Assembly (NCBI RefSeq): GCF_000143415.4
Contig: NW_003314267.1
Span: 124,001-188,000, forward strand
DNA length: 64,000 bases
Direction: 5' to 3'
DNA from: Selaginella moellendorffii
Taxonomy: Eukaryota; Plantae; Lycopodiophyta
Position 1 is the stretch's first letter; every line of letters begins with the position of its first letter. Below the pieces are notes generated by a model that was not told the origin of the DNA, ran no database searches, and saw only the letters and a program-made list of their open reading frames with translations. Positions 1 through 64,000 of the stretch are shown piece after piece. Made by a program: the position numbers and the translations under genes.

Positions 1-1492
1 TCTCTTGATTCTTCATGTTGTCTAATAACCATAAATGCAACACATGGAAGAATATAAACTGCTATACTGGAGAGGAAAGATCCCACAACTGAGTTTATCG
101 ATCCAAAAAATGGTAGCATAAGTGCAAATAAACATATTATAAGCACAATGGGTATCCTTGCAAAATATTTTATAGTTTGGTTATTGGAGTGATGAATGCC
201 TAGCATCTTTTCCCACATTGCAAAAACAGGAACTATAAATGCTGCAAACTCAATTATCTGCACAATAAAAGTTTGTGAATTACAATGTAAACTTAAGAAA
301 TAAACCTTTTGACCTGATGAGCTAGCATGAGAATTACTGCTATAGTCTTAAATTTAGATGGAGAAAAAACGGCAAGAGCATTTGGATGTTCAAGCATTTT
401 ATCTCCAAACCTCCAATATACACTTATTGCAGATGGTAATGTAAGTGTGAGAATATAGAGAATGGCATAGACATAAACAAACTTGAATTTTCTTGGCTGG
501 TCCATAGCTTCTATTATCTCCCTTCATTGAAAGTATAGGCCTTTGTAAGGAAATATGATTTTGTTGATACTTACAGGGTTAGAGCATGACTGCCAAATGT
601 GTAAATAATATTTGTAGTTCCTGTGAAGTACTCAACTGAGCTTGTTGGGCCTGTATGTACAGCATTCTGATGCTGCAAAGCAAACATTATATATTCCAGA
701 GTTTAATTTTCAGAATCTCCTACCTTTTCAAAAAATAGTGCAGCAATTGTCATGTACCAAGCAGTGTAACTTGTCATAAAAACACCTAAGAACATCCAAA
801 GGTGATAATTGCGAGCCATTCGAATGAATAATGTAGAGAAACATATAGCTCCAAAAATATATGTCCAAGTCCTTTTATCAAGGTTGTCATTTATGTACCA
901 TACAGTGCTGTAGTCCAATTTTAAGAATTATACAAGATCCTTATTAAAATACTCACTTCCCACAAGCTACCAACTGAATTGTTGCAGCACTCAACATCAG
1001 CATGCAGTTGAATAGCAAACCAAGTGCTTTCCACCATCGACCCAAAAGGGCTTCCAAAACTTCATACCACTGCCACCAAAGCATTTGTTCATAGAAGATC
1101 TTATGAGAAATTCATTCCTTTTCAGACCTGAATAATATGATTTTCTTTTCGTAATTTTTGCGAGTCTAATATCCAAATATAATCAGCATACAGGGATGTA
1201 GTCATATAGCAGCTCCAACATCCAAGAGCGCCATATAAAAGCTGAAATACCACTCCTGATGCCAGCCCCATTTGAGCAAAAGAGTGTGGGAGCGTAAGAA
1301 GAACTTGCGCTACCTACAAGAGTGAAGAAAAATTCCAAATCTACAAAGTAAAATGTGCTGTAGAGAAGCATTTACTTGCACAGTAGTGGCTGTGAGCCAT
1401 GCATCAAACGCGGAGCCTCGCCGGAGGAAAACTCTACTAATCTGATCTTCCATTGCACTAGTTCTAGTGCTTCTATTTCCAAAGGATTCCAT
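1..1492 (-). CDS. AUX1/LAX-like amino acid/auxin permease (AAAP family), divergent, multi-exon; 3' end runs off the window start
   Basis: Spliced exons give GSAFDAWLTATTVQ|VAQVLLTLPHSFAQMGL, HIIQ|WYEVLEALLGRWWKALGLLFNC, YINDNLDKRTWTYIFGA, YTFGSHAL, EAMDQPRKFKFVY...LTLTLPSAISVYWRFGD and PFFGSINSVVGSFL, all collinear with AUX1/LAX. Start is ATG 1492 or 1453. Confidence 0.88.
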
Positions 1493-1693
1493 GAGAATGT
1501 AGAGTTCGGTATTGCGTACTCCCAAAGCTTATCGCTTTTAGAGCCCTTGCAGTCAAGTTCCAAGTCTTTTGAGGATATGAAAACGATTTGGCAGGCAAAG
1601 GACTTCCGTTTTGTCCAAATCAGATGACATCACAGACTCGGAATTCAAGTCAAGAATTTTACGTTGAAGGATTGCCATTTTCGAAGGAACAAA

Positions 1694-2008
1694 CTAGAAC
1701 AAGTCAAGTGTACAAAAACGTGAATTGTCGCAAGCACAAAAATCCTTGCGTCCTGCCGCAAGGAATTTAAACCTTTGATCGATCAGTGCGTCTTTCTTCG
1801 TTGTCTGGGTTTCTCTGTCATGACCTTGTAGATCCAAAATGCCTGCTTGGACGGATAAACAAAAGAAAGAAAAGATAGCCAAAGAGCTTACAAATGCGAG
1901 AAGATGCGCCACGACGAGCGCCACAACGAGGAAAGGAACGTATCTTACGAGCGTGGGATTGTCCGCGGCAGCATGGCGATGGAATCTAGCACTGCTCTTG
2001 AGCTCCAT
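1694..2008 (-). CDS. Small orphan ORF with one hydrophobic segment (104 aa), uncertain
   Basis: ATG-initiated ORF with TM-like stretch VPFLVVALVVAHLLAFVSSLAIFSFFCLSV, which resembles the TM tail of the neighbouring ORF at 2055-2942. Confidence 0.3.
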   Translation of the reverse strand: MELKSSARFHRHAAADNPTLVRYVPFLVVALVVAHLLAFVSSLAIFSFFCLSVQAGILDLQGHDRETQTTKKDALIDQRFKFLAAGRKDFCACDNSRFCTLDLF

Positions 2009-2054
2009 TTTTCCGCCCCAAAAGCCCTAGCCCTCAGTTAAAATGCCCTAAACT

Positions 2055-3080
2055 CTAAAATGCATGGAGAGAATTATCGTCAAAAGAAGAATAAACTGAG
2101 TAATTTAGAGCCGACGAGTTGATCGATCCCACACGATTCCTCTCACGCTTCCGCCAAGGCGTTAAGTCCGACCTCCTCATGCCGACGAGCACGGAGATGC
2201 AAAACAGTATGAAGACGAAGGCGAGCACCGCAACGACCGGGAGCAGCACTAGTCCTGATGCCACTGCCGCTGCTCCAAAACTGCCGCCGATCCTCAGGCG
2301 CGAGCTGCTCTCGCTGCAAATGCTAGCGCCGGGGGTGATGCCCAAGGGATCCAGGCAAAGCAAGCTCCGCCGGTGCTCCCACAAGGATCGATCCACTTCC
2401 TGCTCAGTAACACCGCGACCTTCTTCGAGAGGATATGGAAAAACGCGAGACCGACGCGTCCCTCGCTGGCGATGTCGACCGGAGCTGCTTCCAAATTCGA
2501 GACCAACGCGTCCCTCGCTGGTGGTGTCGACCAGAGCTGCTCCTGCGACGCTGGTTGAGGAGGGGAGTCCCATTCTCGCCACTTCTTCCACTATCTCGGG
2601 AAGAGCTGCAACCTTAAGAGTCGACAGAGCTGCTGCTTGAACACCATCCTTGAGAGTCGACCGAATCACTGCGTGATCGACTTTTCCCACTCCTGCTGGA
2701 TAAGGGAGAGCCAACGGTTGACCACCACTCACGGCTAGAGATGGATCTTTTCCTGTGCAATCCGGTGAGTCCGAGCTAGTTGAGGATGGGAGTCCCAAGG
2801 TGGCGGATCCTTGACACGCCAAGGTGGCGGAGACTCCATTCTCGCCGCTTCTTCCAACGGGAGTGCCAAGGTTGGTGCTGCTAGAGATGGATCTCATGAC
2901 ACACCAAGGTGGTGGCGACTCCATTCTCACCACTTCTTCCAACTCGGGATCCGGAGTGCCAATGTTGATGCTGCTAGACTAGAGATGGAAACTTCGCAGC
3001 TCTCATGACACACCAAGGTGGTCTCGCCACCTCTTCCAACTCAGGATCCGGGAGTGCCAATGTTGGTGGCTGCTTGTCAT
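2055..3080 (-). pseudogene. Orphan internally repeated ORF or pseudogene with C-terminal TM segment
   Basis: 295-codon open frame containing repeats (EEV.RM..P; A..VD..SEGRVGL) and a TM stretch LVLLPVVAVLAFVFILFCISVLVG. Further repeat copies at 2943-3080 are out of frame or contain stops. Confidence 0.4.
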
Positions 3081-3307
3081 GAGAGTATCTAGAGTATCTC
3101 TCAGCGCGCTGGCTTATACACAAAAACAAAAGCAAAAACCTGCAAGAACCGAGGCAGCTTGAGAATTATGACGAGTCGATAAACCACCTTAAAAATCTTG
3201 CTCATTGTTGAAGTAGTTAAAAAGTACATACTTTTTACTCTTATGTTGGATACTTTCAGCTAGAATGCTTTTACAAACTTTTTGAAAAATTTGGGACTCT
3301 CTTTTCG

Positions 3308-5003
3308 TCAGCATACAACACTCTTCTCTTCTACATCCGGTATGACAACATCGCTCCTCATAAAAGGCTTCCACTTCACGGGCACCCGAGCACCTGCTTG
3401 CACACACAGCTCCACCACTGCGGGTGCCTGTCCATAGTACCGCCGCAGCTCCGGCCGCAGAGCCGGGCTATGGCCGCTCGGGACGTGCCACACGAAATTC
3501 GGAGGAAAGATATCGCTCAGCGCGGCCTCTTGCCACCCGTGCTTGCCATCCCGCTGCTGGTGCTTGAAAGCTCCGCAAATCTTCACCCGGTGGCCGCGAG
3601 GCCCGACGTGGATCTCGGGACAGTAACCGCACGCCTTGACAACGTACTTCTTCATCATCAGCTGGACCCCCTTCCTCACCGTGTGGAACGCCTCGATAGT
3701 TCTCTCGGCCGTCGCCACTATCTCGTCTCTTGCCGGATCAAAAACTCTTCCCTCCAGGAAGCTCTCTTCACTACCTTGGGCCTCTTCTTCGATTCCGCCA
3801 ACTTGGTCTTCTTCTTCTTCTTCTTCTTCTTCTTCGTCTTCTTCCCTGTTAGTGGTTTCCAGCTCTTCGTCCCCATCCTCGGCTTCGTTCGGCTCCCCAA
3901 AGATGGTGTTGTCAGTCCCTGGCCTTAGCATCTTGCGGACAAATCTCCCTTCCTTGGTCGAGTCTTTCCTGCCCGCAGTGTGCCCGGAATCGCCAGGAAA
4001 TCCCGTATACGGCTTGAGCAGCCGGGACTCGGCAACTTGAGCTCGGCCGCTGCCGACCTGCCTGCCGGATATCCTGGCCCATCTCACCACCGGATAGTCC
4101 GGATGCTCGTAGCCAGCTTGGATGCAGAGCTCGGTGATGGCACACAGCCTGGGAACCGAGAACCTTTGCTCGTGGATGATCGGAGACGCCAGCCTATCCA
4201 GGATGTGGTAGCACTCTGTTGGAACGAGCACGTCCGGGGGATAGGCTTTTATCCACGCGTGAGCGCCTCGCCGTGAAGCACAGCCGGAGCCTTTGCAAGT
4301 TCTTATCAGGTGGCCGGACGCTCCAACATGGATGTCTTTGCAGCAACTGTGTGAAGATCACTGTGTCAAGACTTTAGAAATGACTACAAAGCAGAGACGA
4401 GAGACGAGAGACTTACCTGCAAGCTTGCACCGGAACAACTTCCATGAGTTTCTTCACCCCTTCTTCCAGGATTCCGAGCTGCTTCATCACCTCGTACGCC
4501 ACGGGAATGAGGCGCTCCACGAGCATCCCGTTGCGTGGAGCGTCCCAAAAGTGTGGTATCAGCCCCAGCTTCTTCCTTCGTCGGCTCTCCCGGAGGACGA
4601 GCTTGATCGGCCTCACGTATGGTCTCTTCTTGTTGGTCGGGAGAACCGGCGGTAGATCGAGGTTCTGCGGGAACACGTACTCTGGGACCGAGTGGAAAAC
4701 ATCCTTCGATCCGGGAGAACTTTGCTGGCACATTCTAACGGAGTAGAGTCTGGAGATTTTTCTTCCTTTTCCGATGGTCTGGATCGAGAAAACAGAAGAA
4801 CAAGTGAGGCAAATGCAATGCAAAGCTCTCGAAATCTTCAATCAGAACGAACGCATCGCATTTTCACAAGGAGAAGCGCCAAAATCAGAGGCACTCACCT
4901 GAAATCCAGGCGCGCAATGCCGCTGAGAGGAAATCCGGCTCCGAGCGCCTAGAAACGAGCACGGGCATCCGCTGGCCAGGGCCGCATTGCTCTCCCCCGC
5001 CAT
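3308..5003 (-). CDS. APO-domain (ACCUMULATION OF PHOTOSYSTEM ONE family) organellar RNA-binding protein, ~501 aa, 3 exons (5003-4899, 4778-4417, 4346-3308)
   Basis: Two APO repeats (C..C.(D/E)IHVG..GH....C; VKACGYCPEIHVGPRGHRVKIC...HGWQEA...PPNFVWHVP; RYYGQAPAVVELCVQAGA). GT-AG junctions join in frame to 1506 nt, and the N-terminus looks like a transit peptide. Confidence 0.9.
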
Positions 5004-5393
5004 AGCCAGTCACTATAAACCCTAAATAAATCTTTTCTATGCCCAGGACAAAGCATCCACTCCCGGCAAAGAAGCAAAGGTACTTGATCAAGAGATGGGC
5101 AGTGGGCGCTCTCCAAGATAGAGCCAAGTTTATCTTCGACAACATCGAATCCACCAGGTAGTCTTCTCTCTCTCTCTTTCTCGCCATTCTCACTCCATCT
5201 CTTTTCATCCAGACAAATGGCCCGGTCTTTGAAAAGTCTGCTGGACGAAGCGATCGAGCTCGCAAGAAAAGGCAAAGGATAGCAAGATCATCGCTTACTC
5301 GCAAGCTCCAAACCAAAGAAAAACCAATCGCTATCACTTGTACAAGTAGGTAGTGCTAGAAACTAGAAATCCAAACCTTCGAGCGATCGTTCT

Positions 5394-8300
5394 TTAGTGG
5401 ACGATGTGCTCCAGCTTCTTCGGCCTCTTGTAGTATTTGAGTAGCAGCGACGAGCACACGACGCTCACGGACGAGGCCGCCATGGCAGCTCCAGCGATCC
5501 ATGGTGGAAGCCGGAACCTCGCGGAAGGATAGAGCGCTCCAGCCGCGATTGGGATTCCCAGGACGTTGTATCCCAGAGCCCAGGCGTAGTTGAGTCGGAT
5601 CCTCGAGAACGTCTTCCTGGACAAGTCGATGGCGGTGACCACGTCCTCGAGGTGGCTCTTCATGAGAACTATGTCCGCGGCCTCGATCGCTATGTCCGTG
5701 CCGGCACCAATGGCAACTCCAACGTCCGCGGCAACCAGAGCTGGGGAATCGTTGATACCATCTCCGACCATTGCGACCACCATGCCCGCGCTCTAAAGTT
5801 TCAAAACCAAAGCTTTAGTCTCGAGCTTGGAAAGAGAAATGGCCAACTTACTTGCAACTCCTTGACTCTCTCGGCCTTGGCTTTTGGATCGGCCTCGGCG
5901 ATCACGTCCTCCGTCCGGATACCAACCTCTCGAGCAACCGCGAGAGCTGTGCCTCGGTTATCTCCAGTCACTATGATGGTCTTGATCTTCATCAGCTTGA
6001 GCATGGAGATCACTGCCGGTGCCTCTGGTTTGATCGGGTCTGCTATGGAGATGATGCCCGTGAGTTCCCCGTCGACTGCAACCAGCACCGCCGTCCTGGC
6101 CAGCACTTCAACGTCCTTGAGCTGCTCTGAGGCTTCCAGAGGAAGTGAGACCCCGTTCTCAGACATGAGTTTTTGGTTCCCAACCAGCAGTCCTTTTCCC
6201 ATCACAACTGCTTGAATTCCCTGTCCAGGGATAGCTTTGAAATCCTCCACTTGCTGCTGCTCAAATGGTTCTTCTGCGCTCAGACCTTTTGCAAACTCGA
6301 CTATTGCCTTGGCTAGGGGATGCTCGCTGTTGGTCTGTGACAACAAAACCAAACATGTTAAAATACTTGTCGAGACGGAAACACATCCCTCGTACCTCGG
6401 CACTAGCAACGATCGTAAAGAACACCTTCAGAGCAATGTTCTGAAATAGCTTCGTGTTAACAACACTCGGCTCTCCCTTCGTAAGTGTACCCGTCTTGTC
6501 GAACACAATGCAGTCAACCTGAAAATAAACAGCTCAAGTACAACTCTCTCGGACGTGAACTACTTACGTTGCGTGCCATCTCCAAAGCAGCACCACCTTT
6601 GATAAGAACACCTTGCGTGGCTCCTTTTCCAGTTGAAACCATGACAGCAGTAGGCGTAGCAAGCCCCAGAGCGCAAGGACACGCAATGACCAGCACAGCG
6701 ATGCCGAATTGAAGTGCCAGTTCGAACTCGTCCATGCTCGATGGGATCCAAGACTTGGGATACCAGCTAGCTTTTCCAGCAGCAAACCACAGACCCCATG
6801 TTAAAGCTGATGCAAGAACAACCTGAAAGAAGTAAAAGAAGACCATCAGTCACACAACAGCGAAACATATACACGTACCATGGGAACGAAGTATCGAGAT
6901 ATACGATCAGCGAACTTCTGAACGGGAGCTTTGGCCATTTGTGCCGCCTCCACCAGTCTAACGATCTGTGCAAGAGCCGTCTCGGATCCAACATGAGTTG
7001 CCCGTACGTGAAGCACCCCGTTTTCGTTCATAGTCCCACCAATGACTTTGTCTCCGCCGTGTTTTGCAACCGGTCGAGCTTCACCAGTAATCATGCTCTC
7101 GTTTACGTGACTCTGTCCCCAAGTTACCTCTCCATCCGCTGGCACTTTGGAGCCAGGCAAGACTTTGACGATGTCGTTTCGTTGTATGAGCTGCGTACTT
7201 ATTTCACGCTCGGAAACAACGGTTCCTCCCTCGTCCACCGTGAGAAGGATGGCCGTATCCGGCGTAAGACTCATGAGTTTCGCAATGGCCTCCGACGTTT
7301 TCCCTTTGGCCAGAACCTCCAGGAACTTCCCCAGCAAGATAAACGATATGAGCATGGAACTCGTCTCGAAAAAGTCCGTCCCTTCGAAGGAATGGGACGT
7401 CGCAGATCGTAGAACAGTGTAGACCGAGTAGAAGTACGCAGCATTCGTTCCGAGAGCTATGAGAACGTCCATGTTGGCCGAGCCATGTCGCAGCGCATTG
7501 TAAGCCCCGACGTAGAAACGCCACCCAATGATGAACTGGACTGGTGTAGACAAGACCCAGCGCAGTATCTGTCCGATGGACAACATGTTGATCACCTTCT
7601 TCTCGATGTGTCTCTTGATGCCCGGAGTGTACATGAACACCATCCCCAGCAAGAACACCGGAACCGTGAAGATTATGCTCCATAAGAAGAGGTTCCAGTA
7701 GTGCTTGATCTCGGTCTTCATATCCGGACGACGGTCTGCTCCCATAGCCAAACGAGCTTTGTACATATTCGCCGGTCCCGTCTGCTCGATGATCTCTATG
7801 AAACATCGCGGTCCTGTTAAGTCCGGGTCGTAAGAAACCACCACTCTTTCCTCCGTAGGGAAAAGCTCCACCTCCGTCACCCCAGCCAAAGCCTCGAGCG
7901 AGGTGACGATGTTTCGAAAGCCTTCCTGCGAATGCACCCCTTCCAGCTGCAAGTGGACCTTGTTCCTCTCCTCTCCGGCGCTGATCAGCTCGGCCTCGAA
8001 GCCGACATCCTCCACAGCTTCCATAAGTTTCGCGCAGCTCACCACTCTGGGGTCATGGAGGATCTCAGCCTGCTCGGTGGCGAGAGCCACCACCGCAGTC
8101 TTCACCCCCTGGATCTTCCTGAGCGCCGCCTCGATCGAACCCGAGCACGACGTGCAAGTCATACCTCTGACACGGAGACGACACACTGTGGTCGACTGCT
8201 CGACAGGATCTTCCAAGAGGGCCGCGTCAAAGCCAGCGTCGACAATGGCTTCGCGGATAGTCTCTACCTGGGAAGTGGGAAAACAGGACAACGACGACTT

Positions 8301-8657
8301 TTAGATCGAAAGAAAAGTTCTTCGCTTCTAAAGAATAAAGAAAGAACTTACGTCAACGAAAGCTGGGTGAAAGACAACCTGGGCCTTCTCTTGGATCACC
8401 GCCACCGCCGCCTCTTTGATCCCCGGGAGTCTTTTGAGAGCCTTTTCGATAGATCCAGCACAGGCAGTGCATTCCATGCCGGTTACCTTGAAGGAGACGC
8501 TCTGGATTTGCGCGGCGTCGATGTCGGGCCTGGGCGGCGAGGGAGGATACCTCGGCATGGATGGATAGCGAGCGGGCAGGAGCACCGCCGCCGGATCGGG
8601 CGACGGCGATCCGTCGATCGCCTTGACAAGAACCATGTCGATGCCGCGATTCGACAT
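5394..8657 (-). CDS. HMA5: Copper-transporting P1B-type ATPase, HMA5-like, multi-exon
   Basis: Two HMA domains (GMECTAC, GMTCTSC) plus a degenerate third, [40 protein letters not shown] and MAASS motifs. Confidence 0.93.
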
Positions 8658-9000
8658 TGCGAGACCTGGGATCGACGAGGAATTGAGTGAAATTCAAACA
8701 AGAAAGCCTGTGATTATACAATACCCTAGGCGCTCCAAGATCGAAGAGGAAAGGATGAAGGGAATGCGAGCTTGCGATTGCCAGTGACAGCGCCTGCGCA
8801 GCGCCACCGATCAGTCAATGCGATGCGATCATGCGTGAGCAGATGCCGGGAGCTTTGCGTTTGAAAAAACCCTCGTCCCCAATCTCTACCGTCGATTTAA
8901 ATGGGCCACGTGTCCTCATTTTTAAAAACAAACGCTTAATCTATTTTAACTATTATATTTTAGTGCCAGTTTTGACTTTATTGCAAGCTCCAAAATCTCA

Positions 9001-10992
9001 ATGTCTACGAATTATGCCCAGAATGGGCATCTAGAAAAGATCGAGTGCGTGTGTGTGCCCGCAAATCCAGAAGATACCATTTCATGGAATAAAGTTTTAG
9101 CCGCTTATTCTAGGAACGGGAATATACGAGGGGCGGAGATTTGTTTTAATTCCATTCCATATAAGAGCATAGTATCGTGGAACACAATGCTCTCGGCATA
9201 TGCCCAAGAGAGGCATTTTCTTAAATCGAAGCATCTTTTTGATGTAATGCCGGATCGGAATGAGGTTTCGTGGAATGCGATGTTGGCGGCCTATGCAGAA
9301 AGTGGGGATTTAAATGGAGCAAAGGATATTTTTGATAAGATGCCCTTTTGGAGTGTAGTTTCTTGGAACTCGTTGATATCGGCATATTCACAAAATGACC
9401 AGTTCAGTGAGGCTAAATCCCTATTTGATAAACTTCCAGATCTGAGTGTGGTTTCATACAACACTATGATTTCAGCCTATTGTCGAAACTGTGATGTTGA
9501 GTCAGCCAAGATTCTCTTCGAACAAATGCCACAAAAGAATCTAGCATCTTGGAACTCCATGCTTGCAGCATATTTCCAGCTTGGGGACATTCCCGCAGCA
9601 TCAGAAACCTTTGACGCAATGCCAGAAAGGAATCTTGTATCTTGGATAACAATCCTTCAAGTATATACCCGTGCTGGGCATCTAAGTGGAGCTAAACAAG
9701 TCTTTGACTCAATGCCTCACAGCACTGTTCTCGCTTGGAATATACTTTTGCAAGCTTACTGTGAGGCACATGAATCACGGGCAGTTCTCCTTTTTAGACA
9801 GATTCCTCAATGGGATCTCAGGTCCTGGAATATACTCCTTGCAGAATATGCCCGAAAAGGGCATATCTATCAGGCTCAGGAAGTGTTTGATTCCATGCCT
9901 GAGAGGGACATTGTTTCATGGGCGGCATTGCTCCACGCATATTCTCATGCGAACGAAATAGATACCGCCAAAAGGGTTTTTCACTCTATGCCCCAACATG
10001 ACATTGTCTCATGGACTACATTGTTAGCAGCCTTAAACGAAAAACAAGCAGAGATCACATTCTTTGAAAATATGCCCGAGTGGAATTTAATCTCTTGGAA
10101 CATCATGCTGGCTTCCTACGCAAGGAGTGGCAACGTGATCAAAGCGAAGACTATGTTTGACCGGATGCCCAGTCAAAGCTTAGTTGCGTGTACGTCTATG
10201 GTCACCGCATATTCTCAGAATGGTGACTTAGAGATGGCCAAATCCACGTATGATAAGATGCCCATACGTAATGCCAAAGTAAGTAATGCTTTACTTCACG
10301 CTTTTGTAAGAAGTGGATGTATAGAGGAAGGCATGGCTATGTTCAAATCGATGGTAGATGTGAATTTGGTATCATGGACAATAGTTCTGGAGATGCTCGT
10401 CGGGTCAGGGAATCTTCTCGAGGCTCATGGCATTTGGGAGGATATGCCCGAGAAGGGCATGTTTGCATGGAATATAATGCTGAAAAGGTATGCCCAAGCC
10501 GGGCTAGCGAGCCAGTTCTTTGAAAAAATGCCAATGAAAGATCTAGTTTCGTGGACGACGATGGTGGTCACGCTTGGTGGGAAAAGATCGCTGGAGCCCT
10601 TCAGGAGGATGGAGCAAGAGGGCTTGGAGCCGGATACTACGAGCTTGTTGAGCGTTCTAGGAGCTTGTAGCCACGAAGGAATGCTCGAACAAGGGTGCTG
10701 CTTCTTCCGGTCCATGGAAAGCGATTACGGGATCACTCCTCGGCAGGAGCACTACTGCTGTTTGATCGACATTCTCGGGAAGTCCGGGCACACGGAGCGG
10801 GCCGAGGCCTTGATCCAAGCGATGCCTTGGCTGGCGGACGGAGCTTCCTGGGGGGCGTTTCTTGGAGCGTGTAGATTGCACTCTAGAGTCACGCAAGGGA
10901 TACGAGCTGCGAGGGGACTTCACGAGGTGGATTATGATGATCCTGCCTCTCACTTGCTGGTGATGGATATGATCCTACATTCAAAGAACTGA
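9001..10992 (+). CDS. PLS-class pentatricopeptide repeat protein with E domain and no DYW (663 aa, intronless)
   Basis: Tandem ~31-aa motifs (F..MP....VSWN.ML.AY...G....A), then VLGACSHEG...YGITPRQEHYCCLIDILGKSG...MPW..D..SWGAFLGACRLH (E1/E2). Confidence 0.92.
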   Translation: MSTNYAQNGHLEKIECVCVPANPEDTISWNKVLAAYSRNGNIRGAEICFNSIPYKSIVSWNTMLSAYAQERHFLKSKHLFDVMPDRNEVSWNAMLAAYAESGDLNGAKDIFDKMPFWSVVSWNSLISAYSQNDQFSEAKSLFDKLPDLSVVSYNTMISAYCRNCDVESAKILFEQMPQKNLASWNSMLAAYFQLGDIPAASETFDAMPERNLVSWITILQVYTRAGHLSGAKQVFDSMPHSTVLAWNILLQAYCEAHESRAVLLFRQIPQWDLRSWNILLAEYARKGHIYQAQEVFDSMPERDIVSWAALLHAYSHANEIDTAKRVFHSMPQHDIVSWTTLLAALNEKQAEITFFENMPEWNLISWNIMLASYARSGNVIKAKTMFDRMPSQSLVACTSMVTAYSQNGDLEMAKSTYDKMPIRNAKVSNALLHAFVRSGCIEEGMAMFKSMVDVNLVSWTIVLEMLVGSGNLLEAHGIWEDMPEKGMFAWNIMLKRYAQAGLASQFFEKMPMKDLVSWTTMVVTLGGKRSLEPFRRMEQEGLEPDTTSLLSVLGACSHEGMLEQGCCFFRSMESDYGITPRQEHYCCLIDILGKSGHTERAEALIQAMPWLADGASWGAFLGACRLHSRVTQGIRAARGLHEVDYDDPASHLLVMDMILHSKN

Positions 10993-11031
10993 AGAGAAAC
11001 GAGCTTGGTCGAGAGAAAGAAATGGTAAACA

Positions 11032-11149
11032 CTGACCAAGTTTGGAGCTATCGGTTAAGATGCAGCGTGTTGGAGATCCGTCCGAGCTAGTGAACTCAAC
11101 CTTGACATCGTGGACTCTGGAATGTACATGCTACACTGCCTCCCTCTTC
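11032..11149. pseudogene. Scrambled copy of the last exon and 3' UTR of the cyclase gene
   Basis: 11032-11087 matches 40380-40436 directly, and 11094-11149 matches the reverse complement of 40446-40501. Confidence 0.85.
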
Positions 11150-11364
11150 CTGTAGCTTTAGCAGCTAGAGCTGTGTTTCTCAAGCGAAGAGTATTCACAT
11201 CTTCACTGAAAACAAATTAAAACTATATTATAAAAGGGATTTTCCACAAAACTTTTCCATGTGAATTAAAGTTTTGGATTATTTCTAGTTGAAAAAATTA
11301 TGATTTGAAAGAGTGAGTACCACAGTTGACCCAAAACCATTCAGAAGTGATGCTTTTAACTTTC

Positions 11365-11605
11365 TGTAGACATCCTGATGATACATACAACCGCATTTGG
11401 ATGTCCAACTTGTTGTTTTCCACTTTTCATGTGTGTAAAGCGGTCGAGGTGCGATCAAGCTCGCCACTGCTGGTGCTGTGCAGTATCTTGTGGCGGACAG
11501 TCGTGCCATATGGAGAGTTGACTGGGGTTTCTGGCAGCGGTGGTGGTGTGTGTGGTGCACACGGGGTTCATGAATTCTTCTTGCAACAAGATCTTATTAA
11601 GGTGA
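11365..11605 (+). pseudogene. Isolated exon-like fragments; the first resembles the malectin-like RLK motif (R)YPDD.YDRIW
   Basis: tgtag|ACATCCTGATGATACATACAACCGCATTTGG encodes HPDDTYNRIW. A GC-richer segment follows and ends at a donor-like AAG|gtgaga at 11600. Confidence 0.4.
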
Positions 11606-13035
11606 GAAAAAAAGAAAGATTTTGTAACTAGTTTCATAAATCAATATGGTCTAAGGGTGGTTAAAGACAAAAGGGGATAGATATGGATTTCCATGAGAGC
11701 TGTTTATGCCCTATTGTTTTCTTTTTTGCCCTTTAGCTCATTTCAAAGGATTTTGGCTACATTAAAATGTAATCGAAATTTTTTAAATAAGTTAAACAAA
11801 ATTTTATATTACTAATAGCTAAAAAATATTTGAAAGTAAAATTTTCTAAATATATTTTTAATAAAGAATATTTTTAAATAATAATAAATAATTTCAAAAT
11901 TAAAATATATTAAGTTACCTACATAATAACTGATATCTAAAATAACTTTTATTACAATTAAAAACAGTGAGATAAATATTAAATACATTTACATAAATAA
12001 TACATGTTATAATTGCAATTGCAACAATTTAAAATAAAAAAAAAACTACAGAAAAAATTTAGTCATAACACAAATGTTATAAATTAATGCCGAATAGAAT
12101 TAGAATATTTAATTAATTATTTTACATGGAAGAATCATCAAAAGTTTAATTTGATATCAAAAAATAAAAATATTAATAAAAATTATAAAATTATCCTTTG
12201 TAAATAAAATCAATTAAATTTACAAAAACTATTCACTAAATATTTTTTATTTTATTTAATTTTATTAATAACTTTTGCTATTTGTTATTAAAAAATACTT
12301 TTATTTTGTTAAGAATTTTGGTTAATGAAATTTATGTATATTGAAATGATTCTATATTTTATCAACTTTAGTTAACATATGAACGACAAAGCTTTAATGA
12401 TTCAATTGATTTGGTACCATGTGGGCTTTAGAAATGGAAAGTAAATTACCCAAAGGTGATCATCAATATAGCCGGCAAGAGTATGGAGAGCTGTCACAAA
12501 ATCAGTGTTTGAGATTATTATAATTATTCTCATAATTTATACAGAAGAGAGTGATATATAGTCATCTAGTGTATCATAATTTAATAGCCTACAAAATAAG
12601 AATCATAAATAGTGTTTGCAATTAACACATTTATAAATTTGATTAAATATTTTAGTTAAATTATTTTACTGGGAAATATAAAAAAAATTATTTACATAAG
12701 ATAGGCAATTGAATGTTATAAAAATATGTTTATATCCCTGATATTAACTTATTTCTTTATTATAATATCCCACATATGTTTAAGTTTTTATCTTGACTAA
12801 TATTTTATTATAAATAAATTTATTGAGATATAGTAAGTGAAAACCTGAAAATTTTAATTTTATGAAAGTTATAGAAGACTTAAATGGATAATTTAAGTTA
12901 TCTTTTATGGATACAATAATCACTTTATTGAATAACAAGTTCAAATATAGATATTTTTATAAACATCCCTTTTAACTATAATAGTATATACATTTATAAT
13001 ATTTTATTTATTTGATTTTGATAGAAAAATATACT

Positions 13036-16000
13036 TGTAAGGTTTGTAAATACATGTATGTATATACATGTATTACCATAGTTAGGTAATACACTAATTA
13101 TAGCACTATAGCATATGGACCATCCATTTGAGATTGAATCTGATCTATCCATTCTTGTATATAAGTAGAATCTAAACCCCAATTAATATACCTATTTTTA
13201 TATCCTGAACACTCACATTGGTGGAAATGAAAGGCACTACAATTTATCTCTAAAGGGCAAAGTTTTTTGGCAGTGCTTTGCTCTAGTGTTGGGATTGTGC
13301 TTTTTTATTTTTATTTCTCCATTCTCTTTTAGATCTAGATCTATATTAACTTTTTGCAAGATCTAGAATTTTAGCTATTATTGTGCTTAGATCTACTCTT
13401 TCTTTTGATATTCATTGCATTCCCTTCTTCCACCATGCCACACTGTTATCGATCAAAGAGTATGTCACTTGAGGTTGCTAATGTTGCTCCATTGGATCAA
13501 ACTTTTAGTGTTGTGGGGTGTGATCATATTGATGTTATACCCATCCTTGATGTGTTGCCATCTCTAGCTTTTGTGGGACGTGATTACACAGTTCGTCCTA
13601 TTCTCGGTGTTCTGCCATCTCCTGTTGATGTGGAATGTGATTGTAATATTGATTGGCGAGCTATAGATGATGCAATCCAATTTTTGGAGAATGTTCGAGG
13701 ATCAAGTTTATGAGAAGGTGACGTGTACGAGCTCGAGTGGATTCCAGAGTGTGATGATAAACTTGATTATTATACAAATAGCTTTGGAGATGAAATGAAA
13801 ATTTCATGGGGTAGATGTCAATATTTCAATTTGCCATATGATCCTTTCTCTTTTGCTCTTTCCTAACCATTTTTTATTTCTTGGCTTGAGCCACCTCATA
13901 TTCTTAGTATTTCTTTCTCATTTACAGTGTTTTCTTTTCCTGGCATGTCAATCATTTGTGACTCTCATGATTCTCATTCTCAATCTAGTGTTGAGTTGAG
14001 TGTTTTCTATCCTCCTCATACTAATCTGGATGTTGAATGTATCCATAAAGTTGAGAATCTTGTTTTTGTTTCATTGGTAGAGTCTTTGATCAATTCTAGT
14101 GTTAGGTATTTTCCTGTTCAAAGGGTTAAGTAATTTTGGCCAGAGTTTTATGTTGAATGTATGTCCCCACTTGTGAGCACCACTAAAAGCTTTTGTTTTA
14201 CTGTTGTTGCTGAGGAGTTTATATATTCCCTTGAGTGTTATTATTGATTTTCCCATCTCAAGTGTTGAGTTGTGTGTTGAGGAGGTTGAGCGGTGTGAAT
14301 CTCTTGTTTATATTGTGATGGCTGAGGTATTTTATGATAGGAAGTCCTTTATTGTCCAAGCTTTAAATACATGTTCTTCTAATTTCCCCATTTTTGCATT
14401 GCTAGTTGCTACAAATTCCTCTTCCAATGCTTCTTTATCTATTTTTTCTTCTTCCACAATTGTTTTTCCTCAATTTTTTTCATTTTCTCCTTTTTGCCCC
14501 AACACTTCAAACTATTTTTTTTCTTCGGAAGAGGGTAGAGGGGATGGATGGGAGTTCAGCCCTAACAACGAAGTGAGGACAAACGAATACAGTAGTGGAG
14601 CGATGATGAACAACATGGATTGTGGAGTGAGGATGAGCATAGTGAGTTTGAATGAAACATTTGAAACTGACGTAGTGAGGCCGAACAGATGCGATAGTGG
14701 AGTGAGATTGGACATAGATGGTTAGTTGGTCATATTGCTCAATAGGTTTTGAAACTTCAGATATATAATTTTGATATGGTTTATCATATAGGGAGTTCTA
14801 TGGCTGATGCTAATGGCCTTTCTCAAGTTCTCCTTCCTTCTTCACTCTCTTCTTATATTTCTTATAAACATGTTATTCCAGTATTTGTAAATTTTTTAGA
14901 TGAGGATTTTATGCTATCGGTTGTTGCTATACTTGATGTTTAGTGTCCACAAGGTGTAGAGCAAGATTTACCTTCTCTTGATGAAGTTTGTAAGGCTCAA
15001 AAGATTGAGTTATGGATTCAAAGGCTTTAAAATGGGTTTAAGAATCCTACATCACTTCTTGATGACTTGCCATTCTGGCATTTACATTCTCAATATTGCT
15101 TTGAAGATGGCTTTTTTTATTTTGTGGGGATAAATCTTGATGATCATTTATGGTTGGTGGTGCCTTCAATCTTTATTCCATAGTTTCTCTATGCCTACCA
15201 TGATTCTCATATTCTAGGCAAGTATATAGGACATCGTCATGTGATCGAGAAGCTACATAAATCTTTTTATTGATCGGAAATGTGATATGATATTATGTGA
15301 TATATGCATAATTGCGTTTGGTGCCAAGCTCATAATACTCCCTCTCGTGTTATGGAAGGATGGTTAGAGTCAATTACAGTTTCTCGTCCATTTGAGTTAG
15401 TGGCATTTGATCTTATAGGACTTTTTCCACGATTGACTATTGGCAATGAGTATATTATTATTGTTTTTGACTACTTGACTCACTGGGTGGAAGTTAGTAC
15501 TTTTGCTAGCACCTCTGCAACTGCTAATAGATATTTCCTCAATCAAATGGTGTTTTAACATTCTTGTCCGGAGCGGATTCTTTTGGATAATGATCCTGCA
15601 TTTATGGTTGAGGCATTTTATGTTTTGATGCCTTGGTTAGAGATATGCCATACTTTCATGAGTGCTTATCATTCACAGTCAAATAGTTTCTTGAAATGGC
15701 TCGTTCAGACATTCAAAGGGATGATCATGAAGTACGTAAACTTTCAACATTCGTATTGGGATGGTTATTTGCCATCTCTTTATTATTCATATATCACAAA
15801 GGTGTAGAGTTCTATTGGTGCATCACCATATAAACTTCTATATAGTTATGATCCAATATTACCAACGGAGTTAAATTTACCTTTGTGATTGCCACGAGTT
15901 ACTGATGCTAAATCGTAGGATTAGTATTTAATGAGCATTCTTTCACTTGTCCGAGCAAAATCTATTGAACACTTAAGCCACATACAAGTGGGATAACAAC

Positions 16001-16521
16001 AATGCTACAACTCCCATCATTGTCCACCTATGAAATATAAAGTGGATGACTTGGTGTTAATTTGTTTTCCTTATATTATAATACATAGTTTATTTAAGGG
16101 AATCCTTGCTCAGTGGAAAAGACTATATTAGGTGTTGTAGCAAGTTGAACCACAAGTTTATAAAGTTTAGCATGATGTCGATCCTTAAAAAATTATGCAT
16201 ATGCAACAATTGAAATGCTTTGTAGAAAAGGATCAAGAACAATTGGTACCACCTACACATCCACCAATGCCTCCTCTTGATGTTACTTCAGATCTCCACC
16301 CATCTACGAAAGAACCTTAATGGTTTTCCATTATTCCGACAAAGGGGATGATGTGAAGTCCAAGTGTACGATTATGATGCTATATACTAATATTAATGTA
16401 GTGGGATTTTAGTAGCTGTCAGATTAGTTTTAATCCGAACCACTCACTCTTATATATAAGCTAGGGTTTTTAGGCTTATCACATTTTCTTGTATTCCCTT
16501 TCCATATTCCATGCACTTATA
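13036..16521 (+). mobile_element. Degenerate chimeric Ty3/Gypsy element: 5' LTR type A (13036-13218), RNaseH tail plus integrase (14727-16250), PPT, 3' LTR type B (16352-16521)
   Basis: TG..CA LTR followed by PBS-like ttggtggaaatg. Peptides GHIAQ*VLKLQIYNFDMVY, CVWCQ, PFELVAFDLIGLFP, DNDPAF and SAYHSQSN. PPT aaaggggatga lies before the second LTR. Confidence 0.8.
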
Positions 16522-19500
16522 TCTCTAATTTAAAATAAACTCTAAATCATTATGATGTCTAACAAAAGTTTAAAAAACAATCTAAAATTTTATTAAAATA
16601 TTTATTTTTAATTATCCTAAATAATTCATCCACTTTAATTAATACACAAGTAATAAAACTTGAAATAAAATAATAAAAATATTTGTATATGAAATTTAAA
16701 AAAATATTATAGAATCTAAAAAAGTGTATAACAGGATATTTTTAAATCTAGATGAGTGAATGTTATAACTTAAACCATCCAAATATTTAAATATTTTATA
16801 AACTTATAAAAAGTAATAATTTTTTGAGTTATGAGTGCTCTGGATATAGAAATAGGTATATTAATTGGGGTTTAGACTGCTTATATACAAGAATGGATGG
16901 ACCAAATTCAATCCCAAATGAACGATCTATATACTATAGTACTATAATTAGTGTATTACCTAGCTATGGTAATACATATATATACATATATGTATTTACA
17001 AACTTTACACCATTCTCCTCTCCAGAAAATGAAAAGGTGATGATAATAAATTAGGTGGAACATCTAGAGCTTCTGCTAGGTGATTATAAACTACCACAAA
17101 AATCTGAAGATCCCACAAAACCACCAACAAAATTGCTAATAACCATGACTGAAATAAAATCCAAAGCCATGGCATAAATATTAGCTAATTATAGAACCTT
17201 AATGAACCAGTTGCAACTCTATATGCAACTCCCAAATACTTAAACCAACCACACAACCATAACTTTGAACTGCACTCCATTTGTCCTTTATATTCTCCTT
17301 ATCCCCTCCTCGAAGGAAAAAAGGTTTTGAAGCACTGGCTCCATTTGGACTTGTTGTGCTCGTCCTCACTCCAGTTCTTCTGCTTCCATAATGAAGTAAC
17401 GACAATATAATCACTGTAAACAACCAAAGAGAATGATTTGAGAGACGATTCATGGGGTTCAAATATAGAGGGAAAGGGCCTATGAATAAAAGTGCACCCT
17501 CTTTTCCAATTAGTTAAGGGTATTGAGATATTTAGGGTTAAACATCCTTGGCTTTGAATAATACTAGGTTGGGTGACCTTTTAGGAAGTCAAAACTTAAG
17601 AGTTTACAATCACTTTTTAGTAATGTCCAAGAACCATATTGATATGTATGAAGTTTCTTGAAACCCCAGGCTGCTGCTAAACACTCCTTTTCTGTCATAG
17701 AGTAGTTCACCTATGCTGGTTGTAATGTATGGCTTACATATGTAATAGGATAGCACTGACCAGTGTCACGAATGTGACTTCGGGTATTGAAAGTTACCTG
17801 TCGGCTAGTTGTTTTGGATATTCTTTCCTTATTGCCACAATGGTAGATATTCTTTCCTTACTGCCATAATGGCATGAAGTTGGTATTGTTGGACCTATTG
17901 CTAGTCTCCACCTAAGCTAGTGAAGCTAGTCTTCGTGTGTGCACTTGACCAAATGAGCATAAGGACAGAATTCCTAAGTGCTATTAGTTAAGCATACTTA
18001 ACCTGGTTAAAGAGACTCATTCATTGACTTGCATTTGCTAGTGTTGGGAACCCCTGCAATTTTGAGATTGGTCCCTCAATATTTGCCAAATGATAGCTTA
18101 TCGTGTCTGCCAAACACCCTCGCTACCATACCCTTTGTGTTAGTCTCATTTTGGTCCTAAATACTAATTATGGAAAGTGTCTAGATTTGCTCATTTGGTA
18201 TATCTATGGAATGTAGAAATTGTTTTGAATACAATGGTGTTCGTCCCATGTCCAAATTCACAATCTAGGGATATTCCATATTTAGTAAGTTTTGAGCTTG
18301 TCCCAGAGACTTACTCCTGGTACTAAGGGTGGCTAAGGGTGAAAGTAGATTGGTAGCAGGTTGCACCTTGGATTTTGTTATACTCTATGAGAGTAAGAAG
18401 CTTTTACTGATCCTGATTTAGTCTTGGTAGCCTTGCGCCTTGGCTGAGGATGATGATGTCTAACTTAGTTGTTTGAGGTTGAGATGTTGGTACCTATACT
18501 ATAGGTTGTTTATAAGGAGGTTGTATACTGATATGAGTCTATCTCATGATTTCACTCTAGTTTCAACTGAGTGTTGATCATGCATAGCTAGCCTCTTCTA
18601 GGCATGCTTAAAGCTATTGGCTAAACACATTAGTGAGCTTATTGTGGTTGAGTTGGATTCGAGTAGTTATTTAGTTTATGCTTGTCTATAAACCTTTATC
18701 TTGTACCTGGGGTATTACATTTATGTTAAATAAGTATATGACTCGATGACATGAGTTTAGTGTTTAGGTTTTGTGAAGGCAAGTTAAAAAGTGATTGTTA
18801 GTTGTTTTGTGACTAGTGGTTGCTTGTAGACTTCATCGAGGACTACTGACACTTGCTTCACTCGATGATGATTTAGTAGTGATAGGCTTGTTTTGCCAGA
18901 TGGTGTTGCGGAGGATCGTGTCATTAGATTTACATGGTTTGTCCATGTCGACTCTACTTCTGTCGATATTATTTAGTTGTGTTTAGTCCGTAGTGTTAAA
19001 TTTCTTGGAGTCTTGGATGTGGTGAATCACTCTTTGATGAAGTGTTATCTGTAATTGAGTATTATTAAATGATTGGTCTCAAATACTGACTAAGGTATCT
19101 TCAACTTTGGTTAGCTTGGTGCTAAAAAGCTTTGAGTGGTGATTCACTCTTACTTTTTAATAGCTTTGTTTTGGTGTTGATGGCATTGAAGTGATGCTTT
19201 GTCGTTGACATTATTGATGTTGGGATTCAAATGAAATGAGATGTCTCTCTATAGGAGTGATATTGAGTTTCATTAGTCTTGATGAAGATAATGTTAATGG
19301 TTTTGTTGTAGCTTTATGTTATTGGCATTTGTATAATTTCTAGTTAACAACTGTATGAGAGTTCAAATGAACTGAGTAGCAACTTGAGTGTAAGCGACTA
19401 AATTTTCCATTCTACTTTAGTCACTTAACCACACCTCTGACCACTTGGAGGAGTCTCATTCACAACCTCCATAAGTCCAATCCAGGACTTGGGACTTGCT

Positions 19501-20384
19501 AGCCCCGAGAATGGCATCCATGCCACTCAACATTTGCACTTGGTCCAAGTGCTCCACGTGTCCGATCCCATGACCGACACTCAAAGGTACCACCGACATA
19601 GCAGCCCATTACGCTAAGGCCATGCCCAATCACCTTTGCCACACTGGTAGTCCAATACCACTTGCATCACAGTCTTGGCTCTCCAAGACTAGGCAAACCA
19701 TCCGTGAGTGGTCATCTCAGATCCACTCCTTAGCATCCTCAGGATGCCCACCGACAAGGGGATAGCCTTCCCCAATATCCCTCTGTCAGTCCCCACTAAG
19801 TCCCTTTCTGCCCCTGGTCGTGTTTGCCAACACTGCCACTGGATTGAGACCCACAGGCCCGACCACTAAGTCCCACAGTCCTCTGGGACTTCCTCACCAC
19901 ACGACTGTGTCCTTGGTCACCACCCCAGAGGACTGCTCCTCTTCCTTTCCACAGTCTGGGCCTTTGGGACAACATTTCGGAACACCGTGGCCTTACGCGA
20001 GCCACCTGGGTACTCTCCTCGCCTTCTACCCTTGGGTGCTCTAGCCATGGGCTTAGAGCGGGTTCCGTTGAGCCACACCAGGTATCCAAGTAGGTAGTGC
20101 CACCCACACTTGGATTGGGAGCATCGGCCAGTCGATCTCCCGGGGGAACTAGAGCCAGCTCTTGAACACTTCACCAAGCTACCCCGCTTGTCGGTCTGTG
20201 TTCACTCTAGTCTTGGACTTCCCAGTGGGCAGCTCATCACCCAACACTAGGTCCGGCCTTCCTGGGCCAAACTGGCCTTTCCTGGCCAAACTGGCTCCAC
20301 TGCAGTCCTCCCCCTACTATACTTTTGGAGCTCACCAAACCCCCCAGGGTCTGGGAGACGAACGCTTTGGGCTTTCACCCTCTC

Positions 20385-20990
20385 AGACTCGAACTCGGAC
20401 TCGGACTCGGACTCGGACTCGGACTCGGACTCGGACTCGGACTCGGACTCGGACTCGGTCTCGGCCTCGGGCTCGGTCTCGGCCTCGGGCTCGGTCTCGA
20501 CCTCGGCCTCGGTCTCGACCTCGGCCTCGGTCTCGGCCTCGGCCTCGGTCTCGTTCTCGGTCCTGATCTCGGTCTCGGTCTCGGTCTCGGTCCCGGTCTC
20601 GGTCTCGACTTCGGACTCCATCTCGGACTCCATCTCGGACTCCATCTCGGACTCCATCTCGGATCCATCTCGAACTCCATCTCGGGTCCATCTCGGACTC
20701 CATTTCGGGTCCATCTCGGACTCCATCTCGGACTCCATTTCGGGTCCATCTCGGGTCCACCTCGGACTCCATCTCGGACTCCATTTCGGGTCCATCTCGG
20801 GTCCACCTCGGACTCCATCTCGGACTCCATTTCTGGTCCATCTCGGGTCCACCTCGGACTCCATCTCGGGTCCATCTCGGACTCCACTTCGGACTCCAAC
20901 TCAGGTCCATCTCAGACTCCACTTCGGACTCCAACTCGGGTCCATCTCGGACTCCACTTCGGACTCCAACTCGAGTCCATCTCGGACACT
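20385..20990. repeat. (GGACTC)n hexamer grading into 12/24-bp CTCGGACTCCAT / CTCGGGTCCAT minisatellite inside the W-family LTR
   Basis: Directly visible tandem array, with homologous arrays at 26323-26862, 28032-28575, 38310-38570 and 63807-64000. Confidence 0.97.
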
Positions 20991-23900
20991 TCCACGTGTC
21001 ATGTGTTGGTCCTTTTGGGTCCCTTTTTGGAGCCTCGCTTTTTGCTCGCTTCGTGCTCGTTCCTTGAGCACTTCTTTGGGAGTTCCACTCCCGCTCTTGA
21101 CTTTTCAAGTCGGAGCTTTTGGTCCAAACGTGTTATGCTCGTTTGGCTCTCGCTTCAGCCACTACCACGTGGCACCCTTTTCGGCTCCACTTTGGGGCCT
21201 AGTGATTTTGTGTCTCACAACTCCACCACCCATAGACGAAGTTCGATGTCCTCATCGAACGGTAAACCATTTTGTAAAGTAACACTCGCATGTGTTACCA
21301 TTTCCATCCTTGGCACCTAGCCAATATTTGTCAATGGTTTGACATTGAAGGCTCACCATGCCTTTTGCATATGCCTCAATGGTTTGACACCAAAGGCTCA
21401 CCATGCCTTGCCTATCCTCTAAGGAGGGTAGTCTCTCCAACTTAGAGATTGATTAGACCACATGTAGTGGTTCTCTCCTTTTATTGGTTTAGTTCTTGCT
21501 AAACCTCTTAGAGACCCTTCTCTAAGTCCTTCCCACTACTCCTTCTTGAGTAATCTCAATTTCCATCTATTGAATGTTTGCACCTTGGAACTTTTACTCT
21601 TTTGACTTTTAGAAGTCAATTTCTTAGGTGTCTCCAACACCTTGCATTGCACAGATTGTGCAACTCCACTTCCCTATCCTAGGAAGTTCATTACTTGAGG
21701 GCACCATCATCCTTTCTTCTATTTCGTGCCACCTTGGGCACTAAATTCCATTTATCACACTTTGTGCTAGGGTTGTCCATCGCCCTATCATTTGGCTACC
21801 TTACCACTCCCTCCCTTGGAGCTTCCACTTTTGCCAAATCGGAGCAATTCGGAATCCATCCTTGGAAACACACTTCCTTTCCCGCAATTTGTTAGTGTCC
21901 AACACATCAGTATTCCTCGCCTAACTTTGTCACTTGGATTCCTTCCCAGGGATTCCACGGCCCTATCTTGGCCACTCATCTTTTGCTCCTATCCATTGAT
22001 TGTTGCACCAAGCAACATCGAATCTCTACCTCCCTCCTCGAGGTATTTTTTTGATTCCATAGCAAAGGCTCTGCTTTGCCAAGACTAGGGTGTTCACCCC
22101 TAGTAAGTCTCTTTTAGCATCTTCTGCTGTGGGCTCTATCCTCGGCCCAACTTTGTGACCCTCTCATGGGTCTCTTTAGAGACTACTTTCCTTGGACACA
22201 CTATGCCATCGCAATGACATAGCTCATTTCCCTAAGGTGCTTTTCCCACTTGGTCACCTTGACCAAGCCACACCATCATCAATAGTTCAAATCAACACTT
22301 TGAACTAGGAACCTTATTCCTTAACCCAAACAAGGACCTTGTCCTTATTTAGCCACAAGATCACCTAGTGATCTCATCTCGGCACCTTAACAGGTTTGCC
22401 AATAGGTACTAGGTCTTCCAGACCTTTAACTTGTTAACTACGACCCCGAGGGCATCCCCCACACTTGGCGGTGCACCCAAGCTAGCCCTTCCGGCCAAGG
22501 GTCCATAGCAACTGAGATTAGGTGTCCCCATCTCACTCACCACGTCCTTGGTGCCACTTGCACCAAAGCGTTCAAGTTAGATATGCCGAGCTTTCACACT
22601 AAGCAATCTAACCGTGCATCACGACTCCGAGGCATCCCTCGCTTGGCGGTGTGCCCAAACCAGTCTCCTCACTGAGAGTCCATGACCACCGAAATATGAG
22701 TGTCCTCATATTCCAAACCATCACCACGCCCTAGTGATTTGGGACTCGAACCCAAGCACTAGAGGGTCGGGACTCGAACCCAACCTCCATATATGCATCT
22801 ACGGACGGCATCACCGAAGATGCCTGGCGTGACTCCCCACGCCGGTGCACCAACTTATTTTTAAAGCGCGCTACAGATCACAGTTTAGGAACCTAGTTCC
22901 TCCACACTGCCAAGTCCTCTCACTTGACATGTCTGTGATCATGCATGGACTCCTCCATGCTCGGCCCCATGGCCCACCCTTTTTGAAGTTATCACCTTCA
23001 ACTAGGGTCTTTGTTCCCCCGACGTGCCAATCTCACTTGGCAAGTCCTCCAACCATTGTAACATGGTTCCTGCATAAGCGTGAAAGTCCTTGATCATCGA
23101 CTTTCGTTCAAAGCCCTCTCTTTGAACACTCGGGAATTACTTCCCTAACCTTGATAGCCTTGCCTCATGGCAAGCTTCAAGACCACGCTTCTGCTGCGCC
23201 ACTCTGATTTCGCGCGTTCCTTGAACCATTTACACTTGGCCTTTCTAGGTACTAAACTACCTAGAATCATCTTTGGGAACTTTGAAGGAACTCTGTCCTT
23301 TAGCTTGCTAAGGCCTCCCTTTTTGCAAGCTTGCCAATTACCATATAGTCTAACATGGACAGTTCCATATTTTAGACTCTCCATGGCATCACGGTTGCTA
23401 GCGGCAACACCCTCGAGCCCCCACTTGATTCTCCACTCTCAGCTGGCATAACCAACCTTAGTTATGCCCTTCGATTCCTATGGTTCGATTCTATCCCCTT
23501 ACTTCTTGCTTTTGGCTTCACACCTTTCCTTTGGTCATTCTCCTCCAGACCAGGAGGATAGCTTTGCACTTTCTATCATGCTTTAGCAAGTATTTTTAGG
23601 GATGAACCTACTCAATAGCCTAGGGAGCGGTTCCTCAATCCGGGTATACTCACCTTATAATCCCACACACTGGGATTACATTGTTGCTTATGGGCCTTTA
23701 CATGCCCATCACTAGCCTTGCAAAAATTCCATTTTTGGCTTTGTCCAACTCGGGTAGACAGTCCTCTCCTGTCTCCGCAACCTTGGACATTTGGATAGCA
23801 CCTTCTATCCATCATTCGCTAGGGACTTAGTCCCTTAGGCTTTATCCATTGCCCTCGCGACATCAAACACCACCTTCTGGTGTTCTAGAGTGTCCGGGTG

Positions 23901-26322
23901 TCCCAATGATGGCTTTCTTGACAATGAGTATTTCCTTTTATGACATTGACTTACTATATCGCAACACAAGCAACTTATCCCCCGTAAGGGTATATCCAAC
24001 TTCCTTATGCTATTAAGAAGTCTTGGGTAGCTACCTTCTACCCGTTTAACCAGTTATTTTGCACCTCTTGCTTAGTTGCCTCATAGTTTTCAAGTCCTAC
24101 AACTCATTGCTTGGTGCTTTCACACCTCCATCATTATCTGGGTCACCACACTCCAATTGCATGCTCTGCAGCTTAGGCTATGCCATTCCCATTTCCATTG
24201 GGATTCCTTTGGCAAGGGGTTCTCATGAACCCACCAACATAGCCTCAAGGTATCACACCTTGGCATATTTGGTGTCTCCACACTATCGGCTCCACGAGCC
24301 TACCTCTATGACATTTCCCCTTCGTGTCTAAGTCTTTGCCAAGACCAACACCGCTGTTTCTCATGCCAACCATCCGTTAGCACTGCCCCATAGAGGTCAC
24401 ACACAACTTTATGTCAAAGTTGTTTTCTTCTGGGAACACCTTTCCCATAACTTTAGCATGACATATTTTGCCATCGATGAGATACCCTCTGTTCTCATCC
24501 TTGGATCCTATGATCCCCCCCCATCCTTTGTGGGGTACAACACACCTCAGTCCAAATGCTTCCATCAGTCCTTTTAGGACCATCCCTTGACTCTACTTGA
24601 GTCATCCAGCAGTTTTGGACTTGGTTAATCCACAGACCCGTAAGGTCCTACTTGTGAGGCACTAGCTCACTGGAATATACTTCTTGCATTCCTGTCCTAT
24701 TCAAAAGGACTATTTTCACAAGTGTTACTCCGACACTTGATTTTGTTCTCTGGGGGCAACTTTTGCCCCTTAGGACTACTTGTCCATGCGATGAGAATAC
24801 CACTCATCTCTAAGTACACCCCCCAACTCCTTGGGTTGTTCCAGCATTTATTAAAGGTAGCCCCGACTACCATTTCAAGGACTTGAGTCCTCTTCCGTAT
24901 TTGACCTTCCACGGTCATTACCTTTGGTCTCACATTCATGAGCACCAACCTCAACTATATGAGGATAATCTTATGACTCCTTTATTATTTTGGAGTCTCT
25001 ATCTTTCCCGTGATCCCAACTTTAGTTGTTTACCATAACAATCTTAGCCAATTTGTTGAGACAAATGCTCATCCGGATCACATCCTCAACTCAATGAGGA
25101 AAACCTTGCACTGTTCCCAAGATCCCAAAGTCGTTCCATTATTGGCCCTTTTCTATCCACCACCTCATCTACAAGTTCACACATGAACTGTAATGGAGAG
25201 CCATGTCTTCCCGACTTGCTACTCCTCAAGGATAGGCCCACTCCTCGGACCTTCCGATGCCAACACTAGTGGTGATATACTTGAGCACCAATAAAAGTCG
25301 GACTAAGGAACAGTTCCGATACCAAATTGTAAGCGACTAAATTTTCCATTCTACTTTAGTCACTTAACCACACCTCTGACCACTTAGAGGAGTCTCATTC
25401 ACAACCTCCATAAGTCCAATCCAGGACTTGGGACTTGCTAGCCCCGAGAATGGCATCCATGCCACTCAACATTTGCACTTGGTCCAAGTGCTCCACGTGT
25501 CCGATCCCATGACTGACACTCAAAGGTACCACCGACATAGCAGCCCGTTACACTAAGGCCATGCCCAATCACCTTTGCCACACTGGTAGTCCAATACCAC
25601 TTGCATCACAGTCTTGGCTCTCCAAGACTAGGCAAACCATCCGTGAGTGGTCATCTCAGATCCACTCCTTAGCATCCTCAGGATGCCCACTGACAAGGGG
25701 ATAGCCTTCCCCAATATCCTTCTGTCAGTCCCCACTAAGTCCCTTTCTGCCCCTGGTCGTGTTTGCCAACACTGCCACTGGATCGAGACCCACAGGCCCG
25801 ACCACTAAGTCCCACAGTCCTCTGGGACTTCCTCACCACACGACTGTGTCCTTGGTCACTACCCCAGAGGATTGCTCCTCTTCCTTTCCACAGTCTGGGC
25901 CTTTGGGACAACATTTCGGAACACCGTGGCCTTACGCGAGCCACCTGGGTACTCTCCTCGCCTTTTGCCCTTGGGTGCTCTAGCCATGGGCTTAGAGCGG
26001 GTTCCGTTGAGCCACATCAGGTATCCAAGTAGGTAGTGCCACCCACACTTGGATTGGGAGCATCGGCCAGTCGATCTCCCGGGGGAACTAGAGCCGGCTC
26101 TTGAACACTTCACCAAGCTACCCCGCTTGTCGGTCTGTGTTCACTCTAGTCTTGGACTTCCCAGTGGGCAGCTCATCACCCAACACTGGGTCCGGCCTTC
26201 CTGGGCCAAACTGGCCTTTCCTGGCCAAACTGGCTCCACTACAGTCCTCCCCCTACTATACTTTTGGAGCTCACCAAACCCCCCAGGGTCTGGGAGACGA
26301 ACGCTTTGGGCTTTCACCCTCT

Positions 26323-26862
26323 CAGACTCGAACTCGGACTCGGACTCGGACTCGGACTCGGACTCGGACTCGGACTCGGGCTCGGGCTCGGTCTCGGCCT
26401 CGGCCTCGGTCTCGTTCTCGGTCCTGATCTCGGTCTCGGTCTCGGTCTCGGTCCCGGTCTCGGTCTCGACTTTGGACTCCATCTCGGACTCCATCTCAGA
26501 CTCCATCTCGGACTCCATCTCGGGTCCATCTCGGACTCCATCTCGGGTCCATCTCGGACTCCATCTCGGACTCCATTTCGGGTCCATCTCGGGTCCACCT
26601 CGGACTCCATCTCGGACTCCATTTCGGGTCCATCTTGGGTCCACCTCGGACTCCATCTCGGACTCCATTTCAGGTCCATCTCGGGTCCACCTCGAACTCC
26701 ATCTCGGGTCCATCTCGGACTCCACTTCGGACTCCAACTCGGGTCCATCTCGGACTCCACTTCGGACTCCAACTCGGGTCCATCTCGGACTCCACTTCGG
26801 ACTCCAACTCGAGTCCATCTCGGACTCCACTTCGGACTCCAACTCGAGTCCATCTCGGACAC
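26323..26862. repeat. Same minisatellite in the 5' LTR of W, with a different copy number
   Basis: Fewer GGACTC and GGCCTC units than in the 3' LTR copy, and more of the longer units. Confidence 0.97.
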
Positions 26863-27135
26863 TTCCATGTGTCATGTGTTGGTCCTTTTGGGTCCCTTTT
26901 TGGAGCCTCGCTTTTTGCTCGCTTCGTGCTCGTTCCTCGAGCACTTCTTTGGGAGTTCCACTCCCGCTCTTGACTTTTCAAGTTGGAGCTTTTGGTCCAA
27001 ACGTGTTACGCTCGTTTGGCTCTCGCTTCAGCCACTACCACGTGGCACCCTTTCCGGCTCCACTTTGGGGCCTAGGGATTTTGTGTCTCACATTGAGTTA
27101 GTTGTGTTCTAGACAAGATTTTTTAGTAGGGGTTT

Positions 27136-28807
27136 TGTAAGGTACTAAATTTTCTATTCTACTTTAGTCACTTAACCACACATTCAACCACTTGGAGGAG
27201 TCTCACTCACAACCTCCATAAGTCATATTCTGGATTTAAGGACTTGCTAACCCCAAGAATGGCATTCATGCCACTCAACCATTGCACTTGGTCCAAGTGC
27301 TCCACGTGTCTGATCCCATGACCAACACCCCAAAGTAGTACTGACATACCAATCTGTTACACTAAAGCTATGCCCATTCACCTTGGTCACACTGGTGGTC
27401 TAACACCACCTGCATCACAGTCCTGTCTCTCAAGGACTGGGCCATCCATCCATGAATGACCATCCTAAGTCCACTCCTTAGCATTTTTAAGATGCCCACA
27501 GACATGGGGAATAGCCTTCCCTAATATCCCTTTTATAGTCCCCACCAAGTCCCTTTTCTGTCCATGGCCATGTTCACCAACACTGCCATTGGGACAAGAC
27601 CCATAAGCGTAACTATTAAGTCCTACTATCTTTTAGGTTTTCCTCACCATGTGACTATATCTTTAGTCACTACACTAGAGGATTGCTCCTCTTCCTTTTC
27701 ACAGTCTGGGACTTTGGGATAACATTTCGGAATACCATGGCCTTACGCGAGTCTCATGGGTACTCTCCCCACCTTCTGCCTTTTAGTGCTCTAGCCATGG
27801 GCTTAGAGTGAGGTTCTGTTGAGCCATATTAGGTATCCAAGTAGGTAGTGCACTTCCTAGTGGTTATCCCATACCCCAACACCTGGATATAGCCTTTTTG
27901 GGCCAAACTGGCCTTTCCTGGCCAAACTAGCTCCATTGGAGTCCTCCCTCTACTATGCTTTTGGAGCTCACCAAACCCCCAGGGTTTGGGAGACGAACAC
28001 TTTGGGCTTTCATCCTTGGACTTTCATCCTTGGACTCGAACTTGAACTCGGACTCAGGCTTGGACTTGGACTCGGACTCAGACTCGGACTCAGACTCGGA
28101 CTCAGACTCGGACTCGAACTTGGACTTGGACTTGGACTCGGACTCGGACTCTGACTCGGGCTCAAGCTCCGGCTCGGGCTCGGTCTCAGCCTCGGCCTTA
28201 GTCCCGGTCCCGGTCCTGGTCTCGATGTCGGTCTCGGTCTCAGTCTCGACCTCAGACTCCATCTCGGGTCCTTCTCGGACTCCATCTCGGATTCCATCTT
28301 GGGTCCATTTTGGACTCCATCTCGGATTCCATCTCAGACTCCATCTCGGTCCATCTCGGGTCCATCTCGAGTCCATCTCGGGTCCATCTCAGGTCCGTCT
28401 TAGGTCCATCTCGGACTCCATCTCAATCCATCTCGGACTCCATCTCGGCTCCATCTTGGACTCCATTTCGGATTCCATCTCAATCCATCTCTGACTCCAT
28501 CTGAGGTCCATCTCAGACTCCATCTTGGGTCCATCTCGGGTCCATCTCGAACTCCATCTTGGTCCATCTTGAACTCTACCATGTGTCATGTGTTGGTCCT
28601 CTTGTACCCCTTTTCTAGAAACTCTCTTATTGCTTGCTTCATGCTCGTTCCTTGAGCACTCCGTCTGGAGTTCCACTCTCGCTCTCGACTCTTCAAATCA
28701 GAGCTTTTAGTCCAAATGTGTTATGCTTGTTTGGCTTTTGTTTCAGCCACTACCATGTGGCACACTTTCAGCCCCTCTTTGGGGCCTAGGGATTTTTATG
28801 TCTTATA
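27136..28807 (-). mobile_element. Older solo LTR of the W family
   Basis: Collinear with 19389-21219 over its whole length (tgtaaggtactaaattttc...ttatgtcttata) but clearly more diverged. The TSD is imperfect. Confidence 0.9.
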
Positions 28808-30555
28808 GGGTGGAGCTTTAGCTTTTCCTTGAAAAGTGATTTTGTCATAAATTACGCTAGCTTTATGAGAGGAAGAGTTAGTGATTAATATTGGAATGTT
28901 TAAGTCTTTATTGGATTTGAGTTAGAATATATTGATCATTGATGATTCTTTTCCCGCTTGTTATGAAGTGAGTTACATCTTGCTATAGATGGATTCATAT
29001 AGGATCAGTTTGCTAGTAACTTGTTGAGCATAACTTTGTTATGCTTAGTTTTTGGATTGATGCAAACATGCTCTTCATTAGCTTTAGCATTATGAAGTTT
29101 AGCTTATGGATATGTTGAGGAGGATATTGTGAATTATACCATGATTTCTTCTTTAGCATTGAAAATAGTTCATGCGATACTTGTGATTATTGTTAGGCAA
29201 GACTTAGCTATAAGCTTCTTCAAAGCTTTTGGTTCCTTGAGTTTTCATGTTTATTATTCCATTTACTAAGTGTTGTTAAGGAAGGCATTTTGGCTTATTA
29301 GCTTCAATGTTGAAGTTGGTTTTTGCATCTAGTAATCATTAATGATAATTGACTATCATCTAAGATAGTTGATTATCCTTGTCAAAAGTTTTGTTTGATT
29401 GTTATTCATATAGAATGATTTGTCATTCTTCGGGATGGTAGATTCTTTCTTTGATGATGATTACGTATATCTTCATTGATGGGATGATTGATGTTCTTTC
29501 ATGATAGTTAGTTGTTCTTTTTAATGGATTATGGCTTTTCGCAATTACATATATTCTTTGTGGTTTGCTTTAAATTAGTCTTTTGGGTTTGAGACATTAG
29601 TAAAATGTTGCTGACGTTTGTTTAAGCAACTTGAATTCCTTCATATTGTTGACCGGAATTTATTCAAATTGGCTAGTGCAATAATTAGCATAATCAAGTG
29701 TTTGTTGGTTTTGCCACGTTCATTTTGTTTTGTTGATTGTTGTTATGGTTAGTTTTAATAGATTGAATGTTATTTCCTTTAGGTGATACATTCGTGAGTA
29801 TTTTGCTTGTCAATCAATGATACTTTATGTTCTTTGAGTTATCTTATGTAAATTGTTTAGTATGCTATTTGAAATCTTTGATAATTAAGTTTTATCATCA
29901 AGTGTTATTGATGATATATTTACTATTGAATTTTGATGGATAGTGAATATTATGTTTTTCAACTATAGTGATCTTGGTGGTTCCTGTACACTAATACTAG
30001 TTTATGGAATGATAACTTACTTGGAACACTTTTGTGTTTAAATCTAAGCTTTATTCATTGATAATTAAGCCTCTAAGATATCATTGTCTTTGACTTTAAT
30101 ATTGTCCATCTAATGATATTTGAGTTTGGGCTAGTATAGGTAGACTAGTTTTAGCACTTCATATGTATGGTAAAATCTTTAGTCATGGGGTAACTATTGT
30201 CGACTAATCACATCACCTACTTCTCTGTTGATATTCCTTATTTCGTTAAAAAGGCATGACCATGTAAACGACTCTAATTTTTTGTTTATAGTAGTCTATC
30301 TAAACCTTACTGATATGTTTGGTTTCTTTGCTTATGAGGATTGGAGCCTCTAGCTTCTCTCTCTATGCCACCTATGGGCAGGGGCATATCACACTTTTGT
30401 AAGCTAGGTGACACCCAGAGTAGCAAGGGTGGCTAACTTTGTTGGTCATTTCCTTGTCAGCGATGGTTGGAAGATATCTGCGTTTACAGTGCATCCTTGT
30501 TAGACAAAGAGGTTACCTTAACTCATTTAAGTTGGTATATTTCTCACATAGTGTG

Positions 30556-33500
30556 TGTCAGGAATCCCCCAATTCTTGCCACATTCCTGACTCTCGCCAG
30601 ATTCCTGACCCCGCAGACCACATTCTTGACTCTCGAGACACTTCTCTATTCCTGACTCTCTAATTTCCCGTACAATTCCTGATTCTCGAACCACATTCCT
30701 AATAATGACATGGCACCTTCTCGACCTCAGCTATATTTAGGCCGTCCTCAATCCAAGAGTGGTGGAGCTTCATCAACCTATAGTATATATAGGTTAGCTT
30801 TGTTCCATTTCTCCACAATTGGAATCAATACCAGTCTAAGGTCTTGTTGCAGGACGTTGCTCGAAGGTGCAACTTTGTCATGGTTTTCTCCTCTCTTGGA
30901 GAAGAGCATGAAAGGGGTCGTGGTTTCGGAGCTAATGGATCTTTAGTTGTTCAAAGAGAAGCTTGAAGCATGTTTTGGTGAGATGGATCGGGTTCGAGCT
31001 GCCACTATAAAGATGAGATGTCTCTCTCAGGGGTCTCGTCCTGCCTCGATCTATGCTACAGAGTTCCAACTCCTTGCCTTGGACACTCAGTGGGATGAGG
31101 AGGCCTTAATTGATCAATTTTGTTTTGGCCTCAATAATGGTGTCAAGGATTTATTGCTCACCATTGAGGATCCCACGGACCTGTCGGATGCCATAACAAA
31201 GCTGTTCGATGTGACAATCGTCTCTTTGAACATCGTCAGGAAAGTTGCCATGCCACCATTTTCCCATCCCAGACCCAGGAATCCCAGCTTGAGTCTTTGG
31301 GGCATACTCCTGAACCTACTACTCTGGTCCCGATGGATATTTTTGGTACTCTCTGACTCCTCAGAGGGAAGCTGAGTCCTGTTAAGAAGCAATGTCGAGT
31401 ATCTTAGAATCTTTGCCTCTATTGTGTTGATCCTAATCACAAAGTAGTTGTATATCCCAAGAAGCCTCCCCGACTGCTCAAGTTCACTCTGCCTCAAGGT
31501 CCACCTCTGTTGTAGTCGGGAAACGACCCTGTCCAAATAGAGTAAGAGCTATCTATTTAGACTCCCCGAATAAAAATCACTTTTCTTCTTTATCAAGCTC
31601 CTCACCACCTTTCATCAAAGCCACCACCAATTCTCACAACTTCCGCATCCCATGTCTTCTTTCTTTCACCAGACAATCAGGACTCAAGGCTTTAGCGCTA
31701 CTAGACTCAGGTGCAACTTCCTGCTTCATGGACACGGACTTTGCTGCCCGACATCATGTTCCTCTGTCTCCTACCATACGGGATTTGAGGGTTGAAGGCA
31801 TCGGCGGGTATTTTGTGTTTCCATCTTCTAGACTTAGGGAAACGTTACCTATTTGAGTACACATGGGGTCCACTATCACTGATATCACCTTCAACATCAT
31901 CAACAGCAAGCCCTCCTCTGTGGTGCTTGGCCTTCTTTGGTTCCAAATGCATCAGCCTCAGATCTGTTGTAAGGAATTACAGTTTGTCTCTCCCACATCA
32001 CCATCTCCCACGTCTTCCTCTGCTGTTCATCGAGTTTGAATCAGGAAAAGTTCCCTAAACTCAAATCAAGGTTCTATTCCTAACTCTACGAAGTTTTCAC
32101 CCTCTTTGCTCACTCTTCTTTTCCCTCCCATCTTACACTAGACAGTATCCTCGTCCCATCATTCCATTCAGTCGTACGCCTCCTCCTATCTCCACAATCA
32201 CTATGAAAGAACTCCTTCACAAAGAACTTGTTTTCCTTTTTGCTTTGCATGTTTCTCTTGTCAGTCTTCTTGAGAAGTATCATGATTTTGAGGATATGTT
32301 TGGCAAGAAAAAAGCTAGTGTAATACCTATTCATCTGTGTTATGGCTGTCCCATTAATTTAGAGGAAGGAACGTCACCTCCGTGGGGGCTTATCTACAGG
32401 TTATGCCTGTCCGAGCTTAAGGCCCTCAAAGAGTACATGGATAAGAACCTTGCATTGGGGTACATTTAGCATTCGCAATCCCCGGCTAGAGCAGCTATCT
32501 TCTTTGTCAAGAAGAAGGGTGGGAGTTTGTGGTTAGTCATCAACTACCGAGGTTTGAACAATGTGACTATTCGGAACAGTTATCTGTTGCCCCTGATCTT
32601 GGACCTATTAGAACGCTTCGATAGTGCCCGCTTCTTCGCTAAGATTGACCTCCATGGAGCATACAACCTGATCCGGATCTAGCTTGGCACTCCTAAAGGT
32701 AGCACGATGGATCCTGCCAAAGTCAAGACTATTCTTGAATGGGAACCTCCACAATTAATATCAGATGTTTAGGTTTTCCTTGGCTTTACCAACTTCTACC
32801 GCAAATTCATTGATCACTACTCCAACATTGTCTTTCCTCTCACGCATCTCACTCACAAGGATGTTCTCTTCTCTTGGTTTACTGCTGCCCAACAAGCCTT
32901 CAACACACTCAAGGTAGCCTTCAGTTCTGCTCCCGTCTTGATCCACGCTGATCCCTCACAACCTTTCTTCATCGAGGCAGATGCCTCCAACTTTGCCATC
33001 GGTGCTGTGCTGTCTCAACTTGGAGTGGATCAGGAATTTCATCCGGTTGCTTTCCATTCTCAGAAATTCCAGCTTGTGGAGATTAATTACGAAATCCACG
33101 ACAAGAAGCTCCTTGGTATCACGGATTCCTTTGGAGAGTGGCGTCATTTCTTGGAGGGGGCGAGCCATCAAACAATGGTCTAGACGGATCACAAAAATTT
33201 CAAGTACTTTGCCACTTCTTGAGTTTTGAGCTATTGTCATGCAAGGTGGGCACAATTCCTGAGTTGGTTTGACTTTGTTATCAAGTACAAACTTGGAAAG
33301 CTTCAAGGCCTTCCTGATGCTCTTTCAAGGCGCTCTTATCTCAATCTCAAGCCTGGTAATCCTGCCTTCGATCAACAAGATCATGTTATCCTCGATCCTG
33401 ATCGGCTTCAAATTATGGCAATTTCCCTGGCCCCTCAGGACTCCTCCTTGATGGATGCGATCAAAAATGATCTTCAATCCAACAACCTCGCTAGAGACAT

Positions 33501-35371
33501 TTTCCCCCATCTTCAAGCTAGACACCCAGTGACTCCCGACTGCTGGTGATTTGACGGGTTCGAGTTCTTAAATGGCTTGTTGTACCGTGGGGAGCAGCTT
33601 TACATTCCTAAAGGTGATGCTCGAAGGTTGGTCCTAATGGCGTGCCACGATAGGCCGGCTGTTGGTCACTTTGGCATTACAAAAACCTATGAGTTGGTTG
33701 CACGGGACTTTTGGTGGCCTCACATGGACGACTACATCAAAGCTTTTGTTATCTCCTGTGACACTTGCGCCCAAAATAAGTACCTCACCACCTTCCTTCA
33801 AGTTTGCTTCATTCCCTCTTGGTCCCTTCAGGTCCTTGGGAATTCATCTCTATGGATTTCTTGAGTGATCTTCCAAGTTCTAGAGGCTTCAACAGCATTT
33901 TAGTTGTGGTGGATCACTTCACAAAGATGGTGCATTTTCTACCGTGTACCAAGGATTTTTTAGGTGAGGACATGGCAAAATTGGTATTTAGGGAAATTTT
34001 CCGACTTCATGGGATTCCTGCAGATGTGGTTTCGGATCAGGGACCTCAGTGCATCTCTCATTTCTAGCAATGGTTCTTGCAGCTACTTGGAGTAAAGGCC
34101 AACCTCTCTTCGGCGTATCATCCTCAAATTGATGGACAGTCCGAGCAAACGATTCAAATGTTGGAACAATTTCTAAGGTGCTTCATCAACTATCATCAAG
34201 ATGACTGGTTCAATATCCTTCTCCTTATTGAGTTCTTTTATAACAACTCCATTCACTCCTCATTTCGAGTTTCCCCCTTCTTTGAAAACTCTGGCCAAAA
34301 TCCGAAATTCAATCTCTCACTTCGTTCTCCATCTGAATCCTATTGTTCAAATCCCTGCTCTGAGGCATTTATCTCCAACCTTCAGGAAATCCACAACTCC
34401 ATCTCCTTCCACCTCTATCGTGCTCAGGAATCTCACAAAATATTCGCCAATATCCATCGTCAGGATTGTCCTCTTTACAATATCGGGGATAAAGTCTAGC
34501 TCCTCAGATGAAATATCTCCACCTCCAGGCCATGTCCCAAACTCGATCTCAAATGCCTCAATCCTTTCCCTATCATTGCCATCATTAATCCTGTCACTTA
34601 TCGCCTTGCACTTCCCTCCTCATATCAAATTCACCCGTTTTTCACTCCTCTCTCCTTGAGCCTTATATTCCCAGTCCTATTCCAAATCGGGTCATTCCTC
34701 TGCCTCCACCAATGTAGCATGAGGATGGGTCTGAGTATGAGGTTCAGGACATCCTTGATTCCAAGGTTTCATGGTCTAAACTCTACTATCTGGTAGATTG
34801 GAAGGGTTATGGACTTGAGGAATGCACTTGGGAACCTGCGGACAACCTGATTCATTCTCCTGACCTTGTTCACGACTTCCACTGCCGCTATCTTTCTCGT
34901 CCCAGTCCTCATTCTTTTCATTCTCCATCTCCCATCCCTCAACACCTATCACATCCTCCTCTTCATTCTCATTCATGTCTTCGTTCCACTCGTTCTTAAG
35001 GAGGGGGTGCTGTCAGGAATCCCCCAATTCTTGCCACATTCCTGACTCTCACCGGATTCCTAACCCACAGACCACATTCTTGACTCTCGAGACACTTCCC
35101 TATTCTTGACTCTCTAATTTCCCGTACAATTCCTGATTCTCGAACCACATTCTTGATGATGATATGGCACCTCCTTGACCTTAGCTATATTTAGGCCGTC
35201 CTTGATCCAAGAGTGGTGGAGCTTCATCAACCTATAGTATATAGAGGTTAGCCTTGTTCCATTTCTCCACAATCTAAATCAACTCTAGTCTAAAGCGTTT
35301 TCTTCATCTCCACTTGTTTTTCTCTTTGTCTTCTGCATTTTCCAGTCCTGATCTTGTTGGGGGTCTTGACA
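30556..35371 (+). mobile_element. Chromovirus (Ty3/Gypsy, Tcn1-like) V, decayed: 5' LTR 30556-~30840 (truncated), gag, protease, RT with internal deletion, RNaseH, integrase, chromodomain, PPT, 3' LTR 35011-35371
   Basis: LLDSGATSCF protease; KIDLHGAYNLIRI; EADASNFAIGAVLSQ; CHDRPAVGHFG...CDTC; SSAYHPQIDGQSE; chromodomain EYEVQDILDSK...YLVDWKGYGLEECTWEPADNL. Termini TGTCA..TGACA, TSD gtgtg/atgtg. Confidence 0.92.
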
Positions 35372-37510
35372 ATGTGATCATTGTGAACTTTTTCTGGAGT
35401 TGTTTCCTTGGCAGTGGTCTAAACTTGAGTATGCATCGACGAAAACGTCGATCTTTCCTAAGGGGGGGAGAGTGTCGCGAATGTGACTTTAGGTATTGAA
35501 AGTTACCTGTTAGTTAGTCCTTTCGGATATTCTTTCCTTACTGCCACAATGGCAGGAGACTGGTATTGCTAGACCCATTGTTAGTCTCTATTTAAGCTAG
35601 TTGAAAAACTGGTCTTCACATGTGCACTTGATCAAATGAGCATAAGGACAAAATTCCTGAGTGCTAGTAGTTAAGCATATTTAACCTGGTTAGAGAAACT
35701 CATTCGTTGACTTGCACCTGCTAGTTTAGGAACCCCCCCAATATTGAGATTGCTCCCTCAATATTTGCCAAATGATAGGTTATCATATTTGTTAAACATT
35801 CTCGCTATCATGCCCTTTGTGTTAGTCTTATTCTAATCCCAAATACTAATTATGGAAAGTGTCTAGATTTGCTCATTTGGCATATCTATGGAATGTAGAG
35901 ATTGTCTTGAATACAATGGTGTTTGTCCCATGTCCAAATTCGCAATCTAGAGATATTCCATATTTAGTAGGGGGGGGGGGGAGTGGTGGTGGTTCCAAAT
36001 GTATAGTAGGGATAGTGGGTAGGTTGGACATGGCCGACCAACTTGAGGTATAGTTTAGCTCTTGCTTGCATGTTTGTCCTTGTTCTGCATTTGGCTTGGG
36101 TGTAAACCCAAGTTCTATACCATGCTAGATGGTGGAGTACCCATATCCTCGTGTTAGGCCATCAGTACGCTGAAAATAGCACTAGACTTTGTTTGGCTTC
36201 ATTTTGCATGTTGGTCCTGGCATTGGGATGCTAGATGCTCTAGAACTGTTCCAAGTCACTTCGTGCTTCTATGTTCTAGAACTGTTCCAAGTTGCTCCTT
36301 GGGCCATATACTCAGGAATTGTACTGTGGTCCAATTTCGTCACTCCTTGGCTCTATGTTTGGGAGTTTGGCACCATTCCTTTGTTCAGTGGCCTAAGGCT
36401 TTGAAACTTGGGTTCCGTGCCACTATCCTTTGGATATGTGGCATATGGAGGGTTTAGATTCTACTTCGTGATTATCCTATGGTAAATCACCATAAGACAA
36501 AGGTAGAAACCACATGCACTACAAACTTTAAACCAACTTCTCATAATTGATCTAACAGTTTACAAACATCATGGACATGTTCCTCTCATGTCCCCTTTGA
36601 GTGGATCAAGATATCATCAATAAGGTTAGTAGTCACCTCCAGTATATCGTAAAGAACTTCATCCATTATCTGCTAGAAAGTCGCTAAAGCATTATTCAAA
36701 CCAAACAACATCACCAAAAACTCATATAAACCAAATAGTGTATGAAAAGTAGTCTTCAGAAAATATCTTCTTTCACCATCGGTACTTACTAGTACCCAAA
36801 AGCAAGATTTAACTTGGTGAGTTAACAACTTCTCCCCTGATGATCCAAAAGATCAACAATGTGAGGAAGAGGGTACACATTTGGGATCGTCACTTTGTTT
36901 AACAGATGATAGTTGATGCAAAAATAAATACTCTTATCAGACTTCATCACAAGATGAGGTTCACATGCCTAAGGACTCTGCGACTTTCGAATAACACCCC
37001 CAACATCTCCTTGACATTTACATGTAAAATCTTGATGTTTTTGGGTGACCGATGACAAACAAGAACCTTGATTGGATGAGCATCCCTAGTTGAAATGGAT
37101 AATATGTGACAATTTTGGCCTTAGACAATAGGTCAAATTCAAAAAGATCAGCATACTTCTTCATAACCCAGTCAACCGCTACAACACAAAGACCGTCAAA
37201 GGGATCAGAAAAGGGAAGAGCAAAATAAAATGAAAACATAATAGGAAGTAATGCGGAGAGAAAAGTAATGAAAGTAGAGGTAGAAGTAAAGGGATGAAGA
37301 AGTATAAAAGTGAGAGGACTAAATAAATATAAAGAAGTATAAGACAAGGGGGAAAAGCCTCAAAATCACATTTGGCATGATTGCATTGCAATCAATCCAT
37401 ACTAAGGATGAGGTCAAAAGCTTCATTTGGCACCACCTGCAATGACTACAACTCAAGCTCGAAATCGCCCACATGCACAACTAAGTCCACCTTATCCCAT
37501 GCAAATGTAT

Positions 37511-38653
37511 TGTAAGCCACAAATTTTTCCTTTCCAATTTGCCAGCTTACCTCGTCTATCCGACCAACTCTGCCTTGGCTTGTGCTAAGTTCCCTCGCCA
37601 AGGTTCTTGCCTATGGTACCAGCTCCTACTTGGTCCTACTTGGTTTCAGCTACTCACTGCACGAGCAACGGAGTGTTAGCCATCCATCTACGGATTCCCA
37701 AATCTCTCCCAATCCCCCTCCCCGGGTTAGACTGGACTTAAGGTTCGGCTACACTCCCCGCAGGCACAAGCAGCCAAGCACACCAAGCCTCCAGATTCCT
37801 AACACCCCTTGGTACCACAAGACTTGATCATGGGACCCTTTAAATCCCAAGCCTTGGGTGCAGCACTTGCTTCGGGACGTCGGGGCGAAACACCGTGGCC
37901 TAACGGCCCGGTATGGGTACCTTTACCCCCCCTTTTCCATCCCGAAGGGAAGGCCCAAGCCCCCGGAAGGGCGAGGACCAATGAGCCACTAGGTACTCAA
38001 GTGGGGCACCACTCCACCTAAGCCGGGAGCACTGCAGTCGGTTTCCCTTTCGGGAGTGGGAGCTGCTCTTGAGCACTTCCTTGGATGGCCCCTTGGGCAC
38101 CAGCCAAGTCCATGCTCACTCCCACCCAAGGCCCCTCGGTCCCAGTCTCAACCTCAAGTCGGTTTGGAAGCCCAACTAAAGAGTCCCTTCAAAACTGATT
38201 CCTGGACCTCACTATCCCTACTATACTTTTGGAACCCCCTGCAGCCCCCCCCCCCCCCTGGGAGACGCACGCTTTGGGCTTTCACCCCTTGACCCGTATT
38301 AGTATTTGGACTTAGTCTCTGGCTCGATCTCGGACCCAATTTCGGATCCGACTTCGGATTTGGTCTCGGACTCGATCTCGGACTCGATCTCGGACCCAAT
38401 CTCGGACCCGACCTCGGACTCGACCTCGGACTCGGTCTCGGACCCGATTTCGGATCTCGGACTCCGTCTCGGACTCGAACTCGGTCCCCGAGTCGGTCTC
38501 GGACTCGATTCCGGACTCTATCTCGAACTCGGTCCTAGAGTCGGTCTTGGACTCGATCCTCGACTTGGTCCCATCCGATGAACTCTTTGTCATTTTGGTC
38601 AAGCTTTTGGGGATCCTTTAGCCTACGACATCTCGGGGAGTCGGTTCCTTACA
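37511..38653 (-). mobile_element. Solo LTR U, distantly related to the W family, TSD TGTAT
   Basis: Termini TGTAAG..CTTACA with exact TSD at 37506-37510 / 38654-38658. Carries the GGGAGACG.ACGCTTTGGGCTTTCACCC motif and a CTCGGA-type array. Strand inferred from W. Confidence 0.88.
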
Positions 38654-40395
38654 TGTATGTGTATAGCTGTTGCCATAAAAAATGAAAAAAGGCTCTACCG
38701 CACAACACAAATGTAAATGGCAACATATGGCAATAGGTTGTGCAATAAAAGATAAATTGGAATTTATATCAACCAACACAGAGAAAATAAAATGAGACCT
38801 TTTATTATAAAAACAAGTTTGAAAAGTAAACACTAGATGAACTGGTGCCAAGTGAACCCTATGATGATACTCCCAAGAGAAAAATGGAAGGGTTACTGAC
38901 TTATTCACGCAAAGTCCCTCCATTACTCATATAACTCCTTATTTTTCAAATGCATCTTGGTGTCCAGACCTTCTACTATAATAGCATTAATAAAATGTTG
39001 TTGACGCCAAGGTCTCCACCCAGGAAATGGAGGCTGCCAATATGGAAAATGCCAACAACACTTATAAATATGACTAACTTCATCACACACTTAGCAACGA
39101 ACATTATGGCCACAACCACATCCTTGCCTTTGTCCTTAAACTCGAGGAATAGCAGCACCAACCTCTATTGGAACAGAACCATTTCCCATAGGAAGTGGAG
39201 CTGAAGGATATACATCAAAAAGTGGAAGAGGTGACGTCTTATGACGTTGTGCCAGTGAAGGGCATTGTCAAGGGTGGCTTGAGCAAGTGCATGACAAATC
39301 CTACAAGATCTTAACAAAGTGTTAATCACAACATTCCTAGCTTGATTCGCTCTGATATATTTGGCTTTACACGAAGTAAAAGGCTTCGGAAATAAATGCC
39401 AAATTGCATCACCTACTTAAATGGCATTTAATGAAGATGATGCAATTGTTGGAAAGTATTATCACAATTGTCAACATGTCCAAATGCATATTTGAAGATG
39501 TCCAGGAAAATACTTCAATCTTCATGAGTGGCTATGCTCAAAATATTATACCACTACAGCACCGTCCCTTGGAGACATGTAAGAAATTCACATAAATGCC
39601 ATGATATGTGGCAATCACCATGAAGTGATTAAACTAATGGTACACATCATCCCTAAGATTCCCATGAAAGAGCTCTGGCCGAACACAAGGATTAGCACCA
39701 AGTGTAGAAGAAGTTATACCATGTGTCGTGAATACTACTATCAACTTCATTTAATTATTTAATTGCAATTGCATAACATCGAGTAATTGCACCAATTGTT
39801 ATTCCAAAGTCAAATGAGGAGAATATTGTTGCTTTGCCATGAACATGACTAAAAGGAGAAGAGCAAAAAAAAAGAAATGAAAAAAAACTAGAAGGAAAGG
39901 GAGACAATGGAAAAAGCTAAATCTAAATCAAAATTCTAAACGGAAAAAATAAAAGAAAAAAATTGGAAAAAACTAGATCTAAACAATGTAAAAGTTATAT
40001 TTAAATCAAAATTTCAAATCCAACCACTCCTTAGGGACAATCAAAAGTGGTCCTCACCTTCACTAATGTAAATGCATGGAATATAGAAATGAATGTAGAA
40101 AATATACATATCAATTAACCTAAAAACTTTAATTTATATACAAAAGTAATTGATTTATATTGAAACTAATCTGACAACTACCAAATCCCACTACATTAAT
40201 ATTAATATACACCATACACTTGGACGTCATTGAGCTATTTAAAAATGCTATGAAATTAATGAAAAAAAAAAAACTTTTACATAAGCACAAAATAGTTGTG
40301 TTGTATTACTAAAATATCTTTAATAACTTTGTAAGAAAAATATGAGTATCGAAAACAAAGAGTGTACAAAGAGAAAACGCTGACCAAGTTTGGAG

Positions 40396-41477
40396 CTAAT
40401 CGGTTAAGATGCAGCGTGTTGGAGATCCGTCTGAGCCAACCAGCCGAAGAGGGAGGCAGTGTAGCGTGTACATTCCAGTGTCCACATTGTCAAGGTTGAG
40501 TCCTTCCACAAGGATCACTCCCTGTTCATTAGTTCACGACTTACTCGAAGATATCCAAAATAAGAAAATAACAGTCCATTGTTCCTGACCTTCCTTAGAA
40601 GAGCCTTGTGACTTCTCGCTAGAGCTTCATAAACTGCAGCGGACAAGTAATCCACTCCTAACGAAACTTGTTTTAAGGATCCTTGGAGCAAAACTTGGAA
40701 TGAAACATTACCAACTAGTTTGAGTTGAGTTTTCTCGGCTATATACTCGGCCCCTTCTCCTGTGATCGCCGTGTAGTCAGTCACAAACTCTGGATTCCAC
40801 ATGAGCCGCCTGTATGAAACAAGTTACCAATCGCCTGAAACTTGAGAGATTTTCACCTGTCCGTGTTTAAAGTTCTAAAGAGAACACGCTTTACACCTTG
40901 AGGAACTATGTCCTTGATCACACTCCCTGGTTTATACGTGAAAAGAATCAAACAAAGTAAAACATGGAACTTGAAAGTTGCAAAGCCAGACCTGATATAT
41001 TTGTTTCTCTGGGAGCTTCCACAACCAGCACTGGCCCTGGGAGAAAGAACAAAAAAAAAAAAAAAAAAACCATCAGCGAAAGCTAGAAGCTCGATCGATC
41101 CACACTTAACCATTGAGAATGCCGAGATCCAAACCATTGCTCGTGTCCACCCCAGCAAGGAAGGCATCCTCCAAGAAGTGGCTGGGCGAATCGACGTGCG
41201 TCCCCGTGTGCACGCCCATCTTCTTAAGCTCGGAAGCATTGGCGATGGATCCATTGGCAATGCTCTCCACCTGATGGACGAGCTTCCCCAGGCCCCTGTG
41301 GAAGGAATCCCAAACCGGCAGCCCTTCCCTCAATGAATGCGTAATATCGATGATCCTCGCGTTCCTCGCGCCACTGCCGCTGGTGCTCATCGCCCAGCCG
41401 CACCATTGCTCGCTCTGGGCGATCGATTCGGCCCCAAGAACAAGAACAAGGGTTAGAACGATCGCGCAAAGCTCCAT
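40396..41477 (-). CDS. Cyclase-family / kynurenine formamidase-like metal hydrolase, with signal peptide, multi-exon
   Basis: [18 protein letters not shown] (HXGTHXDXPXH), LNG|[23 protein letters not shown]...[22 protein letters not shown]. Confidence 0.92.
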
Positions 41478-41619
41478 CGCGAACTAGAACTGTAGGAGGG
41501 AAATTAGTTTAAGGCACACAAAGCTCCACGTAGACACTGCTCGTCGCGAGATTCGATCAGACGACGTCAATAAACAGCAAAATTAGGGTTCTTGCACAAT
41601 TAGGGCTTTTTTCACTCTC
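41478..41619. promoter_or_regulatory. Putative 142-bp bidirectional promoter (cyclase / SDH5) with telo-box-like TTAGGGTT and ACGT cores
   Basis: Divergent ATGs at 41477 and 41620; ttagggtt at 41583, ccacgtag at 41526 and gacgtca at 41563. Confidence 0.55.
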
Positions 41620-42422
41620 ATGGCATCGTCACTTAGCGCATTGCGTCACTGGCGCGCGTTTGCTTCTCCCAGCTCCCGGATCTTCGATCGCCAAGGATCA
41701 TCAGGTACTAGAGTTTTCTGGAATTCCAATGGCGCCCCGAAATTTATGTTGGAAATGCCGCAGTAGCTGCGAGTAATCTGTGGAGGCGCGGCTTTGCCAC
41801 GGCGGGGACGATCCCAGAGTGCTCGGATCCGGCCATAAAAAAGGCATTGAAGCAGCTCTACGCGATCAACTGGTACGATATCGATGAGAAGACGGCCAAC
41901 ATTGTCGAGGAGACTTTGAGCACCGGCGAGGGTACCGCCGATCACACCATTCTCAAAGATACGTGGTCGTCCGCCCGTGCGGTGGAGACGTTTTATGGCA
42001 CTCTGGACGCGCTGAGGAAGTCCATCGACGATTTAATGGGATTGTCTGGAGAGGTACGTTTCATTGTTTCTGGGGGGGAGTTCTTGGGCATGACTTTGGT
42101 TTTTGGTACTCTGTGAAGAACACTGGACCTCTTCCTGACCAACACCAGCGTGCTTTGGAAGCGGTACACTCCAAGTACGTGAAGTACCTGTCGTCCTTTG
42201 GAGAACACGAGCATTCCTTGAAGAAGAAAGTGGAGCTGGAGCTGGGAAGTACGCTCGTCCTCCTCAAACAAAGAGTCTCCGGGCTTCCACCGAAGTGGGG
42301 AGATGTAAGTTCGTGTTTTCTTCATTGGTTTCTTACGTTTAGATATGGAACTTTGTGTTTCGCAGGTTGGCTTGCTTGGTACTTCAGGACTTAGTGGCTC
42401 GTATATCGAACAGAGGGAATGA
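41620..42422 (+). CDS. SDH5: Plant-specific succinate dehydrogenase subunit 5, mitochondrial (4 exons)
   Basis: DPAIKKALKQLYAINW...ARAVETFYGTL...IDDLMGLSGE|NTGPLP...YLSSFGEHEHSLKKKVELELG...RVSGL..KWGD|VGLLGTSGLSGSYIEQRE* matches the recalled SDH5 C-terminus GTSGLSGSYVEQRA. Confidence 0.88.
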
Positions 42423-43860
42423 CTTCTTCCGGTTAACAAGCAATAAAAAAGTCCGAGTGAGCGTATTCTCTTTCCATCTCTTGACAGATTTGAGTTCTCT
42501 GGATCTTCCAGCACACAGGATTCATGGTGTCATCCATTCGTTGCAACTCCCACGCAACTAACCAGACAAAAATACGTGTGCTCCAGACAGGATTTCTACA
42601 CACTTTCATGGTGGTTCTCCAGAGGGACCACGGCTTTTTCGTCGGGCTACAAAAGCAAACTTTCTGCGAGGTAAGACTCCGTCCTAGTTTGTTTTGTGTC
42701 ACGCTATTCGCACTGCGTTACAGGAAGGACGATCGACCCAACAGCATTGCTCGAGCGCTAGCGACGCGAATTTAAGCAGCGAGAGAAAAAAGTTTCATCT
42801 CTATCACTGCTCGAGAGATTCCTGGCTTCACCACCGCCCTCTACGTCCTTTAACCTTTTTTTTTCGTCTAAAGGTTTTAAGACTCGAGGTCTCGTTTTCA
42901 CTGTGAGGCACCCTCGACCACCATAGCCTGGGATGTCGACTCGTCCATACGCTGACGTGGCGGGAACGGTAAAAAGTGAAGCTTTGGTAAAAACGAGGGG
43001 AACTCACACGCTATACGTATAGCAACGGATATAAATCTGTGTGTCAGTACCTTATGGTTGGGTGGATTGTGTGTGCTTGGGAAAATTTTGGAAACCATTC
43101 CAAAGTTTGCTATAAATCGTATTGATGTTGATGTTGGAAAATAAAAAATTCGTCGCGTAGGCATTGTAAAGAGCTTTGCTCTTTCATGTGTTGTGATGTT
43201 CTATACGCCGGGAAAGAGATGTCCAGTTCCAGTCGCTACAGGGCTCATACGCGTGATATACGCTTGGTAATACATCCCATGCCAGCCAATCTCCCCAGAT
43301 GTTAAAGAAACGTTATATTGATAGGAAAATGGTCATGCATTAAATCACACAACATAGTTCATTTACATTTCACTGGCATTGATAAACGGTCTTGGATCGC
43401 CTCCGTCCGAGCTCCAGGCCATCGTGGCCGTCACCGCCGGCTGCCATCCTGTCCGTGCGATCGCACGGTGGAGGGTCCGCCACGTAGTCACGGCCCGGCC
43501 TCCTAGAATGACGTGAAGAACGCCCTCAAGGCGAAAGAGAGAGAAGAAATATTTCAAGAAAGTGTGGAATGGAGGAAGGATGAAGCTTCAATCCATTCGC
43601 GAGGGGTTTTGCGTCGATCGAGACGCCAGCGGCGCGCGCCATCGCCATGAGGAGGCGCGGTGGAATCTGCATGTCGATCGCCGGCACGGAGATTTCCTCC
43701 AGGTATGGACGCGATTCCTTGCTCGAAAATGTGACATTCTATGATCCTGACCAGCTCCTGCGCTGTTCTTGCCGATCGATCGGCAGTTCTTGCCAGCCGG
43801 CATTGGTGATCGGGCGTGGATTTCGATTCTAGCAGCGGTTGGGCACGGGATTATGCGGTG

Positions 43861-46800
43861 ATGCGGGGCTCCAGGGCTCTTCCCGGTGATTCTTTGATCG
43901 ACTGGCTCAATGGCGTCGCTCCAGCATTCTTTTTGCTCCTGGCGGCGGCGCCTCTCTTTCTTGGAATCGATATCGTGGCGGCACAGAGTAGCGATGGGGG
44001 CCTTGACAGCGATCTTTCGGCATTGCTGGATTTCAAGGCGGGTTTGATTGATCCAGGTGACAGGCTCAGCAGCTGGAATCCATCGAATGCCGGCGCTCCA
44101 TGTCGATGGCGAGGGGTGAGTTGCTTCGCCGGGAGAGTCTGGGAGCTCCATCTTCCACGCATGTATCTCCAAGGATCGATCGCTGGTATGTGGTCTCTTA
44201 CTCTGTTTTCCCAAATTCTTTTGAGTGATGAGTGCTTCCACTTTTTGCCTATGCACAGACTTGGGGAGGCTGGGATCCTTGGATACGTTGAGCCTTCATT
44301 CCAACGCCTTTAATGGGTCTATTCCAGATTCTCTATCCGCTGCTTCCAATCTCCGGGTCATTTATCTCCACAACAATGCCTTTGATGGCCAAATCCCAGC
44401 GAGTTTGGCTGCGCTGCAAAAACTCCAGGTTCTCAATCTCGCCAACAACAGGCTAACCGGAGGCATTCCTCGCGAACTCGGGAAGCTCACATCATTGAAG
44501 ACGCTCGATCTGTCCATCAACTTTCTTTCAGCTGGCATTCCGTCAGAGGTATCCAACTGTTCCAGGCTGTTGTATATCAACCTCTCCAAGAACAGGCTTA
44601 CAGGTTCCATACCACCATCTCTCGGGGAGCTTGGTCTGCTGCGCAAGGTTGCTCTGGGTGGAAACGAGCTGACAGGAATGATTCCATCCTCGCTGGGAAA
44701 CTGCTCTCAGCTAGTGAGTCTGGATCTGGAGCACAATTTGCTGTCTGGGGCTATACCAGATCCTCTGTACCAGCTTCGTTTGCTCGAGAGACTGTTCCTG
44801 AGTACCAACATGCTGATCGGAGGCATCTCGCCTGCACTTGGCAACTTTTCGGTATTATCCCAGCTGTTTTTGCAAGACAACGCGCTTGGGGGTCCTATTC
44901 CTGCGTCCGTCGGCGCGCTCAAACAGCTCCAGGTGCTGAACTTGTCTGGAAACGCTTTGACCGGTAACATTCCTCCTCAAATAGCAGGGTGTACTACCCT
45001 TCAGGTTCTGGATGTACGGGTTAATGCTCTCAACGGTGAAATTCCCACAGAACTGGGTTCGCTGAGTCAGCTGGCCAATCTTACGCTCTCTTTCAACAAT
45101 ATCAGTGGAAGTATTCCACCGGAGCTGTTAAACTGCCGAAAGCTGCAAATTCTTAGACTGCAAGGCAACAAACTTTCTGGAAAGTTACCGGACTCGTGGA
45201 ACTCTTTGACAGGGCTTCAGATACTAAATCTGAGAGGGAATAATCTTTCCGGTGAAATTCCAAGCTCTCTTCTCAACATTTTGTCGCTGAAGGTACTGGA
45301 AGTCATACTGACGCGAAGTATTCCATCTGACTTTTAATCTCGGTTTGCAGCGTCTGTCACTTTCTTACAACAGTCTCTCGGGAAATGTGCCACTCACCAT
45401 CGGCAGGCTGCAAGAGCTACAAAGTTTGTCACTCTCGCACAACTCTCTGGAAAAAAGTATACCGCCCGAAATCGGCAACTGCAGCAACTTGGCGGTCTTG
45501 GAAGCGAGTTATAACAGGCTTGACGGGCCCCTCCCACCTGAGATAGGATATCTTTCTAAGCTTCAAAGATTGCAACTGCGGGACAACAAGCTCTCAGGAG
45601 AGATACCAGAAACGTTAATCGGCTGCAAGAATTTGACGTATTTGCATATTGGAAACAACAGGCTATCGGGAACTATTCCGGTTCTACTCGGTGGTTTAGA
45701 ACAGATGCAGCAGATCCGTCTAGAAAACAACCATCTTACTGGCGGTATACCGGCAAGTTTCAGTGCTCTGGTAAATCTACAAGCGCTCGACGTCTCCGTC
45801 AACAGTCTTACAGGACCAGTTCCATCGTTCCTCGCCAACCTTGAAAATCTAAGGTCGCTGAACGTATCATACAACCATCTCCAGGGCGAGATTCCTCCAG
45901 CGTTAAGCAAGAAGTTTGGAGCCAGCTCCTTTCAAGGCAATGCACGTCTGTGTGGAAGACCTCTAGTGGTGCAGTGCTCGCGATCGACAAGAAAGAAACT
46001 CAGTGGGAAAGTTTTGATCGCGACAGTGCTGGGCGCCGTCGTGGTTGGCACGGTCTTGGTGGCAGGCGCTTGTTTCCTGCTTTACATACTGCTACTGAGA
46101 AAACACAGAGACAAGGACGAGAGAAAAGCAGACCCAGGAACAGGGACGCCTACCGGGAACCTTGTCATGTTCCACGACCCGATTCCCTACGCCAAAGTTG
46201 TCGAGGCGACGCGACAGTTCGACGAGGACAGCGTCCTGAGCAGGACGAGATTCGGCATTGTCTTCAAGGCCTGCCTGGAAGACGGCAGCGTCCTCTCGGT
46301 GAAGCGCCTCCCGGACGGCTCCATCGACGAACCGCAGTTCCGGGGCGAGGCGGAGCGGCTGGGGAGCCTCAAGCACAAGAACCTGCTCGTTCTTCGCGGC
46401 TACTACTACAGCGCGGACGTGAAGCTGCTCATCTACGACTACATGCCCAACGGGAACCTGGCGGTGCTGCTGCAGCAGGCCAGCAGCCAGGACGGGAGCA
46501 TTCTCGACTGGCGGATGCGGCACCTGATCGCTCTCAACATCGCACGCGGCCTCCAGTTCCTCCACCACGCGTGCGACCCGCCGGTGGTGCACGGCGACGT
46601 CCGGCCTCACAACGTCCAGTTCGACGCCGACTTCGAGCCCCACATATCCGACTTTGGCGTCGAGAGGCTGGCGGTGACGCCCCCGGCGGACCCTTCAACG
46701 TCCTCGTCCTCCACTCCGGCCGGGGGATCGCTGGGCTACGTCTCGCCCGAGGCTGGCGCGACGGGGGTGGCCAGCAAAGAGTCGGACGTTTACGGGTTTG

Positions 46801-47141
46801 GGATCCTGCTGCTGGAGCTCCTGACGGGGCGGAAGCCCGCGACGTTCTCGGCCGAGGAGGACATCGTCAAGTGGGTCAAGCGGCAGCTGCAAGGGAGGCA
46901 GGCGGCGGAGATGTTTGATCCGGGACTGCTGGAGCTCTTCGACCAGGAGTCGTCCGAGTGGGAGGAGTTTTTACTGGCGGTGAAGGTAGCGCTGCTGTGC
47001 ACGGCGCCGGATCCCAGCGACCGGCCCTCCATGACCGAGGTGGTGTTCATGCTCGAGGGATGCCGGGGCGGCGGCGGCGGCGGCGGCGGCGGCGCGGAGG
47101 TGGCGTCGTCGGACCTCACCTCGCCATTGTCAGCTGTTTAG
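43861..47141 (+). CDS. LRR receptor-like kinase, MUSTACHES/MUL-like (LRR-VII), 3 exons
   Basis: LRRNT (ALLDFK...W...PCRWRGVSC), 24-aa plant LRRs, a TM helix, and kinase EATRQFDEDSVLSRTRFGIVFKA...DGSVLSVKRLPDG...HGDVRPHNVQFDADFEPHISDFG. Introns near 44185-44258 and 45292-45350; start codon uncertain. Confidence 0.9.
47066..47094 (+). repeat. (GGC)n encoding poly-Gly in the RLK tail
   Basis: ggcggcggc... run translated as CRGGGGGGGGGAEV. Confidence 0.9.
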
Positions 47142-47579
47142 AGAGACTGGTAAGAAGCTCTCGCGATCCATTTGGAAGATGACAAATCTTTCGCTTTGCA
47201 GTGACAAGTGTGGAGATCAACATTTTTTTCTTATGATCTTCATGATCAAAAGGTAGTATACTGTTTTAAATGTGATGCTTACCCACAAAGCTTTCGTTGT
47301 AGTTCGGGGGCTTCGATTACGAGACGATTGTTTGATCACCTGGTGGGAGGATTTCCCATATCCTTTTTATGCAAATAGCTATACAAAGGCACGGAGTGTG
47401 CTCTTCTCTCCTTCCCTGTAAGAACTGGTTAGAATGGCGAAAACTTCCACGAAAGTTTTACCTGTTTAGATGGCCAACGATCGAAATTCATTGGAAAAAC
47501 GTTTTGCTGCTGCTGGGTGTTGATTGACGACTCTGGATATAAAAAGGTAGAAACGATCAAAAACGGAGGAAAGAATGTG

Positions 47580-49567
47580 TCATAGGTTCTCGCGTAGCCA
47601 TCTCAAAGCACCCTGGGCAGCGGACCTGCGGAGAGAAATAAGCCGAGCTTTTTCTTTGCTTTGTTCTCGTTCTTTGCTTACCCAATGGCGCTCGTCACCT
47701 TGCCCAAAACTCCACCATCTTCTTCTTCGTCTTGTTGGCCTTGGCTTTGGCTCTGTGCATTCTCTCCGTTCACACCTGCACAGGTTTCCAAGCTTCTAAG
47801 CCACCGCAAAATAGCTGCTCGGTGTGACTTACGCGCTTTTCCTTTGATTGGACTTCGAGATTTTTGCTGCTTTTGCAGATTTGCCAACTCCTCGATCAGG
47901 CTCTTCTCCGATTCACTGCAATGAAAGAGCAACCAACATAAGAAACCATATAGCCAATATCGACAAACGATTCAGTCACCTTAACCGCTTTGGAATCACT
48001 ATTTTGATTGTAAAGAAGTGATCCCCCCGCGCAGAAGGCCTGCTCAGGCGAGGAACTCCCATCTTTGAAAGCACGAGAACGTCACCTGGTTGTGTTCCAG
48101 GAGGTATTTGCAAGTCCATGGTCCCGCCTACAGTTTGTACCTATAAGCCCATCTTTTGACATCGATCCGACTGATATCATCACGACACTACCTTGATAGC
48201 AGTTCCCAAAATTGCGTCCGTGTAGTTAATCGAAACGGTCGAGTACAAATTCACCCCATCTCTCTGAATGCCAGGAACTTCCTTGACACTTAGATACAAA
48301 TAGAGATCTCCCGGTGGTCCACTGCAAAACCGAAAACAAATTAGAAAAAAACGCGTCTGATAGGCAACAACATACCCTCTCAGTCCAGCATCGCCTTCTC
48401 CGCGAACTCTCAAAGTGCTGCCATTGTCCACACCAGCCGGTATAGTCACCTTCAAACTTTTTTTCAATCGTACTCGTCCCTCGCCACCGCATTTGCGGCA
48501 GTAATCTGCAATAACTTCCCCCTCTCCTCCGCAGGACGTGCACGTAGACACCTGAAAGATGGCTGTGTAAAAATCCCGAAGGACGTATAGAAACGCATAC
48601 TCGAACCTGAGAAAACATGCCGAAAGGAGTTTCTTGAGTACGCATTACTTGGCCTCTCCCTCCGCAAGTAGGACAGACCCTTCGACTTGTGCTCGAGACG
48701 GCACCAGAGCCGCCACAAGCTCGACAGGATTCCAAGTGTGACGCCTCAAACTCCTTCTCTGCGCCGAAAATGGCCTCGGAGAACTCCAAAGTCATGTCGT
48801 AACTAGAAAACCAGACGAGGTCAATCAACTTACGAGACTCCTCACAAGCTTACCGAACGTCCTCACCCTGCACGGCAGTGCTTCTCCGCCTTGTTCCAGT
48901 TCCCATGCCTCCAAAGTTTCCCATGCCACCCATTCCAGCTCCAAAAAACGACTCCAGCAAGTCGAATGGATTGCTCTGTTAACAAGAAAGAGATCAAACA
49001 AGAGAAAGGAGGGAGAGAAACAAATCCCATACCGCATAAGCGCCAGCAGTAGATCCCATTCCAGGAGAGCCCTTGACTCCAGCCTCCCCGAATTGATCAT
49101 ACAAGCGCCTTTTATCATCATCGGATAACACCTACGTGAAAAATTCTACCACTCTTACTTTTTTTCTTTTTCGGATGAGGATGAGACGCATTTACCTCGT
49201 AAGCCGAGCTGATCTCCTTGAATTTCTCTTCTGCGCCTTTCTCCTTGTTGATATCTGGATGGAACTGCGGCAGATCATTGCCTCCAATCACAAAAATGCG
49301 GGACAGAACGAGCTGGCCTACCTTGCGAGCCAGCTTCCTATACGCGCTCTTGATTTCCTGCTTGCTCGCCCCCCTTTGGATGCCAAGAACTCCGTAGTAA
49401 TCCCCCGCCGCACAGATCCGAAATCTCTTGCTCTGCCGCTGCTGCTGGAGACGAACTCTGCCACTCCACGTCGATTTGGCGCCGCAGAAGCTCACCGAGG
49501 CCGTCTTGTCCCATCGATGGAGCGGTGAATTGCAGGGCAGCGCTCCAGCCACCGGCGCCATGGCCAT
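47580..49567 (-). CDS. Plastid type-A DnaJ co-chaperone (DJA7-like), multi-exon
   Basis: Transit-peptide-like N-terminus, J domain (DYYGVLG...AYRKLARK|FHPD), G/F region, four CxxCxGxG motifs, C-terminal domain and tail [14 protein letters not shown]. Confidence 0.92.
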
Positions 49568-49995
49568 TCTCGAGCACAATCCTCACGACGCCATAGCTCA
49601 GCGTTGCAAAACCCTAGAAGGATATTCCATTACTGTTCAAGCGCATATGCTTTATTTGAACAGGTCCGGCGTTCGAATCCCCACAGCTGCCGGGAAAAAA
49701 TATCTGGAGCAGCCTGTGCCACGTGACGTCTTGTGAGTGGGCCATTGGCAAGGTAGATCCAACCGCAGGTTCTAACGGTCTGATGCGTCCAAGGGTATAG
49801 GGCTTAGGGTTTTAGGGTCTGCATTTTCTTCGTCCAGTTTCGTCTATGCCGCGAGCGCCAGCGGCGTCGTCGTCCTCGTCCTAGAACTGGTAAGCGCTTT
49901 TGCTAGATTCGCCCTGTTTCGCCGTTTGATCGAGTGCGCGGTGCTGCAGCGAGTGATCGCCGCCGCTGTGGTGTGTTTTCTCGCTCACGCGCGCA
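49568..49995. promoter_or_regulatory. Putative bidirectional promoter / 5' UTRs (DnaJ / PPR) with telo-boxes, G-box and site II
   Basis: aaaccctag at 49608, gccacgtgacgtc at 49718, tgggcc at 49738 and ttagggtttt at 49804. Confidence 0.55.
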
Positions 49996-51976
49996 ATGTG
50001 GAAGGTCCGGAGAGCAGCGGCGTGTTCCTCATCGCTTCGCAAATGGTATTTCGAGCTTTTCTTGCTTGGTCTCGATTGTCTCGCTTGCTTTCTCGCGCTC
50101 CAGGTGCTTTACAGAGAAGAATGTGCCTCGGTGCTCACCGGGACTAGGGAGCTCGGATTCAAGAGCGGCATTTGCGAGACGGTGCTTCTCTCGAGCGCTG
50201 CTGCCTGGTGACGCGACCAGCTACGTGAAAACCAGCCGGGGTCTCTCTTTCTCGTATCGGGGCTTCGCCACCAGGCACGACAGCGCCTCCGACCTGTCCG
50301 AGAGCGACGAGTTTGAAGAGCCCGAATCGAGCAGCAGCCTAAAAGAGATCGAGGACGAGCCAGAGGAGACCAAGGAGGATGAAGACGAGGAAGAGGAGGA
50401 ACACGAGGACGTGAACTCGCACGAGCCGGTTACCGTGAAGTCTGTGGAGAAATCGAAGTCTGAGAGGCGGCTTACGCTGGCTCACAGTGACAAGCTGGAG
50501 CAAGAGCTTCTCGCGAGGATCTTTGCTTGCAAGAAGGACGAGAGTATGTCCTCGGTGCTGGACAAGTGGAAGGAGGAAGGGAAAGATCTCACCGTGAGCA
50601 TGATCGTGACGGTAATCAACAGGCTGAAGAACTCTAACCGGATGGCTCATGCCTTGGAGGTAAGAAAGAAAAGTTTCGGTTTCGTTCTTCTGTTTTTTAA
50701 CTTCTCTTCTACTTTGCTAGATGATCGAGTGGGTNNNNNNNNNNNNNNNNNNNNNNNNNNNNNNNNNNNNNNNNNNNNNNNNNNNNNNNNNNNNNNNNNN
50801 NNNNNNNNNNNNNNNNNNNNNNNNNNNNNNNNNNTCGAGATAACTGCGAGGTCCAAGGGGATCGCGGCCGCTGAGAAGCTGTTTGAGGAGCTCTCGGCCG
50901 AGGAGAAGACCCGGCCCGTGTACAACGCTCTCCTCACTCGCTACGTCTTTCTCCACAATGTGAAGAAGGCCGAGGGGCTGTTCGAGGAGATGGACAAGGC
51001 CGGCTTCCTGTCCCAGAGCCCCTTCGCGCTCAACCTCATGATGAAGCTCTACAAGCACAAGGGCGACAACGCAAAGTTCCAGGAGATGCTGGAGAAGGCC
51101 AAGGACGTGGCGGTGGAGCCGAACATCTTCACGTACAACGTGATGCTGGACCTCAAGGCCAAGGCCGGGGACGTCGAAGGCATGGAGAAGATCTTCGAGG
51201 AGATGAAGCTCAATCCAAACGCCAAGCCGGACGGGACCTCCTACTTCACGCTCTGCAAAGGCTACCTCAAGGCCGGGCTCACCGACAAGGCGGAGGTGAG
51301 CCTCCTGCGGATGGAAGTCGGGCCCTTCCGGAGGACGAAGGCGACGTTCGAGTACATGATGCTGGCTTACGGTCAGCTGGGACTGATCTCGGACGTGGAG
51401 CGGATGTGGCAGAAGTGCAAGATGGTTCCAGGCGATGGATTCAACAGCTTTCTGGCGTTCCAGCGGGCGATGGCGCTGGCAGGGGAGGTGCAGAGGGTGG
51501 ATTCGATGTTCAAGCATATGGACAAGTGGAAGCGGAGCAAAACGGTGGACTTGAAGCGGCACAACAACCTGCTGCTGGCGTACTACAAGAAGGGGATGAA
51601 GTGCGAGATCAAGGAGCTGGAGAAGAAGATGAACGAGATGGATCTGAGGGTGACGCTGGTGGACTGGGAGAAGGAGCCGATCAAGATGAGCAAGGCGGCC
51701 AAGGCGGTGGTGAGGAAGGACAAGGAGAAGGAGACGGCGGCGAGGAAGGGGCTGGAGGAGGCAGTGGAGAAGGCGGACGTGAAGGCGGCGGAGAGCGCGT
51801 TTGAGAAGTGCAAGGCGGGCAACATGGCCAAGGTTGGGGTGTGGAACAAGCTGCTCAAGGCATACGTGAATGCGCAGGTACCCGCCTATGGATTCTTGCA
51901 AAGGATGAAGGCGGAGGGGGTGGAGGCGAACGAGGAGACGCATAGTCTGCTCAAGAAGTTGCAAGTTGAGGCTTGA
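49996..51976 (+). CDS. P-class PPR protein, PPR596-like, probably mitochondrial; interrupted by an assembly gap
   Basis: MWKVRRAAACSSSLRKW|CFTEK targeting-like start (intron ~50046-50103), acidic tract, 35-aa P repeats (VYNALL, PNIFTYNVML), C-terminus AYVNAQVPAYGFLQRMKAEGV. Confidence 0.88.
50735..50834. other. Assembly gap (100 N)
   Basis: Run of n in the sequence. Confidence 1.
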
Positions 51977-52249
51977 CAATCTTTTAGCTCTTTTATCAAC
52001 TTAGCAAAAAAGACCCTTGTACGGTTAAGACTGTTTTACGGTTTAGGTTATAGGGATATTTCTTGAGGGCCACGTGACCAGAATGCATTTTTACGCACAA
52101 AAGGGTTTAAAGATATATGCTTCATATTTTTATAAAGGGTACATATAAAGATATATATCTTTATATCTTTATACCATACATTGATACATAGTCAAATCAC
52201 AAAAGTAGATCATCAACTCACATTTTTTATAAGAAGCAAAGGTAGTGGT

Positions 52250-54290
52250 GGATGACACAACAAATGTTTTAACTGTGATGGTGAAAGATTGTTTAATCAA
52301 CCAACAATGTCCAACTATGATCATGCTACATATGTTAAAGAAGGGATTCTATTAAGGGATTTTTAGAAGTGGATAATGAAGTTTTAAAAAGGTATCATTA
52401 GGACATCTAGGGCCAAAGGAAAGAGAAAAAAAAATGAAAAAATGGAGCTGAGCTTCAAAACTTAATAAGGATGCAAATATTAAGAAGCCAGAGTTTGTAG
52501 TTGAGATGTTGTGAAGATCTTAGTAGGGGATTTTTTTTAGGCAATAACATAACTTTGCAATGGAGATTCTTGAGAGGGATTATAGAAGGGAATCTTATTG
52601 ATGTAAGATGTGGTGCTGGAGATTCCAAAGGGGAATCTACCTATTTGTGAGGAACTAGATGGGGGTAAGTGTGGTTTAATGTGGTGCATTACAAGAAGGG
52701 AGTAGAGCAAGGAGGATGATAACAAGGAATCCTTGAATGGGAGAATTATGAACAAGTTTCAAGTCATGTTCACTAGAGGAAAAACTTATAATGTAGAGAT
52801 AGAATATAGTGAAAGGGAACCTAATGGAATTGAGGCTATATTAAAAGAATCATACTTGGGGAGGTGTTTAGATTTCAGAAGGGAATTCTATAATATGGTG
52901 ACCAGTGAGGAATTCTAAAGAGAGTCCTACTAAGATGGCAAATAAGGGATTTGTAATGTTGTTGCAATCAAGTATTTGAGGCACTTGTGAGGGAGATTTG
53001 CAATAGGGATGGATTGTGTTCAAGTGGCAATAAGATATGGTGTGGCCAATTCTAAAATAGTGACTATCAAGACAGTATTAGATCAAGTTCAAGAGATTGA
53101 TATGACTAGTAAAGTTCCTCTTGTTGCAAGAAAATTGGAAATGTGCAAGTGGAGATTCCAGAAGGGAATCCACTTGTTTTCACAAGTTTGTGCATGTAAC
53201 GCACCTAAATTTGGAGTTAAATTCTAAACCCATTATGCTACGAAACAAGGATACCTAAATTTACATTCACAAAATTGCCCTTGAACTAGGATGCAAATTT
53301 AATTTGCATCCTCACAACTTCTAACAAAGCAGGGTGTAGGGAGTGAGCATAACCCCACTGCACCTGCAACAAAGCTGCATGAGCTAATTAGGGCAATGAT
53401 GTGGATGGTGGAGCTAAGGTATTCTAAGATCTTGAGAATCTCAAAGTTGAAGAATAAAAGTGGGAAGCAATAGGGAATAAAGGTTAAGTTAGTTTTCACC
53501 CTACCCCTTGGGGATTTTGTGTTTAACAATGTTACTTGGAGTGTGAATTGGAATAAGGAGTGTTTGCACTTTGTATGCATTTTGAGTGTTTCCATCAGTG
53601 TTCGAAATAACTCGGAGTGAGTGGGAGATCTTGTGTTGGCATTTGCAGTGTGCTGCAAGGTTGGGTTATATGTACATATTTGTTTTGCTCCCACTAGCAA
53701 GTAGAAAGCAACCAAGTTGTATTAGCAAGAGATCAAAAAAGCATTATTATGCTGACATTTTAAATATTCCATGCCACCTAGCTTGAGTGATAAGTTTGGA
53801 TGGTATATGCCATCTAAACTGATCTAAGACATAAGGGGATTAAAATCTGCAAGGTGGAGGAGGCTAGTGTGCTGGCAAAGACATGGAGAACTGGCCAAAA
53901 CAATGTTGTGGAAAATCAAATTCAAGATGGTTGCAAATCTCTAAAATGGGTAAATACATTAGGTAATGCAATCAAGAGGAGATCCAAAAGGATCAGGAGT
54001 GGATACTATGTGCCACTAACTGAGATCCTCTATAAAGGACACTCCATGATTTAAGTCCTAGGAATCACTAGTAAGTGCCTTTAAATACAGGATTCTCTAG
54101 AGGGGATGGGATGGAGGCTTGGCTTCTACCTTCACTTCTTCTCCTTGCCTTTTATACCTGGCTTATAATGTAGCCTTGAGCTTGTGTGAGAGCATCCCAT
54201 GGCTTGCCAATAGTAACATAATGGCCTTGGGACTATCATCTTCAATGTGAATGCTTCCAATGTGTGGAGCATAGTTACACACAAATGTGT
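52250..54290 (+). mobile_element. Heavily decayed retrotransposon-like relic; boundaries approximate
   Basis: Purine-rich, CpG-poor DNA with many stops and faint protease-like (~53395) and RT-like (SKLDL-type, ~53810) remnants. Confidence 0.4.
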
Positions 54291-56503
54291 TTGTCTAGAA
54301 ATTTTGTCTTGGCAAACATTTGCTGCCCGTGTTTGTTAAACCATGTTCAAGAATATTCTTTTCTGTTAGGGCTCTTGAGCTGAGTGACACGATGCTGAGG
54401 AGAGAAGGGACTCTAGTGATATGGAGAAGGATTGGGCATTGGCAAACGATCTGAAAATGCTCAATATTCCTGGATTTAAGCATTGCCATGGAGGTTCTTC
54501 ATGGAAATATTAAGAATCTTTAACATTTTTTAGGGTTTTCTTAGTTTGTTGACAATGACCGCATTTGAACGTTTTCATGTTTGCTAAGTACTCTACGTGG
54601 AGAGTGGCTGGACGGAAAGATCTCTCACAGGCCTGCAAATGCCTGTGAAGGGGAATTTGTGGGAGCTGGTGCGTTGGGAGCCTACCAAACAGGCGGCCGA
54701 GCAGTGAATTAGAGAACCTTGGGCGAGAGCTTGGAGGAAGTTGCCCTTGATTCCTGGCCTGGTCCTATAGGGATGTGGATGGTACAAGCGATAGCTGCTA
54801 GCTTTACTAGCAATACGAAACTAGAAAACATTAAATTAACTGCTATATGAATCACTCAGATTTCTCGCAATGGCATCAAAAACATCATCTACCAGAACAG
54901 CCATATCATGGTTGATGTTCTTTACGCAATAGCCATGGATAATTTCTCGGCCCTTCAGAGGCTTTCACCACTTCGGCTGGCTGTTCCTTGTTCAGTACAG
55001 TCACTATACCTGAATGGTTGATCTACTCAGAAGAGCCAGATGGCACTGTCTTTTGGCGAGCCACACGTGGGGATATGGGTGACACAGATCAAGCTGAAGG
55101 GATTTCGTAACTGGTGGATTGAGCAGCAGCTCAAAGACCACCTAAGGAGGAATATTTATTATTTGACCTGTACCCTGTCATTGGGGGTCCGGGAGGAGCT
55201 ATGCTTGAGGCGGCAATCCGGTAAATAACGAGCCTTCTTCCAAAACCTAGATATCTTACTTGGTTACACGTACATTGCAAAGCATGTCAAATGTTTGTGA
55301 CAAACATAAACCTTAGCTGAAATACAAGATCAACTTTGGTCTATAAGATTGCTCAATTCAATATTTTATAGTTCACTTTATATTTCAAAAGCTCTTAAAT
55401 ATACAGATATGTAACAATTAACATAAAGGTACTATAAGTAAATTATATAATACTTTATTCCCGGCAGTGACGTGGACATTGCGTGACATTTATTTTATAA
55501 TTTTATAATTTTTATTTTATTTATTACATCTGAAACTTTATTTTGTATTTTATAAAGTAAAAAATTTATTTTTTATTTTTATGTCATATATATGATTTCT
55601 TAATTCAGCAGTTTGAATGATATTTTTAAATTTAAATGTTTCTACTAAATTCATCACAAATATATCCAAGAAAATATGCAACAACACTTTGTTTTGTGTT
55701 ATTCCTGTTTATCATTATGTAATAATGAATTGATCACAGCATAATTTGAGTTTATAATGTGTATTATAAACATATTTAACACATGAAGTATATAATTATA
55801 AATATGTTTGTAAACACAAGATCAATCTCATTGCATAATAAACTAGAATATATTAGAAAGTGTTTAGGAAAGTTTGATGGTGGAATATCCCAGAATATTT
55901 ATGCACAAGTGAATTAATAAATACATAAATAATTATAAGTGATTTTCAAAAAATTATATATGGAACATGGAAAAAGTAATATTAAAAATATTTTATAACA
56001 TTCTTAGAAACTTGAAAATATAAACTACAATTAATGAAGAGATTATATATATAGGCTACCTGTTTTATATACGGAGGCTACCTGTTTGATCGCGCTCAAG
56101 GCTGCCCGACAAGACAGGATCATGTCGTTGGCATCTCACACTGGGGATTGTTCTTATGGTCTGGCCTGAGTTCCGCTTTCTAACGATTTCTAACGAAGTT
56201 GATATATATATATTAATTAGTTTCTTTAAGTAAAGAGATAAACCATGCAGGTACTGGCACAAGTTTGCGCTCTACTCCACAGTCAGTGACAAAAGCTGCT
56301 AAAGATCACCTTGCTGCAGAAACCATCCATGGCCGTTGGGTGACGAACGCTCTCGTAGATGATGTTTATCATATAGTAGTTAAGTTTGCTTGGACCTCCC
56401 TGCGAGCTCCTCAGTGAGGATCTTGGCTCGTCAGATGAAATTTTTTCGTGGAGGAAACTTTTGAGAACCTTGAGCTGCGCTCTCTTCTCCGTCATGGCAA
56501 TGC

Positions 56504-59500
56504 TCACCGGACGATCTCCACACACACCTTCCCTGTGCCATAAAATTCCCCAAGTTGTTTGTAACTGTCGTCCTTATGATCGTAAAAGAGGTGTACTGGT
56601 CCATCCTCCCGAGAAGGAAGCCCGCAAGTTGCTCTGTCCACTTTTCTTCTTCTACCACCAAACCATGTTGCAAGACGGCCAAGAAGATCCGCTTGCTCGG
56701 CAGCCGCAGGAAAGGCTCCACTCGTCTTCTCAACTCCATCACGATCCTCCTCCCCACTTGGCACTTCTTCCTGCACAGCTATGACAACGTCGAGATTCCC
56801 CTGCTCGTTGTGTCGGGAAGGAACTGGCGCTTGATCATGGTTCGCTACTTCTTCCACAGCGGAAGCTGGAGCTTGATCACGCACACCTATGACAACGTCC
56901 AGCTCGTTGATTCTGGGAGAAGCTGCTTCCTCCACAGCTGTTCCCTTCAAGCTCGACTCAGTAACCTCCAGATCTGCCACTTCTTTGATCATACTTGTCA
57001 CGGGCTTTTCATCCTGCTCCTCCCAGTTTTCCAGAGCATTCCCCGTGTTGCCAGCCGAGTCTTCTTTCTCGAGAAGCTTGAAATGGATGTCGAGGGAGCG
57101 AGCACACCAATCCATCCATTGCCTCCTACGAGCGAGTGTTTCTTCTAAACCAGCGATAAACTCAGCTCCGAGTACATCACCACCATTCTTGCTAGCGGGC
57201 TGAATCTCATGCCCAGGCTTGAATTTCGTGGCATCTGCAAAACAATTGAATGGTTACTGAATCAAATTCAGAATCAAGTTACCTTCTTTGATAGTAGAGG
57301 CATGACTAGAAAAGCTGTTACAGTCATGTCTCATTCCTTTGTCTCCATCTCTCCAATCTTGCTTGTCCGGCTCGATCCACTCCCACAATGACGCAGGAAC
57401 ATGCTCGAAATCAAGCACCATCTTGGTTTCGCTATTAATCGCACCTGCAGAACAATCGTAGCTAAGCTTTCTATCATGAAAAACTTTAGATCGTCTTACC
57501 TTTGTAATAATTCTCGAGCTCAGCGGTGTAGTCGTTGAAGAAGTCAATATGAGACTCCCTTCTCCTTCTCATCTTATCCTCGTCCATGATCGCAGGCTCG
57601 TGAACAAGCCAAGAAAAGTCTGATCTCCAAGCCTGGATCGAGTTTTCCTTGAGCTGCGCGTCGTAGTAGTCGATGTGATAAGCGTGGTACTTCACTCTCT
57701 TGCGGAGTCGAGACACTTCCATAGCAGATTCCCAGTCAAGATGGTCTCTCTTTTGGCGGCGTGGAAGGCCGAGGATTTGGCTGCGAGGAACTTGGTCACT
57801 CTCCACCATCTCGACTTCCAGAGGCTGAGATTTCCTCTCCTTTGCATCTGAAAGAACCACCATCCTCTCGTCACTATCAAGATTCTTGGGAGTCCTGACA
57901 AGTTGATCCCCCTCAATCTGGTCACCTGTAAACGAATGACGTGTGAGTTCTACATATCCCTGCAGAGAGTGATCATACCTTCGATAAAGATGATGCATTC
58001 TTCACTTGTCTTCTCAACTCCGTTCGCTATTTCCTCCACAGCTGTTGCCTTCAAGCTAATCTCAGCAACGCCCAGATCTGCCAATGAGTCTCTGTGTGAA
58101 CTTGTCACAAGCGTTTCTTCTTCTTCATGATCCGACTCATCCTGCTCCTCGCACTTTTCCAGGGCATTATTTGTGTTGCCAAAGTCTCCTTCCTCAAGAA
58201 GCTTGAAATGGATGTTGAGGGAGCGAGCGCACCGATCAATCCATTGCCTTCGACGAGCGAGTGTTTCTTCTAAACCAGCGATAAACTCAGCTCCGAGTAC
58301 GTCACCACCAATCTTGCTAGCGGCCTGAACCTCATGGCCATGCTTGACTCTCATGGCATCTGCAAAACAATTGAATGTTTACTGGATCAAACTGAGAATC
58401 ACATTACCTTGTTCGATAGTAGAAGCCCGACCAAAAAAGCTGTTACTTCCCTTGAGATCTCCATCGCTCCAATCTTGATTATCCGCCTTGATCCAATCTC
58501 CCAATGACGCAGGAACATGTTTGAAATCAAGCTCCATGCAAGCCAAGGACATGTGCTCCACCATCTTGATTTCGCTGTTAATCGCACCTGCAAAAACATT
58601 CGTAGATAAGCTTTTTATCATCGAAGAATTTAGATCCTCGAACCTTTGTCCCTCATTTTCTGGAGATCTTTGTCACTCCAGTCTTGAATATTCGCCTTGA
58701 TCCATTCAGAAGGAGCGTGCTTGTACTCAAGCTTCATGCAGTTAGTCGCACCTGCAAAACAATCGTAGATAGGCTTTCTATCATCGATGAATTTTGGATA
58801 CTCAAACCTTTGTTGTTCTCGAGTATATTGCTGTAGGAGTCAATATCCATTCTCCTTCTCATTTCATCCTCGTCCGCGATCTCAGGCTCGTGAACAGATG
58901 CGTGGTACATCGCTCTCTTGTGGACTTCGATAGCCCGTTCAAATCCCCGCGGTGGAAGGCCGACGATTTGGCTGCAAGGAACTTGGCCACTCTCCACCAT
59001 CTCGACTTCCAGAGGCTGAGAGTTCCTCTCCTCTGCATCGTCCCTGTATGAAAGGTCCACCATACTATCGAGATTCCTGGGAGTCCTGACAAGTTGATCC
59101 CCCTCGATCTGTTCACCTGTAAACGAATGACATTAGTTTCTAATAACCGCATGCATTGATCATACCTTCGATAAAGATGACGCATTCAGCTCCACTTGTC
59201 TTCTCACTTCCATTATGATCCTCCTTCAAGCTCAACTCAGTAACGTCACGATCTGTCACGAGCGTTTCTTCTTCTTCATGATCCGACTCATCCTGCTCCT
59301 CACTCTTTTCCAGAGCACTATTTGTGTTTCCAGAGTCTCCTTCCTCAAGAAGCTTGAAATGGATGTTGAGGGAGCGAGCGCACCGATCAATCCATTGCCT
59401 TCGACGAGCGAGTGTTTCTTCTAAACCAGCGATAAACTCAGCTCCGAGTACGTCACCACCATTCTTGCCAGCGGGCTGAATCTCATGGCCAGGCTTGAAT

Positions 59501-61032
59501 CTCGTGGCATCTGCAAAACAATTGAATGGTTACTGAATCAAATTCAGAATCACATTACCTTGTTCGATAGTAGAAGCCTGACCAAGAAAGCTTTTACTTC
59601 CCTTTTGATCTCCATCGCTCCCATCTTGATTATCCGCCTTGATGCACTCCCACAATGACGCAGGAACATGTTTGAAATCAAGCTCCATACAAGCCAAAGA
59701 CATGTGCTCCACCATCTTGATTTCGCTGTTAATCGCACCTGCAAAAACATTCGTAGATAAGCTTTTTATCATCGAAGAATTTAGATCCTCGAACCTTTGT
59801 CCCTCATTTTCTGGAGATCTCTGTCACTCCAGTCTTGAATATTTGCCTTGATCCATTCAGAAGGAGCGTGCTTGTACTCAAGCTTCATGCAGTTAGTCGC
59901 ACCTGCAAAACAATCGTCAATAAGCTTTCTATCATCGATGAATTTTGGATACTCAAACCTTTGTTGTTCTCAAGTATATCGCTGTAGGAGTCAATATCCC
60001 TTCTCCTTCTCATTTCATCCTCATCCACGATCTCAGGCTCGTGAACAGACTTGTGGACTTCGATAGCCCGTTCAAATCCCCGCGGTGGAAGGCCGACGAT
60101 TTGGCTGCAAGGAACTTGGCCACTCTCCACCATCTCGACTTCCAGAGGCTGAGAATTCCTCTCCTCTGCATCGTCCCTGTATGAAAGGTCCACCATACTA
60201 TCAAGATTCCTGGGAGTCCTGACAAGTTGATCCCCCTCGATCTGTTCACCTGTAAACAAATGACATTAGTTTCTAATGACCACCTTGCACTGATCATACC
60301 TTCGATAAAGATGATGCATTCAGCTCCACTTGTCTTCTCACTTCCATTATGATTCTCCTTCAAGCTCAACTCAGTAACGTCAAGATCTGTCACGAGCGTT
60401 TCTTCTTCTTCATGATCCGACTCATCCTGCTCCTCACTCTTTTCCAGAGCACTATTTGTGTTTCCAGAGTCTCCTTCCTCAAGAAGCTTGAAGTGGATGT
60501 TGAGGGAACGAGCGCACCGATCAATCCATTGCCTCCGACGAGCAAGTGTTTCTTCTAAACCAGCGATAAACTCAGCTCCGAGTACGTCACCACCAATCTT
60601 GCTAGCGGCCTGAACCTCATGGCCATGCTTGACTCTCATGGCGTCTGCAAAACAATTGAATGTTTACTGAATCAAACTCACTCAACTCAGAATCAAATGA
60701 CCTTGTTCGAAAGTAGAAGCCTGACCAAAGAAGCTGTTTACATCCACGTCGTGCTCAACCTCGGCAACACCTCCGGCCTGACCAAAGAAGCTGTTTACAT
60801 CCACCTCGCGCTCAACCTCGGCAGCATGTCCGATCCTCTCGTCTTCCTCGCGCACAAGCAAGATGACGGCTCCCTTGTCTGTGCCCGTGTTTAGGGGCAT
60901 AATCGCACGGGATTTGCGGCCGTGCCTCCACAAAAGACCCCACCACAGCGCCATACCCAAGACAAGTAGTCCGATGATCAAAATCGTTGTCTCCACGCTC
61001 ACCATAGCGGCGCCCACCATTCTTACTTCCAT
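56504..61032 (-). CDS. Orphan single-pass membrane protein built from tandem exon cassettes, 13 exons, ~1298 aa
   Basis: Exons 61032-60702, 60644-60300, 60249-59959, 59902-59795, 59738-59559, 59510-59166, 59116-58808, 58751-58644, 58587-58408, 58359-57979, 57925-57500, 57444-57283, 57234-56504. All introns are GT-AG, 48-57 nt and phase 1, and the joined 3897-nt frame has no internal stop. Confidence 0.72.
56900..60730. repeat. ~1.13-kb tandem repeat, ~3.3 copies, underlying the orphan gene
   Basis: The block aaaccagcgataaactcagctccgagtac recurs at about 57147, 58272, 59423 and 60557. Confidence 0.95.
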
Positions 61033-61882
61033 CAGCCCTATTATTTTTTAGTTAGCCCTATTTCGTTTAGCATTTTTTATGTGATCCTCTCTTGATATTA
61101 GGTCATTTGGTTCACAAAAAGGTGGCGGCAAGTTGAAACTAACTAATGGTTGGAAAGAGCCTAGCAGTGCCTTTTTGAAGCATGCTTTGAGACTGGCAGA
61201 GGGTGGGAGTTTTAATCCACATGGAGTAGCAAGATTGAACCATGTGTCCAGCTTAGACTATTCTTTTTCTTCTCACTGCTCTTGAGCTTGTCTGGCTCGC
61301 CAATTAGGGGCCTTCTTGCAGTTGGATTGCTACCGACCAGCTCACAATAGCAAGGGAGTTGCCATGCACAGATTCTTTAATTTATCTTTCCTATTTTTAA
61401 CTTCTTTTGCTACTTTTGAATAAGGGATTTCTAGAAAATAGACTCCACAAACACCATGATCATGCAAAATGAGCAACATTTCATGCTTAAGGAATTCTTA
61501 TTAATGATGATTAATAATATACATCTTTAAACCTTTACTATATATTTAAAGTATATGTTCTAAATATACACTGAAGATTGCTGTAAAACTGGATAAAAGA
61601 ACTTTTAAATTCCACAGCCCCTCGTAGCACGAACACACCGCAGTCGTTTTGTTCCAAGTCACAGTACACCTCCCCCATAAGATCACGTGTTGACGATTGT
61701 GTTCCCAAGGATCACATCAAGGAGCTCATTTTTGCGACTATCCTCTCGTGGGTCGATGCGATCACCCCCAAGCTCATGACTCAGGGGACATAGAGGATGC
61801 TCGGTGCCACCACAGTCTTTATCCCTTGAATCTTCCTGAGTGCCATCTCATGGAATCCGACCACAACATGTACCTCTGATCC

Positions 61883-62282
61883 AGAGACGACACGCTCGAC
61901 AGGATCTTCCAAGAGGGCCGCGTGAAATCCAGCATTGACAATGGCCTCACAGATAGTCTCTACCTGGGAATCTACTACTGTTTAATAGAGTGTATGATGA
62001 GATGGTTGTCACTCCAGTCTCTCTCGCGGCAGTGCTCGGCCTCTTGCTTCTAAAGAATAAAGAAAGAACTTACATCAACCAACCTTGGCCACCCCGGGAG
62101 TCTTTTGAGAGCCTTTTAGCAGTGCATTCCATGCCAGTTACCTTGGAGGGATCGTCCCTGCCGTTCGTGCGTGGCAATGTCGAATTACAGCATTGACATG
62201 GTAATCGTCGATGGATTGCCGTTGCCCGATCCAGCGGCAGTGCTCCTGCCCGCTCGCTGTCCATCCCCTCCCTCGCCGCCCT
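61883..62282. pseudogene. Scrambled fragments of the 5' part of HMA5, including intron sequence
   Basis: 61883-61970 matches 8174-8273, 62046-62150 matches 8324-8494 with deletions, and 62174-62282 matches the reverse complement of 8531-8660. Confidence 0.88.
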
Positions 62283-62283
62283 T

Positions 62284-62427
62284 GCTCAGACCTGGCCATA
62301 AAAAAGGCATTGAAGCAGCTCTATGTGATCAACTGGTAAAAGATTGATCGATGAGAAAACAGCCAACATTGTCGAGGAGACTTTGAGTTCCGGTAACCAA
62401 TCACACCATTCTCAAAGATATGTGGTT
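62284..62427 (+). pseudogene. Fragment of SDH5 exon 2
   Basis: ggccataaaaaaggcattgaagcagctcta...atcacaccattctcaaagata matches 41821-41967 with indels and a stop. Confidence 0.88.
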
Positions 62428-62614
62428 CTCGGCCCATCTCATATGACATCAACAGGTGATTGCTTACAGCAAAAGATGGTCAGTCAAATTCATTTTCACA
62501 AAGCTTACTTCTGTGCTAGAAAGCACCATCTGCTTGATAATTGCTCTGAAACAGAACCATTAGTATTGATATAGCATTTAAAGAAAGAAAGAAGGAAAAA
62601 CAAAAGCTTTAAGC

Positions 62615-62900
62615 TTATCTCAATTAATCCACCTGCCTATCTATTCCTATATAATAAGCACTCATGGTGTTATGGGGCATTGCAAATTGTCCCTGAAGGG
62701 CAAAGTTTTTTGTAATGTATTGCTTTAGTTTTTGGGATTATGCTTTTATTTCTTGATTCTTTGTTCTTTAGATTTAGATTTCTTGTGTTTTTTGCCAGAT
62801 TTAGGATTGTATCTATCAAATTTACTTTCCTTTAACCTTCTTTACATTATCTTTCATCTTTGATCAGGAGTGTATCATTGGAGGTTGCATATATTACTTT
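62615..62900 (+). mobile_element. Fragment of the LTR end and leader of the type-A element family
   Basis: aagggcaaagtttttt...ttgggatt.tgctttt matches 13225-13340. Confidence 0.6.
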
Positions 62901-63576
62901 GTTGTCTTCATTTGGCATTAATGAGCTTTTGGTGCTGTTAGACATGCAGTTAAGAGATGATTTTTTTTAAATTTTTATTATTATCTAAAATACTCCTACA
63001 AATGGAATTTGTTTTATATACCCGACTGATCTTCTAGCAAGACTATGGTATTCCTTTGGCAAACGCAGAAAGACAAAAGTAAAACAAAAGTAAATTAGGG
63101 TAATAGTAGTACATTAAATGCTAATAAAACGATTATTATCACAAATAGATAGAAAAAGAAATGATTATCCTTCTAAAAATGAGAATCTATTTGTTATTCA
63201 ATTTGATAGATTTCAAGTTCTATTAACTTTTCAACGAATGGAAGGTATGTTCATGAGGATATAATTCAAACTTATTAGTTAAAGAAGAATGGTTAAGTTT
63301 AGGATTAAGAAATATTTATAATTCATACCAAGAAGTTATGTTAAATTCAGGTCTACTAGTTGTAGAATTACAATATGTATATATATCAGTTTGAATATAT
63401 TATTATTATTCTAAGGCAGTATAATAGAGATTTAACTTCTTTTATTTATGCTATTAATAAATATAACTCAATTGAGTATTGTGAAACTAAATTAACTATG
63501 CTGGATTTAGAAATATTTTCTTACATCCTATTGTGAGTGCATGGAATATAGAAAGGGAATACAGAAATGTGCATAT

Positions 63577-64000
63577 TGTGAGACACAAAATCCCTAGGCC
63601 CCAAAGTGGAGCCGGAAGGGTGCCACATGGTAGTGGTTGAAGCGAAAGTTAAACGAGCATAACATGTTTGGACTAAAAGCTCTGACTCGAAAGGTCGAGA
63701 GTGGGAGTGGAACTCCCAACAAAGTGCTCGAGGAATAAGCACGAAGCGAGCAATAAGTGAGGCTCTAAAAAGGGACCCAAAAGGACCAACACATGACACG
63801 TGGAAGAGTCCGAGATGGAGTCCAAGGTGGAGTCCGAGGTGGAGTCCGAGATGGAGTCCGAGACGGAGTCCGAAGTGGAGTCCGAGATGGACCGAGATGG
63901 AGTCCGAGGTGGAGTCCGAGATGGAGTCCGAGATGGAGTCCGAAGTGGAGTCCGAGATGGACTGAGACAAAGTCTAAGATGGAATCCAAGATGGACCGAG
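63577..64000 (+). mobile_element. W-family LTR in the opposite orientation, truncated by the window end, abutting a type-B LTR remnant (63532-63576)
   Basis: Starts TGTGAGACACAAAATCCCTAGGCCCC, the reverse complement of the end of W at 27092. The preceding 45 bp are the reverse complement of the type-B LTR 3' end. Confidence 0.9.

What the first reader, a model, noticed from the sequence alone, without database searches (positions are those of the whole stretch)
56504..61032. Orphan membrane protein gene made entirely of symmetric phase-1 exon cassettes
Seen: the ORF track shows only short fragments here, but splicing at GT-AG sites gives one uninterrupted 3897-nt frame (~1298 aa). The order is exon 1 (TM helix TILIIGLLVLGMALWWGLLW followed by RHGRK), then A-B-C-D-A-B-C-D-A-B-D-A. 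All 12 introns are phase 1 and every internal exon length is a multiple of 3 (345, 291, 108, 180, 345, 309, 108, 180, 381, 426, 162). Length differences between copies of the same exon are also multiples of 3 (B: 291/309/426; A: 345/345/381; D: 180/180/162), which argues for selection on the frame. I recognise no domain. Known: 1-1 symmetric exon duplication is the classic modular route for animal proteins and is less typical of plant genes. Inference: a lineage-specific modular membrane-anchored scaffold or receptor whose repeats face the cytosol (positive-inside rule).
Basis: partly seen in the sequence, partly recalled or inferred. Interest (0 to 1): 0.88.

Follow-up and report, generated by a model that had tools for sequence, protein, structure and literature searches.

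The report
Spikemoss orphan gene, variable exon blocks
This is a real, spliced, already annotated but uncharacterised gene known only from the spikemoss Selaginella moellendorffii; it encodes a membrane-anchored, mostly floppy protein carrying 2 to 4 copies of one conserved helix, and the copy number changes as whole blocks of exons are duplicated and swapped, which is a clear example of a known way genes grow rather than a new system.

Summary
Observation confirmed: 13 exons, 3897 nt, 12 GT-AG phase-1 introns of 48-57 nt, no in-frame stop. RNA supports every junction class. The window is S. moellendorffii scaffold GL377571.1. The gene is already annotated as SELMODRAFT_406784 (D8R2X5), so it was not hidden. 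The family has four copies, all intact and all phase 1: this one (4 A exons), its allele on the other haplotype (3), and an inverted paralogue 25-34 kb away (2 on both haplotypes). No homologue was found outside the species and no domain. Selection is real: 11/11 coding indels keep frame (11/28 in flanks). It is concentrated on a 40-residue amphipathic helix (pN/pS about 0.25-0.35). A exons are recombinant mosaics (p=5e-5). The 12 phase-1 introns descend from only three ancestral introns, so this is tandem block duplication, not exon shuffling. Best reading: a signal-anchored, probably ER/endomembrane, cytosol-facing multivalent adaptor or tether. It is not an ectodomain receptor; function is untested. 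The scan found the same gene before on the other haplotype (s1-332897). Interest 0.3.

The parts
60702..61032 (-). Exon 1: start, signal-anchor helix, basic patch, linker, two 57-nt repeats, D-like tail
   Evidence: RNA coverage and E1-to-A joint
60928..60984 (-). Predicted single transmembrane helix (residues 17-35), followed by four K/R in seven residues
   Evidence: Kyte-Doolittle 2.33; Wimley-White 0.40-0.56 by window length; AF2 helix 9-34 in paralogue
60719..60832 (-). Two 57-nt in-frame repeats; the other three gene copies have one (L001 plus 9 nt)
60300..60644 (-). Exon A1 (345 nt); conserved helix at 60472-60591
59959..60249 (-). Exon B1 (291 nt, short type)
   Evidence: B1-C1 joint
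59795..59902 (-). Exon C1 (108 nt), shortened paralogue of D
59559..59738 (-). Exon D1 (180 nt)
   Evidence: D1-A2 joint
59166..59510 (-). Exon A2 (345 nt); helix at 59338-59457; mosaic, with a 5' part like A4 and the paralogue and a 3' part like A1
58808..59116 (-). Exon B2 (309 nt, short type)
58644..58751 (-). Exon C2 (108 nt)
   Evidence: loose end
58408..58587 (-). Exon D2 (180 nt)
   Evidence: D2-A3 joint
57979..58359 (-). Exon A3 (381 nt); helix at 58187-58306
57500..57925 (-). Exon B3 (426 nt, long type shared with the 2-unit paralogue); predicted helical at low confidence
   Evidence: B3-D3 joint
57756..57789 (+). 34 nt inside B3 shared exactly with another transcript of the same organism that runs on the opposite strand
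   Evidence: table 7; exact in 3 of 4 long-B copies
57283..57444 (-). Exon D3 (162 nt, short type)
56504..57234 (-). Last exon A4 (731 nt with stop): diverged A exon with internal expansion, running on to the stop; helix at 57062-57181

Best explanation
A young, lineage-restricted, protein-coding gene of S. moellendorffii. SHOWN: it is transcribed at a low level and spliced. It exists as four intact copies with 2, 2, 3 and 4 A exons. The history that best fits the copies is E1-A-B-D-A, then addition of one A-B-C-D block (C arising as a D duplicate), then a second block on this haplotype only (direction inferred, no outgroup). Units exchange sequence by unequal crossover or gene conversion. The frame and a 40-residue amphipathic helix in each A exon are under purifying selection. 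INFERRED: the protein is a signal-anchored (N-out, C-in) membrane protein, probably ER/endomembrane. Its acidic, largely disordered cytosolic tail (pI 4.7, 21% D/E) presents the repeated helix as a coiled-coil or partner-binding element, so it works as a multivalent adaptor or tether whose reach and valency scale with block number. Uniform phase 1 permits this growth but was inherited from three ancestral introns.
For: Gene model and RNA. Four intact copies, 28/28 introns phase 1. Synteny of the two scaffolds. A1 and A2 are sister copies (95/92) to the exclusion of the allele's copy. Mosaic A exons. Indels 11/11 vs 11/28 in frame, Fisher p=7e-4. Helix 13 synonymous vs 10 non-synonymous variants, p=0.001-0.01 over kappa 1-6. 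AF2 helix 18-57 at pLDDT 89-97 in its core, rest below 50. I/L every seventh residue. TMD Wimley-White 0.40-0.56 against the 0.4 ER threshold (PMC4010795). Symmetric exons, disorder and internal tandem duplication go together (PMC3632108).
Against: No protein-level evidence, localisation or partner. Outside the helix, constraint is weak (overall pN/pS 0.53-0.81 depending on kappa; long B 0.99, long D 0.84). The whole-protein model is low confidence (mean pLDDT 30), built on an alignment of only three rows, so disorder is not proven. No read spans a whole 4-unit transcript, and short reads cannot be assigned cleanly among copies. The basic patch after the helix also fits organelle outer-membrane targeting.
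Confidence: 0.5

Rival explanations
1. A nearly dispensable young orphan. The frame is kept, but block number drifts neutrally by unequal crossover, and the tail has no specific binding role.
For: Block number differs even between the two haplotypes. Low expression, about 30 of 9.2 million reads. pN/pS near 1 in long B and long D. No homologue elsewhere.
Against: All four copies are intact with no frameshift among 11 indels. The helix is constrained across 11 copies, although conversion could contribute to its uniformity.
Confidence: 0.22
2. The same architecture, but anchored in the chloroplast or mitochondrial outer membrane (works like CHUP1 or Tom70/Toc64-type signal-anchored proteins).
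For: N-terminal helix followed by a basic patch is the organellar signal-anchor layout (PMC4010795). With a 23-residue window the hydrophobicity falls to 0.40.
Against: The core 17-21 residue windows score 0.48-0.56, above the 0.4 threshold below which over 89% of organellar signal-anchored proteins fall. That rule comes from Arabidopsis.
Confidence: 0.13
3. A chimeric gene assembled from captured gene fragments by a transposon or by break repair, later expanded in tandem.
For: 34 nt of exon B3 match another gene's transcript exactly in antisense. A decayed piece of the neighbouring M50 peptidase gene lies in the 3' flank. The paralogue is an inverted duplicate.
Against: No long inverted repeat around the gene, no transposon domain, only four copies. 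This explains origin, not function, and is compatible with the best explanation.
Confidence: 0.1
4. The hydrophobic stretch is a cleaved signal peptide or type II anchor, and the repeats are secreted or luminal.
For: Hydrophobic segment within the first 35 residues. The 1-1 phase class is typical of extracellular animal proteins (own knowledge).
Against: Basic residues follow rather than precede the helix. There is no conserved cysteine pattern, and only two N-glycosylation sequons within exons of 1298 aa.
Confidence: 0.05

Closest known systems
SELMODRAFT_406784 / EFJ33184.1 / D8R2X5 (this gene); 415907 (allele); LOC9633975 = 406789 and 415899 (paralogue pair)
   Same: The window is identical to GL377571.1 and the annotated exons are the same.
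   Different: The annotation starts at Met10 and gives no function. No paper names four of these identifiers or D8R2X5.
Genes grown by internal tandem duplication of symmetric exons encoding disordered regions (Schad, Kalmar, Tompa 2013, PMC3632108)
   Same: Runs of same-phase symmetric exons, similar neighbouring exons, low predicted order.
   Different: Described for human genes. Here the repeat is a 3-4 exon block of about 1.15 kb in a lycophyte, polymorphic between haplotypes.
Metazoan class 1-1 exon-shuffled modular proteins (EGF, fibronectin III, Ig modules; own knowledge)
   Same: All internal exons are 1-1 symmetric.
   Different: No folded, disulfide-bonded module; no module found in any other gene; predicted cytosolic; one-gene tandem growth.
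N-terminally anchored coiled-coil adaptors of plants: MyoB/DUF593 myosin receptors, CHUP1, MFP1 (own knowledge)
   Same: N-terminal membrane anchor, acidic low-complexity linker, short heptad helix; a 'works like' model only.
   Different: No sequence or profile match. Those families are conserved across land plants and do not vary in exon-block number.

Membership tests
Tandem symmetric-exon duplication gene | Consecutive internal exons of one phase class, lengths multiples of 3 | tested here: met
   12/12 introns in the window, 28/28 over four copies
Tandem symmetric-exon duplication gene | Homology between repeated exons and their introns | tested here: met
Tandem symmetric-exon duplication gene | Spliced and kept in frame by selection | tested here: met
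Tandem symmetric-exon duplication gene | Encoded region largely disordered | tested here: inconclusive
   Low pLDDT from shallow alignments; composition 21% D/E; no disorder predictor run
Class 1-1 shuffled-module proteins | Exon encodes an autonomous folded domain found in unrelated genes | tested here: not met
   A profile finds only family members among 1.84e9 proteins; B-D region likewise; no Pfam, PDB or Atlas hit
Signal-anchored ER/endomembrane protein | Single N-terminal TMD with Wimley-White hydrophobicity above 0.4 | tested here: met
   0.40-0.56 depending on window, borderline at 23 residues; rule from PMC4010795
Signal-anchored ER/endomembrane protein | Observed localisation and N-out/C-in topology | not testable with these tools
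   needs a GFP fusion and a topology assay
MyoB/DUF593, CHUP1, FRIGIDA-like coiled-coil families | Family domain detectable by profile | tested here: not met
   No Pfam family reaches its cut-off at E up to 10; best are E about 0.03-0.05 noise, including DUF1068 in one copy only
Transposon ORF | Transposase, gag, RT or helicase domain; terminal repeats; high copy number | tested here: not met
Cell-surface receptor | Extracellular ligand-binding domain | tested here: not met
   Only 7-16 residues precede the TMD and no second TMD exists; assumes the predicted topology

The most novel reading that the evidence does not exclude
The gene is a tunable membrane tether or adaptor. Its valency (2-4 helices) and the two variant motifs in front of each invariant helix are actively diversified by unequal crossover, gene conversion and possibly exon skipping, and kept polymorphic by balancing selection. 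It would be one member of a Selaginella-specific class of phase-1 cassette orphan genes. Not excluded: haplotypes differ in block number, A exons are mosaics, one RNA contig shows an A-long to B-short join absent from all four reference copies (may be an assembly chimera), and unchecked scan notes list several other phase-1 cassette genes in this genome.
Probability: 0.1. Interest if true: 0.6.

Novelty: new member of a known kind. Interest (0 to 1): 0.3.

Why it matters
It is a compact natural series (2, 2, 3, 4 units in one genome) for watching an orphan plant protein grow by exon-block duplication and conversion while one short helix stays constrained. That helix matches no known family, so finding its partner would define a new binding motif. 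The evolutionary mechanism itself is established, and nothing here shows a new pathway.

Tried and rejected
Pfam on each exon, on opposite-strand ORFs and on the full public proteins: nothing at cut-off. PDB sequence searches: best E 0.15. ESM Atlas by features: blank twice. Atlas by shape with the low-confidence model: TM at most 0.22, meaningless. Length-limited homologue searches with A4, P0001 and the B-D-A region: family members only or nothing; lengths under 133 aa were not covered by these, but one search has no length limit for the A exon. A common ancestor of exons A, B and D: no similarity above shuffles. Positive selection on the two A-exon N-flank types (7 non-synonymous, 0 synonymous between A1 and A2): not significant, and pN/pS is 0.53 over all copies. 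Assembly artefact for the fourth unit: unlikely, because units 1 and 2 differ at many sites, but not checked with DNA long reads. Papers naming the gene: none. Left out under the operators' rules: a search with my own joined spliced model (exons were searched by reference; the public protein P0003 was later used by id), and a search with the stitched loose-end sequence around 57756-57789, which has no reference.

Full report
1. Observation. The model was rebuilt from the sequence. On the minus strand there are 13 exons from 61032 to 56504, 3897 nt in all, with internal lengths 345, 291, 108, 180, 345, 309, 108, 180, 381, 426, 162. All 12 introns are GT-AG, 48-57 nt and phase 1. Each exon is open in the required frame, and all junction codons start with G, so the frame is uninterrupted. 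The order E1-ABCD-ABCD-ABD-A matches the repeat families with about 1.15 kb spacing.

2. Expression. Public runs of one organism hold the stretch. Two contig sets guessed to be RNA and one RNA-seq read set skip four of the predicted introns at the predicted ends: 59900/59957, 59510/59559, 58359/58408, 57442/57498. The classes E1-A, A-B, C-D and D-A(last) appear as joints or loose ends, some in paralogue-type form. First mates lie on the + strand, consistent with a minus-strand RNA in a stranded library. Expression is low: 58 reads were laid out of 9.2 million, and about 26 of them belong to another gene. Exon C exists only in this locus and its allele, so B-C and C-D joints show that this locus is expressed. 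No piece spans a whole transcript. Run X7 is unspliced and behaves like DNA.

3. Identity. Neighbours are PPR, LRR receptor kinase, heavy-metal ATPase, APO and DnaJ genes. A profile of the four A exons found only two cluster representatives among 1.84 billion proteins. Their clusters and one further search gave five records of four genes, all S. moellendorffii. P0003 (SELMODRAFT_406784, 1289 aa) is this gene, and its locus is 100% identical to the window. P0001 (415907) lies in the same gene order on scaffold GL377594.1. I read this as the other haplotype; that the v1.0 assembly holds both haplotypes is my own knowledge. An inverted, divergently oriented paralogue lies 34 kb (GL377571.1) and 25 kb (GL377594.1) away. 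Exon structures: this copy E1-ABCD-ABCD-ABD-A; allele E1-ABCD-ABD-A; both paralogues E1-ABD-A. All are intact and all 28 introns are phase 1. The scan had already described the allele (s1-332897); I took the species lead and the '2 to 4 units' from that note and then confirmed both here.

4. How the gene grew. Introns fall into three homologous classes. C is a shortened D, E1 ends in a D tail, and the last exon is an expanded A that still holds the A-exon end motif and runs on to the stop. A, B and D show no mutual similarity. The 12 phases therefore reduce to three independent ones. With rough plant frequencies (own knowledge: about 57/22/21%), three introns of one phase would arise about 20% of the time and three of phase 1 about 1%; also, a block can only be duplicated in frame if it is symmetric as a whole. 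In the tree of A exons, the window's A1 and A2 are sisters (95/92) to the exclusion of the allele's copy, which fits a duplication on this haplotype, or later homogenisation (midpoint root only). A exons are mosaics. Informative sites come in runs, 7 sites grouping 1+3 against 2+4 and later 10 grouping 1+2 against 3+4. Neighbouring-site incompatibility is far below permutation (p=5e-5). Two variants of the motif before the helix are shared between units, paralogues and haplotypes.

5. Selection. Within exon subtypes, 11 of 11 indels are multiples of 3, against 11 of 28 in the flanks (Fisher p=7e-4; flank counts depend on the alignment). Variant counts give pN/pS 0.54 overall, rising to 0.75-0.81 and losing significance when a strong transition bias is assumed. 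In the A helix the ratio is 0.24-0.35, p=0.001-0.01 throughout. Long B and long D are near 1 on few sites. So the frame and the helix are constrained; the rest is only weakly so.

6. Protein. There is one hydrophobic segment, at residues 17-35, followed by a basic patch, and no other TMD. Wimley-White hydrophobicity is 0.40-0.56; in Arabidopsis over 85% of ER signal-anchored proteins score above 0.4 and over 89% of organellar ones below (PMC4010795). The tail is acidic, pI 4.7. AlphaFold2 gives each A exon a single 40-residue helix with high confidence and nothing else, with I or L at every seventh position. The 2-unit paralogue models at mean pLDDT 30, with tentative helices in long B and D. 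No family, structure or Atlas match was found. Other Selaginella genomes may be missing from these libraries, so 'species-specific' means 'within the searched data'.

7. Mechanism and rivals. Best (0.5): a signal-anchored, cytosol-facing multivalent adaptor or tether on the ER/endomembranes, with 2-4 helices on flexible acidic spacers. The gene evolution is shown; topology, location and role are inferred. Rivals: nearly dispensable orphan with neutral block number (0.22); organelle outer-membrane anchor (0.13); chimeric origin from captured fragments (0.10, about origin and partly compatible with the best reading); secreted or luminal (0.05).

8. Comparison. It works like genes grown by internal tandem duplication of symmetric exons encoding disordered regions, a pattern quantified in the human genome (PMC3632108). 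It is not a member of the 1-1 shuffled-module class, since no exon encodes a domain found elsewhere. It is not a receptor and not a transposon ORF. Resemblance to MyoB/DUF593 or CHUP1 is architectural only.

9. Verdict. Real, ordinary in mechanism, unexplained in function, already annotated and already noted by this scan on the other haplotype. New member of a known kind; interest 0.3.

Noticed in passing
window 57756-57789 (exon B3): 34 nt shared exactly with another, more abundant transcript of the same organism on the opposite strand (contigs in X1 and X5; 26 and 22 loose-end reads in X10). It is exact in three of four long-B copies and has 5 mismatches in short-B copies. By eye, the other transcript reads like the region after protein-kinase subdomain IX (own knowledge, untested). 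Suggests B holds a captured antisense gene fragment; the donor is not in this window.
   Followed up: partly
window 56101-56161 and 55372-55452; L001 13587-14040: Decayed pieces matching the 3' end and flank of the M50/PDZ peptidase gene that neighbours the paralogue; annotated as a 174-aa M50 gene on the other haplotype.
   Followed up: partly
RNA contig 12 of run X5 (57977-58282 joined to 59964-60247): A long-type A exon joined to a short-type B exon, a combination absent from the four reference copies: a further recombinant allele or an assembly chimera.
   Followed up: no
window 19388-21220, 25328-28796, 38216-38573, 63576-64000: Several copies of a repeat element with 6/12/23/35-nt tandem arrays (CTCGGA-type), up to 93% identical over 1.8 kb; probably a transposon family.
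   Followed up: no
L001 vs window 50800-63400: The two haplotypes are only about 76-91% alike, with many indels, in the intergenic and PPR region around this gene, against 98.6% in the DnaJ/LRR-kinase region.
   Followed up: no
window 9001-10992, 49934-51976, 44225-47141, 5801-8291, 3308-4231, 48226-48828: Ordinary neighbours: two PPR genes, an LRR receptor kinase, a heavy-metal P-type ATPase, an APO RNA-binding protein and a DnaJ gene.
   Followed up: no
L003 and L004, annotated 3' ends of P0004 and P0005: The JGI models of the paralogues extend past the stop shared by all four copies by splicing into 3'-flank sequence; the RefSeq model P0002 ends like the window gene, so the extensions are probably mis-annotation.
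   Followed up: partly
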